Origin: Acidimicrobiales bacterium
GTDB taxonomy: Bacteria; Actinomycetota; Acidimicrobiia; Acidimicrobiales; Aldehydirespiratoraceae
Reading direction: 5' to 3'
DNA length: 64,000 nt
Assembly (NCBI GenBank): GCA_022425325.1
Contig: JAKMFW010000047.1
Span: 7,608 to 71,607, forward strand
Part shown: one piece after another, positions 1-64,000 of the stretch
How the letters are laid out: each line of letters starts with the position of its first letter
How positions within the stretch are numbered: the first letter of the stretch is position 1
Made by a program: the position numbers and the translations under genes
The notes under the pieces: generated by a model
What the model saw: the letters and a program-made list of their open reading frames with translations, nothing else
Told to the model about the DNA's origin: nothing
Databases searched by the model: none

Positions 1-486
1 GATCTGGTTGAACATCACCATCGCCATCGTCGTGGAACGTCCGGCGATCTGGCGCAGGCGCCATGTGTGTCCGCCACCCGGGTGGATGCCGATCTGCAGG
101 AAACGAGAATCGAACTTGGCGTACTCGCGCCCGGCGAGGACGAGATCGCACGCCAGCACCATGTTCATGCCGGCACCGACGGCTGCGCCGTTCACGGCGG
201 CGATGGTGGGGAGCGGGGTGTGGGCGATGCGGAGGAATCCGTCGTAGATCGCCTTCATCTCTTCTGCGTTCGAGCCGGCCATCAGGTCGTCGAGGTCGGC
301 ACCGGCGCAAAAGCCGCGTCCGGCGCCGGTCAGCACGACCGCGCCGATCGCCTCGTCGGCTTCCCACGCGTCGAGTACCGAACCGATCTCGTCGTTCATG
401 GCGAGGGTGATCGCGTTGCGCTTGTCGGGATCGTTCAGCGTGATCAGACCGACGCGGCCGCGGACCTCGGTGGTGATGAGACTCAT
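1..486 (-). CDS. Enoyl-CoA hydratase/isomerase (crotonase) family, 3' end runs off the window
   Basis: Manual translation from ATG 486: MSLITTEVRGRVGLITLNDPDKRNAITLAM...VVLTGAGRGFCAGADL, crotonase signature. Not in the ORF track because it has no stop in the window. Confidence 0.9.
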   Translation of the reverse strand, partial: MSLITTEVRGRVGLITLNDPDKRNAITLAMNDEIGSVLDAWEADEAIGAVVLTGAGRGFCAGADLDDLMAGSNAEEMKAIYDGFLRIAHTPLPTIAAVNGAAVGAGMNMVLACDLVLAGREYAKFDSRFLQIGIHPGGGHTWRLRQIAGRSTTMAMVMFNQI

Positions 487-567
487 GCCGAGCAGTGTGG
501 CACCTGCCCGGCGTCGGAGCGAGGACAGATGCGGGCGGACCTCCGGCAGATGGGTACGGTGACGCCG

Positions 568-1377
568 ATGCTCCCGCTCTTGTCACCGGACCTGGTCGAG
601 TCGTTCGGCCGGGACGGCGCTGTCGTGCTGCGGGGTGTGTTCTCCGACTGGATCGAGACCCTCGCTGTCGGGGTGGCCAAGAACGAGGCCGCCCCGGGGG
701 AGTACTTCGCCGAGAACGTGCCCGCCGGAGCGCCGGGCCGTTTCTGGGACGACTACGTCAATTGGGGGCGCATCCCCGAGTTCGAACGCTTCGCTTGCGA
801 ATCCGATGTTGCTCGCCTCGCCGCCGAACTGATGGCGTCCGACACCGTGCAGCTGTTCCACGATCACGTCCTCGTGAAAGAACCCGGCACACCGACCGTC
901 ACGCCGTGGCACAGCGACCGCCCGTACTACTTCGTCGACGGTGCGCAGACGGTCAGTTTCTGGATCCCCCTCGATCCGGTCACGACTGAGACGACCCTCC
1001 GTCTGATCGCCGGATCCCACCTATGGGAGAAGGACGTGCTCCCGGTGCGCTGGCTCAAGGGAGACGACTTCTACCCGGATACCGATGACTACCTGCCGGT
1101 GCCCGACCCCGACCGCGATCCCGATCGGTATGACGTGCTCGAGTGGGCACTCGAACCGGGCGACGCCATCGCGTTCCACTTCGGCGTCGTGCACGGCGCC
1201 CGCGGGAATCCCGGCGCCGGACGTCGGCGGGCATTCTCTCTGCGGCTCGTTGGCGATGATGCCCGCTATGTCTCACGTCCCGGTCGCACCTCACCGCCGT
1301 TTCCCGGCCACGGGATGGTCGACGGTGATCGACTGCGCTCCGACTGGTTCCCGGTGCTGATCGGCTCGATCTCGTGA
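568..1377 (+). CDS. Phytanoyl-CoA dioxygenase (PhyH) family Fe(II)/2-oxoglutarate dioxygenase
   Basis: TPWHSD (HxD), VSFWIPLD, distal VVHGA His. Start moved to ATG 568 because the upstream part overlaps the crotonase on the other strand. Confidence 0.88.
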   Translation: MLPLLSPDLVESFGRDGAVVLRGVFSDWIETLAVGVAKNEAAPGEYFAENVPAGAPGRFWDDYVNWGRIPEFERFACESDVARLAAELMASDTVQLFHDHVLVKEPGTPTVTPWHSDRPYYFVDGAQTVSFWIPLDPVTTETTLRLIAGSHLWEKDVLPVRWLKGDDFYPDTDDYLPVPDPDRDPDRYDVLEWALEPGDAIAFHFGVVHGARGNPGAGRRRAFSLRLVGDDARYVSRPGRTSPPFPGHGMVDGDRLRSDWFPVLIGSIS

Positions 1378-2675
1378 CCGCCTCGGCAGGGCTCCGCGAG
1401 AGCTTCTCGGTCTTCCGGCTTCGGAACTACCGGCTGTTCTGGTTCGGCGGCTTGACGTCGAACATCGGCCGGTGGTTCCAGACGCTCGCCATCCCGCTTG
1501 TTGTCTTCGACCTCACCGGCAGCGCGGGTTGGGTCGGTTTCGCCGGTTTCGCCCAGATCCTCCCAATGGCATTGATGGGGCCCTACGGCGGGGCGATCGC
1601 CGACCGGTATCCCCGTCGCAAGGTGCTCCTGGTTACGCAGACGCTCCAGGCCTTCGTCGCACTCGGGTTGATGACGCTGTGGTTCAGCGGTGTGCGTTCG
1701 CCGGGGGCGTACGTGGCCGTCTCGGCGCTGGTCGGCATGACTGCCGGCCTCAACCTTCCCGCCTGGCAGGCGATCGTCAGTGAGATTGTCCCTCGTGAGC
1801 AGTTGCTCGCTGGGATCACCCTCAACTCGGCGCAGTTCAACACGTCCCGCATGATCGGCCCTGCGTTGGGTGGTGCCGCAATCGCGTGGTTCGGACCCGG
1901 CTGGGCGTTCTTCGTCAATGCGATCAGCTACAGCGCCGTGCTCACCGGCCTTGCGCTCATGCGTCTCGACATCGTGCACCGGCGACCCGAAGGCCGGATG
2001 CGGCCGCTTCACGAGTTCGCGGGCGCAGCCCGCGACGCGTTTCGCAGCGAGGGCATTCGCACCGCCATCCTCACCGTCTCGATGATCGGGTTCTTCGGGC
2101 TGTCGCTCCAGACGCTCTCCGTCACCGTCGCCGAGGATGTCTTCGACCAGGGCGAGCGAGGGTTCGGCTTGCTCCTCTCGTTCGTCGGACTCGGTGCCGT
2201 GTCGATGTCGCCGATCATCGCCGGCGCCGCCCAGCGGTTCCGTCGATCTCAGCTTCAACAGACGGCACTGATGCTGTACGCCATGGGCGCGCTCGTGATC
2301 GCCGTGGCACCGGTCTTCGCCGTTGCGCTCGCCGGTGGCTTCATGATGGGGGCCGCCCACCTCACGTCGGCGAGCACGCTCAACACCGCGATCCAACTCC
2401 AGGTCGATGAGTCGGCCCGGGCCAAGGTCCTGGCGGTCTACCTCTCGATGCTGACGGCCTCGAATCCGATCGGTCAGTTGCTTCTCGGCCAACTGATCGA
2501 TCGCACCGATCCGCGTTTTGCGTACGGGCTGGCTGGGGGAGCGTTCCTCATGATCGCCGGCTTCCTTGCAGTCGGCGGTCGACTCGAAGGGCTCGACGCC
2601 GACGCCGGCGAGATCACCGAGGCCTATGGCGGGGAGATCCAGCCGACCATGCCCGCCCCGCCCCGTCGGGACTGA
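1374..2675 (+). CDS. MFS transporter
   Basis: About 12 hydrophobic segments, motif A GAIADRYPRRKVL, RNYRLFWFGG N-terminus. Confidence 0.92.
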   Translation: MTASAGLRESFSVFRLRNYRLFWFGGLTSNIGRWFQTLAIPLVVFDLTGSAGWVGFAGFAQILPMALMGPYGGAIADRYPRRKVLLVTQTLQAFVALGLMTLWFSGVRSPGAYVAVSALVGMTAGLNLPAWQAIVSEIVPREQLLAGITLNSAQFNTSRMIGPALGGAAIAWFGPGWAFFVNAISYSAVLTGLALMRLDIVHRRPEGRMRPLHEFAGAARDAFRSEGIRTAILTVSMIGFFGLSLQTLSVTVAEDVFDQGERGFGLLLSFVGLGAVSMSPIIAGAAQRFRRSQLQQTALMLYAMGALVIAVAPVFAVALAGGFMMGAAHLTSASTLNTAIQLQVDESARAKVLAVYLSMLTASNPIGQLLLGQLIDRTDPRFAYGLAGGAFLMIAGFLAVGGRLEGLDADAGEITEAYGGEIQPTMPAPPRRD

Positions 2676-3647
2676 TCACCAGCCGGCACCGAGCGTGGTG
2701 TCCTCGTCGTCGGCGAGATGACGCTTGCCGTCGTCACAGTCGTGACGGACGGGACACCAGCGGCAGGCCGGCCCGGTGGCCGTGGCGGCGTCGCGCTGTC
2801 CGGACGAGAGCATCAGCATCCGTTCGACCCCGTCGACGACCCGAGCAACGGTCGAGAAGAGCAGGTCTTCGGTGACGTCCTCGACCTGAAAGCGGCCCTG
2901 GTCGAGGTAATAGGTGGCCAGTCGCCGTGGCGGCGTGCCGATGCGGATCGCATCGAGCAGGGCATAGAAGCGCAGGTCGTCGCGATGGTGCAGAGAGGTG
3001 CTGCCGGTCTTGAGGTCGACGAGCACCTTGCCGGCTCGATCGCCGTCGGCCACGCCGATCGATAGGTCGCAGCGTCCGCTTAGCACGAAACGGTCGTGGA
3101 TCTCGACGCGCAGCGAGGTCTCAGTGCTCGGGTACCAGGCCGGCTTGAGCGGGGGAAAGCACTCGAGGAACTTCAGGACCAGGTCATTGGTCGTTCCCCG
3201 AAGTTCCGCTCGTTCGGTCTCGGAGATGGTCTGAAGCCAGTCGGCCAGCGGGTCGATGCCTTCGCCGCGGCGGGCCATCGCCTCGTCGACAAGGGTCATT
3301 GGGTCGAGTTCTCGACGCCAGTGCACCGACAGTTCGATCGCCTTGTGCGCGATCGTGCCGCGAGCGATCGGGACCTTCCATTCGAAGGGTTCGGCCTGCT
3401 CGACGACGAACTTGCGTTCACACCCCAGCACCTGACCGAGGGCGTATTTGGAGACGAACATCGAATCGCCCGGCTTTTCGCCCTCACGAAGATCGAGCAT
3501 CGGCAGCATCGGTTCGAGGCCGTCCTCCAGGGCCCGTTGGAGCTCGTGTCGCAACATGGCGTCGAAACGGGGCCGCTGCTCCTTGGGTGCGCCGAGTTCG
3601 GCCAACACCTCCTGCTGGGCCGGGTTGAGCTCCTGCTTTGCTTCCAC
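2676..3647 (-). CDS. PD-(D/E)XK nuclease family protein (RecB/AddB/Cas4-like), probable 4Fe-4S staple
   Basis: GTIAHKAIE, SGRCDL...VLVDLKTG, LRFYAL; Cys pattern C...CRWCPVRHDC. Confidence 0.8.
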   Translation of the reverse strand: MEAKQELNPAQQEVLAELGAPKEQRPRFDAMLRHELQRALEDGLEPMLPMLDLREGEKPGDSMFVSKYALGQVLGCERKFVVEQAEPFEWKVPIARGTIAHKAIELSVHWRRELDPMTLVDEAMARRGEGIDPLADWLQTISETERAELRGTTNDLVLKFLECFPPLKPAWYPSTETSLRVEIHDRFVLSGRCDLSIGVADGDRAGKVLVDLKTGSTSLHHRDDLRFYALLDAIRIGTPPRRLATYYLDQGRFQVEDVTEDLLFSTVARVVDGVERMLMLSSGQRDAATATGPACRWCPVRHDCDDGKRHLADDEDTTLGAGW

Positions 3648-3744
3648 CCCCAGAGCGTCGCACACCGCCGTGACAGCCGCGAGGAGGCTGGGATGTCGCC
3701 CACAGCCGGTGGACTGTCACACCCCACTGGCAGAGTGAGGATCG

Positions 3745-4086
3745 GTGGAAGCGACGAGTCTTCGATTTGCTGCCGCGGCCCGTTCTCTCGGGCAAGCGGC
3801 TCGTCTGCGCTCCCTCGTGGTGCCCGGGTTCCGGTCGCCGCCGGGGTTGGCGGATGTGCACCGCACGCTCCGGTTCCGTGGAGGTGTGCCCACGGTTGCC
3901 GTCCAGCTGAAAGGGCGCCCGTGGTCGGCGGTCGTCGCCGACATGATCGAAGGTGTGGTTGCGGCCAATGGGCTGGCGGGGGCCAAGGCCGATCGGGCCC
4001 GAGCGGCGTTGTGGCTTGCGGTCGATGATTCGGGCGAACTCTCGCCCGTCGACGACGGCGTGGTCGAGACACGTCGAAGTGCCTGA
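3745..4086 (+). CDS. Hypothetical protein
   Basis: 113 aa ORF with GC-rich codon usage, divergent from the nuclease; VPGFRSPP...GRPWSAVVADMIEGVVAAN looks like a real conserved actinobacterial small protein. Confidence 0.65.
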   Translation: MEATSLRFAAAARSLGQAARLRSLVVPGFRSPPGLADVHRTLRFRGGVPTVAVQLKGRPWSAVVADMIEGVVAANGLAGAKADRARAALWLAVDDSGELSPVDDGVVETRRSA

Positions 4087-4212
4087 GGTCGCTCGACGCC
4101 CGCAGCCCGCCACCTTCGGGCCCGGAGATACCGGTCGGCTCCGCCGGGGAGGCACAACCCGATCGGCTTCTGGCCGGTCAGGATCTCGTTGCCGGGGCTA
4201 TCGTTCCGGCGG

Positions 4213-4301
4213 GCCCGGGTGGCGGAATCGGTAGACGCAGGGGGCTTAAACCCCCCGATCCCTTCGGGGGTGTGTGGGTTCGAGTCCCACCCCGGGCACC
4301 A
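4213..4301 (+). tRNA. tRNA-Leu, anticodon TAA (bldA-type isoacceptor), encoded CCA end
   Basis: Acceptor stem GCCCGGG/CCCGGGC, D-loop GGAATCGGTAGAC, anticodon stem GGGGG/CCCCC with loop CTTAAAC (TAA at 4247-4249), long variable arm, GGTTCGAGTCCC T-arm, ACCA end. Confidence 0.97.
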
Positions 4302-4425
4302 TCGAGGTCAACCGGCGCCCTGCGGTGTTCGACGGGCCCGGATACCTGTGCAAGACTCCCTGACGGTGCGTCAGATTCGCACCCACATAACCGGCGCCAC
4401 GGCGCCAAGAGGGGGATTCATTCCA

Positions 4426-4902
4426 ATGAAGCGTCTGCTGTTGGCCATCACGGCCGCTTTCGCCTTGACCATCGCCGTCGCCCCGCCGGCGTCGGCTCAG
4501 ACCGTCGAGATCGACCCGAATCCGGTGTCGGGAGCCGGTGAGCAAGAGATCACGGTGACCGGTACTGGCTTCGCTCAGGACGGTTTCCTGTTGCCCTGCC
4601 CAGGGGCCAACGCCGATCCGGCCCAGCTCGCCGAGGACTCGTGCGATCTCACCAACCTGACCCCGTATACCGCTGGTGACTGGGAGCGCACCGTCACTTA
4701 CGACGTGCCTGCGGTCGGACTCCTGATCGTGGCCGGCAGCGCCGACCAGACCGAGGTCGTGACGGGCCTCATCGAGGTTGACGGTGGCGGCGACTTGGCC
4801 AACACCGGTGGCAACACCGAGGCCTACCTGCTGCTCGCTTTCGTGTTGTTCGGCGCCGCAGCCGTCTTCACCATGGGGGGCCGCAAGCTGCAGCGAGTGT
4901 GA
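4426..4902 (+). CDS. Secreted cell-wall anchored protein with LAXTG sorting signal
   Basis: Signal peptide MKRLLLAITAAFALTIAVAPPASA; C-terminal LANTG + hydrophobic stretch + basic tail RKLQRV; two Cys. Confidence 0.85.
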   Translation: MKRLLLAITAAFALTIAVAPPASAQTVEIDPNPVSGAGEQEITVTGTGFAQDGFLLPCPGANADPAQLAEDSCDLTNLTPYTAGDWERTVTYDVPAVGLLIVAGSADQTEVVTGLIEVDGGGDLANTGGNTEAYLLLAFVLFGAAAVFTMGGRKLQRV

Positions 4903-5747
4903 GCGCACGGGGTGCGGGCCGTCGGCGCCGTCTGGCGGCCCGAACCGCAACACGCCTCGGGGTGCTCTGTGCGCTCGGGGCACTCGGTGTACTCGCCTTC
5001 GCCGCCTGGGAGCTCTGGGGTACCGGCCGCAAGGAAGCGGCGGTGCAACAGGAGCTCCGGACCGCGTTCGAGTTCGTCGAGGGTTCGACGACCACCTCCA
5101 GTGCACCGTCCGCAGCGGACGACGTTGTGGCGGATGTCGAACCCGACCTGCCCGGCGGTATCTCTGCCGAGCTGGCTCGCGCTCGCTTTCCGGAGGACGG
5201 CGATGCCCTTGCCCGGCTGGAGATCCCGGCGATTGAACTCGACAAGTTTGTAATGCGAGATGTCGATCGGGAGTCGCTCCAGGTCGGCCCCGGCCATTAC
5301 CGCGGCACACCACGACCCGGTTTCTCCGGCAACAGCGCCATCGCAGGTCATCGCTCGACCTATGGAGCGCCGTTCAAACGGGTCGACGAGCTCGCGCCAG
5401 GTGACGCAATCACGGTGCACTCGGCTGACGGCATCTTCTCCTTCAAGGTCGTGAGTCCTGCCGCGGCGTTCGGCGACCGGCTCGACACCATCGAACCCGA
5501 CAAGGTCTCTGCCGGGTCCGTCATCGTCGATCCGAGCGACACCTGGGTTGTCTCGGATTTCGGCGACGCTCGGCTCACGCTCACGGCCTGCCACCCCGAG
5601 TTCACGTCAAGAAAGCGGATTGTGGTCGTGGCCGAACTGGTGAGCGAGGCGGTTCCGCTGGCAGCCGTCTTCGGCGGTCTCGATGCGGACGAACTCAACG
5701 AGCTCGTCACCGAGGACCTCGGCGTGCTCGAAAACTCAGCGTCGTAG
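4899..5747 (+). CDS. Sortase, class E-like
   Basis: N-terminal TM, GPGHYRGTPRPGFSGNSAIAGHRSTYGAPF, LTLTACHP, catalytic Arg in RKRIVV; overlaps substrate stop codon (GTGA). Confidence 0.92.
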   Translation: MSARGAGRRRRLAARTATRLGVLCALGALGVLAFAAWELWGTGRKEAAVQQELRTAFEFVEGSTTTSSAPSAADDVVADVEPDLPGGISAELARARFPEDGDALARLEIPAIELDKFVMRDVDRESLQVGPGHYRGTPRPGFSGNSAIAGHRSTYGAPFKRVDELAPGDAITVHSADGIFSFKVVSPAAAFGDRLDTIEPDKVSAGSVIVDPSDTWVVSDFGDARLTLTACHPEFTSRKRIVVVAELVSEAVPLAAVFGGLDADELNELVTEDLGVLENSAS

Positions 5748-6650
5748 CGGACGGGGCCGCGAGCCGATGCCTGCCTGGCCGGTAATGACGCCCGTGAGGG
5801 CGACGAGCACGAGGACGATTGCGCAGACCTGCATCCCGGTGACCGGCTCGTCGAGGAACGCCCACGCCACCGCAGTCGAGATGACCGGAACGAGCAGGGT
5901 GAAGGTGCTCCCGAGCCACAGCGGGATCTGTTGGAGCGACCAGTTCATGACCGCATGGCCCAGCACACCGGCACCGAACGCCATCAGCAGCAGCCAGCCC
6001 CAGCTCTCGAGCGTGGGCCAGGCGAGGCTCTGCCCGAAGAGCAAGGCGAGCGGGGCGTTGATGATCGCCACCCAGAGCGCGGCACCGACGGTGTAATCGT
6101 TGGTGCTGATGACATCTTTCGCCCGCTTGGCGAAGACGAAGTAGGCCGACCAGGCGAACAGTGCCCCGACGGCGAGGAGGTCGCCGCGCCAGTCGGTCGG
6201 GGCGTCGGAGGCGGCGCTGAGCACGACGATCACGACGCCGGCGATGGCGACCAGTCCGAGCGCCATGTCGCGTGGCCGGATGATCTCCCCGAAAACCCGG
6301 TTGGCTGCGATGGCGACGACGATCGGTTGCAGCGCGCCGATCACGGTTGCGTTGGCGATGGTGGTCAGCTTCACCGCCGAGAAAAACAGTGCGACATCGA
6401 AGCCGAGCGCGATGCCCCCGGCCATAGATGCCCGCATCACGTTCCAGCCAATGCGATGGCGACGAGCGGCCATGAGGGCCGCGACGACGAGTCCGTACGT
6501 ACCGAACCGGTAGGCCGCCACTGCGAGGCCCTCCATGTCGACCTCTTTCGCGATGACGCTCGACACGCCCCACGCCGAGACGGCGACCGCGGCACCGATC
6601 AGGCCACGACCGTTGATGGCGTCCTCGGTGTCGACATCAGTCCCGGGCAT
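5736..6650 (-). CDS. DMT/EamA family transporter
   Basis: About 10 TM segments in two EamA repeats, WAFLDEP C-terminal motif. Confidence 0.9.
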   Translation of the reverse strand: MPGTDVDTEDAINGRGLIGAAVAVSAWGVSSVIAKEVDMEGLAVAAYRFGTYGLVVAALMAARRHRIGWNVMRASMAGGIALGFDVALFFSAVKLTTIANATVIGALQPIVVAIAANRVFGEIIRPRDMALGLVAIAGVVIVVLSAASDAPTDWRGDLLAVGALFAWSAYFVFAKRAKDVISTNDYTVGAALWVAIINAPLALLFGQSLAWPTLESWGWLLLMAFGAGVLGHAVMNWSLQQIPLWLGSTFTLLVPVISTAVAWAFLDEPVTGMQVCAIVLVLVALTGVITGQAGIGSRPRPLRR

Positions 6651-6678
6651 CGCGGCACGTTACCGGTGCCACCCGTTG

Positions 6679-7029
6679 CTACATCTCGTTCTGGGCGAGG
6701 AAGCTCTCGTAGACCTGGATCAGGACCTGCTTCTGGTCGTGGGTCAGGTCGTCTTGGGCCCGGATGGCGGCGATCAGATCGGCCTCGGGTTCCTCGTCGA
6801 GGATGCCGGCGCGGACGTAGAGGGATTCCGCCGAGACCTCAAGCGCTCGCGCGATCTGCTGCAGGATCTCCGCACTCGGCCGCTTCAGGCCTCGTTCGAT
6901 CTGGCTGAGGTACGGATTTGAGACGCCGGCGAGGTCGGCGAGTTTCCGAACGGAGAGTTCGGCCTGGCGGCGCTGTTCACGGATGTACTCACCGAGGTCG
7001 GCGACGGCGTGTCGAGGATCGGGTGGCAC
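6679..7029 (-). CDS. XRE-family HTH transcriptional regulator (Rv0474-like)
   Basis: LGEYIREQRRQAELSVRKLADLAGVSNPYLSQIERGLKRPSAEILQQIARAL; GTG 7029 with GGAG upstream. Confidence 0.92.
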   Translation of the reverse strand: MPPDPRHAVADLGEYIREQRRQAELSVRKLADLAGVSNPYLSQIERGLKRPSAEILQQIARALEVSAESLYVRAGILDEEPEADLIAAIRAQDDLTHDQKQVLIQVYESFLAQNEM

Positions 7030-7064
7030 GAGGACTCCAACAGTAGGGGAGGGATGGTGGGCGA

Positions 7065-7107
7065 AAAGCATCGCAGCCGGGCCGCCATGATGGCAGTCCG
7101 GCTGCGA
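7065..7107 (-). terminator. Intrinsic terminator after the Lys/Ala-tail gene
   Basis: Minus strand TCGCAGCCGG-ACTGCC-ATCAT-GGCGGC-CCGGCTGCGA followed by TGCTTTT. Confidence 0.7.
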
Positions 7108-7149
7108 CGAGGGGGACCCAGGGAACGGCGGAGTGGCCGTTGCGAGATG

Positions 7150-7479
7150 TCAGGCCTTCTTCGCTGCCTTCTTGGTGGCCTTCGGGGCGGCGACCTTCGG
7201 TGCATCGATACCGAGGAAGCCCCAGGCGGCCTTGCGGCCGGTCTCGACGGGACCGGCGACCTGCTCCGGCAGGCGCTCGACGACCTTGGCGGCCAGCGGT
7301 TCGGTGCGGCCACGAAGATCGGTAAGGGCCTCAGTGCCCTTGGCGCGGGCGGTGGCGGCGTGCTCGGTGACGGCCTTGGGAGCCGGAACCTCACGGCCGA
7401 TGATGGCGTCGGTGACGACAAGGTTGACGCCGACGCCGGTGTAGGCGACGTTCTTGACCTGATCGAGGACAGCAGTCAT
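7150..7479 (-). CDS. Small helical protein with Lys/Ala/Pro-rich tail (HBHA/phasin-like)
   Basis: AGGAG RBS; amphipathic Ala-rich body; C-terminus APKVAAPKATKKAAKKA; adjacent to Rv0474-like regulator. Confidence 0.7.
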   Translation of the reverse strand: MTAVLDQVKNVAYTGVGVNLVVTDAIIGREVPAPKAVTEHAATARAKGTEALTDLRGRTEPLAAKVVERLPEQVAGPVETGRKAAWGFLGIDAPKVAAPKATKKAAKKA

Positions 7480-7525
7480 GGGGGATCTCCTGTGAGAGGT
7501 TGGTGCACGCTCTTGCGTGCCGATT

Positions 7526-7543
7526 TGCGTACAATAGTTAGCA
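7526..7543. promoter_or_regulatory. Imperfect inverted repeat over AT-rich divergent promoter region; candidate XRE operator
   Basis: TGCGTAC-AATA-GTTAGCA, contains TACAAT on + and TATTGT on -. Confidence 0.4.
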
Positions 7544-7601
7544 CTGAAGGGGAATGCAACCTCGGCAGCGCATTTTCGCTAGCCAAAGTTTGCAGTGCGA
7601 G

Positions 7602-8123
7602 ATGACCAAGTCGCGACACATCGACGTGCTCGGCACGATCTGGCACACCGATCGCCACGAGCGGACATCGCTCGGTCGCATCGTCGAGGCGGCGAAGGAC
7701 CGCGACGACAGCGCGGCACGTGCCCGCATCGTCGACGAGATCCATTCCTGGGTGGCGGGCGGCGGACTCATGGTCGAACCCGATGCGATCGTCGTCGGCA
7801 TCCCCTCCAGCCCCGATCGACCCAATCTGCTCGTGACGGCGGTTGCCCGAGCGATCGCGACAGCGACGGGGTCCGTCTCGGTCGATGCGGTCGTTCGGCA
7901 TCGAGTGACGGTGCGGCTGCGAGATCTTGATCCGACGGAACGCCCGGCGACGGTTCTCGCTGCGGACTACGAGGTCGTCGAAGACGTTGGGGGCCGCCAT
8001 GTCGTCCTCGTCGATGATGTTGTGCTGAGCGGCACGACCCTCGACCACGTCGCCGACCTGCTGCTCGCTGCCGGCGCCGCCTCGGTGCGACCGGTCGCCA
8101 TCGCCCGATCCCGTCGTGGCTGA
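7602..8123 (+). CDS. Type I phosphoribosyltransferase domain protein (ComF C-terminal-like)
   Basis: PRPP-binding loop HVVLVDDVVLSGTTL and LLAAGAASV. Confidence 0.8.
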   Translation: MTKSRHIDVLGTIWHTDRHERTSLGRIVEAAKDRDDSAARARIVDEIHSWVAGGGLMVEPDAIVVGIPSSPDRPNLLVTAVARAIATATGSVSVDAVVRHRVTVRLRDLDPTERPATVLAADYEVVEDVGGRHVVLVDDVVLSGTTLDHVADLLLAAGAASVRPVAIARSRRG

Positions 8124-8165
8124 GCGTCTGGGTTCACGTACTGCGTGAACCCAGGCAGCGACGTC

Positions 8166-8801
8166 TTATCCGCCGCGTCGCTCCAACAACCGTTCGATCC
8201 AGCGCTCGTAGCTCTCGAGATCCTGCGCGCCCTGCACCGGCAGGACATCGTCGAGCACGATCGTCGGCACGGCGGTGACGCCCTGCTCAATCGCCGCATT
8301 GTGTTCGTCGATCACCGAGGCGGCGTAGACCCGTTCGTTCTCGACGAGGTTGCGGATGAAGCCGCCCGCATCGACCCCGACGTCGGCGGCGAGGTCGGCG
8401 AGTACCTCGGCGTCGGAGATCGTGCGGTTCTCTGCGAAGTACGCGTCCATCAGTCGGCGGTGGTACGCATCGGTCGCCGCAGGAGCAAAGGCCTCCATCG
8501 CCTTCTGGGCGATCTGGGCAGGCATCGAGCCCGATGGCTGGGCGTGGTCGGTGGCCCATACGGAAAAGGTCAGGCTGGGCTCGGCTGATGCCGGTCGCAG
8601 CCAACTCTTCGTGTACTCGACGAATTTCTCGTGTTTCGCCGGGTCGCCGCCGTCGTTGTCGGGGCGAAGCAGAAACGACTTCCACTCGACAGCGATGCGG
8701 TCACTGAATCGCGTCCGGAGCTGCTCGACGCGAACTGCGCCGACGTAGCACCAGGGTCAGAGGAAGTCAGACCAGACAGTCAATCGAACGGGTTCTCCCA
8801 C
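8166..8801 (-). CDS. DsbA/FrnE family oxidoreductase, probable selenoprotein (UGA at 8757-8759 read as Sec)
   Basis: In-frame translation MGEPVRLTVWSDFL-U-PWCYVGAVRVEQL... continues into ORF 8166..8525 with cis-Pro loop GVTAVPT. TGA occupies the first Cys of CPWC. Confidence 0.88.
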
Positions 8802-8898
8802 AGCGGGCACGGTAGCCCGAGGCCGGAGGCAGATCACTCTCATCGGATGCCGACGGGAGGACACGGCGGTTCCTCCCATCGCGTGACAGAGTCATGGC

Positions 8899-9768
8899 AT
8901 GGCCATCTGCGCATTTCTCGGACTCGGTGTCATGGGGTACCCCATGGCCGGACATCTCGTGGCTGCTGGTCACCGCGTCACCGTGTACAACCGAACGACG
9001 GCGAAAGCCGAGCGATGGGTTGCGGAGCACGGTGGGGCGATGGCGACGACTCCGGCTGCTGCGGCCGAGGGCGCCGAGTACGTCTTTCTGTGTGTCGGTG
9101 ACGATCCCGACGTACTCGCCGTGACCACGGGTGCCGACGGCGTCCTCGAGACGATGGGGGAGGGCACGGTGCTTGTCGACCACACGACTGCGTCGGCGGT
9201 CATCGCCCGTGAGGTCCACGCGGCGGCTGCTGCTCAGGGTGTCGGTTTTGTCGATGCGCCGATCTCAGGCGGACAGGCCGGCGCCGAGAACGGGGTGCTC
9301 ACAGTGATGTGCGGCGGCGACCAGGCTGATTTCGATCGGGTTGCCCCGGTGATCGACGCCTACAGCCGTGCCTGCAACCTCCTTGGCGGCCCTGGTTCCG
9401 GTCAGCTCACGAAGATGGTCAATCAAATCTGCATTGCCGGTCTCGTGCAGGGGCTTTCCGAGGGCGTCAACTTCGCCCAGCGGGCGGGACTCGATGTCGG
9501 AAGCGTCGTCGACACGATCTCGAAGGGCGCAGCCGGTTCGTGGCAAATGGAAAATCGGGCCCAGACGATGGCCGACGGTGTCTTCGACTATGGCTTCGCG
9601 CTCGACTGGATGCGCAAGGACCTGCGGATCTGCTTCCAGGAAGCCGCGGCGAACGGGTCAGCGCTGCCGGTGACCGAGATCGTCGACGGCTATTACGAGC
9701 AGCTCCAGGGACTCGGGCTCGGCCGCTGGGACACCAGCACGCTGATCCACCTGCTTCGTCAGGAGTGA
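8899..9768 (+). CDS. NAD(P)-dependent 3-hydroxyisobutyrate dehydrogenase-family oxidoreductase
   Basis: FLGLGVMGYPMA, DAPISGG, GSGQLTKMVNQ motifs. Confidence 0.92.
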   Translation: MAICAFLGLGVMGYPMAGHLVAAGHRVTVYNRTTAKAERWVAEHGGAMATTPAAAAEGAEYVFLCVGDDPDVLAVTTGADGVLETMGEGTVLVDHTTASAVIAREVHAAAAAQGVGFVDAPISGGQAGAENGVLTVMCGGDQADFDRVAPVIDAYSRACNLLGGPGSGQLTKMVNQICIAGLVQGLSEGVNFAQRAGLDVGSVVDTISKGAAGSWQMENRAQTMADGVFDYGFALDWMRKDLRICFQEAAANGSALPVTEIVDGYYEQLQGLGLGRWDTSTLIHLLRQE

Positions 9769-9869
9769 GCCGTCCGTGGGCGGTTCGCCGTTCGGCGAGT
9801 TACCGATCGCCCTGTGTCGTGTGTCACACTTCCCGCCGGTTGTGAGCGCAACCGGGAGAGGGGCCAATC

Positions 9870-10919
9870 ATGGATGAACCGATGATCCCATCGTCGATCA
9901 CCGACATCGATGCGAGCTGGATGGCTGCCGCGCTGGGGCAGCCAATCACTGGCGTGAACCATGAGCAGATCGGCGAGGGCGTCGGCGTCTCGTCAGCCGT
10001 CTACCGATCGACCCTCGAGGGTGGCGATCTCGACTCCGTCGTTGTCAAGCTGCCGGCGCTCGCCGAGGAGGCGGTGTTCACCTCCACCGTTTTGCGCATG
10101 TACATCCGCGAGGTCCGGTTCTTCGAGAACCTCGCCGGCCAGAGCCCGATCCGCGTGCCGGTCGGCTACCACGGGGCGGTCGACCTCGAAACCAGCCAGT
10201 TCGTGCAGGTCATGGAGGACATGGGCTCGATGCGCATGGTCGACCAGAACGAGGGCATGAACATCGACGACGCCCAACGCGCTGTCGACGAACTCGCCGC
10301 CTGGCATGCGGCGTTCTGGCGCAAGGCCGACGCTCCGGTCGACCGGGGCGACGTCGTGTGTCTGAGTGACCCCGTCTACCCGGCCGTACTGCCGATGGTC
10401 TTCGCCGAGGGATGGGAGAAGGTCAACAACGCCATGGACGTCGATCCCGTGATCGCCGCAGTCGGGCCGGGGTGGGTCGACTGGATGCCGTCGGCCCTCG
10501 AGCGCCTCTCCGGCGCTCCTAACACGATCACCCATGGCGACTATCGCGCCGACAACATCCTCTTCGACGATGAGGGCAACGTCGTCCTGCTCGACTTCCA
10601 GCTCACCGGACGGGGATCGGCGAGCTACGACCTCGCCTACTTCGTGACGCAATCGCTCGCGCCCGACCTGGCCGCCACGCACGAAACGGCGCTGTTCAAC
10701 CGCTGGCTCGACGGCCTCATTGCGGCGGGTGTGTCCGAGGCCGACACCACCAACCTGTGGGATCGCTATCGCGACGCTGCGCTGTTCTGCCTCGTCTATC
10801 CGATCGTGGCCAGCCGAGGCATGGACTTCTCCGACGAGCGCCAGTACGTACTCGTCGACAACATGAACACCCGGTTTGTCCGAGCCGTCGACCAGCTCCA
10901 CCTCGCCGACCTGCTGTAG
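9870..10919 (+). CDS. APH/choline/ecdysteroid kinase-like phosphotransferase
   Basis: VVVK, YIREVRFF, THGDYRADNI, LLDFQ, YDLAYF. Confidence 0.88.
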   Translation: MDEPMIPSSITDIDASWMAAALGQPITGVNHEQIGEGVGVSSAVYRSTLEGGDLDSVVVKLPALAEEAVFTSTVLRMYIREVRFFENLAGQSPIRVPVGYHGAVDLETSQFVQVMEDMGSMRMVDQNEGMNIDDAQRAVDELAAWHAAFWRKADAPVDRGDVVCLSDPVYPAVLPMVFAEGWEKVNNAMDVDPVIAAVGPGWVDWMPSALERLSGAPNTITHGDYRADNILFDDEGNVVLLDFQLTGRGSASYDLAYFVTQSLAPDLAATHETALFNRWLDGLIAAGVSEADTTNLWDRYRDAALFCLVYPIVASRGMDFSDERQYVLVDNMNTRFVRAVDQLHLADLL

Positions 10920-10958
10920 GGATTGGCGGTCGGCCGGAATCTGACGGATCATCAGGCC

Positions 10959-12737
10959 ATGGCCGACGCTGACAAGACCGCCCTCGACGCCGCCCAGGCC
11001 CGCTACGCCGCAGAGCGGACCAAGCGCCTCCGAGTCGACGGCAACGAGCAGTACAGCGAGCTCGCCGGCACGTTCGCCGACTTCGACACCGACCCCTACG
11101 TCGAGCCGGGTTTCACTCGAGACCCAATCGTCGAGGAGACCACGGCGGTGATTGTCGGTGGTGGCTTCGCCGGGATGATGACCGCTGTCGAGCTGAAGCG
11201 ACTCGGCATGCATGACTTCCGCATGGTCGAGAAGGGCGGCGACTTCGGTGGCACCTGGTACTGGAACCGCTACCCGGGTTGCCAGTGCGACGTTGAGTCC
11301 TACACGTACCTGCCGCTTCTCGAAGAGACCGGCTTCATGCCCACAAAGCGGTACTCGAGTGCCACCGAGATCTTCGAGTACTGCCAGCTGATCGGGCGAC
11401 GGTTCGAGCTGTACCCCCACGCCCTCTTCCAGACCGAGATCGCCGACGCGGTCTGGCACGATGACGAGGGCCGCTGGCTCGTCACCACCAGCCGCGGCGA
11501 TGAGATCCGCTGCAAGTACTTCGTCACCGCAGGCGGCATCCTTCACAAGGCCAAGCTTCCCGGCATCCCGGGTATCGACACCTTCGAAGGCCACGCCTTC
11601 CACACGAGCCGATGGGATTACCGCTACACCGGCGGCTCCGCCACCGAGCCAATGGACAACCTACGCGGCAAGAAGGTCGGCATCGTCGGTACCGGGGCTA
11701 CCGCCGTGCAGGCCGTGCCCCAGCTGGCCAAGTACGCCGAAGAGCTCTACGTCTTCCAGCGCACCCCAGCGGCGATCGGTGTGCGCGACAACGGCCCCAC
11801 CGACGTCGAATGGTTCCAGAGTCTCCAGCCAGGGTGGCACGCCGAACGGGTCGAGAACTTCACCCGTTGTGTCACCGGCGAGCAGCCCGATGTCGATCTC
11901 GTGAAGGACGGCTGGACCAAGGTCAACTGGGTCAACACCCAGGACGCCTCATCGCCCGAGCAGCGTGAGGAACTCGACATCGTCGACTTCGAGGTCATGG
12001 AGGAGATCCGGGCGCGAGTCGACGAGATCATCGACGACCCAGCGACCGCCGAGAAGCTCAAGCCGTGGTACGGCAAGCACTGCAAACGCATCACCTTCCA
12101 CGACGAGTACCTGCCGACCTTCAACCTTCCGCATGTGCACCTGGTTGACACCGACGGCCAGGGCATCGAGCGGATCACGCCGACAGGCGCGGTCGTCGAC
12201 GGCGAGGAATATGAACTTGATCTGATCGTTTTCGCCTCCGGCTTCGAGGTCACCACCGATCAGCACCGCCGACTCGGCTTCGACCCGGCGGGCCGCGACG
12301 GTGTGCGGCTCAGCGAGCGCTGGCACGACGGTGCGCACTCGCTGCACGGCATCCTCTCGGCGGAGTTCCCGAACCTGCTGATGCTCGGCATCGTGCAGGC
12401 CGGTTTCGGTACCAATTTCGTGCACTTCCTGCAGAACTCCGCCCGTCACGTCGCCTGGGTCATCGATCATTGCGAGGGTGCAGGCATCAACACGATCGAG
12501 GCCGCGCCGGAAGCCGAAGAGGGCTGGCTGATGGAGCTCTACATGGCGGTTGGCGGTATGCCCGACTACTCGGGCAACTGCACCCCCAGCTACTACAACT
12601 CGGAAGGTAACCGGGGGCCAAAGGCGGCCCGCAACCTCACCTACATCGGCAGCCTGCTCGATTACGACGGTTTCCTGCAGCGCTGGCGAGCCGACGCCGC
12701 CGAGACCGGCGAGTACACCGGCACCCGCACGACCTGA
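10959..12737 (+). CDS. Baeyer-Villiger monooxygenase (type I)
   Basis: [17 protein letters not shown], fingerprint [17 protein letters not shown]. Confidence 0.93.
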
Positions 12738-12750
12738 TCGGTCGAGCCGC

Positions 12751-13515
12751 TCAGACCCCGAGCAGGCCGGGCGCCTGCTCGCTCACGAGATCGCGCAAGG
12801 CATCACCCAAGCCGGGCCGATCGCTCGGATTCAGTCGGTAGGCCGGGCCGTAGAGGCTGATCGACGCCACGGGATCGGCTCCGGGTACCAGCACCGCAAC
12901 GCCGTTGACCTCGAGGTCGAGCGCCTGGTCGGCCCAGGCGTAGCCGCGTTCGGCGCTCATACGGACGACGTCCCGGAGGGTCGCAGCGGCCGTGATGGTG
13001 AGTGGTGTGGCGGCCGGCAGGGGAGCGGCGGTGTAGGTGTCGAGGCGTTCGTCGTCCCACGACGTCATCAGCGCCAGGCCCGGCGCAACCAGATGGAAGT
13101 CGAGGCGTTCGCCGGTGGGGTCGGGTGCTTGGATCGCCGATGGCCCGAGCACGTTGGTGAGATACAGCGCGCCGGTGGGGGTGTCGACGGTGAGTGCGGC
13201 GCTCTCGCCGAACCGCTGAACGCACTCGACGAGCAGCGGTCGGAGTCGATCCTCGAGCGCGGCCGGTGGCGCTTCGTCGCCGGGGATCAGGGTGCCGAGG
13301 GCCGGCCCGCTCACCAGGCCTCCGACCCCGCTGCGGCTGAGCATGCCGAGTTCGACGAGTTGGGCGGCGAGCCGCGAGACCGTGGATCGGGGGAGCCCGC
13401 TGCGACGTCCGAGTTCACGCACACCGAGCGGTTCGTCGGCGGCGGCGACGAGCTGAAGGAGGAGGAACGAGCGCTCGATCGCGGACGTCGTTGACTCGGC
13501 CGGGCTGGTCGCCAT
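12751..13515 (-). CDS. IclR family transcriptional regulator
   Basis: SAIERSFLLL...LGVRELGRRSGLPRSTVSRL HTH; C-terminal GYA...VNGVAV...ASISLYGP. Confidence 0.9.
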   Translation of the reverse strand: MATSPAESTTSAIERSFLLLQLVAAADEPLGVRELGRRSGLPRSTVSRLAAQLVELGMLSRSGVGGLVSGPALGTLIPGDEAPPAALEDRLRPLLVECVQRFGESAALTVDTPTGALYLTNVLGPSAIQAPDPTGERLDFHLVAPGLALMTSWDDERLDTYTAAPLPAATPLTITAAATLRDVVRMSAERGYAWADQALDLEVNGVAVLVPGADPVASISLYGPAYRLNPSDRPGLGDALRDLVSEQAPGLLGV

Positions 13516-13529
13516 ACGCTGACCATACC

Positions 13530-14741
13530 ATGCAGCAGGACGTCCCGCTCAGTAGGACATCCGGGGATCGGACCCCCGACTTCTACGTCTATCCCGACCA
13601 GCCGCCGGCTTCCGCTGAGCTGGTGGGGGCCGTCGCCCGTCTCCGCTGGGCCGATGGTCTTGAACTCGACGCCTACGCACTCTGGCTTTTCGAAAACCAG
13701 ATGGGCGATGTCACCATCGAGGAACGCAGTCGAGAGTCGAAGTTCGACCCTGCTGATTTTCCCGCCGACGACGTGTTGCGCAACGTGGCCGTCTCGACCG
13801 ACGGTGATGTCATCGCCGAGTGGGCCGACGGCTCCACCTCGGTCCACCACAGCGGTTGGCTCCGTCATGTCGCAGAGCAGCGGCATCGTCCCGATGCCTT
13901 CCTGCCGGAGATCGAGGAGTGGACCACCGCCGAACTTCCGGCTCCGCCGACCCACAACGGTGCGGCGGTGCTGCACGATGACGGCATCCTGCTGTCGTTC
14001 CTGCACGACGCCGTGCGCTACGGGCTCGCCCGACTCGAGAACCTGCCGCCCGAAAAGACCTCGCTCGTCGCACTCGGCGAACGCATCGGCGCACTACGCG
14101 ACACCAACTTCGGTGTCACCTGGCCGGTGAGCGTCGACCTCAAGCCCACCTCCACCGCCAATACGCCGCTGCCGCTCCCACCCCACACCGATCTCCCGAC
14201 GCGTGAAACACCGCCCGGCTTCCAAATGCTGCACTGCCTCGTCAACACGACCACCGGGGGGCTCAGCACCATGGCCGACGGACACGCGGTCGTTCGCCGG
14301 CTCGAAGCCGAGCACCCCGACGACTATGAGGCGCTCTGCACCCTCAACTGGATCTTCTTCAATCGATCGCCGAACCACGACCATCGCTGGTCGGGCCCGC
14401 TGATCGACCACGGCGCCCCCGGCATGCCCCTCACCATTCGCGCCTTTCATCCCGTGCGCGGTTTCCCCGACATGCCGATCGCAGACCAACCCCGCGCCTA
14501 TGCGGCCCTGCGCCGATTCAGCCGGCTCGCCGGCTCCGACGAGTTCCAGATGCGCTACGCGTTCCGGCCTGGCGATCTTGTGCTCTTCGACAACCGTCGC
14601 ACCCTGCACGGACGCACCGCCATCGATGAGACCGGCGGAGTGCGAGAGTTGCACGGGACCTACATCGACCACGACGAGATCTACTCGCGCACCCGCGTGC
14701 TCACTCGTCATCGAACCGCCCGCGAGCTCAGGCTCGCCTAA
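13530..14741 (+). CDS. Gamma-butyrobetaine/trimethyllysine dioxygenase-like (TauD superfamily)
   Basis: N-terminal BBOX-like domain (WADG...WL), RDTNFG, HTD, FDNRRTLHGR, ELHGTYID; context with carnitine dehydrogenase. Confidence 0.82.
   Translation: MQQDVPLSRTSGDRTPDFYVYPDQPPASAELVGAVARLRWADGLELDAYALWLFENQMGDVTIEERSRESKFDPADFPADDVLRNVAVSTDGDVIAEWADGSTSVHHSGWLRHVAEQRHRPDAFLPEIEEWTTAELPAPPTHNGAAVLHDDGILLSFLHDAVRYGLARLENLPPEKTSLVALGERIGALRDTNFGVTWPVSVDLKPTSTANTPLPLPPHTDLPTRETPPGFQMLHCLVNTTTGGLSTMADGHAVVRRLEAEHPDDYEALCTLNWIFFNRSPNHDHRWSGPLIDHGAPGMPLTIRAFHPVRGFPDMPIADQPRAYAALRRFSRLAGSDEFQMRYAFRPGDLVLFDNRRTLHGRTAIDETGGVRELHGTYIDHDEIYSRTRVLTRHRTARELRLA
13542..13558. promoter_or_regulatory. Candidate IclR operator
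   Basis: Imperfect palindrome GTCCCGCTCAGTAGGAC about 27-43 nt upstream of the iclR start. Confidence 0.35.
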
Positions 14742-14773
14742 CGGCAAACAGATCAACCAACGGGGGAACCACC

Positions 14774-15667
14774 ATGCCCAGCGTCTTCATCACCTGCGCC
14801 GTCACCGGCGGCGGCGACACCGTCAACAAGTCGCCGCACGTCCCAGTCACGCCCGAGCAGATCGCCGACTCGGCGATCGAGGCGGCCAAAGCCGGCGCCG
14901 CGGTCGTGCACTGCCACGTTCGCGACCTCGACACGGGAGCCCAGAGCCGCGACCCGGACCTCTACAAGGAACTCACCGACCGCATTCGCTCGGCCGACAC
15001 CGACGTCGTGCTCAACCTCACGGGTGGCACGGGTGCCGACCTCACCCTCGGCGGTGTCGAGAACCCGCTGCCACTGAGCGAGGAGGGCACCGACATGGCC
15101 GGGGCCACCGAGCGCATGCGTCACGTTCGTGAGTGCCTGCCGGAGATCGCCACGATCGACATGGGCACGATGAACTTCGGCGAGGGCAACTACATCATGA
15201 CGAACTCGACGTCACAGCTCGACGAGATCGCCCGCCAGTTTCAGGACCTGCCGGTACAGCCCGAACTCGAGTGCTTCGACACCGGCCATCTCTGGTACGC
15301 CAAGAACCAGGAGGAGCGCGGCCTGTACGAAGGCAAGACCATGAACGCCCAGCTCTGCATGGGCGTGCCGTGGGGTGCGCCCGACGACATGAACACCCTG
15401 ATGGCGATGGTCAACAATGTGCCATCGCACTGGCACAAGTCGGCGTTCTCGATCGGCCGCCGCCAGCTGGAGTACGTCGCTGCTGCAGCGCTCGTGGGCG
15501 CCAACATTCGCGTCGGCCTCGAGGACAACCTCTACCTCTCAAAGGGTGTGAAGGCCACCAACGCCCAACTCGTCGAGCGCGCCACGGTGATCCTCGAAGG
15601 CATGAACTTCAACGTCATGGGCCCCGACGAGGTGCGCGACATGCTCGACCTCAAGAAGGTCGTCTGA
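14774..15667 (+). CDS. Beta-keto acid cleavage enzyme (BKACE/DUF849), probable 3-dehydrocarnitine cleavage enzyme
   Basis: ITCAVTG, HVPVTPEQIA, HCHVRD Zn motif, IRVGLEDN. Confidence 0.9.
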   Translation: MPSVFITCAVTGGGDTVNKSPHVPVTPEQIADSAIEAAKAGAAVVHCHVRDLDTGAQSRDPDLYKELTDRIRSADTDVVLNLTGGTGADLTLGGVENPLPLSEEGTDMAGATERMRHVRECLPEIATIDMGTMNFGEGNYIMTNSTSQLDEIARQFQDLPVQPELECFDTGHLWYAKNQEERGLYEGKTMNAQLCMGVPWGAPDDMNTLMAMVNNVPSHWHKSAFSIGRRQLEYVAAAALVGANIRVGLEDNLYLSKGVKATNAQLVERATVILEGMNFNVMGPDEVRDMLDLKKVV

Positions 15668-15707
15668 TCCCGGTCACCGGGCACGCGTCGACAAAGGAGC
15701 GAAAACA

Positions 15708-16679
15708 ATGAGTGAGCACGTCGCCATCGTCGGCGCCGGCGTTATCGGAGCTGCCTGGGCGGCACGCTTCGTGATGCACGGTATCGACGTCAAGATCTCC
15801 GACCCGAACCCGGAAGCCGGCCGCATTGTCGATGAGGTCCTCGACAACGCCCGAGCGGCCTGGGTCGATCTCGGTCTGCCTGACCCCACCGAAGGCAGTG
15901 TCAGTGTCGTCGGCTCGATCGCCGAGGCGGTCGAGGGCGCGATCCACGTCCAGGAAAGCGTTCCGGAAAACCCGGCCATCAAGGTGCCGATCCTCGAGCA
16001 GATCGCAGCGGCCTGTCCGTCCGACACCGTCATTGCGTCGTCGACCTCGGGCATCAAGCCCTCGGATCTCCAGCCCTCGATCACCAACCCGGAGCGGTTG
16101 GTTGTCGGCCATCCGTACAACCCGGTGTACCTCGTGCCGGTCGTCGAGGTCGTCGGTGGCGACCTCACCTCGCAGGACGCGATCGACGCAGCGATGGCGA
16201 CCTACGACCGGGTGTCGATGAAGCCGATCCATGTTCGAGTCGAGATCGACGCCTTTATCGGCGATCGTCTTCTCGAGGCGGTGTGGCGCGAGGCGCTCTG
16301 GCTCGTGAACGACGGTGTCGCCACCACCCAGGAGATCGACGATGTCATGCGGTACGGCTTCGGTCTTCGGTGGGCGCAGATGGGCCTTTTCGAGACGTAC
16401 CGCATCGCAGGCGGCGAGGGCGGCTTCGGTCACTTCATCCGTCAGTTCGGTCCCACGCTGTCGTGGCCGTGGACCAAATTGATGGACGTTCCCGAGCTCA
16501 CCGACGAACTCGTCGACCGGCTCGAGTCCCAGTCTGATGAGCAGTCCGGCGCTCACAGCATCCGCGAGCTCGAACGCATCCGCGATCGCAATCTCGCCGG
16601 GATCATGCGGGCACTCGAGGAGAACGACTGGGGGGCTGGCAACACCCTGAAGACCCAGCGAGAACGACTCGACGGCTGA
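15708..16679 (+). CDS. lcdH: L-carnitine 3-dehydrogenase (3-hydroxyacyl-CoA dehydrogenase family)
   Basis: GAGVIGAAWAARF, GHPYNPVYLVPVVEVVGG, AGGEGGFGHFIRQFGPTLSWPWTKLMDVPEL typical of carnitine dehydrogenase. Confidence 0.85.
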   Translation: MSEHVAIVGAGVIGAAWAARFVMHGIDVKISDPNPEAGRIVDEVLDNARAAWVDLGLPDPTEGSVSVVGSIAEAVEGAIHVQESVPENPAIKVPILEQIAAACPSDTVIASSTSGIKPSDLQPSITNPERLVVGHPYNPVYLVPVVEVVGGDLTSQDAIDAAMATYDRVSMKPIHVRVEIDAFIGDRLLEAVWREALWLVNDGVATTQEIDDVMRYGFGLRWAQMGLFETYRIAGGEGGFGHFIRQFGPTLSWPWTKLMDVPELTDELVDRLESQSDEQSGAHSIRELERIRDRNLAGIMRALEENDWGAGNTLKTQRERLDG

Positions 16680-16704
16680 TCAGCAGCGCCCGTTGGATGT
16701 TCGT

Positions 16705-17562
16705 CTAGGCGGTGTCCTCGATCGCCTTGACGTGCCGTAGCCAGAGACCCCCGCCGGGATGGGGCATCGGGGTGTAGCTGCGGTGACCAAGAAGGCGCTG
16801 AACCCGAGGCGAGCGGTGGTCGAGGCCGCCGAGCGGGATATCGAGTGCGCAGCTCTCCTCAGGGGTCAGCCAGCCGGCAACGAAGCTCAGATGCATCGCC
16901 TTGCGCCAGCGATCGGCGGTGACGTTTGCGCCACCGCCATGGAAGACATAACCCGAGTAGACGAGCGCATCGCCCGGGCCGAGTTCGGCAGGAACGGACT
17001 CGTGCTCGACCCGATAATCGAGGTTTTCCCACGTGTGGCTGCCGGGCACGACCTGCGTTGCGCCGAGTTCCTCGGTGACCTCCTCGAGACCGATCATGGC
17101 GCTGATCGTGATGTCGACCACGTTGGGCCAGGCCGAGCGCACGTACTCCCACCAATTATCGGCGTCACGGTGCAGGACTTGGGCCGCCTCGCCGGGCCCG
17201 ATGTACATGATCTGCCCAGTGTTGACCCAGTACGACCCGCAGTGGGGGAGCAGGACAGCGTCGGCGATGGCGGCGTAGATCTCGTTGTCGAGCATGTCGA
17301 AGTAGGCGTCGTCGAGCAGCGGCAACGACGAGAAGCGCACCGTGTTGGCACCGACGAATGCTGCGCCCGCCGCCCCCATTCCCTGCGTGGCGGAACCAGG
17401 TGGGAACTCCGGCACACGCCGGTCGGCGGCAGCCGTCACCGCGTCGATCGTGGCCCGGTTAAACATGCCTTCGACGATGAGGCCACCGTCTCGGCGGAAG
17501 GCCTCCAGCATGTCGTCGAGCGGGGCGTCGGCGGGTAGGCGAACAAGAGTCCGTGGTGACAC
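16705..17562 (-). CDS. PhyH family dioxygenase
   Basis: IGPGEAAQVLHRD, GATQVVPGSH, FHGGGAN. Confidence 0.88.
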   Translation of the reverse strand: MSPRTLVRLPADAPLDDMLEAFRRDGGLIVEGMFNRATIDAVTAAADRRVPEFPPGSATQGMGAAGAAFVGANTVRFSSLPLLDDAYFDMLDNEIYAAIADAVLLPHCGSYWVNTGQIMYIGPGEAAQVLHRDADNWWEYVRSAWPNVVDITISAMIGLEEVTEELGATQVVPGSHTWENLDYRVEHESVPAELGPGDALVYSGYVFHGGGANVTADRWRKAMHLSFVAGWLTPEESCALDIPLGGLDHRSPRVQRLLGHRSYTPMPHPGGGLWLRHVKAIEDTA

Positions 17563-17649
17563 ACCCGTACGTTCGCACAGCCGCGGACACGAGGCGTCAA
17601 TACCGCCCAGCGTGGTTGTGATCGATGCCGCTCCCTACGATGAGCTCCG

Positions 17650-18102
17650 ATGAGCGAGCGGACGACGCGTACCCAGATCGAGGCCAACGTCGACGATCTC
17701 GATCCTCGGATCTGGCCCCGGGTCATCGAGCAGTTGCTGGCCGTCGGTGCCGACGATGCGTGGATCACGCCGATCGTGATGAAAAAGGGTCGTCCTGCGT
17801 TCACGCTCGGCGTGTTGTGCGACGACGGCGTCGCCGACGAGGTGCGCCGCGTCATCTTCACCGAGACCAGTTCGATCGGCCTCCGCGAGACGATCGTGAC
17901 CAAGCATGCGTTGCCGCGTTCGTTCACGTCGGTCGAGGTTGAGGGGCACCCGATCGCCATCAAACGAGCTGACTTCGACGGCACCGAGGTGAATCGGAGC
18001 GTCGAGTGGGACGACGTCGTACGGGTGGCGGATGCCCTCGGCATGTCGGCCAACGACGTACTCATGGCTGCCCTTCAGGCCGTCCGAGAGCAGCAGGCAT
18101 GA
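17650..18102 (+). CDS. larC: Nickel-pincer cofactor nickel insertase, C-terminal half (LarC2)
   Basis: IEANVDDLDP, GADDAWITPIVMKKGRP, FTETSSIGLR, VEWDDV. Confidence 0.9.
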   Translation: MSERTTRTQIEANVDDLDPRIWPRVIEQLLAVGADDAWITPIVMKKGRPAFTLGVLCDDGVADEVRRVIFTETSSIGLRETIVTKHALPRSFTSVEVEGHPIAIKRADFDGTEVNRSVEWDDVVRVADALGMSANDVLMAALQAVREQQA

Positions 18103-18938
18103 ATCCCGAATCGACACGTGCGGCGATCGAACGCGTCCTCGCCGATTGCGGCCCGGTCATCGTCGCCTGCAGCGGGGGAATCGACTCGCTGCTGCTGGCG
18201 ACGATCGCTCACCGCCGATCGCCATCGACAACCGTCGTCGCGCACACCGTCACCCCTGCGGTACCGGGGGAGGGCACCGGCCGAGTCGTGACGCACGCCG
18301 AGCGCCACGGTTGGACACTCGAGCTCGTTCGTTCGAATGAGTTCGAGGACGAGCGCTACCTCGCGAATCCGACCGACCGCTGTTACTTCTGCAAGACCAA
18401 CCTGTACGCAGCGATCGCTCCGCTGCGCCACGCCGACATCGCACGAGCCGACGCCGTGATCGTGAGCGGTGCCAATATCGACGATCTGGGCGAGTACCGG
18501 CCCGGCCTTGATGCCGCTGCCGAGGCCGGGGTGCGACACCCGTTCGTCGAAGCCGGTGTCGGCAAGGCCGGTATTCGCGCCGTTGCCCAACACCTCGGCA
18601 TCGTCGAGGCCGATCTTCCGTCCTCGCCATGCCTGGCGAGTCGGCTCTACACCGGTACCCGTGTCACCGAGGCCCGCCTCCGTTCGGTCGAGGCCGGCGA
18701 ATCGGTGCTGCGTGCCGAGGGCTTCGAGATCGTCCGCTGTCGTCGTCGAGACGCCGACGCAGTGGTCGAGCTGCCCATCGGCGACCGCGATCGAGTCACA
18801 CCTGCGCTGCTCGACACCGTTCGTTCGGCGATGCAAGCCGTTGACCCTGATCTCGAGTCGTTGACCCTCGACGATCGTCCCTACCGGCCCGGCCAGGCCA
18901 TCCTGCACGTCTCCGAAGGATCCCATGCACGTTCATGA
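18099..18938 (+). CDS. larE: ATP-dependent sulfur transferase LarE
   Basis: PP-loop SGGIDS, NPTDRCYFCK, GANIDDLGEYRPG, PSSPCLASR. Confidence 0.92.
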   Translation: MNPESTRAAIERVLADCGPVIVACSGGIDSLLLATIAHRRSPSTTVVAHTVTPAVPGEGTGRVVTHAERHGWTLELVRSNEFEDERYLANPTDRCYFCKTNLYAAIAPLRHADIARADAVIVSGANIDDLGEYRPGLDAAAEAGVRHPFVEAGVGKAGIRAVAQHLGIVEADLPSSPCLASRLYTGTRVTEARLRSVEAGESVLRAEGFEIVRCRRRDADAVVELPIGDRDRVTPALLDTVRSAMQAVDPDLESLTLDDRPYRPGQAILHVSEGSHARS

Positions 18939-19587
18939 TGACCGACGACTCGATCGCATCGGCATGCCCGAGGCGGTGCTGTGTTCGGCAAAGTCCGATT
19001 CGCAGCTTCGGGTGATCGTCGACGAGCTCGCATCGACTGGCCACCCGACCTTGTTGACCAGGCTTCCTGCCGAGCGCCTCGGCTGCCTTTCGCCCGAGGT
19101 TGTCGAGCAGATCGACCACGACCCGATCTCCGAGACGGGCATCCTCGGCGGGATGCAGCCGGGTCGGCCGGGCACGGTCGCCATCGCCGCCGCCGGCACG
19201 TCGGATCAACGGGTTGCGACCGAGGCGGCCCGCACGCTCGAGTTCTCCGGGGTCGACGCCGAGGTGTTCGTCGACATCGGCGTCGCCGGTCTGTGGCGTC
19301 TTGAAGCCCGGCTGCCCGAGCTGCGTGCAGCCGACATCGTGATTGTCGTGGCCGGCATGGACGCGGCCTTGGTCTCAGTGATGGGTGGTCTTGTCGGCGC
19401 GCCGATCATCGGTGTGCCGACGTCGGTCGGGTACGGCGTGGCCGAAGGCGGCTCGACGGCACTCAACAGCGCCCTGGCGAGTTGTGCGCAGGGGGTGGCC
19501 GTCGTCAACATCGACAACGGCTTCGGTGCTGCGTGTGCTGCGGTTCGGATGCTGTCGCTGCTGGGCACGGACCGATCCCGCTCGTGA
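18925..19587 (+). CDS. larB: NPN biosynthesis carboxylase/hydrolase LarB
   Basis: R.GMPEAV, AGTSD, DIGVAGLWRL, VAGMDAAL, VPTSVGYG, LASCAQG, VVNIDNGFGAA. Confidence 0.94.
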   Translation: MHVHDDRRLDRIGMPEAVLCSAKSDSQLRVIVDELASTGHPTLLTRLPAERLGCLSPEVVEQIDHDPISETGILGGMQPGRPGTVAIAAAGTSDQRVATEAARTLEFSGVDAEVFVDIGVAGLWRLEARLPELRAADIVIVVAGMDAALVSVMGGLVGAPIIGVPTSVGYGVAEGGSTALNSALASCAQGVAVVNIDNGFGAACAAVRMLSLLGTDRSRS

Positions 19588-20297
19588 TGATCGGGTGGTT
19601 CGACGGTGGGGCGGGAGCGAGCGGCGACATGTTGCTCGGCGCCTTCGTCGGCGCAGGTGTGCCGCTCGAGGTGCCGTCGGCGTCGATCGGGGCACTCGAC
19701 CTCGGCGTCACGCTGCGTTCCGAGCAGGTCCAGCGAGCGGGCCTCGACGCCACCCGGATCCATGTCGAGGTGCCCGACTCCACCGTCGTGCGGCATCTCC
19801 CCGACATCCTCGAGCTTTTCGCTCAGCTCGACGCCGGGGTGCGCACCATCGCCACGGCGGTTTTCGAGCGCCTCGCCGACGCCGAAGCTCGGGTGCACGG
19901 CACCTCGATCGACGAGGTCCACTTCCACGAGGTGGGAGCACTCGACTCGATCGCCGACATCGTCGGTGCTGCCGCGTGCGTCGTTCACCTCGGGCTTGAC
20001 CGGATCCACTGTTCGGCTCTGAGCCTCGGCTCGGGTTCGACCCGGGGTGCCCACGGACCCATCCCGATCCCGGCGCCCGCCGTACTCGAGGTGCTCACTG
20101 GCGTGGCCCCGATGCAGGCGGGCCCCGCCCCGTTCGAAAGCACGACACCGACCGGCGCTGCCGTGCTGGCGACGATTGTCGAAACCTGGTGTCCGATGCC
20201 GCCGATGACTGTCACGGCGGTGGGCAAGGGGGCTGGCGGACGAGACAGCGATCAGGTCGCCAACGTCTTGCGGCTTGTCCTTGGCAGCCCGGCCTGA
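19587..20297 (+). CDS. larC: Nickel insertase, N-terminal half (LarC1)
   Basis: FDGGAGASGDMLLGA, LADAEARVHG, VHFHEVGALDSIADIVG, AHGPIPIPAPA, TPTGAA, ANVLR. Confidence 0.92.
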   Translation: MIGWFDGGAGASGDMLLGAFVGAGVPLEVPSASIGALDLGVTLRSEQVQRAGLDATRIHVEVPDSTVVRHLPDILELFAQLDAGVRTIATAVFERLADAEARVHGTSIDEVHFHEVGALDSIADIVGAAACVVHLGLDRIHCSALSLGSGSTRGAHGPIPIPAPAVLEVLTGVAPMQAGPAPFESTTPTGAAVLATIVETWCPMPPMTVTAVGKGAGGRDSDQVANVLRLVLGSPA

Positions 20298-20310
20298 CGC
20301 GAGCGCGACC

Positions 20311-20877
20311 TCAGCCCGTTGCGACTTGAGCTCGGAGACCGTCGAGGAAGAGTTCGACGAGTGCGTCGAAGCTGGCGTCGTGATCACCTCGGCCGAGGGC
20401 GTCGGCGGCCTGGAGCGTGACGAACCCGTGGAGTGATGCACGCAGGGCGCGACCGGCGCGGCGGGCGTCGTGATCGGTGAGGCCGTAGTGGGCGAGGATT
20501 GCGTCCATCGTTTCGACGGCGCCGATACCGGCCGACTTTCGTTCGGATCCGGCGACGGTGCGCAGGGTGAGGTCGTAGCGGCCGGGATGGGTTTGAGCCC
20601 ATCCTCGATACGCGGTTGCGAATGCTCGAACGGCGTCGTCGCCTGCGATGCCGACGGCCGATGCCCGCAGGGTCTCGCCGAAGTCGGCCGTGGCGGCAAT
20701 CGCAAGGTCGTCGAGCAAACCCCCCAGGCCGGCGACGTGGCTGTAGAGCGAGGGTGGTTGGACATCGAGGAGGTCGGCCACCGCCCGCAGGCTCACCCGC
20801 TCGACGCCGTCGCGGTCGATCACGGTGAACCCGGCGTTGATGACGTCGTCGTGGTCGAGTCCTCGCTTGCGGGCCAT
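20311..20877 (-). CDS. TetR family regulator (WHG-type C-terminus)
   Basis: VSLRAVADLLDVQPPSLYSHV HTH; ASLHGFVTL. Confidence 0.92.
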   Translation of the reverse strand: MARKRGLDHDDVINAGFTVIDRDGVERVSLRAVADLLDVQPPSLYSHVAGLGGLLDDLAIAATADFGETLRASAVGIAGDDAVRAFATAYRGWAQTHPGRYDLTLRTVAGSERKSAGIGAVETMDAILAHYGLTDHDARRAGRALRASLHGFVTLQAADALGRGDHDASFDALVELFLDGLRAQVATG

Positions 20878-20912
20878 GCGACGAGACTACGACTTGAAGA
20901 ACCGTAGATCAA

Positions 20913-20931
20913 TGTCTAATCTACTTAGACA
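20913..20931. promoter_or_regulatory. Perfect inverted repeat, candidate TetR operator
   Basis: TGTCTAA-TCTAC-TTAGACA between the divergent tetR and amidohydrolase genes. Confidence 0.6.
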
Positions 20932-20955
20932 CAGTCACTTCACTTGGAGCAGCCC

Positions 20956-22146
20956 ATGAGCGAGCGCTACACGATCATCTCCGCCGACTCCCACGCCGGC
21001 GGCAACATGGCGTCCTACGAGGAATACCTCCCCGCCGAATGGCGCGACGCCTACGACGAATGGCGCGGTGGCTACACGAATCCCTACCGAGACCTCCAAG
21101 ACGACGGACGCACCCGCAACTGGGACAACGAGCGCAGGGTCAGCGAGCAGTACGCCGACGGTGTCGTGGCCGAGATCACGTTCCCGAATACCGTGCCTCC
21201 CTTCTATCCGACGGGTGCGCTGTTGGCCCGATCACCCAAGAACAGCGAAGAATTCGCCCGGCGCAAAGCCGGACTCCAGTGCCACAACCGTTGGCTCAGC
21301 GACTGGTGCAGCGAGTACCCCGATCAGCGTCGAGGCCTGCCTCAGATCTTCCTCGAAGACCTCGATGACGCAATCAAGACGTTGACGTGGGCGGCCAACG
21401 AAGGCTTCAAGAGCTTCCTCATGCCCCACGTCGCCCCCGACGTCGACCTCCCCGGACTCTGGTCACCCGAATGGGACCGTCTGTGGGCCGCCGTGCAGGA
21501 CCTCGACCTTGTCGTCACCCAGCACGGCGGCAACGGCACACCCGACTACGGCAAGGACCCGGCCTCCGGTGTCATCTTCCTCATGGAGGTGCCGTTCTTC
21601 GCCCACCGCAACCTCGCCCACCTCACGATGAGCGGCGTGTTCGAGCGCTTCCCCAACCTCAAGTACGTCATGACCGAGCAGGGCGTGGCCTGGGCCGTCG
21701 AGGAACTCCGCCGCATGGACGCCTACCACGCACAGATGAAACACGGCCGGGTCGGCGAACTCGGCTTCTCCGCCGACATCGTGTTGCCACTCAAGCCGAG
21801 TGAGTACTTCGACCGCAATGTCTGGATCGGTGCGTCGTTCCCGTCGCCCGGCGAAGCCGAGGCGATGAAGCAACTCGGCACCCACAAGATCATGTGGGGC
21901 TCGGACTACCCGCACCACGAAGGCACCTACCCCTACAGCACCGAGTCGCTCCGGCGAGCATTCCACTCCTGGGACGAGGCTGAGATGAAGCAGGTCCTGA
22001 GCGAGAACGCGGCCGAGGTTTATGCCTTCGATCTCGATGCGCTGGCACCGCTTGCCGCCACACACGGGCCCACCATCGACGAGGTGAAGGTGCCGCTCGA
22101 CGGCATTCCCAAGGGCGCAACCAGTCCGGCCTTCTTCAAGGCCTGA
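20956..22146 (+). CDS. Amidohydrolase_2 family protein
   Basis: IISADSH, HNRWLSDWC, GVFERFPNLK, MWGSDYPHHEG. Confidence 0.92.
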   Translation: MSERYTIISADSHAGGNMASYEEYLPAEWRDAYDEWRGGYTNPYRDLQDDGRTRNWDNERRVSEQYADGVVAEITFPNTVPPFYPTGALLARSPKNSEEFARRKAGLQCHNRWLSDWCSEYPDQRRGLPQIFLEDLDDAIKTLTWAANEGFKSFLMPHVAPDVDLPGLWSPEWDRLWAAVQDLDLVVTQHGGNGTPDYGKDPASGVIFLMEVPFFAHRNLAHLTMSGVFERFPNLKYVMTEQGVAWAVEELRRMDAYHAQMKHGRVGELGFSADIVLPLKPSEYFDRNVWIGASFPSPGEAEAMKQLGTHKIMWGSDYPHHEGTYPYSTESLRRAFHSWDEAEMKQVLSENAAEVYAFDLDALAPLAATHGPTIDEVKVPLDGIPKGATSPAFFKA

Positions 22147-22164
22147 GCCCAGGTTCGGCCGCGA

Positions 22165-22189
22165 ACCCGGCGCCCCGAAGGTGTCGGGT
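22165..22189 (+). terminator. Hairpin terminator of the amidohydrolase gene
   Basis: ACCCGGCGCC-CCGAA-GGTGTCGGGT (10 bp including G-U pairs). Confidence 0.55.
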
Positions 22190-22243
22190 GAAATTGTCTT
22201 CCCAGGGGTAGCGCGACGGTCGCGGTCCGTAATAGCCTTCCCC

Positions 22244-22351
22244 GTTAGAGGCCCTCACACCTGACGGTGTGTCAGGCACTCGCCAGTGTCCGAATTGGGG
22301 GATTCGGACGACGACGGCGCTGCCCTACGAGGCGGCGCCGTCGTCGCGTCT
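22244..22351 (+). ncRNA. Candidate small structured RNA (three hairpins)
   Basis: TAGCCT -10 box at 22233-22238; hairpins at 22260-22276, 22288-22309 (G-rich loop) and a 16-bp hairpin at 22309-22346. Confidence 0.4.
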
Positions 22352-22401
22352 GGACGCAGACGGTTCGCCCTGGAACAAGACCTGAGCCAGACTCAGCATT
22401 T

Positions 22402-24714
22402 GTGAGCGACACGCCAAAGGCCTACGACGGTTTCGACGGAGAGGTCGGACGGATCTTCTCGACGTCCGAACCGTCCTGGCCGACCTTCCCGACGGCGCCA
22501 ACCGGTGCGCCCAACGTCATCGTGATGCTGGCCGACGATCTCGGGTTCGCCGACCTCGCCTGCTACGGCTCCGAGATCGACACCCCCAACCTCGACGCCC
22601 TCGCCGCCGGTGGTGTGCGCTACACCAACTTCCACGTCAATCCGATGTGCTCGCCGACCCGCGCCTCGATGCTCACCGGCCTCAACCACCACATGGCCGG
22701 CATGGGGCACGTCGCTCACAGCGACCCCGGCTTCCCCGGCTACACCCATGAACTGCGTGACGACGCCGTCACCATGGCCGAACTGTTCCGCGACAACGGC
22801 TGGGCCTCGCTCATGGTCGGCAAATGGCACCTGTGCAAGGACGCGCATCTCTCCGACGCCGGGCCCCGTCACAGCTGGCCGCTGCAGAAGGGCTTTGAGC
22901 GCTACTACGGCATCCTCGACGGCTTCACGAACTTCCATCAGCCGCACCGGCTGTACGAGGACAACCACCACATTCCGGTCGACCAGTACGCCGACAACTA
23001 CTACTTCACCGACGACCTCACCGATCAAGCGATCCACATGATCGACGAGGTCCGGGCATCGCATCCCACCAAACCCTTTTTCATGTACTTCGCCCACGGC
23101 GCCGTCCACGCGCCACTACAGGCGAAGGTCGACGACATCGAGAAGTACCGCGGCGTGTACGACGCCGGCTGGGACGAGATCCGTCGGCAGCGCTACGAGC
23201 GTCAACTCGAGATGGGTGTCATTCCACCTCACACCGAGCTTCCGCCCCGCAATACCGAGGCGGGGCATGCCGTCGAGGCGTGGGACAACCTCAGCGACGA
23301 CGAGAAGCGAATCTTCGCCCGCTACATGGAGATCTTCGCCGGGATGGTCGACAACATCGACCAGAACCTCGGCCGGCTCCGGACCCACCTCGAGGCCATG
23401 GGGGAGTGGGACAACACGATCATCGTGTTCACCTCCGACAACGGCGGTTCGCGCGAAGGTCAGGAACTCGGCACGTCGGCGTACTTTCGCACCCTTGTCA
23501 GCCAGACCCGCCAGAACAGCCTCGACTCGGTGGATCTTGACCTGCCGAATCTCGATGCCATGGGTGGGCCGACCAACCTGCCGCACTATCCGATGGGGTG
23601 GGCGATGGTGTCGAGCACCCCGTTCCGGCTCTACAAGATCAACACGCACCAGGGCGGGCATCAGGTGCCGTTCATCGTCCACTGGCCGGCCGGCCTTTCG
23701 GCCGCCGGTGAAGTGCGCACTCAGTACCAGCACATCACCGACCTGCTCCCGACGCTCGCCGAGCTTTGCGGGGTCGAGGTGCCGACGACCAAGGGTGGCC
23801 GTCCGGTACCCGAACCCGCCGGTGCATCGATGGTGCCGACCCTCGACGACGATGGCATTGCGACCACGCATCCCGAGCAGTACTACGAGCAGATCGGCCA
23901 CCGCGGCTTCTATCGCGACGGCTGGTCGGCGGTCACCTGCCGTCAGCCCCGTGAGCCGTTCAGCGAAGAACAGTGGGAGCTGCACAACCTTCACGACGAT
24001 CCGACGGAGACCAACGACCTTGCGGCCGAGCATCCGGAGAAGCTCAGAGAACTCCAGGACGCCTGGGAGGATGCAGCCTGGGCCAACCAGGTCTTCCCGC
24101 TCGATGAGGGCAATTACGTGAAGATGATGGCCCAGCCGCCCTGGAACGCTGAACTGGCCGAGCCCATCACCCTCCGTCCGGGCATGCCCACGGTCGAACG
24201 ATGGCGTTCACTCCAGCTGATCTCCAGTCGAAGCTTCACGGTCGACATCGACGTCGATCTGGCCGACGGCGACGACGGCGTGCTCGTGGCCCACGGCGAT
24301 CAGGGCGGTGGGTACTCGCTCGCCATCGACGACGGTCGCCTGATCCACGCCCATAACGGCTACGGCGAGATGACCATCGTCGACTGCGGTCCCGTCGCCG
24401 CCGGGCGCCACACGATCACGCTCGACGTGGCCGACGTCGGTGACGTCACCTGGGAGCCGCGTGTCCTTGTCGACGGCGAACAGGTCGCCGAGGCCGGCCA
24501 GGTTCCCCGGCTGATGGCGATGGCACCGTTCGAAGGCATCGATGTCGGCATCGACCGGCGTTCACCGGTCAACTGGGAGCTCTACGAGCGCAAGGGGGTT
24601 GCCCGTTTCACCGGCACGATCCACGGGGTCACGTTCACGCCCGGCGACCTCGCCCCCGACAACGGCAGCCAGTACCTCCAGATGCTCAAGGAGATGGGCA
24701 CCAAGTACGAGTAG
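22402..24714 (+). CDS. Arylsulfatase (Cys-type, formylglycine-dependent) with C-terminal extra domain
   Basis: MLADDLG, CSPTRASMLTG, GKWHL, HAPLQ, FTSDNG; GTG start 22402. Confidence 0.93.
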   Translation: MSDTPKAYDGFDGEVGRIFSTSEPSWPTFPTAPTGAPNVIVMLADDLGFADLACYGSEIDTPNLDALAAGGVRYTNFHVNPMCSPTRASMLTGLNHHMAGMGHVAHSDPGFPGYTHELRDDAVTMAELFRDNGWASLMVGKWHLCKDAHLSDAGPRHSWPLQKGFERYYGILDGFTNFHQPHRLYEDNHHIPVDQYADNYYFTDDLTDQAIHMIDEVRASHPTKPFFMYFAHGAVHAPLQAKVDDIEKYRGVYDAGWDEIRRQRYERQLEMGVIPPHTELPPRNTEAGHAVEAWDNLSDDEKRIFARYMEIFAGMVDNIDQNLGRLRTHLEAMGEWDNTIIVFTSDNGGSREGQELGTSAYFRTLVSQTRQNSLDSVDLDLPNLDAMGGPTNLPHYPMGWAMVSSTPFRLYKINTHQGGHQVPFIVHWPAGLSAAGEVRTQYQHITDLLPTLAELCGVEVPTTKGGRPVPEPAGASMVPTLDDDGIATTHPEQYYEQIGHRGFYRDGWSAVTCRQPREPFSEEQWELHNLHDDPTETNDLAAEHPEKLRELQDAWEDAAWANQVFPLDEGNYVKMMAQPPWNAELAEPITLRPGMPTVERWRSLQLISSRSFTVDIDVDLADGDDGVLVAHGDQGGGYSLAIDDGRLIHAHNGYGEMTIVDCGPVAAGRHTITLDVADVGDVTWEPRVLVDGEQVAEAGQVPRLMAMAPFEGIDVGIDRRSPVNWELYERKGVARFTGTIHGVTFTPGDLAPDNGSQYLQMLKEMGTKYE

Positions 24715-24731
24715 CCACGTAGCATCCGGGC

Positions 24732-25259
24732 ATGGCGATCAGCTTCCTGGACCCACGTGGCGAGTCGGCCGTCGAGCCGACTCCGTATGACCTCTCCACC
24801 CGTCTCGATCCCGGCGTCACGGTCGGACTGCTCGCCAACGGCTTCCCTGGCTCCGTCGAGTTTCTCGACGCGGTCGGCGAAGCGATCACCGCACGGCGGC
24901 CCGGCATCGAGCTTGCACGCTGGAACAAGGGCGACGCCTCGGCCATCGCCAACGACACCATGCTCGGCGAGATTGAAGCCGAGTGTGTGGCGGTGGTCGC
25001 CGCCTACGGGCATTGAGGGAGCTGCACGACCGGCACCGTGCGTGACGGCATCAACATGGCTCGTCGAGACATCCCGGCGGTCGCCCTCGTGACCGACGAG
25101 TTCTGGGCCCAGGGTGACTTCATCGCCACCTCGTTCGGCATGCCCGACATCCCGCGGGTACAGCTCCCGCACCCCGTGGCGGGCACCGGGACCGACAACC
25201 ATCGCCTGGTCGCCGAGAAGATCGCCGCTGAGCTTGTCGCTGCACTCGAGGATTCGTGA
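24732..25259 (+). CDS. UGSC family selenoprotein, copy 1 (UGA at 25014-25016)
   Basis: ORFs 24732..25016 and 25038..25259 are in frame; junction reads AYGH-U-GSCTTGTVRDG...DIPAV...PHPVAG; 175 aa. Confidence 0.88.
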
Positions 25260-26269
25260 TGGCCGCCCTGCTCACTGCCGACGATGAGGCCGCCGCCCTC
25301 GAACAGCTCCACGAACTCGGCTGTACCGACGGCCTCCCCGTCGTCGTCCCCACGCCCGAGCGGGTCGAGCGCATGGTGCTCGCCGTTGGTCACCCGGCCG
25401 AGACCGCACTCGGCGAGATGGGGCCGCTCCAGGGGGTGTGCACGGTCGAGAAGCTCGCAGCGGCGGCCGTCATGGCCGGGTGCCTGCCCGACCACATGCC
25501 GATCGTCGTGGCGTCGGCCCTGGCGATGATGGACCCGGCATTCGATCTGGCCGAGATGCAGGGCACGACCCACGCCACTGCGCCGCTGATCATCGTCAAC
25601 GGGCCGGCCCGTGCGATGTGCGGCGTCGCCTCGGGATACGGCGCCCTCGGCCCCGGCCACCGTGCCAATGCGTCGATCGGGCGGACGATCCGATTGGCGA
25701 TGATCAACATCGGCGGGGCCCGACCCGGCACGTCCGACATGGCCCTGCTCGGTCACGGCGGCAAGTTCGGACAGTGCCTCGGGGAGGACGAAGCGCACAG
25801 CCCGTTCGCACCGCTCCACACGAGCCGAGGCTTCGCCGCCGAGGACTCGGCCGTCACGGTTATCGGCACGGAGCCGCCACAGTCGGTGGCGCACGTTGCC
25901 GGAAGTGACGTCAAGCGATCGAGCGAACGTCTCATCGACCTCCTGGCGGCATCGGTCGCCGGCGTCGGTTCGAACAACGCCTGGCTGGGCGGTGGGCAGG
26001 CCGTGATCGTACTGACGCCCGACCACATCGGGGAACTGGCCGAGGCCGGCCACGATCGATCATCGACGACCGCGGCGATCGGCGAACGGGCGACGACGCG
26101 CGACGGTCGGCCTGCGTTCGAGTCGGCCGACGACGTCCTGCTCGTCGCCGCCGGTGGATCCGGGCTCTACAGCTATGTCTTCCCGACCTGGTGTGCAGGG
26201 GCGAACCGCAACCGGGCCGTCACCCGTCCGATCGACATCGGCCAGGCCTGCGCCATTCCCGAGCGCTGA
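25256..26269 (+). CDS. Uncharacterised UGSC-associated protein
   Basis: TDGLPVVVPTPERVERM, TVEKLAAAAVMAGCLP, QGTT, IIVNGP, RANASIGR; overlaps UGSC stop; paralogous to 58185..59636. Confidence 0.85.
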   Translation: MMAALLTADDEAAALEQLHELGCTDGLPVVVPTPERVERMVLAVGHPAETALGEMGPLQGVCTVEKLAAAAVMAGCLPDHMPIVVASALAMMDPAFDLAEMQGTTHATAPLIIVNGPARAMCGVASGYGALGPGHRANASIGRTIRLAMINIGGARPGTSDMALLGHGGKFGQCLGEDEAHSPFAPLHTSRGFAAEDSAVTVIGTEPPQSVAHVAGSDVKRSSERLIDLLAASVAGVGSNNAWLGGGQAVIVLTPDHIGELAEAGHDRSSTTAAIGERATTRDGRPAFESADDVLLVAAGGSGLYSYVFPTWCAGANRNRAVTRPIDIGQACAIPER

Positions 26270-26276
26270 TGCGTCG

Positions 26277-27698
26277 TTAGCCTGCGTCGCCCGTGTAGGC
26301 GTCGAGGGTTGCCTGGACGATGTCGCCGAAGCGGTCGGGGTCGTCGATTGCGGCCGGGTCGATCATGATCCCGATGTCGAGGCTGTCCTCGCTCGACATC
26401 ACGGTTGCGTTGCAGGCGGCGCCGGCAACCGGCCCGATCGGGAAGGTCCCGAGGACGTGAGCATCGCCGACGAAGATCGGCACGGGAGCGCCGCGAATAT
26501 TGCTGGTGACGATGTCGATCCGGGCGCCCTGGTCGCGGCCGAGGCGAGTCAGCACCGGCGTCGGGATGAGGGCAGCGAGTCCGCTGACGACGCCGAGGCT
26601 GGGCTCACCTTCGGAGGCATCGGACGGTGCCATTGCGTTGCTGAGTGCCGTGAAGCGCTCGTCGGGAGTCATACCTGCTCCCGGGGCCCGGACCTTGATC
26701 GGCACGAAGGCGTTGCCGCCCGCCCCGGAGCCGGTCCGGGTGCTGCGGACGAACGACATCGCCACCGACCGGGGCTCGGTGCCTCGTTCGGCGTGGTAGG
26801 CGATAGCCGCATCCGCGAGCGCGGTGACGTAGAGATCGTTGATCGTCCCGCCGCGCGCCTTGGCTGCGGCGCCGGCTGTCGAGAGCGGCATCTGAGCGGT
26901 GACGAAGTAGCGCCCACCAGAGCGGCGCGTCCAGAGTTCCGATGTGCTGTCGAGGTAGGGATCGCCGGTGAGTTGGTCGATCACCGTGCGAACGGTGTCG
27001 AGCGCCTGGCCGGCCGTGCGTTGGGCTCGTGCGGGATCCGCACCGATGAGTGCGAGTTCGGCCGCCGTCGATTTGGCGAGACCGACGTGACCGGCGAGCG
27101 CTGACCAGATGGCGGCAGCGGCATCAGGGAGATCGTGGTCGGTGGCGGCGGCTCGCCACTCGCAAAGGATGGCGTCGAGATCGGTATCGGGCGGTGGGGT
27201 CGTGTCGGCATCGAGCGTGAGGAAGATCTCCGCCATGCGAAGACCGCCGATGCCGTCGGCGACCGAGTGATGCAGGCGGGCGATCAACGCACCCGTGCCA
27301 TCAGCGAGGCCGGTGACGAGCACGATGCGCCACGGCGGACGCCCCGTGGGAAACGGGGTCATGTGGATCTCGGTGGTGAGGTCGAGCAGCGCCCGGCGAT
27401 CGCCGGGTGCCGGGACCGCGACTTCGACGACGTGGTTCGTCAGGTCGAAGTCCGGATCGATCTCCCAGCGCAGCGCCTCGATCGGGCGGGCAGTGTCGAC
27501 GACCCGCTCGACGAGGCGAGGCATGGAGGGGATTCCGGCCGCCACCTTGCGTCGGAGAAGGTCGAGGTCCACGGGTCGGTCGAGGAGCGCCAGCAGGCTG
27601 CCGCTGGGATCGAGCCACGGGTCGTCGCCGATGCGCCACATCAGCGCTTCTTCGGCCGACATGGTCGGCTCGAAGTCGTCGGGGGACATGTCGCTCAT
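26277..27698 (-). CDS. Wax ester synthase/diacylglycerol acyltransferase (WS/DGAT)
   Basis: HHSVADG (HHxxxDG), DPDFDLTNHV, TINDLYV, TSNIRG. Confidence 0.92.
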   Translation of the reverse strand: MSDMSPDDFEPTMSAEEALMWRIGDDPWLDPSGSLLALLDRPVDLDLLRRKVAAGIPSMPRLVERVVDTARPIEALRWEIDPDFDLTNHVVEVAVPAPGDRRALLDLTTEIHMTPFPTGRPPWRIVLVTGLADGTGALIARLHHSVADGIGGLRMAEIFLTLDADTTPPPDTDLDAILCEWRAAATDHDLPDAAAAIWSALAGHVGLAKSTAAELALIGADPARAQRTAGQALDTVRTVIDQLTGDPYLDSTSELWTRRSGGRYFVTAQMPLSTAGAAAKARGGTINDLYVTALADAAIAYHAERGTEPRSVAMSFVRSTRTGSGAGGNAFVPIKVRAPGAGMTPDERFTALSNAMAPSDASEGEPSLGVVSGLAALIPTPVLTRLGRDQGARIDIVTSNIRGAPVPIFVGDAHVLGTFPIGPVAGAACNATVMSSEDSLDIGIMIDPAAIDDPDRFGDIVQATLDAYTGDAG

Positions 27699-27704
27699 CG
27701 TCGC

Positions 27705-29108
27705 CTAGCGATCCGTGAAGCCGAGGTCGTCGGCCTTGCCTGCCGGGAACGTGCGAGCGAGTTCCTCCGGCGTCGGGTCGTACGGCTGCCGTGCCCGCTC
27801 CGGGAGCAGGGCGCTCAGCGCGTGCATGATCCGCTCGGTGTCGCGTTCGACACTTCGGTATTTGAGGTCGACCGGTGGGCCGACCGTGGCGGTGACCTTG
27901 GGCTGATCCTGGAGGTTGAAGGACGGTAATGCTGCGCTTCGTGGCCAGACCTCGTCGGTGCCCCACAGCCCGACCGGAATCACGGGTGCCCGTGTCATGG
28001 CGGCGAGTCGGGCCGCACCCCAACGTCCTTTCAGCACGGGGTCGAAGAACGCCTGGCCTCGTGGAATCGTGCCCTGCGGAAACATCACGACGACATCGCC
28101 GCCCCGCACGGCAGCCGCTGCAGCATCGAATGCGCCGTCGTCACTTGTGCCCCGGTCGACCCGGATTCCGCCGCCCGCTTGCAGGAGCGGACCGATCACG
28201 GGGATGTCGAAGACTTCCTTCTTGCCCAGGTAGCGGCCATTGCGGCCCGACTTCGCCACCGTCGTGATCATCACGGCCGGATCAAAGTAGCTCCGGTGGT
28301 TGCCGACGATGATCGCGCCGCCTTCACGAGGAATGTGTTCGAGTCCCGACACGGTGATGTCGGCGTTGGGAATGAGTTCGGGCCGCAGAAACGGACGAAA
28401 CAGATCCTGCAGTTCGAGACCGCCCATGGTCGGCACGCCATCGGGCTTGTCGAGCGAACGAATCGGCCAGCCGTTGAGCGCGGCGGTGGCGGCAAGACGG
28501 GCATCGGGGTTGACGGCGACAGGGTGGCCGACGAGGTCGAGCAGCGACGAGTCGTAATAGCTGTCGGAGTACGCCCAACAGCCCGCCGGATCGACGTCGT
28601 GCTCGGCACACCACCGCAGCACGGCGTCTCGTTTGCCCGGACCCCAGACGACGTCGCCATCGACCCGACCGGTGAATGCGCCGTCGGCCTGCGCCCATCT
28701 CGTGGCGATGACGTCGTCGATGCCGAGGAGGTCGGCGAGGGGCCGAACAAGGTGCTCCGGCGTGGTGGTGGCGAGCACGAGGGTGCGTCCCGCATCGCGA
28801 TGCATGGCGAGCTCGACGCGAGCAAAGTCGGAGACATGCGCTGCGATTTCGGCGGCTGCCGGTCCGGCAGCGGCGATCACCGCATCGACCGGCCAGCCGA
28901 CAGCTGCACGGGGAGCGAGTTTCGCCGACCGGCCCACGATCGACGACTCACCGACGAGTTCGAAGACCTTGAAGGCGAGGTCGGCCAGGGTTCCGTCGAC
29001 CGGTGTGCCGAACCCGGCTGCAGAGAGGTGGCGCTGAAAGATCTTGGGCGAGGCGACCGAGACGAGGGTGCGGTCGAGATCGAAGAACGCAGCGGCGGGG
29101 GCGGACAT
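27705..29108 (-). CDS. HAD-IB hydrolase / lysophospholipid acyltransferase fusion (PlsC-like)
   Basis: AFFDLDRTL, AYSDSYYD; NHRSYFD, FPQGT. Confidence 0.92.
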   Translation of the reverse strand: MSAPAAAFFDLDRTLVSVASPKIFQRHLSAAGFGTPVDGTLADLAFKVFELVGESSIVGRSAKLAPRAAVGWPVDAVIAAAGPAAAEIAAHVSDFARVELAMHRDAGRTLVLATTTPEHLVRPLADLLGIDDVIATRWAQADGAFTGRVDGDVVWGPGKRDAVLRWCAEHDVDPAGCWAYSDSYYDSSLLDLVGHPVAVNPDARLAATAALNGWPIRSLDKPDGVPTMGGLELQDLFRPFLRPELIPNADITVSGLEHIPREGGAIIVGNHRSYFDPAVMITTVAKSGRNGRYLGKKEVFDIPVIGPLLQAGGGIRVDRGTSDDGAFDAAAAAVRGGDVVVMFPQGTIPRGQAFFDPVLKGRWGAARLAAMTRAPVIPVGLWGTDEVWPRSAALPSFNLQDQPKVTATVGPPVDLKYRSVERDTERIMHALSALLPERARQPYDPTPEELARTFPAGKADDLGFTDR

Positions 29109-29207
29109 GCCCGATCAGTCTGACAGTTCCGCACGATTCACGAGAGAGCGGGCACCTGGGGTACAAATGATTGTCGGTTCGGCACGTTTCTGAAGGGGTT
29201 TCGAGGC

Positions 29208-30419
29208 ATGTACATCGGGTACGACGAGAAACAGGAGGCGCTCCGAAAGGAGCTGCGCGACTACTACAACGAACTGCTCACGCCTGAGATCCGGGATGCG
29301 CTCGCGGCTGAAGAGGGCACCGGCCCGGTGCACCGAGAGATCGTCGGCAAGATGGGACGCGACGGTTGGCTGACGGTCGGGTGGCCCGAGGAATACGGCG
29401 GTCGCGGCTACTCCGCCGTCGAACAGTTCGTGATGTTCGACGAGTCTGTGGCCATCGGCGCACCGATCCCGATGCTCACGGTCAACACCGTCGGCCCGAC
29501 CCTGATGCAGTACGGCACCCAGGAGCAGAAGGACTTCTTCCTGCCGAAGATCTCCCGCGGTGAGATCACCTTCTGTGTCGGCTACTCCGAACCCGATGCC
29601 GGCACCGACCTCGCTTCGCTGCAGTGCCGAGCCGTTCGCGACGGCGACGAGTTCGTCATCAACGGCCAGAAGACCTGGACCTCGCTCGCCAGGGACGCTG
29701 ACTACATCTGGCTCGCAGCCCGGACGAACCCCGACGTGAAGAAGCACAAGGGCATCTCGCTCTTCTGTATCCCGATGGACACGCCCGGGTTGTCGATCGA
29801 ACCGCTCCACCTCCTCAGCAGCCACAACATCAACCACACCTTCTTCGATGACGTCCGGGTGCCGGCCTCAACCCTGATCGGTGAGGAGAACGGCGGCTGG
29901 GGGCTCATCACCTCCCAACTCAACCGTGAGCGCGTGACGATCTGCTCCTCCGGCATGGTCACCAAGGCACTCGAGGAGACGGTCGAGTTCGCCAAGAGCA
30001 CCCAACTCGCCGACGGCACGACGCTGATCGACAAGCCGTGGGTGCAGCGCAACCTGGCCGAAGTCACCGCCGAACTCGAGTTTCTCCGCTTGATGAACTG
30101 GAAGGTGGCCTGGGAGGTCGCCACCCACATCGACGGCAAGGAACTCGACGAACTCGACTTCGAGCACATGAAGGCGTTCATCGCCGATTCGTCCAGTGTG
30201 AAGGTCTTCGGTACCGAGTTCTTCCACCGGTCGTACCGCAAGCTGATGGAGATCTACGGACCACAGGCGACGATCGCCAAGGGTTCGATCGGCCACCTCA
30301 CCCGTCTCGAGATGCAGTACCGGTCGACCATCATCCTCACCTTCGGTGGCGGTACCAACGAGATGCAGCGGGATCTGATCTCGCAATTCGGCCTCGGCTA
30401 CCCGAAGGCGGATCGCTGA
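29208..30419 (+). CDS. Acyl-CoA dehydrogenase (FadE26-like subunit)
   Basis: GYSEPDAGTDLASL, INGQKTWTS, LNRERV, TFGGGTNEMQRD. Confidence 0.92.
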   Translation: MYIGYDEKQEALRKELRDYYNELLTPEIRDALAAEEGTGPVHREIVGKMGRDGWLTVGWPEEYGGRGYSAVEQFVMFDESVAIGAPIPMLTVNTVGPTLMQYGTQEQKDFFLPKISRGEITFCVGYSEPDAGTDLASLQCRAVRDGDEFVINGQKTWTSLARDADYIWLAARTNPDVKKHKGISLFCIPMDTPGLSIEPLHLLSSHNINHTFFDDVRVPASTLIGEENGGWGLITSQLNRERVTICSSGMVTKALEETVEFAKSTQLADGTTLIDKPWVQRNLAEVTAELEFLRLMNWKVAWEVATHIDGKELDELDFEHMKAFIADSSSVKVFGTEFFHRSYRKLMEIYGPQATIAKGSIGHLTRLEMQYRSTIILTFGGGTNEMQRDLISQFGLGYPKADR

Positions 30420-31543
30420 TGGACTTCACGCTCGACGACGAACAGCAGGCGATCCACGACATCACGAAGCAGGTGCTCGGTGATCTGTCGACCCACAGTC
30501 GCCTGAAGGATCTGGCGGTCGCCGACGATCATGTCGACTGCGACGCCTGGGCTGCCCTCGCCGAAGCCGGTGTGGTCGGTGCCTCGATCCCCGAGGCCCA
30601 TGGCGGCGCAGGACTCGGCTTCCTCGCCACGGCGATGGCCCTGGAGGTCGCCGGCTACCACGCGTCGCCGATCCCGCTCCTCTCCACGATCGTCATGGGG
30701 GCGATGCCGATCGCCGAGTTCGGCACCGATGCCCAGCAGGCCGCCTGGCTGCCGCGCATCGCCGAAGGCTCGCTTCTTTGCGCTGCGGCGCTCTACGAGC
30801 AGGGCACCACGCCCGGCGAGCCGCTCACTACCGCCCGCACCGACGGCGACGGATTCGTTCTCGACGGCGTGAAGCCGATGGTCGATCAGGGCCTCGAAGC
30901 CGGTCTCCTCGTCGTGCCGGCTCGCCTCGACAACGGCTCGGTCGGGGTGTTCCTCGTACCCACCGATGCCGATGGTGTGACTCGCCAGCGAGTCGAGGTC
31001 ACCACCGGACGCCCGCAAGCTCATGTCACCCTCGCTGGTGTGGCCGTCGGTGCCGAAGCACTCCTCGGTGGTCCTGACGAAGACGCTGCCGCGATCATCC
31101 GGTGGATCGAACAGCGGGCCACCGTCGGCATGTGCATGCTCATGTCGGGTGCTGCTCGCGCCTCGATCGAGCTCGCCGCCGACTACACGAAGCAACGCCA
31201 ACAGTTCGATCGTCCGATCGCGACCTTCCAGACCGTGTCGAACCGGGCCGGTGACTCCTACATCGACGCCGAGGCGATCACCCTTACCGCCTGGCAGGCG
31301 GCGTGGCGTCTCGACGCCGGCCAGCCCGCCGACGATCAGATCTCGATCGCTGCGTATTGGGCGGCGGTCGGCGGCTACCGAGTCGTGCACGCAGCTGTCC
31401 ACGTCCACGGCGGGGTCGGCGTCGATCGCGACTACCCGCTGCATCGGCACTTCCTGCTCGCCCGCCAACTCGAGCTCACGCTGGGCAACGGCGAAGAGCA
31501 TCTCGTCACCCTCGGCCGTTCCATCGCTGCCGCACCGGCCTAG
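30419..31543 (+). CDS. Acyl-CoA dehydrogenase (FadE27-like partner subunit)
   Basis: TGATG overlap; RQQFDRPIATFQ, HVHGGVGVD..YPLHR; degenerate FAD motifs. Confidence 0.88.
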   Translation: MDFTLDDEQQAIHDITKQVLGDLSTHSRLKDLAVADDHVDCDAWAALAEAGVVGASIPEAHGGAGLGFLATAMALEVAGYHASPIPLLSTIVMGAMPIAEFGTDAQQAAWLPRIAEGSLLCAAALYEQGTTPGEPLTTARTDGDGFVLDGVKPMVDQGLEAGLLVVPARLDNGSVGVFLVPTDADGVTRQRVEVTTGRPQAHVTLAGVAVGAEALLGGPDEDAAAIIRWIEQRATVGMCMLMSGAARASIELAADYTKQRQQFDRPIATFQTVSNRAGDSYIDAEAITLTAWQAAWRLDAGQPADDQISIAAYWAAVGGYRVVHAAVHVHGGVGVDRDYPLHRHFLLARQLELTLGNGEEHLVTLGRSIAAAPA

Positions 31544-31610
31544 GCCTTACCCGTCGGCGCGGTCGGCCGGGCTGTGGGAACATCACCGAGCGTGAACCCA
31601 GGGGGGATCC

Positions 31611-32951
31611 ATGACCGACTTTTTCACCACGGTGCCCGAGCCTGTCCGCTTCGAGGGCCCGGAATCCGACAACCCGCTTGCGTTCCGCTGGTACGACGCT
31701 GATCGTGTGGTCGGCCAGAAGACGATGGCCGAGCATCTGCGCATGGCGGTGTGCTACTGGCACTCGTTCAACTGGCCTGGCAACGATGTCTTCGGCGACG
31801 GCACGTTCGACCGCCCGTGGCTCGCCGCCGACCTCGAGCCGATGGAAGCGGCCCGCACCAAGATGGCAGCCGCCTTCGAGTTCTTCGAGAAGCTCGGCGT
31901 TCCGTACTTCTGCTTCCACGACCACGATGTCGCTCCCACCGGCTCGTCGTTTGCCGAGGAGACCGCCAACCTGAACGAACTCGCCGACGACATGGCCGTC
32001 CATATGGAGCGCACCGGTGTCGGTCTGCTGTGGGGCACGGCCCGCCTGTTCGGCCACCCTCGGTACATGGCCGGTGCCGCCACCAACCCGAACCCCGAGG
32101 TCTACGCCCGTGCGGCCGCCCAGGTGAAGAACTGTATGGATGTCACCCACCGCCTCGGAGGCCAGAACTATGTCCTCTGGGGCGGCCGCGAAGGCTACGA
32201 GACCCTCCTCAACACCGACCTCTCGCGAGAGCTCGATCAGCTGGGCCGGTTCCTGAACCAGGTCGTCGAGTACAAGCACCACATCGGCTTCCACGGCACG
32301 ATCCTGCTCGAGCCCAAGCCGCAAGAGCCCACGAAGCATCAGTACGACTACGACTCGCAGTCGTGCTTCGCCTTCTTGCAACGCTACGGCCTCGAGGACG
32401 AGGTGAAGGTCAACATCGAGGTCAACCACGCAACCCTCTCCGGCCACGACTTCCAGCACGAACTGGCGATGGCCGCAGCGTGCGGCATCCTCGGCTCGGT
32501 CGATGCCAACCGAGGCGACGACCGACTCGGCTGGGACACCGATCAATTCCCGAACTCGGTGGAGGAGATGTCGCTCGGCGTCTATGAGATCCTCCGGGCC
32601 GGAGGCTTCACGACCGGCGGGTTCAACTTCGATACGAAGCTGCGACGAATGTCGATCGCCCGTGACGATCTCTTCCATGCCCACATCGGCGGCATGGACA
32701 CGCTCGCCCGATCCCTGCTCGTCGCTCACTCGATGCTCGAGGACGGCGTGCTGGAAGGCCGCCGCAGCGGGCGGTACGCAGGCTGGGAAACCGGCCTCGG
32801 CGCCGACATCCTCCACGGCAACGGCCCGGGCGCGTCGCTTGGTTCGCTACACCACTTCGTCGGTGACACGGAACTCGACCCGGCCCCCATCAGCGGTCGC
32901 CAGGAGGAGCTCGAGAACCTCGTCAACCGCTTCATCGAACGCGTTCGCTGA
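31611..32951 (+). CDS. xylA: Xylose isomerase (class II)
   Basis: [41 protein letters not shown]. Confidence 0.97.
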
Positions 32952-34330
32952 TGCCGTTTGTCGCCGGGGTCGACTCGTCGACACAGTCGTGCAAGGTCGA
33001 GATCCGCGATCTCGACTCGGGTCAGGTCATCGCCGTCGGCCGTGGCGCTCATCCGCCGACGAGTCCCCCTCGCAGCGAGCAGGACCCAAACGCATGGTGG
33101 GCCGCACTCGTCGATGCGTTCGACGAGGTTGGCTCCGTCGCCGGTCAGGTTGCGGCGATCGGCGTCGGGGGCCAGCAGCACGGCATGGTCGTGCTCGATG
33201 CCGACAACCGACCGCTCCGGCTCGCCAAGCTCTGGAACGACACCGAGTCCGCCGCCGAAGCCACCCGCCTCACCGAGGCGGCCGGGGCCGAAACCTGGGC
33301 CGCACGTGTGGGTTCGGTACCGGTCGCCTCGTTCACGATCAGCAAGCTGGCCTGGCTCGTGCAGCACGAACCCGACCTCGTCGGACGCATCGCCAAGGTG
33401 CTTCTGCCCCACGACTACGTGAACCTGAGGCTCACCGGCGTGCACGCCACCGATCGAGGTGATGCATCGGGAAGCGGCTGGTTCGATGCACGAACGGGCG
33501 AGTGCGCCGCCGAACTGCTCGAGCTTGTCGGCGGCCGAGACGACTGGGCGAGTCTCGTCCCGACGGTGCTCGGTCCGACCGAGGTACTCGGCGCGGTGAC
33601 GGGTGAGGCGGCCGCAGCGCTCGGTGTGCCCGAGGGCATCCCTGTGGGTCCCGGCAGCGGCGACAATATGGCGGCAGCACTCGGACTCGGCCTCACGACC
33701 GGCGATGTCGCCCTCTCGCTCGGCACGTCGGGTGTCGTGTACGCAGCGTCGCCGACACCGACAGCCGATCCGTCGGGCGCGGTCGCGGGATTCGCCGACG
33801 CCACGGGCGGCTATCTGCCGCTCGTGTGCACCCTCAACGCCACCAAGGTCACCGACACGGTCGCTGGGTGGCTCGGGATGGATCACGAGACGTTTGCGGC
33901 CGCAGCGCTTGATGCGCCTGCCGGCGCTCACGGTGCCCGGCTCACCCCCTATTTCGACGGCGAGCGGACACCCAATCTGCCCGATGCAACGGGCACGTTT
34001 GAAGGGCTTCGCAACGACACGACGTCAGCGGATCTGGCCCGAGCTGCCCATGAAGGGGTGCTTCGCGGCCTGCTCTTCGGACGTGAGGCCTTGGCCGCCG
34101 CAGGAGCAGCGGTCGATGGGCGAGTGCACCTGATCGGCGGCGGGGCCAGGAGTCCGGCGTACCGCCAGATCCTTGCCGACCTGCTCGGCGCGGCGATCCG
34201 GGTGCCCGATGCCGATGAGACGGTCGCCACCGGTGGCGCAGTGCAGGCCGCCGCGATGTTGGGCCGCTCCTTTGCCGACACGGCGACTGCCTGGGATCTG
34301 GGCGCCGGCATCGACATCGGCCCCAGCTGA
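32951..34330 (+). CDS. xylB: Xylulokinase
   Basis: GVDSSTQSCK, GQQHG, LWNDT, GDNMAAALG, SLGTSG, GERTP. Confidence 0.95.
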   Translation: MPFVAGVDSSTQSCKVEIRDLDSGQVIAVGRGAHPPTSPPRSEQDPNAWWAALVDAFDEVGSVAGQVAAIGVGGQQHGMVVLDADNRPLRLAKLWNDTESAAEATRLTEAAGAETWAARVGSVPVASFTISKLAWLVQHEPDLVGRIAKVLLPHDYVNLRLTGVHATDRGDASGSGWFDARTGECAAELLELVGGRDDWASLVPTVLGPTEVLGAVTGEAAAALGVPEGIPVGPGSGDNMAAALGLGLTTGDVALSLGTSGVVYAASPTPTADPSGAVAGFADATGGYLPLVCTLNATKVTDTVAGWLGMDHETFAAAALDAPAGAHGARLTPYFDGERTPNLPDATGTFEGLRNDTTSADLARAAHEGVLRGLLFGREALAAAGAAVDGRVHLIGGGARSPAYRQILADLLGAAIRVPDADETVATGGAVQAAAMLGRSFADTATAWDLGAGIDIGPS

Positions 34331-34333
34331 CGG

Positions 34334-35596
34334 CTACTCGATCACGCCCCGCTCGCGCAGATCGGCGAGCGTTTCGGCGTCGAGCCCGAGCTCACGACTG
34401 AGGATGTCATCGTTGTGTTCGCCGAGCCAGGGCACCCGCGTCTCTGGGCCTTCGGCCATCTGGCTGAGCTTCACGGGATTGCCGGGGATCAGCACCGGCT
34501 CACCACCCCCAGGTGGGTCCATGGCGACGAGCATGTTGCGGACTGCCACATGCTCGTCCGCCACGATGTCGGCCGGGGTGTAGCTCTCGCCGACGGCAAG
34601 GCCCTCGGCCGCAAGCGCAGCGACCGCCTCGCGGTTGGTCATCGATGCGGCCCAGCGCTCGACGTCGGGGCGGATCACGGTGGCGAAGTGATCGCGCCAG
34701 CCTTCTCTCGTGGCAAGGCGTTCGTCGGTGAGCCATTGACCGTTACCGGTGACCTCGGCGAGCTTTTCGAACTGGTGCTCGCGCACACACTGCACGATGA
34801 AGTGCCCTTCGCCGGCCGCAAAGGTCTCGATGATGCCGACGGCGCTCTCGGCCTCGCCGGCGATGCCCATCGAGTAGAAGTTCGTGACGAGGTCGGTCAT
34901 CGCAACGGCCGCATCGAGCATGGCGATGTCGACGTACTGCCCTTCACCGGTGGCGTCGCGGTGGCGAAGGGCGGCGAGCACCCCGATCACGCCGAACAGA
35001 GCGGAACTGATATCGCCGAGCGCCCCGACCGGATTGACGATCGGTGGCCGCTCTGGCAGCCGCTTGTATTCATAGATGCCCGACATGCCCTCGACCACCG
35101 CTGCATAGGCAGCCCGGTGGATGTGCGGCGACGCGGGGTCGTTCCCGAAGCCGGAGACCGAGAGGTAGATCGCTGCGGGGTTGACCGCCTTGACGGCGTC
35201 GTACCCGATGCCGAGGCGGTCGGCGGTGCCGGCCTTGAAGTTCTCGCACACGATGTCGGCGGTCTTCGCCAGTTCGAGGCACAAACGCACGCCTTCGGGG
35301 TCCTTGAGGTTCAGGGTCACCGAGCGCTTGTTGAGGTTGTTGCGCAGGAAGGTGGCACCCACTGGGCGTCCGTCCGGGTCGTCGATCGCCGGCATCGAAC
35401 CGCGGCCCGAATCACCGGTGCCGGGTGACTCGACCTTCACCACGTCGGCACCCAAACGGGCAAGGAGCTGGGTCCCGAAGGGAAGGGCGGCCATCTGTTC
35501 GATGGCCAGCACCCGGATTCCGGCGAGCGGTTTGGGCTGGTCGGCGGCCGCCTCGTTGGCGATGTCGCCGAGGCGCATGTGCGGGGTGTCGGCCAT
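34334..35596 (-). CDS. CaiB/BaiF family III CoA transferase
   Basis: PLAGIRVL, LGADVVKVESP, NKRSVTLNLK, ENFKAG, LGEHND. Confidence 0.93.
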   Translation of the reverse strand: MADTPHMRLGDIANEAAADQPKPLAGIRVLAIEQMAALPFGTQLLARLGADVVKVESPGTGDSGRGSMPAIDDPDGRPVGATFLRNNLNKRSVTLNLKDPEGVRLCLELAKTADIVCENFKAGTADRLGIGYDAVKAVNPAAIYLSVSGFGNDPASPHIHRAAYAAVVEGMSGIYEYKRLPERPPIVNPVGALGDISSALFGVIGVLAALRHRDATGEGQYVDIAMLDAAVAMTDLVTNFYSMGIAGEAESAVGIIETFAAGEGHFIVQCVREHQFEKLAEVTGNGQWLTDERLATREGWRDHFATVIRPDVERWAASMTNREAVAALAAEGLAVGESYTPADIVADEHVAVRNMLVAMDPPGGGEPVLIPGNPVKLSQMAEGPETRVPWLGEHNDDILSRELGLDAETLADLRERGVIE

Positions 35597-35699
35597 GACT
35601 CGCAGTCTGGCCCAGGCGGCCCGGCGGCGCACAAAACTCGTGCGCACTACCGCTGGGTCAACCTCGCGCCGGGAAGAAACGATCGCTACCCTGCGCGCC

Positions 35700-36230
35700 A
35701 TGGAGATCGGAGGCGACCGGTACCGGACGGTGGGAGGGGTGCATCGCATCCCGATCGACGGTGTGTCCGGCATGTTGGTGCTCGCCGGGCTGGAGGCGGT
35801 CGGACCCGACGCCGCCGCACTGCTCGGTCATGTGGGCGCCGAGACGATGGTCTGCCTCCAGACCGATGCCGAGATCGACCGGCGCTATCCGCCGTATCTG
35901 GAATGGCTGGCCGATCCCGAACCCCATGAGGCGCTCCGCCTCCCGATCGAGGATCACCTCGTGGCACCCGACGGCCCGATGACCTCGCTCATCGAGGCGA
36001 TTGTCGACCGCCTCGACGGTGGGGGTGGTGTCGTCGTGCACTGCGGGGCTGGTTGGGGACGTGCCGGACTCGTGGGGGCGCTGGTGCTCGTCGCCTATGG
36101 CGCCACGGTCACCGAGGCGCTCGACCGGGTGCGCGCCGCCCGGCCGGCTGCCGGACCGCAGTCTGATGAGCAGGATCAGCAGCTGATTCGTCTCGCTCCG
36201 GTTGTCAACGAGCAGACACGGCGACGCTGA
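35700..36230 (+). CDS. Protein-tyrosine/dual-specificity phosphatase family protein
   Basis: CX5R loop VHCGAGWGRAG. Confidence 0.88.
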   Translation: MEIGGDRYRTVGGVHRIPIDGVSGMLVLAGLEAVGPDAAALLGHVGAETMVCLQTDAEIDRRYPPYLEWLADPEPHEALRLPIEDHLVAPDGPMTSLIEAIVDRLDGGGGVVVHCGAGWGRAGLVGALVLVAYGATVTEALDRVRAARPAAGPQSDEQDQQLIRLAPVVNEQTRRR

Positions 36231-36233
36231 GCC

Positions 36234-36500
36234 TCAGGAGCCGTAGCGACGCACCTCGGGCCCGACGAACGCCTCGAATGACGCAAGAACCTCGCCATCG
36301 TTCGCATGGCGGCCGGTCTCGTGCTTGCTGTAGATCGTGGTGCCGTCGACGATGACGTCGAAGACGCCACCGCCGCCGGTGACGAGGGTGAGACCAGCGA
36401 TGACGTGTTGGTAGTTCGTCAACAGATCCGAGACCGCGCTCACGGCGCGGGCTGAATAATCTCAAGGGACGCAGTAGGTGATCTCGACCGTGTGGCTCAT
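36234..36500 (-). CDS. Rdx (SelW/SelT-like) family selenoprotein, CxxU (UGA at 36462-36464)
   Basis: MSHTVEITYCVP-U-DYSARAVSAVSDLL...TGGGGVFDVIVDGTTIYSK; 88 aa. Confidence 0.92.
36429..36464 (-). promoter_or_regulatory. Candidate bacterial SECIS of the Rdx gene
   Basis: UGA + 11 nt + CCGCGC-CGUGA-GCGCGG stem-loop; lower pairing UGAGA/UCUCG. Confidence 0.6.
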
Positions 36501-36526
36501 GGCGACGAACCTAGTGCAGTGACGGG

Positions 36527-37003
36527 TCAGTCGGGCCACGCTGCGATGGACGCAAACGTCGCGCCGAGGGCGACGGTGAAGGCGTCGGGGGGAACGACGA
36601 CTTCGAGACCCCGACGGCCACCGCTGCAGAACACCTCGTCCAGCGCCGTCGCCCATTCATCGACGAACGTCTCCAGGACCTGCTTTTGTCCGAAGGGGCT
36701 GATCCCACCGACGACGTAGCCCGAGCGCCGCTCGGCTTCGGCTGGCTCGGTCATCCTCGCCTTCTTCGCCCCGGCGGCCGCTGCGATCGCCTTGAGGTCG
36801 AGCGTGCACGAGACCGGCACGACACCGATTGCGTTTCGTCCGTCATCAAGCGTGACCATCAGTGTCTTGAAGGTCCCGTCGGGATCGGTGCCGAGGGCCT
36901 CGACGGCCTCGAGGCCGAACGAGCCGTGATCGGGATCGTGGTCGTAGTGGACGACGCGGTGCTCGATGCCGAGTCGCCGAAGCATGTCGATCGCGGGAGT
37001 CAC
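36527..37003 (-). CDS. ybaK: Cys-tRNA(Pro) deacylase YbaK
   Basis: MTPAI, FKTL, LDLKAIA, AERRSGYVVGGISPFGQK, SGGRRG. Confidence 0.93.
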   Translation of the reverse strand: MTPAIDMLRRLGIEHRVVHYDHDPDHGSFGLEAVEALGTDPDGTFKTLMVTLDDGRNAIGVVPVSCTLDLKAIAAAAGAKKARMTEPAEAERRSGYVVGGISPFGQKQVLETFVDEWATALDEVFCSGGRRGLEVVVPPDAFTVALGATFASIAAWPD

Positions 37004-37021
37004 ACGGCTATGGTGCCGCAC

Positions 37022-37522
37022 ATGGCTCAGATCACGCTCGGGGGCAACCCCATCAACACCAACGGTGACCTTCCTGCAGCAGGCGCCACCGCACCCGACT
37101 TCACCCTCACCAAGGCCGACTGGACCCCGGTGAGCGCCGGTGACCTCGCCGGTCAGCGAGTCGTGATGAACATCTTTCCCTCGCTCGACACAGGGCCCTG
37201 TCAGCTCACCATTCGCACATTCAACGAGCGTGCCGCCGACCTCGAGAACACCGCCGTGCTGTGCGTCTCGGCCGACCTGCCGCCCGCCGCTGCTCGGTTC
37301 TGCGGCGCCGAGGGCATCGAGAACGTGATCACGGGTTCGACCTTCAAGAATCCCGAAGTCCTCGAGGCGCTCGGCGTGAAGATGCTCGACGGCAAGCTTC
37401 AGGGCCTCGCCGCTCGTTCCGTGGTCGTGCTCGACACCGACGGCACCGTGTTGCACAGCGAACTCGTCCCGGAGATCGCGTCCGAGCCCGACTACGACGC
37501 AGCGATCGCCGCGCTCGGCTGA
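37022..37522 (+). CDS. tpx: Thiol peroxidase Tpx
   Basis: MAQITLGGNP, APDFTL, NIFPSLDTGPC, CVSADLP, RFCGAEG, LAARSVVVLD. Confidence 0.95.
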   Translation: MAQITLGGNPINTNGDLPAAGATAPDFTLTKADWTPVSAGDLAGQRVVMNIFPSLDTGPCQLTIRTFNERAADLENTAVLCVSADLPPAAARFCGAEGIENVITGSTFKNPEVLEALGVKMLDGKLQGLAARSVVVLDTDGTVLHSELVPEIASEPDYDAAIAALG

Positions 37523-37559
37523 TCCGCAAGCACAACTAGATCGTCATCGTGCCCGGGCC

Positions 37560-38591
37560 TCAGGCCCGGGCCAGCCACGCCTCGGCTCCGCTGAGCAGGT
37601 AGTCGATACCGTCCTGGGCATCGCCGTCGGCCGTGCCTTCCTGGTCGCCCATCGCGCCGGCTGCGTAGCGCACCCGTACCCCTTCGCTGATCGCAGCGAG
37701 TCGCCAATGCTGGAACGCGACGTACCACGGCAGGTTCGAGAGGTCGCGGTCGCTGCGCTCGGTGTAGCGAGCGATCATGTCCTCGGCGGAGCCGAAGCCG
37801 GGAGCTCGGGTAGGCACGTCGCCCAGACGACCGCGGGCGTCGGGATCATCGCCCCACCACATCACCATGCCTCCGAGGTCGGCGAGCACATCGCCCAAGG
37901 TGCAGAGTTCCCAGTCGAGCACTGCGGTGATCGTGCCGTCGTGGCCGGCCATGCAGTTGTCGAGGCGATAGTCGCCGTGCACGATGCCGGCACCCTGTTG
38001 GTCGGGGATGCTGCCCGAGAGACGGGCGTGCAGGTCATGGAACAGGGGGAGATCGCGATCGGATCCCTCGTCGATCTGGCGCTTCCAGCGGCGAAGCTGG
38101 CGGGCGCAGTAGTCCTCCGTCTTGCCGAGATCGCCGAGTCCGACGGAGGCCGGATCAAGGGCGTGAAGGTCGACGAGCGTGTCGACGAGTGACTCGGCGA
38201 GTTTGGCCCGGAGTTCCTCGGGATAGGCATGGCCGTCCTGGTGGTCGAACACGATCCGGCCATCGACGAAACCCATCACGTAGAAGTCGGCCCCGTTGAC
38301 ATCGGCGTCCTGACACAGGCCGATGGCGGGCGGCACCGGCACACCGGTGCCCTCGAGGGCAGCGATGATCCGGTATTCGCGAGACATGTCGTGCGCTGAT
38401 GCGAGAACGTGGCCGGTCGGTGGCCGCCGCAGGACCCACGTGCCGCCGGCGGTATCGGTCACCCGGAAGGTCAGGTTCGATGCGCCGCCGGTGATCAGTT
38501 CGAAGTCGAGAGGCCCGGCGAGGTCGGGGATGCGATCGGCCATCCAGGCGGTGACGTTGGCGGCGTCGATACCGGTGGGTTCGGGACTCAC
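37560..38591 (-). CDS. APH-family phosphotransferase (ACAD10 N-terminal-like)
   Basis: GGASNLTF, VLRRPP, AHDMSRE, VHGDYRLDN, VLDWELCTLGD. Confidence 0.92.
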   Translation of the reverse strand: MSPEPTGIDAANVTAWMADRIPDLAGPLDFELITGGASNLTFRVTDTAGGTWVLRRPPTGHVLASAHDMSREYRIIAALEGTGVPVPPAIGLCQDADVNGADFYVMGFVDGRIVFDHQDGHAYPEELRAKLAESLVDTLVDLHALDPASVGLGDLGKTEDYCARQLRRWKRQIDEGSDRDLPLFHDLHARLSGSIPDQQGAGIVHGDYRLDNCMAGHDGTITAVLDWELCTLGDVLADLGGMVMWWGDDPDARGRLGDVPTRAPGFGSAEDMIARYTERSDRDLSNLPWYVAFQHWRLAAISEGVRVRYAAGAMGDQEGTADGDAQDGIDYLLSGAEAWLARA

Positions 38592-39490
38592 GGGTTCGTC
38601 TGCTCCGAGGTGATGGGGGAGAGGGCCTCGAGAAGGCGCCAGTCGGGTTCGCCGCGAGTCTCCGGGTCGATGGGTTGGATACAGACGTGGCTTGCCCCGG
38701 CGTTGTAGTGGGCCTGGATGCGGTCGGCGATTGCGGCTTCGTCGCCCCAGGCCATGACGGCGTCGAGGAACCGAGGCGCGCGGTCGCTGATTTCGTCATC
38801 GGTGAAACCGAGTCGCTTCCAGTTGTTGCGGTAGTTCGGAAGGTCGGCGTACATGCCGAGCTGATCTTTGGTGGTGGCGTGGGCGAGGTCGGCGTCGGTA
38901 GTGAGAACACACTTCTGTTCGACACACAGCCAGGCGTCGGGGCCCATGATCTCGCGGGCCATGGCCGTGTGTTCCGGTGTGGTCCAGTACGGATGGGCGC
39001 CCTTCGTGCGTTCGGCAGCGAGTTCGAGCATCTTGGGTCCGAGGGCGGCGAGGACGACCGGCACTTCCTCGGCGGGCGGCACGGCCATGTAGAGCGAGGT
39101 GTCCATGTCGTCGAGGTAGGTGCGCATCGTCGTGAGGGGCTTCGAGTAGTCAAGCTTGCGGAGACCGGTGACGAGTGGTGCGTGGGAAACACCCATCCCG
39201 AGCACGAAGCGGCCTCCCGAGAGTTCGGCAAGCGATGCAGCTCCCTGCTTCATCATCCCGGGGTGGCGCATGTGGATGTTGGCGATACCGGTGGCGACGA
39301 CGAGATCGGTCGTCGATTCCAGAAGAAGGGTGGCGTTGACGAACGGGTCTCGGCCGACGGTGTCGGGGATCCAGAGCGCGGCGTAGCCGAGGGATTCGAT
39401 GCGGGCGGCGAGCTCTCGCGAGCGGCCGTGATCAAGGAGGTCAGTGAAGAACCAGACACCGGTGGTGCCGAGCTTTTGGTCGAGACTCAT
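38588..39490 (-). CDS. LLM class oxidoreductase, probably F420-dependent
   Basis: IESLGYAALW, VATGIANI, GRFVLGMGVSH, LAALGPKML, HPYWTTPEHT. Confidence 0.88.
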   Translation of the reverse strand: MSLDQKLGTTGVWFFTDLLDHGRSRELAARIESLGYAALWIPDTVGRDPFVNATLLLESTTDLVVATGIANIHMRHPGMMKQGAASLAELSGGRFVLGMGVSHAPLVTGLRKLDYSKPLTTMRTYLDDMDTSLYMAVPPAEEVPVVLAALGPKMLELAAERTKGAHPYWTTPEHTAMAREIMGPDAWLCVEQKCVLTTDADLAHATTKDQLGMYADLPNYRNNWKRLGFTDDEISDRAPRFLDAVMAWGDEAAIADRIQAHYNAGASHVCIQPIDPETRGEPDWRLLEALSPITSEQTNP

Positions 39491-39586
39491 GGCGGTCACA
39501 TTCGCAGTTGGTGTGGATACGCGCCAACCGCTCGGCGCTCAGATGCCCGAATGGCCGTGGCTGGCGGCGCCTGCGATCCTGTGGCC

Positions 39587-41179
39587 ATGACGCGTCAGCT
39601 CGACATGGTGATTGTTGGGGCCGGGTTCGCCGGGCTGTACATGCTGCACGAGGCTCGAACCCTGGGGCTCGAGACCGAGGTGATCGAGGCAGGCGACGGG
39701 GTCGGTGGCACCTGGTACTGGAACCGCTATCCGGGAGCCCGGTGCGACACACCCAGCATGGAATACAGCTATGGCTGGCATGAGGCGTTGCAGCAGGAGT
39801 GGGAGTGGTCGGAGAAGTACGCGACGCAGCCCGAGATTCTGGCGTACCTCGATCATGTCGCCGACCGATTCGATCTTCGTCGCGACATCACGTTTGGGAC
39901 GCGGGTTGAGGCGTGTTCCTTCGACGAGGCCACCGAACGTTGGACGGTGCGGTCGTCGAACGGTCAGGAGCGGATCACACGCTTTGTCGTCATGGCAACG
40001 GGTTGCCTGTCATCAGCGAACCTCCCCGCCATCCCGGGCCGCGACGATTTCGGTGGTCGGACCTTCCACACGGGCCGATGGCCACACGAGGGAGTCGACT
40101 TCGCCGGTCGTTGCGTGGCGGTGATCGGCACGGGAAGTTCCGGAGTGCAGTCGATCCCGTTGATCGCCGAGCAGGCTGATCAGGTCATCGTGTTCCAGCG
40201 CACACCGTCGTACGCCGTACCGGCTCACAACGAGCCGCTCGACCCGGAGCAGGTTGCGGCGATCAAGGCCGACTATGTCGAGTGGCGCAAGACGGCGCGT
40301 GACACCAGCACCGGCTTCGGTGGCCATATGGCGCGCCTAGACCGCAGCGCGATGGACGTGTCGGAGGAGGAGCGCCGGGCCACCTACGACGCTCGGTGGG
40401 AGATCGGCGGCCTGTTCTTTCTCGGCTCGTTCAACGACCTGCTGCTGAACCCCGAATCCAACGCGACGGCGGCCTCGTATGTCCGTGCGCGCATCGCCAA
40501 GATCGTCGACGATCCGGAGACGGCAGCGATGCTGAGTCCCGACACGACCATCGGCTGCAAGCGGCTGGTGGTCGACACCGACTACTTCCGCACCTTCAAC
40601 CGGTCGAACGTCTCGTTGGTCGACGTGTCGGCGACGCCCGTCGAGCAGATCACCGAGACGGCGGTCGTCGTCGACGGACTGCACCACCATGTCGACGACA
40701 TCGTGTTCGCCACCGGTTTCGATGCGATGACCGGCTCGCTCGACCGGATCGACATCACCGGCCGAGGCGGTCGGACCCTGCGCGACGCGTGGTCGGCGGG
40801 TCCGACGACCCTTCTGGGGCTTCAGGTGGCGGGTTTCCCGAACCTGTTCACCGTCACCGGCCCCGGCAGCCCGTCGGTGCTCACCAACATGGTCGTGTCG
40901 ATCGAGCAGCACGTCGAGTACATCCGTGATGTGATCTCGTCGCTCGATGCTGAGGGTCTGTCGACCATCGAGGCCACCGAGGAGGCGCAGGCCGAATGGG
41001 TGGCGTGGGTAAACGCGGTCGCCGGACTGACACTCTTCCACGGATGCAGCAGTTGGTACCTGGGCGCGAACGTCCCGGGAAAGCCGCGGGTCTTCATGCC
41101 ATTGCCGGGATTTGTCGATTACAAGACCCACTGTGATGCCGTCGCCGCGGAGGGCTACCCCGGCTTCGTGCGGGCCTGA
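39587..41179 (+). CDS. Baeyer-Villiger monooxygenase (PAMO/CHMO-like)
   Basis: [44 protein letters not shown]. Confidence 0.95.
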   Translation: MTRQLDMVIVGAGFAGLYMLHEARTLGLETEVIEAGDGVGGTWYWNRYPGARCDTPSMEYSYGWHEALQQEWEWSEKYATQPEILAYLDHVADRFDLRRDITFGTRVEACSFDEATERWTVRSSNGQERITRFVVMATGCLSSANLPAIPGRDDFGGRTFHTGRWPHEGVDFAGRCVAVIGTGSSGVQSIPLIAEQADQVIVFQRTPSYAVPAHNEPLDPEQVAAIKADYVEWRKTARDTSTGFGGHMARLDRSAMDVSEEERRATYDARWEIGGLFFLGSFNDLLLNPESNATAASYVRARIAKIVDDPETAAMLSPDTTIGCKRLVVDTDYFRTFNRSNVSLVDVSATPVEQITETAVVVDGLHHHVDDIVFATGFDAMTGSLDRIDITGRGGRTLRDAWSAGPTTLLGLQVAGFPNLFTVTGPGSPSVLTNMVVSIEQHVEYIRDVISSLDAEGLSTIEATEEAQAEWVAWVNAVAGLTLFHGCSSWYLGANVPGKPRVFMPLPGFVDYKTHCDAVAAEGYPGFVRA

Positions 41180-41202
41180 TCAGGTTCCCTCAGGTTGGTG
41201 CG

Positions 41203-42450
41203 TCAGCCGAAGGCGCCGCCGGCGCGCAGCGCGGCGATGTCGTCGGCGGACTTGCCGAGCACCTCGGTCATCACCTGATCGGTGTTCTCGCCGACCTCGG
41301 GCGCCATGGTCGGACACGGCGGGAGCTCGCCGTTGACGTAGGCGGGGAGCGGTAGCTGCTCGCATCCGAGGGCGTCGGCCGGGTAGAAGTCCATTCGAGC
41401 CTTGAAGTGCGGATCGTCACCGATGTTCTTGGTGGTGTTGACCGGAGCGATCGTGGTGACCCACTCCTCGGAGAAGGCCAGCCACTCCTGACAGGTCTTG
41501 GTCTTGAACACCGCCTGTAACTCCCGCTGGAGTTCGACGTTGCCCTTGGCGTGGTCGGCGTACTTCGCGCCTGGATACGCCTCGAAGAGATCCATGCGGT
41601 CGACCCCCTCGCAGAAGTTCTTCCAGAAGGCCTGCTCGCTCGCCATGAACAACACATGGCCGTCACTGGCCTCGTACATCTGATAGCGCACGCCCTCCCA
41701 CATGCCGGCCAGGCCGGCGGGGCGCCGCTCGTAGTTGTCGGCCGGGTTGCCGGTGACCTCGTCTTCCGGGCGCAGGTACGCCCGCTCGGTCTCGATGCGA
41801 TACCAGTCCATATAGGCGGCAGCATCTGACTGGGCGAACTCCATCTCGCACCCGACCCCGGTCTCGCGGGCCTTGATGATGCCGGCGAGGATGCCCATCG
41901 CGGCGACCATCGGGCCGACGTTGATGCCGACGTTCGGCATGTCCTTGGGGATGCGGGTGAAGCCGTCGTCGTCGGTGACGGGTTGCACGATGCCGGCCCA
42001 GGTGTCGTAGGCGATGCCGTGGCTCGGCATGTCTCGGTAGGGGCCGGTGGAGCCGTATCCCGACAGGGTGGCGAACACGATCGATGGATTGATCTCCTTG
42101 AGCACGTCGTAGCCGAGCCCGAAGCTCGCAAGTGCACCGGGCTTTTGGGCCTCGACGACCACGTCGGCGGTGGCGACGAGTTCCTTGTAGAGCGTCTTGC
42201 CCTCCTCGGTTTTGAGGTTGAGCGTGATGCTCTTCTTGCCGCGATGGGTGTGGAGGTGCAGCAGGGAGGTTCCCTCGATGATCGGCCAGGTCATCTGCCG
42301 GATGTAATCACCGGCCGGGGACTCGACCTTGATGACGTCGGCCCCGAGGTCGGCGAAGAAGGTGGCGACATGGCCGGGGCCAAGCAAACTTGACTCAATT
42401 ACTCGGATATTGCTGAGGAGCCCCTCGGCGCCGCTCGTAGGGTTGATCAC
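41203..42450 (-). CDS. CaiB/BaiF family III CoA transferase
   Basis: LSNIRVIE, LGADVIKVESP, GKKSITLNLK, SGYGSTGPY. Confidence 0.92.
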   Translation of the reverse strand: MINPTSGAEGLLSNIRVIESSLLGPGHVATFFADLGADVIKVESPAGDYIRQMTWPIIEGTSLLHLHTHRGKKSITLNLKTEEGKTLYKELVATADVVVEAQKPGALASFGLGYDVLKEINPSIVFATLSGYGSTGPYRDMPSHGIAYDTWAGIVQPVTDDDGFTRIPKDMPNVGINVGPMVAAMGILAGIIKARETGVGCEMEFAQSDAAAYMDWYRIETERAYLRPEDEVTGNPADNYERRPAGLAGMWEGVRYQMYEASDGHVLFMASEQAFWKNFCEGVDRMDLFEAYPGAKYADHAKGNVELQRELQAVFKTKTCQEWLAFSEEWVTTIAPVNTTKNIGDDPHFKARMDFYPADALGCEQLPLPAYVNGELPPCPTMAPEVGENTDQVMTEVLGKSADDIAALRAGGAFG

Positions 42451-42569
42451 AACGTCCTCCGGCCATGTTCCTGACGGTCCGTCAGAAACTAGCCGGGGGA
42501 ATTCCCGGCAGCACGTTCAGGTTCTCCTGACTGGTGTGGGAGCCTTTACCCGTCGGAAGGTCATCGCTC

Positions 42570-43940
42570 ATGGAGATTCACGACTCGGTCCTTGACCTGA
42601 TCGGCAACACGCCGCTGGTCAACCTGAAACAGGTGGCGAAGGACAAGCCCTGCAAGGTCGTCGTCAAAGCCGAGATGACCAACCCCGGTGGGTCGTCGAA
42701 GGATCGTCCGGCGGTCAGCATGATCGACCACGCCGAGCGCGAAGGCCTGCTCAAACCCGGCGGCACGATCGTCGAACCGACATCGGGCAACACCGGTGTC
42801 GGCCTTGCGATCGTGGCAGCCCAGCGCGGGTACAAGTGTGTCTTCGTCATGACCGACAAGGTCGCCCCCGAGAAGGTCGACCTGCTGCGGGCCTACGGCG
42901 CCGAGGTCGTCGTCTGCCCCGTCGCCGTCGCTCCCGACGATCCGCAGTCGTACTACTCCACCGCCGAGCGACTCGTGAACGAAATCCCCGGGGCGTACCG
43001 TCCGAATCAGTACTTCAATCCGACCAACCCGCTGGCCCATTACGAGTCGACCGGCCCGGAGATCTGGCGACAGACCGACGGCACTGTCACGCACTTCGTC
43101 GCCGGCGGCGGCACCGGCGGCACCCTCTCGGGTGTCAGCCGCTATCTGAAAGAGCAGAACCCAGCGATCCAGGTGATCTGCGCCGATCCCGAGGGGTCGG
43201 TGTACTCCGGTGGCTCGGGCCGCCCGTACCTGGTCGAAGGCGTCGGTGAGGACTTCTGGCCGACGACGTATCACCCCGACCTGATCGATCGGGTCATTCC
43301 GATCAGCGACGCCGACTCCTTCGCGATGGCTCGCCGAGTCAGCCAGGAGGAGGGCTTGTTGATCGGTGGTTCGTGCGGCACGGCGGTCGCTGCAGCGCTG
43401 CAAGTCGCCGACGAATGCACTCCCGACGACCTCATCGTCGTGCTCACGCCCGACTCGGGTCGTGGCTACCTCTCCAAGGTCTTCAACGACGACTGGATGG
43501 GCGGCTTCGGCTTCTTGCGAGCCGACGGCCCGGTCGTCTCCGACATCATCGATCGACGAAACACCGACGTTCCCGAACTGCTCTATGTGCAGCCCCACTT
43601 GAAGGTCAGCGAAGCGGTGGCGATTATGCGTGACAACGGCGTGTCGCAGTTGCCGGTCGGCAAGGGCGAGATGCCGCTCGCCGCCGCCGAGATCGCCGGC
43701 TCGGTTTCCGAACTGCGCCTGATGGAACTCGCCTTCGAGACCGACGCCGTCCTCGACAAGACCGTCGAGGACGTCATGGCGTCGCCGTTGCCCACCATCG
43801 GTGCCGGCCAACCCGTCGCCCTTGCGGTCGAGATGCTCGAGTCGTGCTCCGCAATGCTTGTGCTCGACGGCGGCCGCCCCCGAGCGGTCGTCTCCTCGAC
43901 CGACGTCCTCAACTTCCTCTCCGACGCCCAGGGAGCCTGA
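42570..43940 (+). CDS. cbs: Cystathionine beta-synthase with C-terminal CBS domains
   Basis: IGNTPLV, NPGGSSKDR (PLP Lys), EPTSGNTG, GTGGT, PDSGRGYLSK, CBS pair. Confidence 0.93.
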   Translation: MEIHDSVLDLIGNTPLVNLKQVAKDKPCKVVVKAEMTNPGGSSKDRPAVSMIDHAEREGLLKPGGTIVEPTSGNTGVGLAIVAAQRGYKCVFVMTDKVAPEKVDLLRAYGAEVVVCPVAVAPDDPQSYYSTAERLVNEIPGAYRPNQYFNPTNPLAHYESTGPEIWRQTDGTVTHFVAGGGTGGTLSGVSRYLKEQNPAIQVICADPEGSVYSGGSGRPYLVEGVGEDFWPTTYHPDLIDRVIPISDADSFAMARRVSQEEGLLIGGSCGTAVAAALQVADECTPDDLIVVLTPDSGRGYLSKVFNDDWMGGFGFLRADGPVVSDIIDRRNTDVPELLYVQPHLKVSEAVAIMRDNGVSQLPVGKGEMPLAAAEIAGSVSELRLMELAFETDAVLDKTVEDVMASPLPTIGAGQPVALAVEMLESCSAMLVLDGGRPRAVVSSTDVLNFLSDAQGA

Positions 43941-43943
43941 ACC

Positions 43944-45110
43944 ATGGCCGATGACCTTTTCGCCGATGCCGAGATGTTCGGCTTCGAGACCCGTGCGATC
44001 CGGGCCGGTCAGCGTCACGACCCCACCAGCGGTGCGGTCGTGACACCGATCTCGCTCGCCACGACCTTCGTGCAAGAAGAGCCCGGAGTCCACAGGGGCT
44101 ATGAGTACTCACGAACCAACAACCCGACCCGCCAGGCGCTCCAGGAATGCCTCGCGTCGCTGGAGGGTGCCGCCCACGGCCTGGCCTTCGCCTCAGGCAT
44201 GTCGGCCGAGGACACGCTGTTGCGCACGCTGTCGCCAGGCGACCACATCGTGCTCGGAAATGATGCCTACGGCGGCACGTTCCGACTCATCTCAGCTGTG
44301 CTCGCCCCGATGGGCTTCGCATGGACCGCTACAGATCTCACCGACCCCGATGCCCTTCGGGCCGCGATGCGGCCCGAGACCAAGATCGTGTGGGCCGAGA
44401 CGCCGACCAACCCATTGTTGACCGTCGTCGACATCGCGGCGATCGCCGAGATCGTTCACGAAGGCGACGCCCGTCTCGTCGTCGACAACACGTTTGCCAC
44501 CCCGTATCTCCAGCAGCCGCTGAGCCACGGCGCTGACGTCGTCGTGCACTCGACTACCAAGTACTGCGGCGGTCACTCCGATGTGGTTGGCGGTTTCCTC
44601 GCCACCAACGACACCGAGCTGTCCGATCGTCTGGCCTATCTGCAGAACGCCATCGGCGCCGTGGGATCACCCTTCGACAACTACCTCACGCTGCGGGGTC
44701 TCAAGACGCTCGCCGTGCGGATGGACCGCCACTGCGAGAACGCCCGTGCCGTCGTTGAGCTCCTGCAGGGCCACGACAAGGTCACCCATGTGCTCTACCC
44801 GGGCCTGTTCGACCACCCCGGGCACGACGCTGCCGCCCGGCAGATGAAGGACTTCGGTGGCATGGTCTCGTTCCGAGTCGACGGCGGCGCCGATGCCGCA
44901 ATGCGGCTCACCACCACGACGCAGGTGTTCTCGCTCGCCGAATCGCTCGGTGCCGTCGAGTCCCTGATCGAGCACCCTGGCGTGATGACCCACGCGTCCG
45001 CCGCCGGGTCCGAACTCGAGGTCCCAGCCGATCTGGTGCGGCTCAGCGTCGGGATCGAGTCGACGCGAGACATTCTCGACGATCTCGGTGAGGCACTCGA
45101 TCGGCTCTGA
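43944..45110 (+). CDS. metB: Cystathionine gamma-synthase/gamma-lyase
   Basis: [39 protein letters not shown]. Confidence 0.9.
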
Positions 45111-45176
45111 GCCGTGACCGACTGCTGAACGCTTCGTCATACATTCCTCACATCCTTGGCCGATGGTCAGGATGTG

Positions 45177-46463
45177 ATGCAGTTCAACTCGACTCGAGAA
45201 CAGGTCGCCTTCCTGGCTCGCCGGGCAACGTGGGGTCTTGCGCCCGGCGAACTCGATGTGCTCGAGTCGCTCGGCGTGGCCGCGACGATCGACCGACTCG
45301 TCGATCCATCGTCGGCCAGTCTCGGAGAAGAGGCCTCGGCGTGGGCTGACTGGAACTTCGTGTACGACCGGTCGGACCGGAAGGCGAGACGGCAACAGGA
45401 CATGGAGGCGTTTGAGCGCTGGATGGGACGCCTGCTCAGCACGGAGCGACCGCTCGACCATCAGCTCGCGTGGTTCTGGCACGACCACTTCGCCGTGTCG
45501 ATGCAGGTCGTACGGCATCTGCCGGCGATGCTCGCTCACCTCGACCTCTGTTGGTCGCTCGGCCGGGGCGATGTTCGGGCGCTGATCCGCCAGGTCACGA
45601 CCGATGCCGCGATGCTCGTCTTTCTTGATGGTGCGACCAGCAAAGGAACCGCTCCGAACGAGAACTTCAGCCGGGAACTGCTGGAGCTGTACACGGTCGG
45701 TGTCGGCAACTTCACCGAAGCCGATGTCAAGGCTGCAGCCGCCGCACTCACCGGCTGGGTCGTCCGTCGCCGTGACGGTTGGAAGGTGCGCTTTGTGCCT
45801 GCCCGCCATGACGACACACCGCAGACCCTGCTCGGTGTCGACGGCGTGCTCGACGCCGACACCACCATCGCCGCAGCGACGAGCAGTCCGGCATGTCCGG
45901 TCTTCCTCGCGTCGAAGCTCGGCCGGTACCTCCTTGGCGACATCGACGACGCAACGGTCCTCGCGTTGGCAGCAACGTTCTCCAACGCGGATCTCGACAT
46001 CTCCGCGCTCGCTCGGGCGACACTCGGCGCTGGTGTCGGTGGGACTGCGACGCCAACCGTTCTTGCGCCGCTGCCGTGGCTGCTCCAGGCGATCAAGGCC
46101 ACCGGTGCCCGCGTGTCGACCGCCGAGTTGGCCAACACGCTTCGCAGCATGGGCCAGTTGCCCGGCAGCCCGCCGAACGTCGGGGGCTATCCCGGTGCGG
46201 CGACCTGGTTGGCGTCATCGGCCACTGCGGCCCGCTTCTCGGCGGCAATCGACGTTGCCCGAGCGACACCCGACGAGGCTCCTGCGCTTGCGGCGGCCCG
46301 GGCGGGCGACTGGCCTGGGCTGGCCGACCTGTTCATGCGTCCGGCCGGCTTTTCGGACGCCACCATGACCGCCCTCGAGGACCTCAAATCGTCCGTGTCT
46401 GCCCGACCCGGTGAGGGAGCGCTTGCCCTTGCGCTTGCTTCGCCTGACCTGTTGATCGCCTAG
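45177..46463 (+). CDS. DUF1800 family protein
   Basis: WFWHDHFA, DAAMLVFLD, PNENFSRELLELYTVG, PPNVGG. Confidence 0.9.
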   Translation: MQFNSTREQVAFLARRATWGLAPGELDVLESLGVAATIDRLVDPSSASLGEEASAWADWNFVYDRSDRKARRQQDMEAFERWMGRLLSTERPLDHQLAWFWHDHFAVSMQVVRHLPAMLAHLDLCWSLGRGDVRALIRQVTTDAAMLVFLDGATSKGTAPNENFSRELLELYTVGVGNFTEADVKAAAAALTGWVVRRRDGWKVRFVPARHDDTPQTLLGVDGVLDADTTIAAATSSPACPVFLASKLGRYLLGDIDDATVLALAATFSNADLDISALARATLGAGVGGTATPTVLAPLPWLLQAIKATGARVSTAELANTLRSMGQLPGSPPNVGGYPGAATWLASSATAARFSAAIDVARATPDEAPALAAARAGDWPGLADLFMRPAGFSDATMTALEDLKSSVSARPGEGALALALASPDLLIA

Positions 46464-46469
46464 GAGCCG

Positions 46470-47813
46470 ATGATGCCGATCTCTCGCCGCGCCTTTCTCG
46501 GTGGTGCCGCCGGCGCCGCTGCCGCCGGGGGTAGTGCATGGGCCGCACTCCTGCGCGACAGCCTGGAGGCCGCCGCCCCCGCAGTTCGTCCTTCGCCGAC
46601 CACCACCCGTGCCCCGGTCACGACGACCACGGCCGCAGCGGCCGAGGCGGTTGCTTCGTCCTCGGCTCGCCTGCCCGTCACCGAGCGAGTCCTGGTCGTG
46701 TTGGAGATGGACGGTGGCAACGATGCCCTCAACACGCTTGTTCCCGCCGTTGGCCGCTACCACGACGCCAGGCCCGAAATCGGATTGTCGGATGGCCAAC
46801 TCGTTACGCTCACCGGAGCGGAGTACGGGCTGCATCCGGCCCTCGCTGGCCTGACGCCATTCTGGGAGGCGGGCACGATGAGCGCCATTGCCGGGGTGGC
46901 GATGCCGCAACAGTCGCGTTCGCACTTCACGGCCAAGGATGCCTGGTGGTCCGGTGTCGGCGGTGCGCCGTCACAAACCGGTTGGCTCGGGCGTTGGCTT
47001 GATCTCAGCCTCGACGCCGAACGCAACGGTGTCGACGATCCGCTGCGAGCCATCGCGCTCGGTGGCGGAAGTCCGGCACTCGTCGGCGCGCAGACGACGG
47101 CCACCGCCATTCGCGACCCGGCCGCCTTCACCCTCGCAACGGGTCCCGGCGTGGACGAAGGTGGCCTGGTGGAAGCATTCCTCGCGACGGCGTCCGCCCT
47201 GAATGCCGAACCGACGCTGGCCGCCGCGCAGCAGGCGATTCCGGGCACGCTCGACGCCGTCGCCCTGCTTGCCGCAGCCGCCGACAGCGAGAATCTCTCG
47301 GCCTACGAGAATCCCACCCCGGGAGCCGGCCGGACGGCGGTCGACCTGTTGTCGACTGCCGCGAACATCATTGCGATGGGAATCGGCACCCGTGTCCTCA
47401 CGGTCGGGGTCAGAGGTTTTGACACCCACGCCGACCAAGTCGAGAACCATCAGGCGTTGCTCCAGGACCTCGCCAGCGGGCTTGCATCGTTCTTCACCGC
47501 GCTCGAGGCCTCGGGTGATCTCGACCGGGTGATGGTCATCACTACAAGTGAGTTCGGACGACAGATCGCAGAGAACGGATCGGCGGGCACTGACCATGGC
47601 AAGGGTGGCCTGCAGTTCATCTTCGGCCCAACGGTCACCGGAGGCATCGTGCACGGCGGCTATGACCTCGGTGCGCTCGACGATGGCGGCGTGCCGCCTG
47701 CGGTCGACACCCGCTCGGTGTACCGGTCGGCGCTCGAGTGGTTGGGTGGGCCGGGTGGTGCCGATGGCGTCTTCGAGGAAGATCCTGCGGTCCTGGGACT
47801 CCTCACGGCCTGA
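46470..47813 (+). CDS. DUF1501 family protein with Tat signal
   Basis: SRRAFLG, GGNDALN, GLHP, RSHF, GFDTH, SEFGR, GTDHG. Confidence 0.9.
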   Translation: MMPISRRAFLGGAAGAAAAGGSAWAALLRDSLEAAAPAVRPSPTTTRAPVTTTTAAAAEAVASSSARLPVTERVLVVLEMDGGNDALNTLVPAVGRYHDARPEIGLSDGQLVTLTGAEYGLHPALAGLTPFWEAGTMSAIAGVAMPQQSRSHFTAKDAWWSGVGGAPSQTGWLGRWLDLSLDAERNGVDDPLRAIALGGGSPALVGAQTTATAIRDPAAFTLATGPGVDEGGLVEAFLATASALNAEPTLAAAQQAIPGTLDAVALLAAAADSENLSAYENPTPGAGRTAVDLLSTAANIIAMGIGTRVLTVGVRGFDTHADQVENHQALLQDLASGLASFFTALEASGDLDRVMVITTSEFGRQIAENGSAGTDHGKGGLQFIFGPTVTGGIVHGGYDLGALDDGGVPPAVDTRSVYRSALEWLGGPGGADGVFEEDPAVLGLLTA

Positions 47814-47892
47814 CGCAGGAAAGCGGAGTGATCCTCGATCGTGAAGCGACTCGCGGACGGCTCGCCCAGGTGAAGGTGGGTGTCCGGCCCGA

Positions 47893-48807
47893 TCAGGTCT
47901 GCTTGTTGAGAATCGGCGCCAGGTGCTCGAGTTCGGCGTGCCAGTCGTCGGGTTCGCCGAAGGGAAAGCAGACGAATTTGCTGGCGCCGACCTCGACGTA
48001 GGCATCGATCATGTCGTGGAGTGCCTCATGCGATGTTGCGACGACCTCGTCGGGTGCCGCGTCCGGGCGACGCACCGACACCCGCTCGAGTGCTTCCGAC
48101 GGGAAGTCGAGCCCGGGTGGGATGTAGGGGATCAGCACCCCGTAGTGGTCGCGGTCGAACGTGCGGCCTGCCTCGTCGGCGGCCGCTTCGATCGCCGTAA
48201 TACCTTCGGCGACGTGCCTCGGCGTGGTGAAGCTGGCGAGCCAGCCGTCGGCGAGACGGCCGGTGCGGCGAAGCTCGGAAGGTGCCTGCCCGCCGAGCCA
48301 GACCTCGAGCGGTTGCTGGATCGGCTTGGGGAGCACACGAGCGCCGACCACCGAGAAGCGGTCGCCTTCGTGGTCGACGACGTCTTCCTCCCAGAGCCGA
48401 CGCATGAGGGGCAAGGCCTCGTTCAGCCACGGGGCCCGGTCCTTGCGGTCGACCTGGAACGCCTGGTGCTCGGCGGTGTTGGCGATGCCGAGCCCGAACG
48501 CCGGAAGGCAGCGGCCGCCACTGACGACATCGAGGCTTGCCAGCATCTTGGCCATCAGGATCGGGTTGCGGCCCGGTACCACTGAGACGGCAGGGCCGAA
48601 TTTCAGGTGCTCGCTGCGGCCAGCGACGTAGGCCATCGCCACGATCGGATCGAGCTGCATCGAATTGATGCGCTCGGGGAACCACAGGCTGTCGAAGCCG
48701 AGACGGTCGAGGTCGTCGACGACGGGACCGAGTCCGGCGAGTTCTCGCCGAGCCCGTGGGTAGAGACTCGGGACGGCTCCGAGGGCGTAACCGATGCGCA
48801 CCTTCAT
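47893..48807 (-). CDS. LLM class flavin/F420-dependent oxidoreductase
   Basis: MKVRIG, GFDSLWFPE, LASLDVVSGGR, PKPIQQPLEVWLGG, LADGW. Confidence 0.9.
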   Translation of the reverse strand: MKVRIGYALGAVPSLYPRARRELAGLGPVVDDLDRLGFDSLWFPERINSMQLDPIVAMAYVAGRSEHLKFGPAVSVVPGRNPILMAKMLASLDVVSGGRCLPAFGLGIANTAEHQAFQVDRKDRAPWLNEALPLMRRLWEEDVVDHEGDRFSVVGARVLPKPIQQPLEVWLGGQAPSELRRTGRLADGWLASFTTPRHVAEGITAIEAAADEAGRTFDRDHYGVLIPYIPPGLDFPSEALERVSVRRPDAAPDEVVATSHEALHDMIDAYVEVGASKFVCFPFGEPDDWHAELEHLAPILNKQT

Positions 48808-48880
48808 GCGCAGACGATGGCACACCTCGCTGGAGCTGACCGCATCTCTCTGTGTCCACGCTACCGATAGCCTCCGGCGG

Positions 48881-49654
48881 GTGAGTGACGCTGTCTTCGT
48901 CCCGCAGGGCGATCTCCTCATCCCGCAGTCGTCTGCGATCGGCCCGTGGTTCCCGGGAGTGCAGCACGGTGGCGCGATCGCCGGTGTCTTCGCCCGAGCA
49001 ATTGAGCGGGTCCCATCCGCTGTCCCGATGACCACCACCCGTTTGTCGATCGATATGAGTCGACGGGTGCCGATGGGTGCGACTCGGGTCGACACCGAGG
49101 TCGTGCGCGACGGAAAGCGCATCCAGGCGATCGAGGCTCGCTATGTGGTCGACGACGAGATCGTCGGCCGAGCCACAGCGATGCGGGTTCGCATCGCCGA
49201 GGATCTGTCAGTGCCCAACCCGGTGCTTCCCGAAGACCAGATCCCAAGCGACCCGGACACCCATCCGGCGATCACGTGGACCTTCGCCGGGCCGCTCGAT
49301 TTCGCCGCCAGTTTTGACTTTCGCCGAAGCGAGGACGACGACGGTCGGGTGGCCGGCTGGATGAAGATGGAGAAGCCGTTCGTCGAGGGAGAGTCGAACG
49401 ATCCACGGGTGCTCATCGCTGCCGTCGCCGACATGATCCCGAGCGGTGGCAGCGTGCTCGATTACGAGCGGATGATCTCGATCAATGCCGACCTGGTCAT
49501 CTCGTTGCATCGGCCACCGGAAGGGGAGTGGCTCGGCTTCACGGCGGCTGTGCGCGGTGAAGGCAACGGCTATGGGCAGGCCGACGCCACCTTGTTCGAC
49601 CATCGGGGCCGGATCGGGCGGGCGCTCAAGAGCCTGCTGATCGACACCCGCTGA
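48881..49654 (+). CDS. Acyl-CoA thioesterase-like double hotdog protein
   Basis: GPWFPGVQHGGA, VRDGKRIQ, SINADL..LHRPPEGEW. Confidence 0.85.
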   Translation: MSDAVFVPQGDLLIPQSSAIGPWFPGVQHGGAIAGVFARAIERVPSAVPMTTTRLSIDMSRRVPMGATRVDTEVVRDGKRIQAIEARYVVDDEIVGRATAMRVRIAEDLSVPNPVLPEDQIPSDPDTHPAITWTFAGPLDFAASFDFRRSEDDDGRVAGWMKMEKPFVEGESNDPRVLIAAVADMIPSGGSVLDYERMISINADLVISLHRPPEGEWLGFTAAVRGEGNGYGQADATLFDHRGRIGRALKSLLIDTR

Positions 49655-49676
49655 TGCGCCGCGTCGACTCGATTCA

Positions 49677-49714
49677 CCGGCGCACGCGACGCCTTTTGGT
49701 GTCGCGTGCGCCGG
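49677..49714. terminator. Bidirectional hairpin terminator between convergent genes
   Basis: CCGGCGCACGCGACGCC-TTTT-GGTGTCGCGTGCGCCGG, 17-bp stem. Confidence 0.85.
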
Positions 49715-49724
49715 AGTATCGGTG

Positions 49725-50357
49725 TCAGTTCAGACGCTGCGCAAGGGTGCGTTGACCGTCGGGCAGGAAGAGTTCAGCGGTCCTGCCCATGGCTTCCATG
49801 TAGGTCGAGTCGCTCATCAACGTCTCCTGGGTGGCGTCGACGCCCTCGGCACTGTCGAAGCCCATGAAGAAGATCATGCTGCCGGTCGCGGTGCCGTAAT
49901 TCGAGGTGCACAGGATGACCTGGTTGCCCGTGGCGCTGGCGACATGGTCGGCCATCTGGGTTCCCCACTCGAGGGCTTGCATGGCCATCCCCGGGGCGGG
50001 CGTACCCATCGTGGTGCTTGCGAACATCATCGGGCCTGCATCGCCGGCGGCGTGGACGATGCGAGCGAGGCCGTCTTCCCACGAACCGGGGATGAACAAC
50101 CCCTGTTCGCCCGCCTTCGAGACCCGAGTCAACCACTCGGGGTTCTCCGCCAGCTTCTGGCTTTGCGCGGCGGCATCGGCGAAGCCGGTGACCTGTGTCG
50201 TCCATGAGACTGTGCCCAACGGCATGCCGTAGACGCTGCCCCAGACACTGACCGCGTGACCGGTGGTCTGCTCGACGAGTTCCGCCATCTCGACCGCGAA
50301 GGTCGTAGCGCCGACTTGATCGCTGGCGATCAGGCTGCGGCGAAGTTGGATATACAC
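49725..50357 (-). CDS. Hypothetical protein, two tandem repeats (dimeric alpha+beta barrel/NIPSNAP-like)
   Basis: GGAG RBS before GTG 50357; internal repeat EMAELVEQTTGH..SVYG / QMADHVASATGN..SNYG. Confidence 0.75.
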   Translation of the reverse strand: MYIQLRRSLIASDQVGATTFAVEMAELVEQTTGHAVSVWGSVYGMPLGTVSWTTQVTGFADAAAQSQKLAENPEWLTRVSKAGEQGLFIPGSWEDGLARIVHAAGDAGPMMFASTTMGTPAPGMAMQALEWGTQMADHVASATGNQVILCTSNYGTATGSMIFFMGFDSAEGVDATQETLMSDSTYMEAMGRTAELFLPDGQRTLAQRLN

Positions 50358-50497
50358 GGCTTTTCTCCAATCAGGGACGCCCCCGTACTGGTCGCCCCAG
50401 CCGAGGGTCTCATTTCGGTCATCAGCTGTCACGAGAACCGAAAAAAAGCCGTCAGGAAAATCACGAAAGCAGAGCGTGACGACCCGCCCCGGTGGGA

Positions 50498-52132
50498 CTA
50501 CCGGAGCTTCACCGGTGTGGTGACTTCGGCGTAGAAGTCGTTGCCCTTGTCGTCCACCACGATGAACGCCGGGAAATCCTCGACCTCGATCTTCCAGACC
50601 GCCTCCATGCCGAGTTCGGGGAACTCGAGCACCTCCACGCTGCGGATGGAGTCCTTCGCGAGACGTGCGGCCGGGCCACCGATCGAACCGAGGTAGAAGC
50701 CACCATGGGTCGCGCAGGCGTCGGTGACCTGCGACGACCGATTGCCTTTGGCGAGCATCACGAACGACCCTCCAGCGGCCTGGAATTGCTCGACATAGGA
50801 GTCCATGCGGCCGGCGGTGGTGGGCCCGAACGAACCAGAGGCGTACCCCTCCGGCGTCTTCGCCGGCCCGGCGTAGTAGATCGCGTGGTCTCGCAGGTAC
50901 TGCGGCATCGGCTCGCCGGCATCGAGCATGTCCTTGATGCGGGCGTGGGCGATATCGCGCCCGACCACGAGCGTGCCGGTGAGCGAGAGGCGGGTTTTGA
51001 CCGGGTACTGGCTCAGCTGGTTGCGAATGGCATCCATCGGCTGGTTGAGATCGACGTGGATGACCTCGTCGCTGAGCTGATCCTCGGCTTCGTCGGGCAG
51101 GAACCGGGCCGGGTCGGTCTCGAGTTGCTCGAGGAACACACCTTCGGCGGTGATCTTGGCCCTCGCCTGCCGGTCGGCCGAACAGCTCACGGCAAGTGCC
51201 ACCGGGTTGGAAGCACCGTGGCGAGGGAGCCGGATCACCCGGATGTCGTGGCAGAAGTACTTGCCGCCGAACTGGGCGCCGATACCGAACTCACGGGTCT
51301 GCTCGAGGATCTTCTGCTCCCATTCGAGGTCGCGGTAGCCGTGACCGGTCGCTGCGTCACCCGAGGTCGGCAGGTTGTCGAGGTAGTGCGCCGAGGCGTA
51401 TTTGGCGGTCTTCAGGGCGTACTCCGCCGACGTGCCGCCGACGACGAGGGCGAGATGGTACGGCGGGCAGGCCGAGGTACCGATCGCTCGCAGCGACTCG
51501 TCGAGGAAGTCGACCATCGAGCGCTCGTTGAGCAACGCCTTGGTCTTCTGGAAGAGGAACGACTTGTTGGCTGATCCGCCACCCTTGGCCATGAACAGGA
51601 ACTCGTAGCTGTCACCCGGCTTTGTGTAGAGCTCGATCTGGGCCGGCAGGTTGTTGCCGGTGTTCTTCTCCTCGAACATCGACAGTGGGGCGAGTTGCGA
51701 GTAGCGCAGGTTCGTCTCGGTGTAGGTGTCGAACACGCCCTGGCTGATCGCCTCGGCATCGTCGGCGAAGGTCACCACCCGATCGCCCTTCTTGCCCATC
51801 ACGATCGCCGTGCCGGTGTCCTGACACATCGGGAGCACACCGGCGGCGGCAATGCTCGCGTTTCGGAGAAGCTCCGTGGCCACGAACGTGTCGTTCGGCG
51901 AGGCTTCCGGATCGTCGAGGATCGATGCCAGCTGCTCAAGGTGCTCGGTGCGCAGGTAGTGGGCGATGTCGTACATCGCGGCTCGAGTGAGTTCCTGAAT
52001 CGCGGACGGCTCGACCTTCACGAACGTCTGGCCCTCGGCCTCGAAGGTCGACACCCCTTCGGTGGTGATCAGGCGGTACTCGGTGGTGTCGGGGCCGGTG
52101 GGCAACAGGTCGGAGTAGGCGAACTCGCTCAT
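50498..52132 (-). CDS. fumA: Class I (Fe-S) fumarate hydratase
   Basis: [50 protein letters not shown]. Confidence 0.95.
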
Positions 52133-52258
52133 AGGGCCACGGTATCGGCCGGTGCGATCCACCACGTGAGTCGGGACTCCCTGCTTCGAGGGCGCGGCGG
52201 GCGCGGTCTGACTCGACACCACCCTCGACCTCTCGGGTTCGCAGTAGCGTCCGTGCCC

Positions 52259-52522
52259 ATGAGTCGTGACCCGGCGCAGACCTTCGATCGTCTCGCCCAT
52301 GCGTTCGACCCGAGTGGATGGAAGAAGCGCAATCTCATGCTTGCGTCGGTGGCGTTTCCGAGTGTGCTCGCCGTGACCGTGCTGCAGCGGGCGCTCGTGG
52401 CGGACAGCACCGCGGCGTGGGCGATCACGGCCATCCACGGCCTGATCTGTGTCGTCCTGGTGCCCCTGCTGCTTCGCTCGACGTGGCGAAGCTGGCGAGC
52501 ATCAAACCCTCAACAGTCGTGA
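52259..52522 (+). CDS. Small membrane protein (2 TM)
   Basis: 87 aa, two hydrophobic segments; TAGCGT box 8 nt before ATG. Confidence 0.6.
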
Positions 52523-52549
52523 CGCTGTCCGGGCAGTGCAGCCGGTGAG

Positions 52550-53032
52550 TCAGGCGGAGATCGGGGTCCCGGAGTAGGTGCCCGGATCGCCGTCGGCCGG
52601 CATCGGCGGACGGCTCCAGTGGGTGAACTCGGCGATCGATTCGGTGACCGCCCGCCATTCGTCGGCGTTCCAGCCCTCGGCCTTGGCGATCACTTCACCG
52701 TCCTGACGGACAAGGAGGAGTGCGGGGGCCTCGACGACACCGAGGTTCTTTGCCGTGGCGCGATCGGGGTCGGCGAAGGTGAGGAACTCGTCGGCGTAGG
52801 GGCCGAGGTAGGTCTTCGCATCGTCGGCGGGGCAGGTGATGATCCAGCACGGGCGGCAGCCGGCGCCCTTGAAGTGCGTCAGCACGCGATGGGCCGTGTC
52901 GAGAATCCACGAGCTCTCGTTGGTGTAGGGATCGAGCACGACGGGGACCAGCGGGAAGGTCGTCATGAAGCTGCTGAGCGTGCGTGCTTCGCCTTCGACC
53001 GGGGTCAATTCGAGGTCCAGATCTGCTGCCAC
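52550..53032 (-). CDS. Hypothetical redoxin/thioredoxin-fold protein lacking CxxC
   Basis: FADPDRATAKNLGVVEAPALLLVRQDGEV resembles the redoxin C-terminal half; DPYTNES at the CxxC position. Confidence 0.65.
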   Translation of the reverse strand: MAADLDLELTPVEGEARTLSSFMTTFPLVPVVLDPYTNESSWILDTAHRVLTHFKGAGCRPCWIITCPADDAKTYLGPYADEFLTFADPDRATAKNLGVVEAPALLLVRQDGEVIAKAEGWNADEWRAVTESIAEFTHWSRPPMPADGDPGTYSGTPISA

Positions 53033-53102
53033 GAGCGGCAACGCTAGCGCGCCCGATCCCTGGTCACTCGCATCGGGTCGACCGTGACTACGATCCGAAG
53101 CG

Positions 53103-53891
53103 GTGCATCCGATCGAGCGTTTGCGGTACATGGCGAGGACCGGCGACGTCGGTACGAGTTCGCTCGTCCACGAGGCGGCGATGGCGCTCGGAGCAGTCAG
53201 TCACGACCCCGCCGAGTTGGTGCTCGCATGCCGCCAATTGATCGAACATCGCCCCTCGTCGGGTCCGCTCGTGTGGCTCGCCGCCCGGATGCTCACCGGC
53301 GCTGATCCAGGGAACGAGGCGTGGGATGCATCCGAGATGATCCAACGCGACAAGACCGTTCGGGAGCTCGAACACGCTCTGCCCGGCGACACCGGCATCG
53401 TCGTCATCGGTTCGCCGGAGTTGGCGAGTCAGGCGCTCAGCGCTCGAGGTGATGTCGAGGTTTTCGTCGCCGACACCACCGGCGATGGCTACGGGCTCGT
53501 GCATCGACTCGACCTCAACGATCGGCTTGCGGTCGACGTGCCGCTCGCCGGGCTCGGCTCCGCCGTCAGCGAGGCCGATCTCGTGCTGCTCGAAACCGAC
53601 GCCCTCGGCCCCAACTCAGCGATCTGTTCGATCGGTTCACTTACCGCCGCTGCGGTGGCGGCACAGCTCGGCACCGAGGTCTGGCTGGTTGCCGGGGTGG
53701 GTCGTTGCCTGCCGGCGGCAATGTGGGAACCTCTGCGCGCGATGGCCGTCTCCGATGAGCCCTGGGAGGACCCTCACGAGGTCGTGTCGCTCGATCTTGT
53801 CGATCGGGTCGTCGGACCGGGCGGACCCGTGCCGGCTGCCGAGGCGAGGTTCCGTATCGACTGTCCCGTCGCCCCGGAGCTGTTCCGATGA
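53103..53891 (+). CDS. Hypothetical protein, possible eIF2B/MtnA-like fold
   Basis: EADLVLLETDALGP...GSLTAAAVAAQLGTEVWLVA...VSLDLVDRVV resembles the eIF2B C-terminal domain. Confidence 0.6.
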   Translation: MHPIERLRYMARTGDVGTSSLVHEAAMALGAVSHDPAELVLACRQLIEHRPSSGPLVWLAARMLTGADPGNEAWDASEMIQRDKTVRELEHALPGDTGIVVIGSPELASQALSARGDVEVFVADTTGDGYGLVHRLDLNDRLAVDVPLAGLGSAVSEADLVLLETDALGPNSAICSIGSLTAAAVAAQLGTEVWLVAGVGRCLPAAMWEPLRAMAVSDEPWEDPHEVVSLDLVDRVVGPGGPVPAAEARFRIDCPVAPELFR

Positions 53892-55159
53892 TGCAGCGAA
53901 TCGCCGGCGTGCTCAGTGCCGCCCTGCTCTTCGTCGCAGGCGTGGCGATCTTCAACGCCACCCGGTCCGATCCTGAGCCTGCCACCGATGTCGAGGCCAC
54001 CGCCGAGATCACGCCTGCGACGACGTCGACCACCACGACGAGCACCACCACAACCACCACGACGACCACGACCCTGCCTCCTCCTCGAAGCGCCCGCCTC
54101 GCCTTCACGGGCGACCTCTTGCCGCACGGCTCGGTCCAACGGGCCGGTACTGCGTTCGTCGCCGAGGGGTGGGATTTCGCGCCGCTCTACGAAGAGGTCC
54201 GGCCGATCATCGAGGGCGCCGACCTCGCGATCTGTCATCTCGAGACCCCCATATCCATCGATGACACCAACCTGAGCGGGTACCCGCTGTTCAGCGCCCC
54301 GAGGGCATTCGCCCAGGCGGCACTCGACGTCGGATATGACGGTTGCTCCCTCGCCTCCAACCACAGTTACGACCGTGGCGCGCAGGGTGCGCTCGACACG
54401 ATCACCGTGCTGCAGGAGATCGGCCTGCCCTACGCCGGTCAGGCGGCCAGCGTCGAGGAGGATCTTGCGCCGGTGCTCTACGACGCGAACGGCATCACGA
54501 TCGCCCACATCTCGGCCACCTATTCGCTCAACGGCTTCGTGATGCCGTCGGACCGGCAGTACCTGGTCGACCTGATCGAGCCGGAGGCGATCCTGCAAGA
54601 GGCCCGGATCGCGAAGGACTCGGGCGCCGAGTTCGTGATCGTGTCGATGCACTGGGGTGCGGAATATCGCCACGAGCCGATCTCCTCGCAGAACGAATGG
54701 CTCGAAGCGACGCTGCCCAGCGAGTACGTCAATCTGATCATCGGCCATCACGCCCACGTCGTGCAGCCCGTCGACAAGGTCGGCGATGAATGGGTGGTGT
54801 TCGGGCTCGGGAACTTCCTGTCGAACCAGTCGGCGAACTGCTGCGTTGCCGCCAGCCAGGACGGCATGATCGCCACCGTCGAACTCTTGGAGAACGACGC
54901 CGGCGAGATCGAGGCCGTCGGCGTGCACTACATCCCGACCTGGGTCGACCGAGGCGACGGCTACATCATCCGGGTGGCCGACCCTGCCCGCGCCGACCTC
55001 CCGACGTCGACCATCGATCAGATGGGGATCACGTTCGATCGAACGTTCGACGTCGTCAGCAGCCGCCTCAGCGAGGCTGATGGACTCACGATCGGTCTGG
55101 GGCTCGCCCCAGGCGAGCCGTCGGTCATTGCGTCCGTTGTGCCAGCAGGCGACGGATGA
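53888..55159 (+). CDS. CapA family (PGA_cap) metallophosphoesterase, membrane-anchored, Thr-rich linker
   Basis: FTGDLLPH, CHLETP, SLASNHSYD, SMHWGAEY, IIGHHAHVVQP, FGLGNF. Confidence 0.92.
   Translation: MMQRIAGVLSAALLFVAGVAIFNATRSDPEPATDVEATAEITPATTSTTTTSTTTTTTTTTTLPPPRSARLAFTGDLLPHGSVQRAGTAFVAEGWDFAPLYEEVRPIIEGADLAICHLETPISIDDTNLSGYPLFSAPRAFAQAALDVGYDGCSLASNHSYDRGAQGALDTITVLQEIGLPYAGQAASVEEDLAPVLYDANGITIAHISATYSLNGFVMPSDRQYLVDLIEPEAILQEARIAKDSGAEFVIVSMHWGAEYRHEPISSQNEWLEATLPSEYVNLIIGHHAHVVQPVDKVGDEWVVFGLGNFLSNQSANCCVAASQDGMIATVELLENDAGEIEAVGVHYIPTWVDRGDGYIIRVADPARADLPTSTIDQMGITFDRTFDVVSSRLSEADGLTIGLGLAPGEPSVIASVVPAGDG
54016..54073 (+). repeat. Low-complexity ACC/ACG run encoding a poly-Thr linker
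   Basis: ATTSTTTTSTTTTTTTTTT within the CapA gene. Confidence 0.8.
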
Positions 55160-56699
55160 TCACCTTGAGGGCCAGCGTCTCGTCGGCGCCCTCGAAGATC
55201 GAGAGCACCCGGGCGTCGACGAAGTAGCGGCTCACGGGGTACTCCTCGGCGTAGCCCATCCCGCCGTGGATCTGCATCGCCTCGCGTGTGACCCACTCAG
55301 CGGCCCGGCAGACGTAGGCCTTGGTCATCGAGGCCTCGAGCATGCCGTCGCCCTTCGCCATGAGTTCCGCGACATGAAGGCTGAGTTGCCGGGCGCCCTG
55401 GATGATCACGGCCATCCGCCCCAGCTTCGCCTGGGTGAGCTGATACTCCGAGATGGGCTGATCGAAAACCACCCGCGACTCGGCGTAGGCCCTGGCCTCC
55501 TCGTAGGCAGCCTGCATGACCCCCACGGCGCGGGCAGCGGTCTGGAGTCGGCCGTTCTCGAACCCCTGCATCTGGTAGTAGAAGCCCCGGCCCCGACCGG
55601 CCTCCTCGCCGATGAGGTTCTCCGCGGGAACGAACCAGTCTTCGAGGGCGACCTCGTAGCTGTGCATGCCGCGGTAGCCGAGCGTGTCGATCGCTCGCCC
55701 GGTCATCTTGCCGCCGCCATCCTGGACGTGCTCGAAGCCGTGGCCATCGCCCCTCGGCTTCTCGACGATGAAGACCGACAGACCCTTGTGGTCGGTGGTG
55801 CCCGGCTCGGTGCGGGCGAGCACCATCAACACGTCGGCCCGGCCGGCGAAGGTGCACCATGTCTTTACGCCGTTGATGACCCAACCGCCATCGGTCGGGG
55901 TGGCGCCCACCCGAATGCCGGCGACGTCGGATCCGTAGTCCGGCTCGGTGACCGCAACGGCGGCCATGACCTCGCCCGAGGCAAGCCGAGGCAGCCAGTA
56001 CTGCTTTTGGTCCTCGGTGCCGCCTGCGATCAGGGCCCGAGTGAGGATCTCGGGCCGTGTGATCAGCGAACCGCCGATGCCGAGCGAGCCGCGGGAGAGT
56101 TCCTCGGTGGCAACGACCATGCCGAGGTAGTCGTTGATGCCACCCTCGGCGAAGCCGCCGTACTCGACCGGCGCGGAGAGACCGAAGATCCCGAGCTCCG
56201 CGAGTCCCTCGATGAGCTCCTCGGGCACGTCGGCGTTGGTGCGGTGCACGTGCTCGGCCCGCGGGGTGATCTGCTCGTCGGCGAACCGACGGAAGGTGTC
56301 GGAGGCGAGCTGCATGTCCTCGTCGAGGTGCGATGGCGCCCCGCCGATAAGGGAGGCGAGCAACTCCGGCGCTCGGCCGGCCGCCATGAAATCGTGGATG
56401 CCGTCGAGCGCGCCTCGCTCGACACCCCAGTCGGCTTCCCTGCCGAGGAGGCGGGTGGCCAGATCGTGGGCGACGTCGGCGACGAAGGCGACCGTGAGAC
56501 GCTCCTCGGCCTCGCCGTGAGCGCCGTACCCCAGCAGGTTGCGAGCCGAGGCCACGGCCGCTGCGCCGTGCGCGATGTCGTAGGCGACGACCTGATGCTC
56601 GTCGATGTCGACCATTGCGAGCTGGCCGAGAGCGGCGTCGACAACGGCTTCCATGGTGGAGACGGCGGCGGTGGCGGCGGAAAGCGTCGGCGCGTTCAT
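55125..56699 (-). CDS. Acyl-CoA dehydrogenase with N-terminal extension, (2S)-methylsuccinyl-CoA dehydrogenase-like
   Basis: SLITRPEI, TEPDYGSD, LGYRGMHSYE, GRLQTAARAVG, DARVLSIFEGA; about 524 aa. Confidence 0.8.
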   Translation of the reverse strand: MNAPTLSAATAAVSTMEAVVDAALGQLAMVDIDEHQVVAYDIAHGAAAVASARNLLGYGAHGEAEERLTVAFVADVAHDLATRLLGREADWGVERGALDGIHDFMAAGRAPELLASLIGGAPSHLDEDMQLASDTFRRFADEQITPRAEHVHRTNADVPEELIEGLAELGIFGLSAPVEYGGFAEGGINDYLGMVVATEELSRGSLGIGGSLITRPEILTRALIAGGTEDQKQYWLPRLASGEVMAAVAVTEPDYGSDVAGIRVGATPTDGGWVINGVKTWCTFAGRADVLMVLARTEPGTTDHKGLSVFIVEKPRGDGHGFEHVQDGGGKMTGRAIDTLGYRGMHSYEVALEDWFVPAENLIGEEAGRGRGFYYQMQGFENGRLQTAARAVGVMQAAYEEARAYAESRVVFDQPISEYQLTQAKLGRMAVIIQGARQLSLHVAELMAKGDGMLEASMTKAYVCRAAEWVTREAMQIHGGMGYAEEYPVSRYFVDARVLSIFEGADETLALKVIIRRLLAQRTQ

Positions 56700-56796
56700 G
56701 GCTGCCGACGTTAGGGCCTGTCGATGGGTGGCGTCGTGTTGAGTAATGGCGCTGTCGTTGGTGTCGGCTGGTGCAGCCCGCCTACCGTCGGCGGCG

Positions 56797-57663
56797 ATGT
56801 CGATCGAACCGAACGACGAGGCTCGACGCGAGGCAGTGCTCGCCTGGGGTGCTGTGTCGCTTCGGGACCTGCCGTGGCGTCGCACGAGAGATCCGTGGTC
56901 GGTCCTGGTGTCGGAGACGATGCTCCAGCAGACACAGGTCGCCCGGGTGATCGATCGGTTGCCGCGGTTCCTCGAACGCTTTCCGTCCCCGGAGGCGTGC
57001 GCCGCCGCACCGGCCGGCGATGTCGTCGATGAGTGGGCTGGCCTCGGCTACAACCGGCGTCCGCTCAACCTTCATCGCGCCGCAACCGCAATGGTCGAGT
57101 CACACGGTGGCCGGGTGCCGGAACGTCTCGAAGATCTCCTCGCCCTACCCGGTGTGGGTCCCTACACCGCCAGAGCGGTGCGGGCCTTCGCCCACGAGGT
57201 TCCGGCGGCGGTCGTCGACACCAACATCGGCCGGGTCCTGGCTCGCTGGGACGGCATCCGGCTCACCCCGAGCCGGGTTCAACAACGCGCTGATTCGCTC
57301 GCACCGGACGATCAACCGTGGCAGTGGAACCAGTCGCTCATGGAGTTGGGCGCTCTGGTGTGCACGAAGCGTTCGCCGTCGTGTGGCGCGTGTCCCGTGC
57401 ACGCCTGGTGCAGGTGGCGGGGCGAGGGCGACGATCCGGCTGTGGGTTCCGCTGCGGTGTCGACACCGCAAGCCCGGTTCGAGGGGAGTGATCGTCAACT
57501 CCGGGGCCGGCTCGTCGATGCGCTGCGAGCTGGTCCTGTGGTGCGATCCGCCGTCGCCGAGCACATTGCAGAGACTGACCAGGACCGCGTGGACCGGATT
57601 GTCGCAGGACTCGTGCGCGACGGGCTGGCCGTCGAGGAGGACGAGACGCTCCGGTTGCCGTGA
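56797..57663 (+). CDS. mutY: A/G-specific adenine glycosylase (short actinobacterial MutY)
   Basis: RDLPWR, VSETMLQQTQV, GLGYNRR, LPGVGPYTA, VDTN, CTKRSPSCGACPVHAWC. Confidence 0.92.
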   Translation: MSIEPNDEARREAVLAWGAVSLRDLPWRRTRDPWSVLVSETMLQQTQVARVIDRLPRFLERFPSPEACAAAPAGDVVDEWAGLGYNRRPLNLHRAATAMVESHGGRVPERLEDLLALPGVGPYTARAVRAFAHEVPAAVVDTNIGRVLARWDGIRLTPSRVQQRADSLAPDDQPWQWNQSLMELGALVCTKRSPSCGACPVHAWCRWRGEGDDPAVGSAAVSTPQARFEGSDRQLRGRLVDALRAGPVVRSAVAEHIAETDQDRVDRIVAGLVRDGLAVEEDETLRLP

Positions 57664-57666
57664 GTG

Positions 57667-58188
57667 TCAGTCCTGCGGGCCCGTGAGCTTCGCGATGAGC
57701 GCCTCGACCGTGTCGTCTGCGATCTCGCGCATCTCGTCGTCGGTGCGGTCCTGGATCGGGTGTGGCGTGAAGACTCGGGCGGTGGGGTGCCCGAGCGCCG
57801 TGGCCTGGGTTTCGGCGGCGTCGATGAAACCCTCGGAGGCCACGAAGACTCCCGGGATACCGCGTCGTTCAAGGTCGCTGATGTCGTGCACACTGCACGT
57901 CGTGCAGCTGCCTCAATCGGCGAGCGCCTCGATCACCGCATCGCACGATGTGGCGATCTCGTGGCGAAGATCGACCGGTGCGGGCTTGGCGAAGGTCGGC
58001 TTCATGAAGCGCGTGACCGACGCACCGAGCCCGGTGAGCTTCTCCTCAACTCGGTCGAGGAAGACGTCACCGCGCGGTTTGGAGATGTCGAGGAGTCCGA
58101 TGGTGAGACCGTCGAGCGATTCGGGCCGCGGCACGAGTTCGCGCTGCTCCGGGCGGGACTCGCTGGTCGGGTCGAGGACGGTGGTCAT
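57667..58188 (-). CDS. UGSC family selenoprotein, copy 2 (UGA at 57913-57915)
   Basis: ORFs 57913..58188 and 57667..57891 are in frame; junction ALAD-U-GSCTTCSVHDISDLERRGIPGV...PHPIQD; 173 aa. Confidence 0.9.
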
Positions 58189-59636
58189 CGAGTGATCTCC
58201 TTCGTCGTGCAGACACTACCTTTCGGCGGTGGAACCCAGCCACTGAAGGCCATCGAGAACAGGCCGGTCGCCCCGCCGGCGTGCACCACGTGGATGCCCC
58301 CCGGCCAGAACTTGCCGATCGTGTTGCCTGCGAACGCTTCGGGCAGGCCTTCGTCGATGCCGTCGGCGCCTCGGATCAGATCGTCGGTGTCCAGCTGGAG
58401 ATGGGAGTCCAGTTCGGCGAGGAACCGGGCTCGATCCCAGCCGGCGTCCCGGAACCGGGACATGTGCTCGGGGCCGATCACGAGCAGGGTCTCCATCATC
58501 GCCATCTTCGGGGCGAGGTTGGTCTTGAGAGAGTTGGCGAAATGCTTTGTGAGCGACTCCGGCGTGCGGGAGAGCTGATCGACGAAGACCTGCGGTCCGC
58601 CGCCGCACCAGACAGTGACGGTCGACTGGTCGGCGTCGAAACCTCGGCTTTCGGCGAGCGAGGTCCACGGCGAGCCGACCTCGTCCTCGGCGAACGCAAG
58701 ACCGATCTTGTGAGGGCTGCCGTGTGCCGAGCGGTCGACACCCCCGGGCTTGCCTCCGCCGACGTTGCGCACGACGAGTTGCACGGCCCGGCCGATCGTG
58801 GCATTGGCCCGGTTGCCTTGGCCGAGCACGTTGCCGCCGGAGTTCATGCCGATCTCCCGGGCGATCGGCCCGTTGACGATGATGATGGGGCCGACATCCA
58901 TCGTCGTGGCGAGCACACCGTGCATGTTGAAGTCGTCGGTGCAGATCGCCTCGACCGCGGCGATCACGACCGGCAGGTAGTCGGGCCGGCAACCGGCCAT
59001 CACGGCATTGATCGCGATCTTCTCGACGGTCACGTCGGCGAGGTCCGGTGGCACGACGGCCACGATCTCGTCGGGGGCGCGGGTGGTGCCCTCGAGCATC
59101 CGAAGGACGCGGGCTTCGGTGGGGGGAACGACGGGCAGGCCGTCGGACCAGTCCCGGTCGTAGAGGGCCTCCCACTCGTCTTCGAGGGCGGCGATCTCGA
59201 CCCGCCGGCTGCACATCGTCGAGCCGGAGAACCGCACGGCGAGTTCGTCGGTGCGATTCGGATCGACACTCAGTGAGCCGCAACCGGGACGCCAGTCGGG
59301 CAGATCAGCACCCAGGTCGTTGATCCCCGTGAAGGCCTCCCAGTCGTCGCGCTTCCAGCCTTCGAGCCGTTCGGTCGGTTCGCCGTCGACGACGCGCAGC
59401 AGGGTCGGCACGGTGTCGATGTCGTGGAACCACGAATAGGCGAGATCGTGGTCGTGTACGACCCAGTCCGCCGCCTGCGGGAACGCCGCATTGTCCTGGG
59501 TGATCGTGGTCATCGACGCACGGTCCGCAAGATCGGCCAGTACGGGCGCGACGAGCACACAGGTCGGGCAGTCCTCCTTGACGATCGCGACGAGGCCGTC
59601 GGGCAGCAGCGGTTTGGCAGTGGTGATCTCGGCCAT
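58185..59636 (-). CDS. Thioredoxin-like domain (CPTC) fused to UGSC-associated domain
   Basis: KEDCPTC...IDTVPTL N-terminal domain; WSDGLPVVPPT, TVEKIAINAVMAGCRP, RANATIGRA; 4-nt overlap with the UGSC start. Confidence 0.88.
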   Translation of the reverse strand: MAEITTAKPLLPDGLVAIVKEDCPTCVLVAPVLADLADRASMTTITQDNAAFPQAADWVVHDHDLAYSWFHDIDTVPTLLRVVDGEPTERLEGWKRDDWEAFTGINDLGADLPDWRPGCGSLSVDPNRTDELAVRFSGSTMCSRRVEIAALEDEWEALYDRDWSDGLPVVPPTEARVLRMLEGTTRAPDEIVAVVPPDLADVTVEKIAINAVMAGCRPDYLPVVIAAVEAICTDDFNMHGVLATTMDVGPIIIVNGPIAREIGMNSGGNVLGQGNRANATIGRAVQLVVRNVGGGKPGGVDRSAHGSPHKIGLAFAEDEVGSPWTSLAESRGFDADQSTVTVWCGGGPQVFVDQLSRTPESLTKHFANSLKTNLAPKMAMMETLLVIGPEHMSRFRDAGWDRARFLAELDSHLQLDTDDLIRGADGIDEGLPEAFAGNTIGKFWPGGIHVVHAGGATGLFSMAFSGWVPPPKGSVCTTKEITR

Positions 59637-59726
59637 GGTGTGCATCGTCGCACACTGCACCGGCCCGTGAGATATGCGTCACACGCCCTTCACCTCGGCG
59701 TGCACGCTCACTACCGTTCACCCCCC

Positions 59727-60587
59727 ATGGGGGACGCAGCGCACGCGGTCAACATCGCATTCCACGGTGTCCGGGGTTCGACCCCGTGTTGTTGCCCGAC
59801 GTTGCAGCGTTATGGCGGCAACACCTCGTGTGTTTCGATCGAGTCCGAAGGCGCCGATCCGATCGTCCTCGACTGCGGCACCGGGATTCGCATGTTCGGA
59901 GCATCGCTCGCCGACGAGGCGTGCGAGGTCGATGTGCTCGTCACCCACCTGCACTGGGACCATGTCCAAGGGCTGCCCTTCTTCGCGCCGCTGAAGTTTC
60001 CCGACACCCGTTTCACTGTCTACGGCCCGGGCGAGAATGGGGAGAGCTTCGGAGCGTCCTTCAGCCGGTTCATGACCCCGCCCTTCTTCCCGGTCGAAAC
60101 CGCGCAGCTGTCGGCCACGATCACGTTCGACGAGGCACTCGATCGCGAGTTCCGACTCGGCGACACCGACGTGATGGCGCGACCGGTCCCGCACACCGGC
60201 ACCACCGCCGGATTCCGGGTGACCCGCAATGGCGTGTCGGTCGCCTATATCCCCGACCATCAGGAGCCGATCGACGACCCGACCCATGTGGCACCGTCGG
60301 TCCTCGAGTTGTGTCGCGGTGTCGACGTGCTCATCCACGATGCGCAGTTCACCGCCGACGAGCTCGCAGCCAAGGCCGACTGGGGCCACTCGACTCCGGA
60401 ATACGCGGTCGAGGTCGCTCGGCAAGCCGGTGTGAAGATGCTGGTGCTGTTCCACCACGATCCGGCCCATGACGACGACATGGTCGACGAGATCGCCCAG
60501 CGCATGGCCGAACTCGCCGCCGACGACCCCTTCGAGGTGATTGCGGCGGCTGAAGGCCTGAAGCTCACCCTCGCTGCCCAGCGCTGA
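59727..60587 (+). CDS. MBL-fold metallohydrolase (RNase Z/phosphodiesterase-like)
   Basis: GVRGS...YGGNTSC, LDCGTG, THLHWDHVQG, IHDAQF, WGHST, LFHHDP. Confidence 0.92.
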   Translation: MGDAAHAVNIAFHGVRGSTPCCCPTLQRYGGNTSCVSIESEGADPIVLDCGTGIRMFGASLADEACEVDVLVTHLHWDHVQGLPFFAPLKFPDTRFTVYGPGENGESFGASFSRFMTPPFFPVETAQLSATITFDEALDREFRLGDTDVMARPVPHTGTTAGFRVTRNGVSVAYIPDHQEPIDDPTHVAPSVLELCRGVDVLIHDAQFTADELAAKADWGHSTPEYAVEVARQAGVKMLVLFHHDPAHDDDMVDEIAQRMAELAADDPFEVIAAAEGLKLTLAAQR

Positions 60588-60723
60588 TCCTCCCGCCGCT
60601 CCGAAGGGCTGATCACGGCCCTCGCCGACACTGACCCGACGGCAAACGGCACGGTGCGCCCCGTTGTGGGCGCTACCGTACGCGGGCAAGACGAGGGCCG
60701 GGTGGCCTGCAGCGAGGTGTGCA

Positions 60724-61203
60724 ATGACGATCGATCCCGCCGACTTCCGCAAGGTGCTCGGACACTTCCCGACCGGCGTGATGGTCGTGACCGGTGCGAC
60801 CGACGAGGGGCCGGCGGGCATGGCGATCGGTTCGTTCGCTAGTGTCTCGCTCGAGCCGCCGCTCGTGATGTTCTGCGCAGGCTCGTCGTCGGGCACCTGG
60901 CAGGCCATCAAGGAGACGGGCGCCTTCTGCGCCAACATCCTCGGTGAGGACCAAAAGGACACCTGCGGCGTGTTCGCGATGCCCTCCGATGATCGCTTCG
61001 CCGGCATCGACTGGACCACTGCCGTTACCGGTTCGCCGGTGCTGCCCGGCGTGGTCGGCTACATCGATTGCGAGATCCACGCCATCCACGACGGCGGCGA
61101 CCACGACATCGTTGTCGGCCTCGTAAAGGAGATGGCGGTCACCGGCGAGCAGGGTCCGCTGTTGTTCTTCCAGGGCGGCTACGGAACATACGAGGCGATG
61201 TGA
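60724..61203 (+). CDS. Flavin reductase (HpaC/RutF family)
   Basis: FRKVLGHFPTGV, SVSLEPPLV, GGDHDIVVG, PLLFFQG. Confidence 0.93.
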   Translation: MTIDPADFRKVLGHFPTGVMVVTGATDEGPAGMAIGSFASVSLEPPLVMFCAGSSSGTWQAIKETGAFCANILGEDQKDTCGVFAMPSDDRFAGIDWTTAVTGSPVLPGVVGYIDCEIHAIHDGGDHDIVVGLVKEMAVTGEQGPLLFFQGGYGTYEAM

Positions 61204-61721
61204 TGGCGGTCTACGCGCTCGGCGACCTCATCCCCGAGATCCACGAGACGGCGTATGTCCACCCGGACGCGACCGTCATCGGCAATGTCGTCCTCGGTGC
61301 GGGCTCGTCGGTGTGGCCTCAGGCTGTGATCCGCGGCGACGACGGCCCGATCGTCATCGGAGAGAACACATCGATCCAGGACGGTGCCGTCATCCACACC
61401 ACGGCGTTCACGCCGACGAAGATCGGCAGCAATGTCACGGTCGGTCACCTTGCCCACCTCGAGGGATGCATCGTGCACGACTGGGCGCTCGTCGGTTCCG
61501 GTTCGATCGTGTTGCACAATGCCGTCATTCATGAGCATGCGCTCGTCGGCGGTGCAGCGATGGTCCCGGGTGGGGTGGAGGTGCCGCGGTGCTCGATGGC
61601 ACTCGGTGTCCCCGCCAAGATCCGCGAGGGTGTGCTCGACGAGTTCCACGCCCGCCTGAACGTCGATGCGTATGTTGCTCGTGGCGAGCAATTCCGCACC
61701 GAAATGCGACGCATCGACTGA
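61203..61721 (+). CDS. Gamma carbonic anhydrase family (hexapeptide repeat)
   Basis: AYVHPDATVIGNV, IRGD, IQDGAVIH, VGHLAHLEGC. Confidence 0.93.
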   Translation: MAVYALGDLIPEIHETAYVHPDATVIGNVVLGAGSSVWPQAVIRGDDGPIVIGENTSIQDGAVIHTTAFTPTKIGSNVTVGHLAHLEGCIVHDWALVGSGSIVLHNAVIHEHALVGGAAMVPGGVEVPRCSMALGVPAKIREGVLDEFHARLNVDAYVARGEQFRTEMRRID

Positions 61722-61850
61722 GGCATTCGAGCGGCTGAATTTGCCTGCCCCGACTGTCGAGAAGCCGATGCGAGTTGTTACTATCGGCGTAGTGTTAATT
61801 GCCGACGGTTCACTCGGCACCCCTCGCACACTTCGCTGAAAGGCACCTCC

Positions 61851-63254
<1,404 letters not shown>

Positions 63255-63289
63255 CGGCCGGTGGGAGAGTTGCCTCCTCGGGTCGGGTC

Positions 63290-63826
63290 ATGACCATTCC
63301 CGGCGAATGGATCGTTCACGGCGAACGGACGATCTACGACTCCGAGTGGATGTCGCTGCGCCTCGTCGACGTCGAGACGCCGTCGGGGAATCGCTTCGAC
63401 CACCATGTGGCCCGCATTCCCGCCGAGGCAGCGGCGACGCTCGTCGTCGTGGAGCGGCGTGTCCTGATGATCTGGCGGCACCGGTTCGTCACCGACACCT
63501 GGTGCTGGGAGCTCCCGGCGGGCCGGATCGACCCGGGTGAGACCGTCGCGCAGGCTGCCGCACGTGAGTGTCTCGAGGAGACCGGCTGGCAGCCCGGGCC
63601 CACCACACCGTTTCTTTCCTGGCACCCGGCGAACGGCTCCGTCGATTTGACCTTCCACGTCGAGCGGGCGACGGAGGCCCACCATGTCGGTGACCCGACC
63701 GAACTCGACGAAGCAGCAGCGATCGAGTGGATCCCGCTCGACAACATTCCGGCTCTCATCCGCAGTGGCCACGTCAACGATGGCTTCACGCTCACCCCAC
63801 TGCTTGCCGAACTCGCCGGGCTCTGA
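63290..63826 (+). CDS. NUDIX hydrolase
   Basis: Nudix box WELPAGRIDPGETVAQAAARECLEETG. Confidence 0.92.
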   Translation: MTIPGEWIVHGERTIYDSEWMSLRLVDVETPSGNRFDHHVARIPAEAAATLVVVERRVLMIWRHRFVTDTWCWELPAGRIDPGETVAQAAARECLEETGWQPGPTTPFLSWHPANGSVDLTFHVERATEAHHVGDPTELDEAAAIEWIPLDNIPALIRSGHVNDGFTLTPLLAELAGL

Positions 63827-63862
63827 TGCCCGAGGTGGCACAGGAAACGCCACAATGGACTC

Positions 63863-64000
63863 ATGCCGATGCGTCAGGACTGCAAGTACTTCGAATCCCG
63901 GAGCTACCCCAACGGGGACACTGTCCGGAAGTGTGATCTCGACTTGGCGCCCGAGGCCCCGTGGCGGTGCCCGGACGACTGCGCGAAGTACACCAGGCGC
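63863..64000 (+). CDS. Small Cys-rich hypothetical protein, runs off the window
   Basis: Manual translation MPMRQDCKYFESRSYPNGDTVRKCDLDLAPEAPWRCPDDCAKYTRR... Confidence 0.7.
   Translation, partial: MPMRQDCKYFESRSYPNGDTVRKCDLDLAPEAPWRCPDDCAKYTRR

Follow-up and report, generated by a model that had tools for sequence, protein, structure and literature searches.

A predicted FrnE-like selenoprotein of Acidimicrobiales with an in-frame UGA at its redox-active site

On the minus strand of the 64-kb stretch of DNA analysed here (hereafter the window), translation table 11 yields an ORF of 119 amino acids at 8166-8525, and the question raised by this locus is whether that ORF is complete or is the remainder of a longer gene in which an in-frame TGA specifies selenocysteine (Sec). 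A preliminary description of this DNA had argued for the latter, proposing that the ORF caller had truncated a DsbA/FrnE selenoprotein. We found that the frame of the 119-aa ORF remains open in the 5' direction through a TGA at 8757-8759 and up to a GTG at 8799-8801, and that U-PWCY is read beyond the TGA, as had been described. With the TGA read as U, there is a single open frame of 211 codons, V/M-GEPVRLTVWSDFL-U-PWCYVG…, which ends at a TAA stop (8166-8168; CDS 8166-8801, minus strand) and of which the 119-aa ORF is a part; translation, Pfam and an AlphaFold2 (AF2) model agree on a DsbA/FrnE-like selenoprotein CDS. The TGA falls within a UxxC redox motif, U15-P-W-C18, in which U15 is the predicted attacking residue and C18, encoded by the TGC at 8748-8750, is the predicted resolving cysteine; C18 is the sole Cys of the whole translated protein.

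We examined this codon in related genomes. All 30 loci retrieved for comparison have the TGA in the same column, as do the best loci of GTDB species representatives (80 of 80). These two sets overlap, and removal of duplicates reduced the 110 loci to 85 distinct orthologue sequences, all from Acidimicrobiales genomes and extending down to about 47% identity. TGA is present in 85/85 of these and the C18 codon is TGC or TGT in 85/85, although the shared ancestry of the orthologues means that such counts are not independent. The residues W-S-D-F-L before and P-W-C-Y-V after the UGA are nearly invariant in the 85 sequences, and the codons 5' of the TGA vary synonymously, with TCT, TCC, TCG, TCA or AGC at Ser(-4) and four different codons at Leu(-1); variability upstream of the TGA is 0.19, 0.12 and 0.40 at the first, second and third codon positions. 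By this pattern of substitution, the 14 codons upstream of the TGA are under purifying selection.

The same codon was followed through wider samples. In the family, 55 of 101 sampled genomes gave a match; 53 of these matches were near full-length and carried exactly one TGA each, and the other two were fragments, one spanning residues 3-26 (TGA included) and the other residues 172-211 alone. None of the 101 genomes showed a full-length Cys orthologue. Across the phylum, a sample of 401 genomes revealed relatives with TGA in two further families (30-46% identity), as well as Cys paralogues at 33-36% identity. One of eight genomes of one family in this sample is an unpublished record, and none of the results depends on it. 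In the full-length database homologues, Cys occupies the U15 column in 16/16 cases, in the context SD[FY]L-C-PWC, in agreement with the proposal that UGA replaces the attacking Cys of CPWC. Moreover, the alternation of TGA and TGC among orthologues, which had been suggested as a check, was observed when metagenomes were scanned with the nearest Cys form as seed: the motif was found in 44 of 48 loci, with TGA in 20 and TGC or TGT in 24. All sampled orthologues keep the Sec codon, and reversion to Cys was seen in a single small sub-lineage.

The preliminary description had named two observations that would speak against a selenoprotein, reads with TGC or TGT at this codon and absence of Sec machinery from the genome, and we found neither. 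Independent assemblies and RNA-library contigs read TGA; one DNA run and the RNA-library contigs of two studies bridge 8757-8759 with the codon unchanged, although these RNA-library runs are contigs in which strand, transcript start and expression level are not readable and DNA may be present, and two sets of them (X16 and X18) cover the stretch only in part. The host genome (2.6 Mb, 66% GC, 95% complete) encodes selA (371.4 bits) and an adjacent selB (288.3 bits), both over their NCBIfam cut-offs, selD (363.7 bits, also over its cut-off), with a single in-frame TGA of its own, and a tRNA-SeC(tca). The host selD is thus itself a selenoprotein gene (…FSHGAG-U-GCKLAP…), and a 6-bp hairpin with the loop GGUCG lies 3' of its UGA.

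The Sec machinery, the conservation of the TGA and of the peptide before it, the Cys of homologues in the same column and the unchanged codon in independent reads form the signature by which selenoprotein genes are usually recognised. With the SECIS element described below, they support the decoding of U15 as Sec, and from them we infer that selenium is in fact incorporated at the UGA. We considered that the UGA might instead specify a standard residue, whether Trp, Gly or Cys, by near-cognate decoding or through an altered code, given that the frame is open under any code in which TGA is a sense codon. This is very unlikely. The Sec system of the host is complete, with a tRNA-SeC of anticodon tca; in the homologues, the catalytic Cys stands at this codon, and a stem-loop with a G-containing apical loop stands at the distance of a bacterial SECIS. 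Furthermore, table 11 ends other ORFs of the window at TGA, and protein-like sites of the UxxC/UGSC type in the window number only three.

In E. coli fdhF, the SECIS is a stem-loop within the CDS that follows the UGA at a short distance and carries G/U in its small apical loop. For the gene studied here, RNAalifold applied to 30 orthologues found exactly one helix, which pairs alignment columns 20-26 with columns 32-38. In the window, this is a 7-bp helix of UCGGCGC (8743-8737) with GCGUCGA (8731-8725) around the loop AGUUC (8736-8732), and it begins 13 nt 3' of the UGA (8725-8743, minus strand). Pairing is seen in 99.0% of the 210 cells; shuffles reach 89.6%, and controls in which the partner was slid by 1-3 columns reach 25.7-44.3%. 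The loop follows N-G-U-N-C, with G and U invariant (30/30). Two of the pairs show compensatory change: one is CG in 20 sequences, GC in 7 and UA in 3, and the other is AU in 14, GC in 11, GU in 2 and UA in 1, with 2 unpaired. The first of these links the third position of a Gly codon with the first position of a Val/Leu/Ile codon, a coupling for which protein constraint alone gives no reason. Five of the seven pairs never vary, and the covariation rests on the two that do, both of which lie in constrained codons.

We compared the hairpin in Sec and Cys forms. In Sec forms from two other families, a hairpin with a GU-containing loop occupies the same position although the peptides encoded there differ (FNGAVRLE, YVGQVVAD), and 9/9 of these forms have 6 of 7 pairs, compared to 2-5 pairs in the Cys paralogues (n = 9). 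Likewise, all 20 metagenome loci of the TGA form have 6-7 of 7 pairs (7 pairs in 14), compared to 6 pairs in 4 and 2-5 pairs in 20 of the 24 Cys loci, comparisons in which all Cys controls other than the nearest Cys form encode different peptides over the hairpin. That nearest form, carried by the metagenome contigs L140/L141 with TGT at the codon, is about 72-75% identical to TGA-bearing forms, and has the same hairpin peptide (YVGTVRL), with 6/7 pairs, a lost C-G pair and two G-U pairs. These sequences suggest that it changed from Sec to Cys recently and that its hairpin is decaying. Since it keeps 6/7 pairs, pairing alone cannot separate Sec from Cys forms.

A single-sequence fold of the 76-nt region was not exceptional (z = -0.47; 63 of 200 shuffles folded equally well or better). 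The lower-stem extension of the helix suggested by the single-sequence fold is not conserved (78.0% paired, compared to 75.1% in shuffles), and we did not retain it. An Rfam scan of 8600-8900 with E values up to 10 found no SECIS family, and returned one chance lncRNA match (12.6 bits). The covariation supports the 8725-8743 helix as the candidate SECIS.

Bacterial SECIS search rules place the element 16-37 nt from the UGA. The preliminary description had pointed to a different hairpin, at 8709-8733 (minus strand), in which TCGCGTC (8727-8733) and GACGCGA (8709-8715) form a perfect 7-bp inverted repeat that starts 23 nt after the UGA, a distance inside this range. Both the repeat and the distance proved correct, and we therefore considered that the SECIS might be this hairpin, or a longer structure containing it, and not the 8725-8743 helix. 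The comparison across orthologues makes this highly improbable. Over the 30 orthologues, the 8709-8733 hairpin is 57.6% paired, compared to a shuffled mean of 54.3%, with no invariant pair; it is already broken in relatives at 92-95% identity, and in related strains found in RNA and DNA runs its 3' arm is altered at 8713 and 8715. The 5' arm of the hairpin and the 3' arm of the 8725-8743 helix overlap and compete for pairing. The lower-stem extension of that helix likewise lacks conservation. Thus, the hairpin first described is a real repeat in this sequence, but neither its conservation nor its role as the SECIS was borne out, and we proceed with the 8725-8743 helix.

We turned to the protein that the 211 codons would encode. 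The Pfam family DSBA (PF01323) matches residues 7-200 across profile positions 2-188 (of 191), with a score of 85.7 bits where the cut-off is 25.6. A search of NCBIfam assigned no specific family, with sub-threshold matches to Rcas_1661 and MJ0307 only; the former (NF041057, Rcas_1661 family thioredoxin-like (seleno)lipoprotein) scored 31.6 bits against a cut-off of 190, over the C-terminal part only, and was set aside. By sequence, the best PDB match is FrnE (5CNW; E 3.3e-20, residues 3-197), with U-P-W-C aligned to 22-CPWC-25 of FrnE, and hence C18 to FrnE C25; the second is SCO1869 (3GL5). The AF2 model, built from an input of 19 sequences, has the DsbA topology (pLDDT 91.6, pTM 0.88), with a strand at 5-11, residue 15 immediately before a helix at 16-35, a helical insertion, and a strand at 180-183 that follows P179. 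P179 (…TAVPTIV…, codon at 8265-8267, minus strand) is invariant in the homologue alignment, and we take it to be the cis-proline of the thioredoxin fold. The top structural match found by Foldseek is again FrnE (TM 0.80), followed by 2IN3, SCO1869, YjbH, DsbM and kappa-GST/HCCA isomerase, other cytosolic DsbA-like proteins, with the periplasmic DsbAs far lower. The identification as a DsbA/FrnE protein with UxxC is thus upheld both by the Pfam match and by FrnE as the best match in sequence and in structure.

The mere 14 residues that precede the active site, with stop codons just 5' of the start in many orthologues, leave no space for a signal peptide or a membrane anchor. This, together with the cytosolic structural neighbours, agrees with the earlier suggestion that the protein is without a signal peptide and probably cytoplasmic. 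In these two features, the motif and the N-terminus, the protein corresponds to the description of the FrnE subfamily (cd03024), which has CP[W/F]C within a DsbA-like domain and a predicted cytoplasmic location. The C-terminal CxxxxC tail of FrnE is absent, as the 211-residue protein contains no Cys beyond C18. FrnE homologues without this tail exist, so its absence does not rule out membership. We conclude that the product is very probably a cytoplasmic thiol/selenol-disulfide oxidoreductase of 211 residues, from the FrnE branch of DsbA proteins, in which Sec replaces the attacking Cys, and that the SECIS is very probably at 8725-8743.

We also considered that the protein might be a secreted or periplasmic disulfide oxidase of the DsbA type, and not a cytoplasmic reductase or isomerase, given that DSBA is the only Pfam family matched. 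We give this little credence, since only 14 residues separate the active site from the N-terminus, with stops directly 5' in many orthologues, which leaves neither signal peptide nor anchor, and since the best structural neighbours (FrnE, SCO1869, YjbH and DsbM) are cytosolic and periplasmic DsbAs rank much lower. Finally, that the gene is a pseudogene or N-terminal remnant, in which the TGA is a true stop and the product is the 119-aa ORF (8166-8525) or none, is scarcely credible: table 11 does yield the 119-aa ORF only, and truncated forms of 119-190 aa are found in public protein databases, but the TGA is fixed in 85/85 orthologues and recurs in Sec forms of other families at 30-46% identity, the 14 upstream codons are under purifying selection, a covarying hairpin lies 3' of the TGA, a 119-aa product would, on the AF2 model, be without strand 1, the active site and helix 1, and the standard selenoprotein signature thus excludes both a pseudogene and a sequencing error.

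Where does translation of this selenoprotein begin? The GTG at 8799-8801 (minus strand), which had been proposed as the start because TACCGT lies 7 nt before it, stands at the aligned start, 14 codons before the TGA, where most orthologues have ATG or GTG, and downstream of the stops mentioned above. TACCGT (8809-8814, minus strand) is a -10-like TANNNT hexamer and a putative leaderless promoter. In a test that allowed 14 codon positions and four spacings, TANNNT was found 5-8 nt before an in-frame start in 68 of the 85 distinct orthologue sequences, compared to a background of 285 of 11369 (2.5%) start-like codons at the same loci. The spacing is 6 nt in 33 sequences and 7 nt in 30, and of the 68 sequences with the box, 50 have ATG or GTG at the position 14 codons before the TGA. 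These counts bear out the proposed start, and the box, like the TGA and its flanks, is conserved much more strongly than chance would give.

In actinobacterial promoters, TANNNT just 5' of the start is the layout of leaderless mRNAs, and the 7-nt spacer here holds no purine-rich Shine-Dalgarno stretch. A scan of 8000-9000 for consensus sigma-70 promoters and intrinsic terminators, which does not seek TANNNT boxes, found nothing. The mRNA is probably leaderless, transcribed from the TANNNT box 7 nt before the GTG. Two RNA-library contigs (X15, record 6; X16, record 10) reach 70-135 nt upstream of the GTG and, if they represent RNA from the minus strand, argue weakly for a leader. In X18, two contigs end on either side of the GTG (8789, 8810), but in one study only, and we do not count this as a finding.

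In the mechanism that we propose, the UGA at 8757-8759 would be recoded during translation by SelB and Sec-tRNA(Sec), recruited by the minimal bacterial SECIS within the CDS (7 bp, 5-nt GU-containing loop, 8725-8743). U15 would act as the nucleophile, and the enzyme would alternate between a selenol/thiol form and a U15-C18 selenenylsulfide. Cytoplasmic disulfides would thereby be reduced or isomerised, as by FrnE, with homology as the guide to a reductase or isomerase role. As the protein has no CxxxxC tail, recycling would take some other route than that of FrnE. A more specific reading, which we put forward tentatively and consider, as a whole, rather less likely than not, is that this tail-less FrnE is an obligate selenoenzyme in marine Acidimicrobiales, made from a leaderless mRNA with the UGA at codon 15 (nt +43) and the SECIS at +59 to +77, and recycled by a partner other than CxxxxC. 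If so, SelB-dependent recoding would take place on a 70S-initiated leaderless message, few codons past initiation, and recycling might occur, for example, directly by thioredoxin reductase or by a low-molecular-weight thiol.

COG2761, under which selenoproteins of this kind have been described, is presumably FrnE. The combination of family and motif has been in print for some time. In the portions of the report available to us, Zhang, Fomenko and Gladyshev (2005, PMC1088965) describe "DsbA-like protein" selenoproteins from the Sargasso Sea (COG2761, UXXC, nine sequences), with widespread Cys homologues and predicted SECIS elements, and word the bSECIS criterion as a stem-loop shortly 3' of the UGA with G in a small apical loop. 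Accessible passages of later work report DsbA-like selenoproteins in deltaproteobacterial and clostridial genomes (2006, PMC1794560), and list a "DsbA-like protein form 1" with PF01323 and UxxC (a 2026 review, PMC13188914). Going by these descriptions, the Sargasso Sea family shares with the gene studied here the Pfam domain, UxxC, marine metagenomic origin, a G-loop stem-loop and Cys homologues; the likeness is one of description (representatives AACY01178397 and NIP15863.1) and does not imply that the clades are identical. In contrast, the SECIS covariation, the order-wide fixation in an actinobacterial lineage and the leaderless layout found here receive no mention in the available portions of the 2005 paper. 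The DsbA-like UxxC family has been known since 2005, and the gene described here is a further member of it.

The closest characterised protein is FrnE of Deinococcus radiodurans (DR_0659; PDB 5CNW and others), which resembles the predicted selenoprotein in having C/U-P-W-C at the same position and no signal peptide. It differs in that Sec takes the place of its first Cys, in a sequence identity of about 28%, and in the CxxxxC tail, which is absent here. According to the sections of PMC8945050 available to us, FrnE is cytoplasmic and has disulfide isomerase and insulin reductase activity, its mutant is sensitive to cadmium and diamide, and its C-terminal CxxxxC (239-244) is proposed to regenerate the active site; the same sections report that the FrnE proteins of S. 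roseofulvus and D. maricopensis also have no CxxxxC tail. SCO1869 (3GL5) and other actinobacterial Cys-type FrnE/DsbA-like paralogues have the same fold and CPWC, but are encoded with TGC or TGT, at 33-36% identity, and have 2-5 of 7 pairs at the position of the hairpin. Like the fdhF-type SECIS and the hairpin of the host selD (6 bp, GGUCG), the element found here is a stem-loop within the CDS, 3' of the UGA and with G/U in the apical loop. It differs from them in being minimal (7 bp, 5-nt loop) with no conserved lower stem, and it is closer to the UGA than the selD hairpin in the same genome.

We examined the distribution of the gene within the family. With the present query, it was not found in three genera (0/3, 0/4 and 0/33 genomes), in which selA is present in 39 of 40 genomes. 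Across the sampled family, selA occurs in 100 of 101 genomes regardless of the gene, so that its co-occurrence is uninformative as support for the selenoprotein. On these counts, the selenoprotein is specific to certain lineages within a family that uses Sec throughout. In a full-text search for "selenoprotein" with "Acidimicrobi", the relevant match was a 2026 Actinomarina preprint, which reports, in the parts available, that there is Sec machinery, with about 5 selenoproteins in each genome, and in whose available text "DsbA" does not appear.

A scan of the whole window for redox motifs containing U gave 172 matches, mostly spurious at 66% GC, of which three are protein-like. The second and third predicted selenoprotein genes both belong to the UGSC family. 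One is on the plus strand at 24732-25256 (TGA 25014-25016; VAAYGH-U-GSCTTG), and matches PF24696 with 147.3 bits and NCBIfam NF041046 with 96.1 bits, under the cut-off of 125. The other is on the minus strand at 57670-58188 (TGA 57913-57915; IEALAD-U-GSCTTC), with 156.7 bits for PF24696 and 154.8 bits for NF041046, over that cut-off.

The value of these results is mainly practical, in the correction of annotation, and current understanding is unchanged, as the family and motif were published in 2005. Standard gene callers reduce the gene to a fragment of 119-190 aa without the active site, and public databases hold such forms for its closest relatives. Thus, the selenoproteome of abundant marine Actinobacteria is under-annotated; this 64-kb window alone holds three predicted selenoprotein genes. 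The covariation-supported minimal SECIS (7 bp, NGUNC), together with the selD hairpin, may serve as a starting point for an actinobacterial SECIS model, of which Rfam has none. The Sec and Cys forms that occur in nature, about 75% identical to each other, would make a clean pair with which to gauge the benefit of Sec in a cytoplasmic disulfide reductase.

The surroundings of the gene gave no lead on its function. It is monocistronic, with a divergent neighbour that is beta-hydroxyacid dehydrogenase-like and a convergent one that has a phosphoribosyltransferase domain and its stop at 8123. Between this stop and that of the selenoprotein gene (8166) lies a perfect 9-bp inverted repeat at 8130-8152 (GGGTTCACG / CGTGAACCC, 5-nt loop); it has no T-run, and was therefore missed by the terminator scan. 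We also note that the MAG contig CAXMSE010000035.1, labelled "uncultured Gammaproteobacteria bacterium", has an orthologue of the TGA form (63% identity) resembling those of Acidimicrobiales, which may reflect a binning or labelling problem.

What the first reader, a model, noticed from the sequence alone, without database searches (positions are those of the whole stretch)
57667..59636. Hidden two-gene Sec-dependent redox system: thioredoxin-fused partner plus UGSC selenoprotein with a GrdB/PrdB-like active site
Seen: a gene of about 483 aa (N-terminal CPTC thioredoxin domain plus an uncharacterised domain) overlaps the start of a gene split by one in-frame TGA. Read-through gives ALAD-U-GSCTTCSVHDISDLERRGIPGV...PHPIQD. 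Knowledge: UGSC-motif selenoproteins are a catalogued family with no established function that I know of. The Sec region of glycine/betaine/sarcosine reductase GrdB, as I recall it, has the pattern U-G-T-C-T-R-C...ERAGIP...PHP, and those reductases take electrons from thioredoxin. Inference: this is a compact enzyme in which a Sec nucleophile performs reductive bond cleavage, the partner domain binds substrate and the fused thioredoxin recycles Sec. It sits in an apparently aerobic actinobacterium, with no other grd genes in view.
Basis: partly seen in the sequence, partly recalled or inferred. Interest (0 to 1): 0.92.

Follow-up and report, generated by a model that had tools for sequence, protein, structure and literature searches.

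The report
UGSC selenoprotein with obligate partner enzyme
A small selenocysteine protein of a catalogued but functionally unknown family sits next to, and almost everywhere travels with, a thioredoxin-fused protein of no described family, so the two very likely form one selenium-dependent redox enzyme whose substrate is still unknown.

Summary
On the minus strand a 483-aa gene (58185-59636) overlaps by ATGA the start of a 173-codon gene (57667-58188) with one in-frame TGA (57913-57915).

The small gene is a UGSC-family selenoprotein, over the NCBIfam and Pfam cut-offs. The genome has selA, selB, a Sec-containing selD and tRNA-Sec. Homologues carry TGA, Cys, or TAG in Geodermatophilaceae, whose tRNA-Sec has anticodon CUA. 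A hairpin follows every stop-codon form examined.

The partner is a thioredoxin fold with CPTC, then an arm, then a 340-aa core. The core has no Pfam or NCBIfam family and no clear solved structural relative.

Core and UGSC are nearly inseparable:
- 40 of 45 core genes in 401 Actinomycetota genomes are linked to a UGSC gene.
- 76 of 80 loci from many phyla are linked.
- Natural fusions exist, and this genome holds four pairs.

The UGSC Sec region is a probable remote homologue of the GrdB/PrdB Sec region (hhalign 44% and 68%). It is not a Grd/Prd member: no GrdE/PrdA or GrdA was found, and the core is unrelated to GrdB-N or GrdE.

The reductive-cleavage chemistry and the substrate remain inference.

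The parts
58185..59636 (-). Partner gene, 483 aa: thioredoxin domain, Cys-bearing arm and core domain. Public records call it 'thioredoxin family protein' or 'hypothetical protein'.
   Evidence: ORF. At least 8000 homologue clusters, none with a Pfam domain. No Pfam or NCBIfam hit at E<=0.01.
59322..59621 (-). Thioredoxin-fold domain (residues about 6-105) with CPTC at residues 23-26 (nt 59559-59570).
   Evidence: VIA-align Z 8.6, rmsd 2.5-2.7 over 83-88 residues to thioredoxins. Foldseek probability 1.00 to thioredoxins. C23 and C26 are invariant in 29 sequences.
59220..59321 (-). Linker or arm with the invariant motif LPDWRPGCGSL (C119, nt 59280-59282). It is modelled with low confidence.
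   Evidence: C119 and its neighbours are invariant in alignment A1. pLDDT is below 50 for residues 124-171.
58188..59219 (-). Core domain (residues 140-483) of no described family. Near-invariant residues are D165, C216 (nt 58989-58991), R276, N278, R283, E317 and H391.
   Evidence: Model pLDDT 91.9, pTM 0.92. Best VIA Z is 5.5, with none at 8 or more. Foldseek to class I fumarate hydratase gives E 9.9e-5 but TM only 0.27. There are 5647 clusters at 50% identity with E<=0.001.
58185..58188 (-). ATGA overlap of the partner stop and the UGSC start, which suggests translational coupling.
   Evidence: Sequence and ORF ends.
57667..58188 (-). UGSC-family selenoprotein gene, 173 residues with Sec at position 92, ending at TGA 57667-57669.
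   Evidence: Translation. NF041046 scores 155 bits and PF24696 scores 157 bits.
57913..57915 (-). In-frame TGA read as selenocysteine (U92 of the motif U-G-S-C-T-T-C).
   Evidence: At this position homologues have TGA in 72, TAG in 2 and TGC in 2 of 76 loci. They have TGA in 26 and Cys in 9 of 35 loci.
57877..57908 (-). SECIS-like hairpin just 3' of the UGA. The inner stem is CGUGCA/UGCACG with loop GUG (57883-57901), and the outer stem is GCUG/CAGC.
   Evidence: Fold; the z-score alone is unremarkable at -0.65. A hairpin at the same offset occurs in 74 of 74 stop-codon homologues and in 0 of 2 Cys homologues. A compensatory C-G to G-C change is seen in a paralogue type.
24732..25259 (+). Second UGSC-family selenoprotein gene in the window (paralogue, AYGH-U-GSCTTG), with its Sec codon at 25014-25016.
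25259..26269 (+). Second core-domain gene (336 aa, no thioredoxin domain). Its start overlaps the stop of the paralogous UGSC gene (TGATG).

Best explanation
The two genes encode one two-component selenoenzyme.

The small protein is a genuine UGSC-family selenoprotein. Its Sec92-x-x-Cys95 motif follows a hydrophobic stretch that I take, from sequence only, to be a strand. That module is a probable distant relative of the Sec-bearing C-terminal part of GrdB/PrdB.

The large protein supplies a substrate-binding catalytic core. The core belongs to an undescribed family and has a pocket of near-invariant residues: D165, C216, R276, N278, R283, E317 and H391.

Proposed cycle (inferred):
1. Sec92 attacks the substrate, or an adduct on C216, held by the core.
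2. Cys95 resolves the intermediate to a selenenylsulfide.
3. In this subtype the bond is reduced through Cys98 and the partner's own fused thioredoxin domain (CPTC), possibly via the arm Cys119.
4. The thioredoxin domain is itself recharged by cellular thioredoxin reductase.

My odds for each step:
- Sec decoding: shown, about 0.95.
- Functional partnership of UGSC and core: shown by genomics, about 0.9.
- Homology of the Sec module to GrdB/PrdB: probable, about 0.7.
- Thioredoxin-to-UGSC relay: inferred, about 0.55.
- Reductive cleavage of a small-molecule bond, as in proline or betaine reductase: inferred, about 0.25.
- The substrate is unknown.
For: Sec decoding:
- selA, selB and a TGA-containing selD are present, and tRNA-Sec(UCA) is present.
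- The family HMMs score over their cut-offs.
- 29 of 44 UGSC matches in 401 Actinomycetota genomes have exactly one TGA and the rest have none.
- Across 76 loci from many phyla the codon is TGA in 72, TAG in 2 and TGC in 2. A hairpin of at least 6 bp at +13..+36 is present in 74 of 74 stop-codon forms and in 0 of 2 Cys forms.
- The two TAG cases are a Blastococcus MAG and Geodermatophilus obscurus. The tRNA-Sec of G. obscurus has anticodon CTA. This agrees with passages read in PMC5330540.
- RNA-library contigs bridge the TGA and the gene junction. This is weak evidence.

Partnership:
- UGSC is found in 29 of 401 genomes and the core in 29 of 401; 28 genomes have both.
- 40 of 45 core matches have a UGSC match on the same strand within 1.4 kb, and 38 within 200 nt (my reading).
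- 76 of 80 loci from Actinomycetota, Proteobacteria, Myxococcota, Chloroflexota and other phyla have UGSC immediately downstream.
- Both gene orders occur, and so do fusions.
- 6 of 7 representatives of about 420-450 aa begin inside the UGSC C-terminal half, and one 542-aa protein is a full fusion.
- This genome has four pairs, all with TGA.

GrdB/PrdB likeness:
- TIGR01917 matches residues 77-149 to model positions 332-399 at E 8.7e-5.
- 5 of 9 UGSC proteins hit GrdB models.
- hhalign against 12 GrdB sequences gives probability 44% and E 2.3e-4 over 83 columns.
- hhalign against 10 PrdB-like sequences gives probability 68% and E 4.8e-5.
- Sec aligns with Sec in both comparisons.

Thioredoxin relay:
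- The N-terminal domain has a thioredoxin fold.
- A thioredoxin-like N-extension with CxTC co-occurs with the third Cys of U-G-S-C-x-x-C in 88 loci.
- The 18 loci that lack the third Cys have no real thioredoxin domain.
- That third Cys falls on the Cys of GrdB's U-G-T-G-T-R-C when the two Sec residues are lined up by hand.

Core as an enzyme:
- The model is confident, with pLDDT 91.9.
- C216 is kept in 120 of 123 loci, D165 in 122 of 122, R283 in 123 of 123 and E317 in 122 of 123.
Against: - There is no structure or model of UGSC, because both fold jobs went to the partner.
- No complex prediction was obtained.
- No GrdB/PrdB structure is solved to compare with.
- The homology probabilities are only moderate (44% and 68%), and HMM scores lie far below the family cut-offs.
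- The core shows no relation to GrdB-N (probability 1%) or to GrdE (probability 0.3%). The Prd/Grd analogy therefore rests on the small subunit alone.
- Gene neighbourhoods give no consistent substrate clue. Among 98 ORFs from 17 loci and 113 ORFs from 21 loci, the commonest family occurs in only 5-6.
- The thioredoxin domain reaches no Pfam threshold.
- The link between the thioredoxin domain and the third Cys could reflect one clade's shared descent rather than function, since related genomes are not independent.
- Cys forms exist, so Sec is not indispensable.
- The hairpin overlaps conserved codons (C-S-V-H-D), so part of its conservation is protein-driven.
- The window hairpin's folding z-score is only -0.65.
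Confidence: 0.45

Rival explanations
1. UGSC is not the catalytic subunit. It is a dedicated 'selenoredoxin', a small redox carrier that only re-reduces the catalytic Cys216 of the core. That Cys might carry a disulfide, sulfenate or persulfide. All chemistry on the substrate is done by the core, and the resemblance to GrdB/PrdB reflects only a shared redox-loop architecture.
For: - The literature assumes a thioredoxin-like redox role for UGSC (PMC2398784 and PMC13188914, passages read).
- The U-x-x-C motif is of redox type.
- C216 is kept in 120 of 123 core domains.
- Cys forms of UGSC exist: 9 of 35 and 2 of 76.
- The core is unrelated to the pyruvoyl partners of GrdB/PrdB.
- Double-core proteins without any UGSC exist in one genome, G281. 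So the core can exist without UGSC.
Against: - A generic carrier would not need to be encoded next to, or fused to, each of four paralogous cores in one genome.
- The Sec-on-Sec alignment extends over 70-83 columns beyond the redox loop.
- The fused thioredoxin domain already provides a carrier in this subtype. A second pure carrier would be redundant.
Confidence: 0.3
2. The pair is a true, merely split or trimmed, member of the glycine/sarcosine/betaine/D-proline reductase family. It would carry out the same chemistry on one of those substrates.
For: - Weak GrdB, GrdF, GrdH and PrdB HMM hits fall on the Sec region.
- hhalign supports the likeness.
- A gene like the DMSP-demethylase gene (DmdA) lies between core and UGSC in one paralogous operon. 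This hints at methylated onium substrates.
Against: - Scores are 15-22 bits against cut-offs of 65-800 bits.
- Only 70-83 columns align. UGSC lacks the 200-330 N-terminal residues of PrdB/GrdB.
- No PF09338 (GrdE/PrdA) and no PF04723 (GrdA) match was found in the genome. PF09338 was found in 5 of 5 GrdB-bearing genomes, so that search works.
- The core is unrelated to GrdB-N or GrdE.
Confidence: 0.03
3. The adjacency is incidental synteny. UGSC would be a free-standing antioxidant selenoprotein, and the neighbour an unrelated thioredoxin-like protein.
For: Other neighbours of the pair, such as prolyl oligopeptidase, MBL-fold and MutY-like genes, recur in 5-6 of 17 related loci through plain synteny.
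Against: - Linkage holds across phyla in 76 of 80 loci.
- It holds in both gene orders, with overlapping stop and start codons.
- It holds as fusions.
- It holds for all four paralogues in this genome.
- The two genes share presence and absence in 401 genomes.
Confidence: 0.03
4. The TGA is a genuine stop, from a pseudogene or from two short ORFs, and no selenoprotein is made.
For: Gene callers truncate most homologues at about 95-100 aa. No protein-level data exist for this organism.
Against: - The frame and family signal continue across the TGA.
- Cys and TAG-Sec homologues exist.
- The hairpin tracks the stop codon.
- The full Sec machinery is present.
Confidence: 0.02

Closest known systems
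UGSC family (seleno)protein (NCBIfam NF041046, Pfam PF24696), the 'UGSC-containing protein' of Zhang and Gladyshev
   Same: - It is a full-length match over both curated cut-offs.
- It has the U/C-G-S-C-T motif.
- Homologues alternate between Sec and Cys.
- It comes from an aquatic Acidimicrobiia-like organism, and seawater, marine and estuary metagenomes hold the locus.
- It is a member of this family.
   Different: Nothing differs at family level. New here are the documentation of a near-obligate partner, the link between the thioredoxin domain and the third Cys, and the profile-level link to GrdB/PrdB. The papers I read give no function. They assume a thioredoxin-like fold (PMC2398784 and PMC13188914, passages only).
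Selenoprotein B of glycine/sarcosine/betaine reductase (GrdB/GrdF/GrdH) and D-proline reductase PrdB (TIGR01917/TIGR01918/PF07355)
   Same: - Sec lies at the same place, after a hydrophobic stretch. It is followed by G-[ST]-x-T-x-C, then E-R-x-G-I-P, then a P-x-P turn and a C-terminal stretch, with Sec aligned on Sec.
- It works with a second, larger subunit encoded next door.
   Different: - Only 70-83 columns align, with scores far below the cut-offs.
- UGSC lacks the N-terminal 150-330 residues.
- The partner is not the pyruvoyl protein GrdE/PrdA.
- There is no GrdA and no GrdC/D context.
'UGSC/Unknown_1 fusion' noted in the GOS selenoproteome (PMC2398784, text passage and legend of Fig. 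S1A)
   Same: A UGSC domain fused to a conserved domain of unknown function found in aquatic organisms. This matches the UGSC-core fusions seen here.
   Different: The supplement could not be opened. That 'Unknown_1' is this core domain is therefore my inference. The paper mentions only the fusion, not the separate-gene pairs, the thioredoxin-fused form or the GrdB link.
Class I (Fe-S) fumarate hydratase, and YjgF/chorismate-mutase-like or 'Toblerone' folds
   Same: These are the best structural hits for the core. Foldseek gives E 9.9e-5 and probability 0.94 to Leishmania fumarate hydratase. VIA gives Z 5.1 over 159 residues to the M. jannaschii alpha subunit. RidA, chorismate mutase and cyanuric acid hydrolase rows recur.
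   Different: TM is only 0.17-0.28 with rmsd 12-17 A, and no Z reaches 8. Only one Cys is near-invariant, so there is no three-Cys cluster site. At most this is a distant sharing of sub-domain architecture.

Membership tests
UGSC family (NF041046 / PF24696) | Whole-protein HMM score over the curated cut-off | tested here: met
   155 bits against a cut-off of 125, and 157 bits against a cut-off of 25.
UGSC family (NF041046 / PF24696) | [U/C]-G-S-C motif with Sec or Cys at the first position in homologues | tested here: met
   G93 and C95 are invariant in 34 sequences, and S94 and T96 nearly so. The codon is TGA in 72, TAG in 2 and TGC in 2 of 76 loci, and TGA in 26 and Cys in 9 of 35 loci.
Bacterial selenoprotein (any) | Sec machinery in the same genome (selA, selB, selD, tRNA-Sec) | tested here: met
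   selA scores 371 bits, selB 288 bits and selD 364 bits with one TGA. tRNA-SeC (tca) lies on contig C66.
Bacterial selenoprotein (any) | SECIS hairpin just 3' of the UGA | tested here: met
   A hairpin lies at +13..+36 in the window. It is present in 74 of 74 stop-codon homologues and in 0 of 2 Cys homologues. Different stem sequences occupy the same offset in the paralogue types, with one compensatory pair. No binding to SelB was tested.
GrdB/PrdB selenoprotein B family (TIGR01918, TIGR01917, PF07355) | HMM score over the curated cut-off | tested here: not met
   TIGR01918 scores 17.8 bits against 65.45, and TIGR01917 scores 21.6 bits against 602.
GrdB/PrdB selenoprotein B family (TIGR01918, TIGR01917, PF07355) | Sec-bearing C-terminal module homologous, with Sec aligned on Sec | tested here: inconclusive
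   hhalign gives probability 44% and E 2.3e-4, and probability 68% and E 4.8e-5. Sec aligns with Sec in both. This is probable, not proven.
GrdB/PrdB selenoprotein B family (TIGR01918, TIGR01917, PF07355) | N-terminal 150-330 residues of the family present | tested here: not met
   UGSC has 91 residues before Sec, and only columns 332-418 of 426 align. The core does not replace GrdB-N (probability 1%).
GrdB/PrdB selenoprotein B family (TIGR01918, TIGR01917, PF07355) | Pyruvoyl partner GrdE/PrdA (PF09338), and GrdA for the glycine-type enzymes | tested here: not met
   There are 0 matches to PF09338 and to PF04723 in the 95%-complete genome. PF09338 was found in 5 of 5 GrdB-bearing genomes. Core against GrdE gives probability 0.3%.
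GrdB/PrdB selenoprotein B family (TIGR01918, TIGR01917, PF07355) | Same three-dimensional fold | not testable with these tools
   No solved GrdB relative was found by profile search. PMC11229817 (passages read) used AlphaFold models only. No UGSC model was made here.
Thioredoxin-fold proteins (partner N-terminus) | Thioredoxin fold with CxxC at the start of helix 1 | tested here: met
   Z 8.6, rmsd 2.5-2.7 over 83-88 residues. CPTC is invariant. A helix at residues 24-28 follows the strand at 14-19.
Thioredoxin-fold proteins (partner N-terminus) | Match to a Pfam thioredoxin-family model | tested here: not met
   No family reaches E<=0.01. The best is TraF at E 0.066.
Class I fumarate hydratase / Fe-S hydro-lyase | Shared fold over the domain | tested here: inconclusive
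   Foldseek gives E 9.9e-5 but TM 0.27 and rmsd 16. VIA gives Z 5.1 and 4.5.
Class I fumarate hydratase / Fe-S hydro-lyase | Three conserved Cys ligands for a 4Fe-4S cluster (feature recalled from memory) | tested here: not met
   Only C216 is near-invariant across the family. C232 is Cys in 64 of 123 loci. C119 lies outside the core.

The most novel reading that the evidence does not exclude
UGSC plus core is a third, previously unrecognised branch of the GrdB/PrdB type of selenoenzyme. In it, the minimal Sec module has been re-partnered with a substrate subunit that has no solved structural relative. It would perform thioredoxin-driven reductive cleavage of a small organic molecule in aerobic aquatic bacteria. 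The substrate could be a methylated onium or osmolyte compound, as the DmdA-like gene inserted in one paralogous operon hints. That would make it one of the most abundant uncharacterised selenium-dependent reactions in surface waters.
Probability: 0.2. Interest if true: 0.85.

Novelty: new variant of a known kind. Interest (0 to 1): 0.62.

Why it matters
[quoted passage not shown] A 2026 review still groups them among proteins whose functions remain largely uncharacterised (PMC13188914, passage).

UGSC almost never occurs without one particular partner domain. That domain has no Pfam or NCBIfam model, although it forms more than 5600 clusters at 50% identity. A subtype carries its own thioredoxin. 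The Sec module looks like that of the Stickland reductases.

Together these points turn an orphan selenoprotein into a defined two-protein system. It can be co-expressed, purified and assayed, and it has a concrete electron path to test. It also marks a large uncatalogued protein family for database curation. Finally, it marks systematic mis-annotation: UGSC genes are cut at the TGA, and fusions are called from just after the Sec codon.

Tried and rejected
The question whether CPTC or C216 approaches Sec92 stays open.
- The whole-partner model was mediocre (pLDDT 73.5), and its fold search listed only the thioredoxin domain. I therefore refolded the core alone. That used the second and last fold job, so UGSC itself was never modelled.
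- VIA wide search of the core gave nothing at Z 8 or more. The family of the fold is therefore left open and is not called new.
- The profile of UGSC against solved structures gave only a chance TET3 zinc-finger match at E 1.
- The core profile against solved structures gave nothing meaningful, with the best hit at E 0.64.
- ESM Atlas returned only the core's own family, including a 417-aa cluster that partly carries PF24696. It returned no usable hit for a Cys-type UGSC with PF24696 excluded.
- I tested whether the core equals the missing N-terminal part of GrdB, that is a 'split GrdB'. This is rejected (hhalign probability 1%).
- I tested whether the core is a GrdE/PrdA-type pyruvoyl proprotein. 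This is rejected at sequence level (probability 0.3%). I considered the 'A-G-C216' site as a Cys-derived pyruvoyl precursor. In the model it lies in a helix-loop-helix, not between the two strands that I recall as typical of self-cleaving sites. I give it low odds, and it is untested.
- Neighbourhood tallies gave no recurrent functional partner beyond synteny.
- The sulfatase upstream of the second in-window pair was not apparent upstream in three related loci. I judged this from ORF sizes, not from a family search.
- The DmdA-like insert was seen only in this genome among those sampled.
- The PPTase-like ORF between core and UGSC in one relative looks like an insertion.
- The mean folding energy downstream of TGA forms (-15.5 kcal/mol, n 26) is little different from that of Cys forms (-13.2 kcal/mol, n 9). 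Only the fixed-position hairpin discriminates.
- The RNA-library contigs cannot prove transcription or read-through. Parts without cover mean nothing.
- The supplements of PMC2398784 (Fig. S1A) were not available, so the identity of 'Unknown_1' is unverified.
- Mukai et al. 2016 was not read. It is recalled, and it is cited indirectly as reference 56 of PMC5330540.


Full report
**What is there**

On the minus strand a 483-codon gene runs from 59636 to 58185. An alternative GTG start lies at 59660. It ends in a TGA that overlaps the ATG of the next gene, so the overlap reads ATGA at 58185-58188.

That next gene runs to 57667 and contains one in-frame TGA at 57913-57915. Read with TGA=U it gives a 173-residue protein with ...VIEALAD-U-GSCTTCSVHDISDLERRGIPGV...TPHPIQD....

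**The small gene is a real selenoprotein of a known family**

The read-through product scores 155 bits on NCBIfam NF041046, 'UGSC family (seleno)protein' (cut-off 125). It scores 157 bits on Pfam PF24696 (cut-off 25).

The genome holding the window has 2.6 Mb in 102 contigs and is 95% complete. It encodes:
- selA (371 bits) and selB (288 bits), which lie next to each other;
- a selD that itself contains one TGA;
- one tRNA-SeC with anticodon tca.

A database search returned 2452 relatives among 2675 candidates. Most of the best 120 are 95-106 aa and cover about half of the query, which means they were cut at the TGA by gene callers. Full-length relatives carry Cys at the Sec column in 5 of 12 sequences aligned to the query. 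Two carry W, which probably reflects a TGA=W gene call.

In 401 Actinomycetota genomes, 29 of 44 UGSC matches contain exactly one TGA and 15 contain none.

In 76 loci from many phyla the codon is TGA in 72, TAG in 2 and TGC in 2. The two TAG cases are a Blastococcus MAG and Geodermatophilus obscurus DSM 43162. The tRNA-Sec of the latter (RF01852, 65 bits) has anticodon CTA. This matches passages in PMC5330540, which say that Geodermatophilaceae decode Sec at UAG and that UGSC-motif selenoproteins with TAG were reported in its reference 56. I did not read that reference; I recall it as Mukai et al. 2016. A codon that follows the anticodon of tRNA-Sec is strong evidence that this position is Sec.

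A hairpin follows the codon. In the window its inner stem is CGUGCA/UGCACG with loop GUG, and its outer stem is GCUG/CAGC (57877-57908). Its folding z-score alone is unremarkable (-0.65).

A hairpin of at least 6 bp at the same offset is present in 74 of 74 stop-codon forms and in 0 of 2 Cys forms. The paralogue types have different stems at the same place, with one compensatory C-G to G-C exchange. Part of this conservation is confounded by conserved codons.

RNA-library contigs from salt-marsh and seawater metatranscriptomes bridge the TGA, and one bridges the gene junction. This is a weak hint of expression and nothing more.

**The partner**

Residues 6-105 form a thioredoxin fold. VIA gives Z 8.6 and rmsd 2.5-2.7 A over 83-88 residues, and Foldseek gives probability 1.00. 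The CPTC motif is invariant. No Pfam thioredoxin model reaches E 0.01.

An arm follows with the invariant motif LPDWRPGCGSL, modelled at low confidence.

Residues 140-483 form a core domain. It has no Pfam or NCBIfam match in any of the four paralogues of this genome. The core nevertheless finds 5647 representatives of 50%-identity clusters at E<=0.001, and at least 8000 clusters at 90% identity.

Folded alone with 35 diverse sequences, the core gives a confident model (pLDDT 91.9, pTM 0.92). Structure searches found only weak similarities:
- Against about 48,000 solved chains the best VIA score is Z 5.5, for a chorismate mutase over 93 residues. None reaches 8.
- Foldseek ranks class I fumarate hydratases first (E 9.9e-5, probability 0.94), but with TM 0.27 and rmsd 16 A.
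- RidA/YjgF, chorismate-mutase and cyanuric-acid-hydrolase rows recur in both lists.

I therefore say only that no clear solved relative was found. I do not claim that the fold is new.

Several residues are nearly invariant across 123 loci:
- D165 in 122 of 122;
- C216 in 120 of 123;
- R276 in 117 of 123;
- N278 in 119 of 123;
- R283 in 123 of 123;
- E317 in 122 of 123;
- H391 in 116 of 122.

This pattern is typical of an enzyme pocket.

**The two proteins belong together**

In 401 Actinomycetota genomes UGSC is found in 29 and the core in 29 (E<=1e-10); 28 genomes have both. The one genome with UGSC only has a 19-bit match. The one genome with the core only (G281) carries tandem double-core proteins.

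By my reading of the two tables, 40 of 45 core matches have a UGSC match on the same strand within 1.4 kb, and 38 within 200 nt.

Among the 80 best loci of a scan of one genome per species, 76 have UGSC immediately downstream, with a gap of 8-231 nt between matches. That scan confirmed 587 loci, from Acidimicrobiia, Geodermatophilaceae, Myxococcota, Alpha-, Beta- and Gammaproteobacteria, Chloroflexota, Acidobacteriota and others.

Both gene orders occur. Fusions occur as well:
- This genome has one, GMGC-U-GSCTP followed by a core.
- 6 of 7 representatives of about 420-450 aa begin inside the C-terminal half of the UGSC domain. They are Sec fusions called from just after the TGA.
- One 542-aa protein is a complete fusion.

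This genome alone has four UGSC-core systems, all with TGA:
1. The finding itself.
2. A second pair inside the window: UGSC at 24732-25259 and core at 25259-26269, with a TGATG overlap.
3. A third pair just upstream of the window, with a gene like the DMSP-demethylase gene (DmdA) between the two.
4. The fusion on another contig.

Kin are not independent. Even so, the breadth across phyla, the two gene orders and the fusions make incidental synteny very unlikely.

**Relation to GrdB/PrdB**

The UGSC protein hits the GrdB, GrdF, GrdH and general selenoprotein-B models weakly. TIGR01917 gives E 8.7e-5 and 21.6 bits, matching residues 77-149 to model positions 332-399. Of 9 UGSC proteins, 5 hit GrdB models.

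I collected 12 full-length GrdB genes from published Actinomycetota genomes and 10 short PrdB-like genes, including one in this genome. Profile-profile comparison gives:
- probability 44% and E 2.3e-4 over 83 columns for GrdB;
- probability 68% and E 4.8e-5 over 70 columns for PrdB-like.

Sec aligns on Sec in both. The shared pattern is a hydrophobic stretch, then U-G-[ST]-x-T-x-C, then E-R-x-G-I-P, then a P-x-P turn and a C-terminal stretch.

I take this as probable remote homology of the Sec module. It is not family membership:
- The scores are far below the cut-offs.
- UGSC lacks the N-terminal 150-330 residues.
- No GrdE/PrdA (PF09338) or GrdA (PF04723) match was found in the genome. PF09338 was found in 5 of 5 GrdB-bearing genomes.
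- The core is unrelated to GrdB's N-terminal part (probability 1%) and to GrdE (0.3%).

A fold comparison is not possible, because no GrdB relative is solved and I made no UGSC model.

**How it most likely works**

The partner of this subtype carries its own thioredoxin domain, with motif C-x-T-C (CPTC in 51 loci, CETC in 19, CATC in 12). That domain co-occurs with a third Cys in UGSC, giving U-G-S-C-x-x-C:
- 88 loci have both.
- Of the 7 loci with the third Cys but no detected thioredoxin domain, 3 are cut by contig ends and 1 is a pattern artefact.
- The 18 loci with UGSC but without the third Cys have no true thioredoxin domain. The 4 flagged cases are the fused UGSC's own motif.

That third Cys falls on the Cys of GrdB's U-G-T-G-T-R-C when the two Sec residues are lined up by hand.

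I therefore propose a PrdB-like cycle:
1. The core holds the substrate near C216.
2. Sec92 attacks.
3. Cys95 resolves the intermediate to a selenenylsulfide.
4. Cys98 and the fused CPTC, perhaps via arm Cys119, reduce that bond.

Sec decoding and the partnership are shown. Homology of the Sec module is probable. The relay is inferred from co-variation. The chemistry and the substrate are inference.

The main rival is that UGSC is only a dedicated selenoredoxin for a Cys216-based enzyme.

Gene neighbourhoods do not name a substrate. In 17 loci of this subtype (98 ORFs), the commonest neighbours are prolyl oligopeptidase, MBL-fold, LPG-synthase, MauE and MutY-like genes, each in 5-6 loci, which is plain synteny. 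In 21 other loci (113 ORFs) the top family, Amidohydro_2, occurs 5 times. The DmdA-like insert (379 bits against a cut-off of 410) is a single-genome hint toward methylated onium compounds.

**Comparison with the literature and novelty**

In the library that can be searched, 'UGSC' occurs in 17 papers, 10 of them about selenoproteins. I read passages only of seven. They say the following:
- It is a selenoprotein of unknown function (PMC1976440).
- It was seen fused with a conserved domain 'Unknown_1' (PMC2398784).
- A 2026 review groups it among proteins whose functions remain largely uncharacterised (PMC13188914).

None of the passages read describes the separate-gene partnership, the thioredoxin-fused subtype or a link to GrdB/PrdB. 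Subscription papers and supplements could not be checked, so I do not claim priority.

The gene itself is an ordinary member of a known family. The system view is a new variant of a known kind: a GrdB/PrdB-like Sec module with an uncatalogued partner. I score interest at 0.62.

Noticed in passing
window 22249-26269 (+): A second UGSC selenoprotein gene (24732-25259, Sec codon at 25014-25016, motif AYGH-U-GSCTTG) is followed by a stand-alone core gene (25259-26269). The pair sits directly behind an 821-aa sulfatase-family gene (22249-24714; PF00884, E 2.4e-54).
   Followed up: partly
L012 (own contig C78:1-7700, just upstream of the window) 4479-7314 (-): This is the third pair in the genome. 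A core gene (6274-7314) and a UGSC gene (4479-4964, GTAD-U-GSCTSW) are separated by an aminomethyltransferase gene (5091-6263). That gene scores 379 bits on the DMSP-demethylase model NF009133 (cut-off 410). It is the only hint at a substrate class, and it was seen in this genome only.
   Followed up: partly
L013 (own contig C85) 3481-5205 (-): This is the fourth system, a single reading frame that fuses a UGSC domain (GMGC-U-GSCTP, one TGA) to a core domain. Standard gene calling would start it just after the Sec codon.
   Followed up: partly
L014 (own contig C30:60243-63605) about 1330-1905 (-): A PrdB-like selenoprotein (…LLTPV-U-PLCTRT…, one TGA; PF07355 at 31.5 bits) lies in a genome where no PrdA/GrdE match was found. 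It is another orphan Sec module, and its partner was not looked for.
   Followed up: partly
own genome G000: C101:10129-11055 (-), C50:9313-11519 (-), C66:10670-10765: selD itself contains an in-frame TGA, so it is a selenoprotein SelD. selA and selB are adjacent. tRNA-Sec lies on a separate contig.
   Followed up: no
L147 (Geodermatophilus obscurus DSM 43162), L094 (Blastococcus MAG), L158 1501-1595: UGSC genes here carry TAG at the Sec position, with the same downstream hairpin. The G. obscurus tRNA-Sec has anticodon CTA, which ARAGORN labels tRNA-Pyl. This phenomenon is already published (PMC5330540, passages read).
   Followed up: yes
L071 (G281:C272) 196-2097 (+) and 7353-9044 (-): Two proteins each contain two tandem core domains (open frames of 664 and 782 aa) with no UGSC gene detected on the 9.2-kb contig. 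Representatives of about 710-740 aa, such as P0280 and P0292, look the same. This suggests that the core works as a dimer and can exist without UGSC.
   Followed up: no
L051 (G290:C38) 6082-6801 (+): An ORF resembling a 4'-phosphopantetheinyl transferase (E 1e-13) sits between the core and UGSC genes in one relative. It is probably an insertion.
   Followed up: no
L129, L144, L151, L157: Four Acidimicrobiia loci have a thioredoxin-fused core gene but no UGSC gene downstream within the fetched flank. Whether UGSC lies elsewhere in those genomes was not checked.
   Followed up: no
L015-L043 (GrdB-bearing Actinomycetota genomes): In five genomes checked, grdE lies immediately upstream of a Sec-containing grdB. 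So complete Grd-type B components do occur in this phylum, though not in the window's genome.
   Followed up: partly
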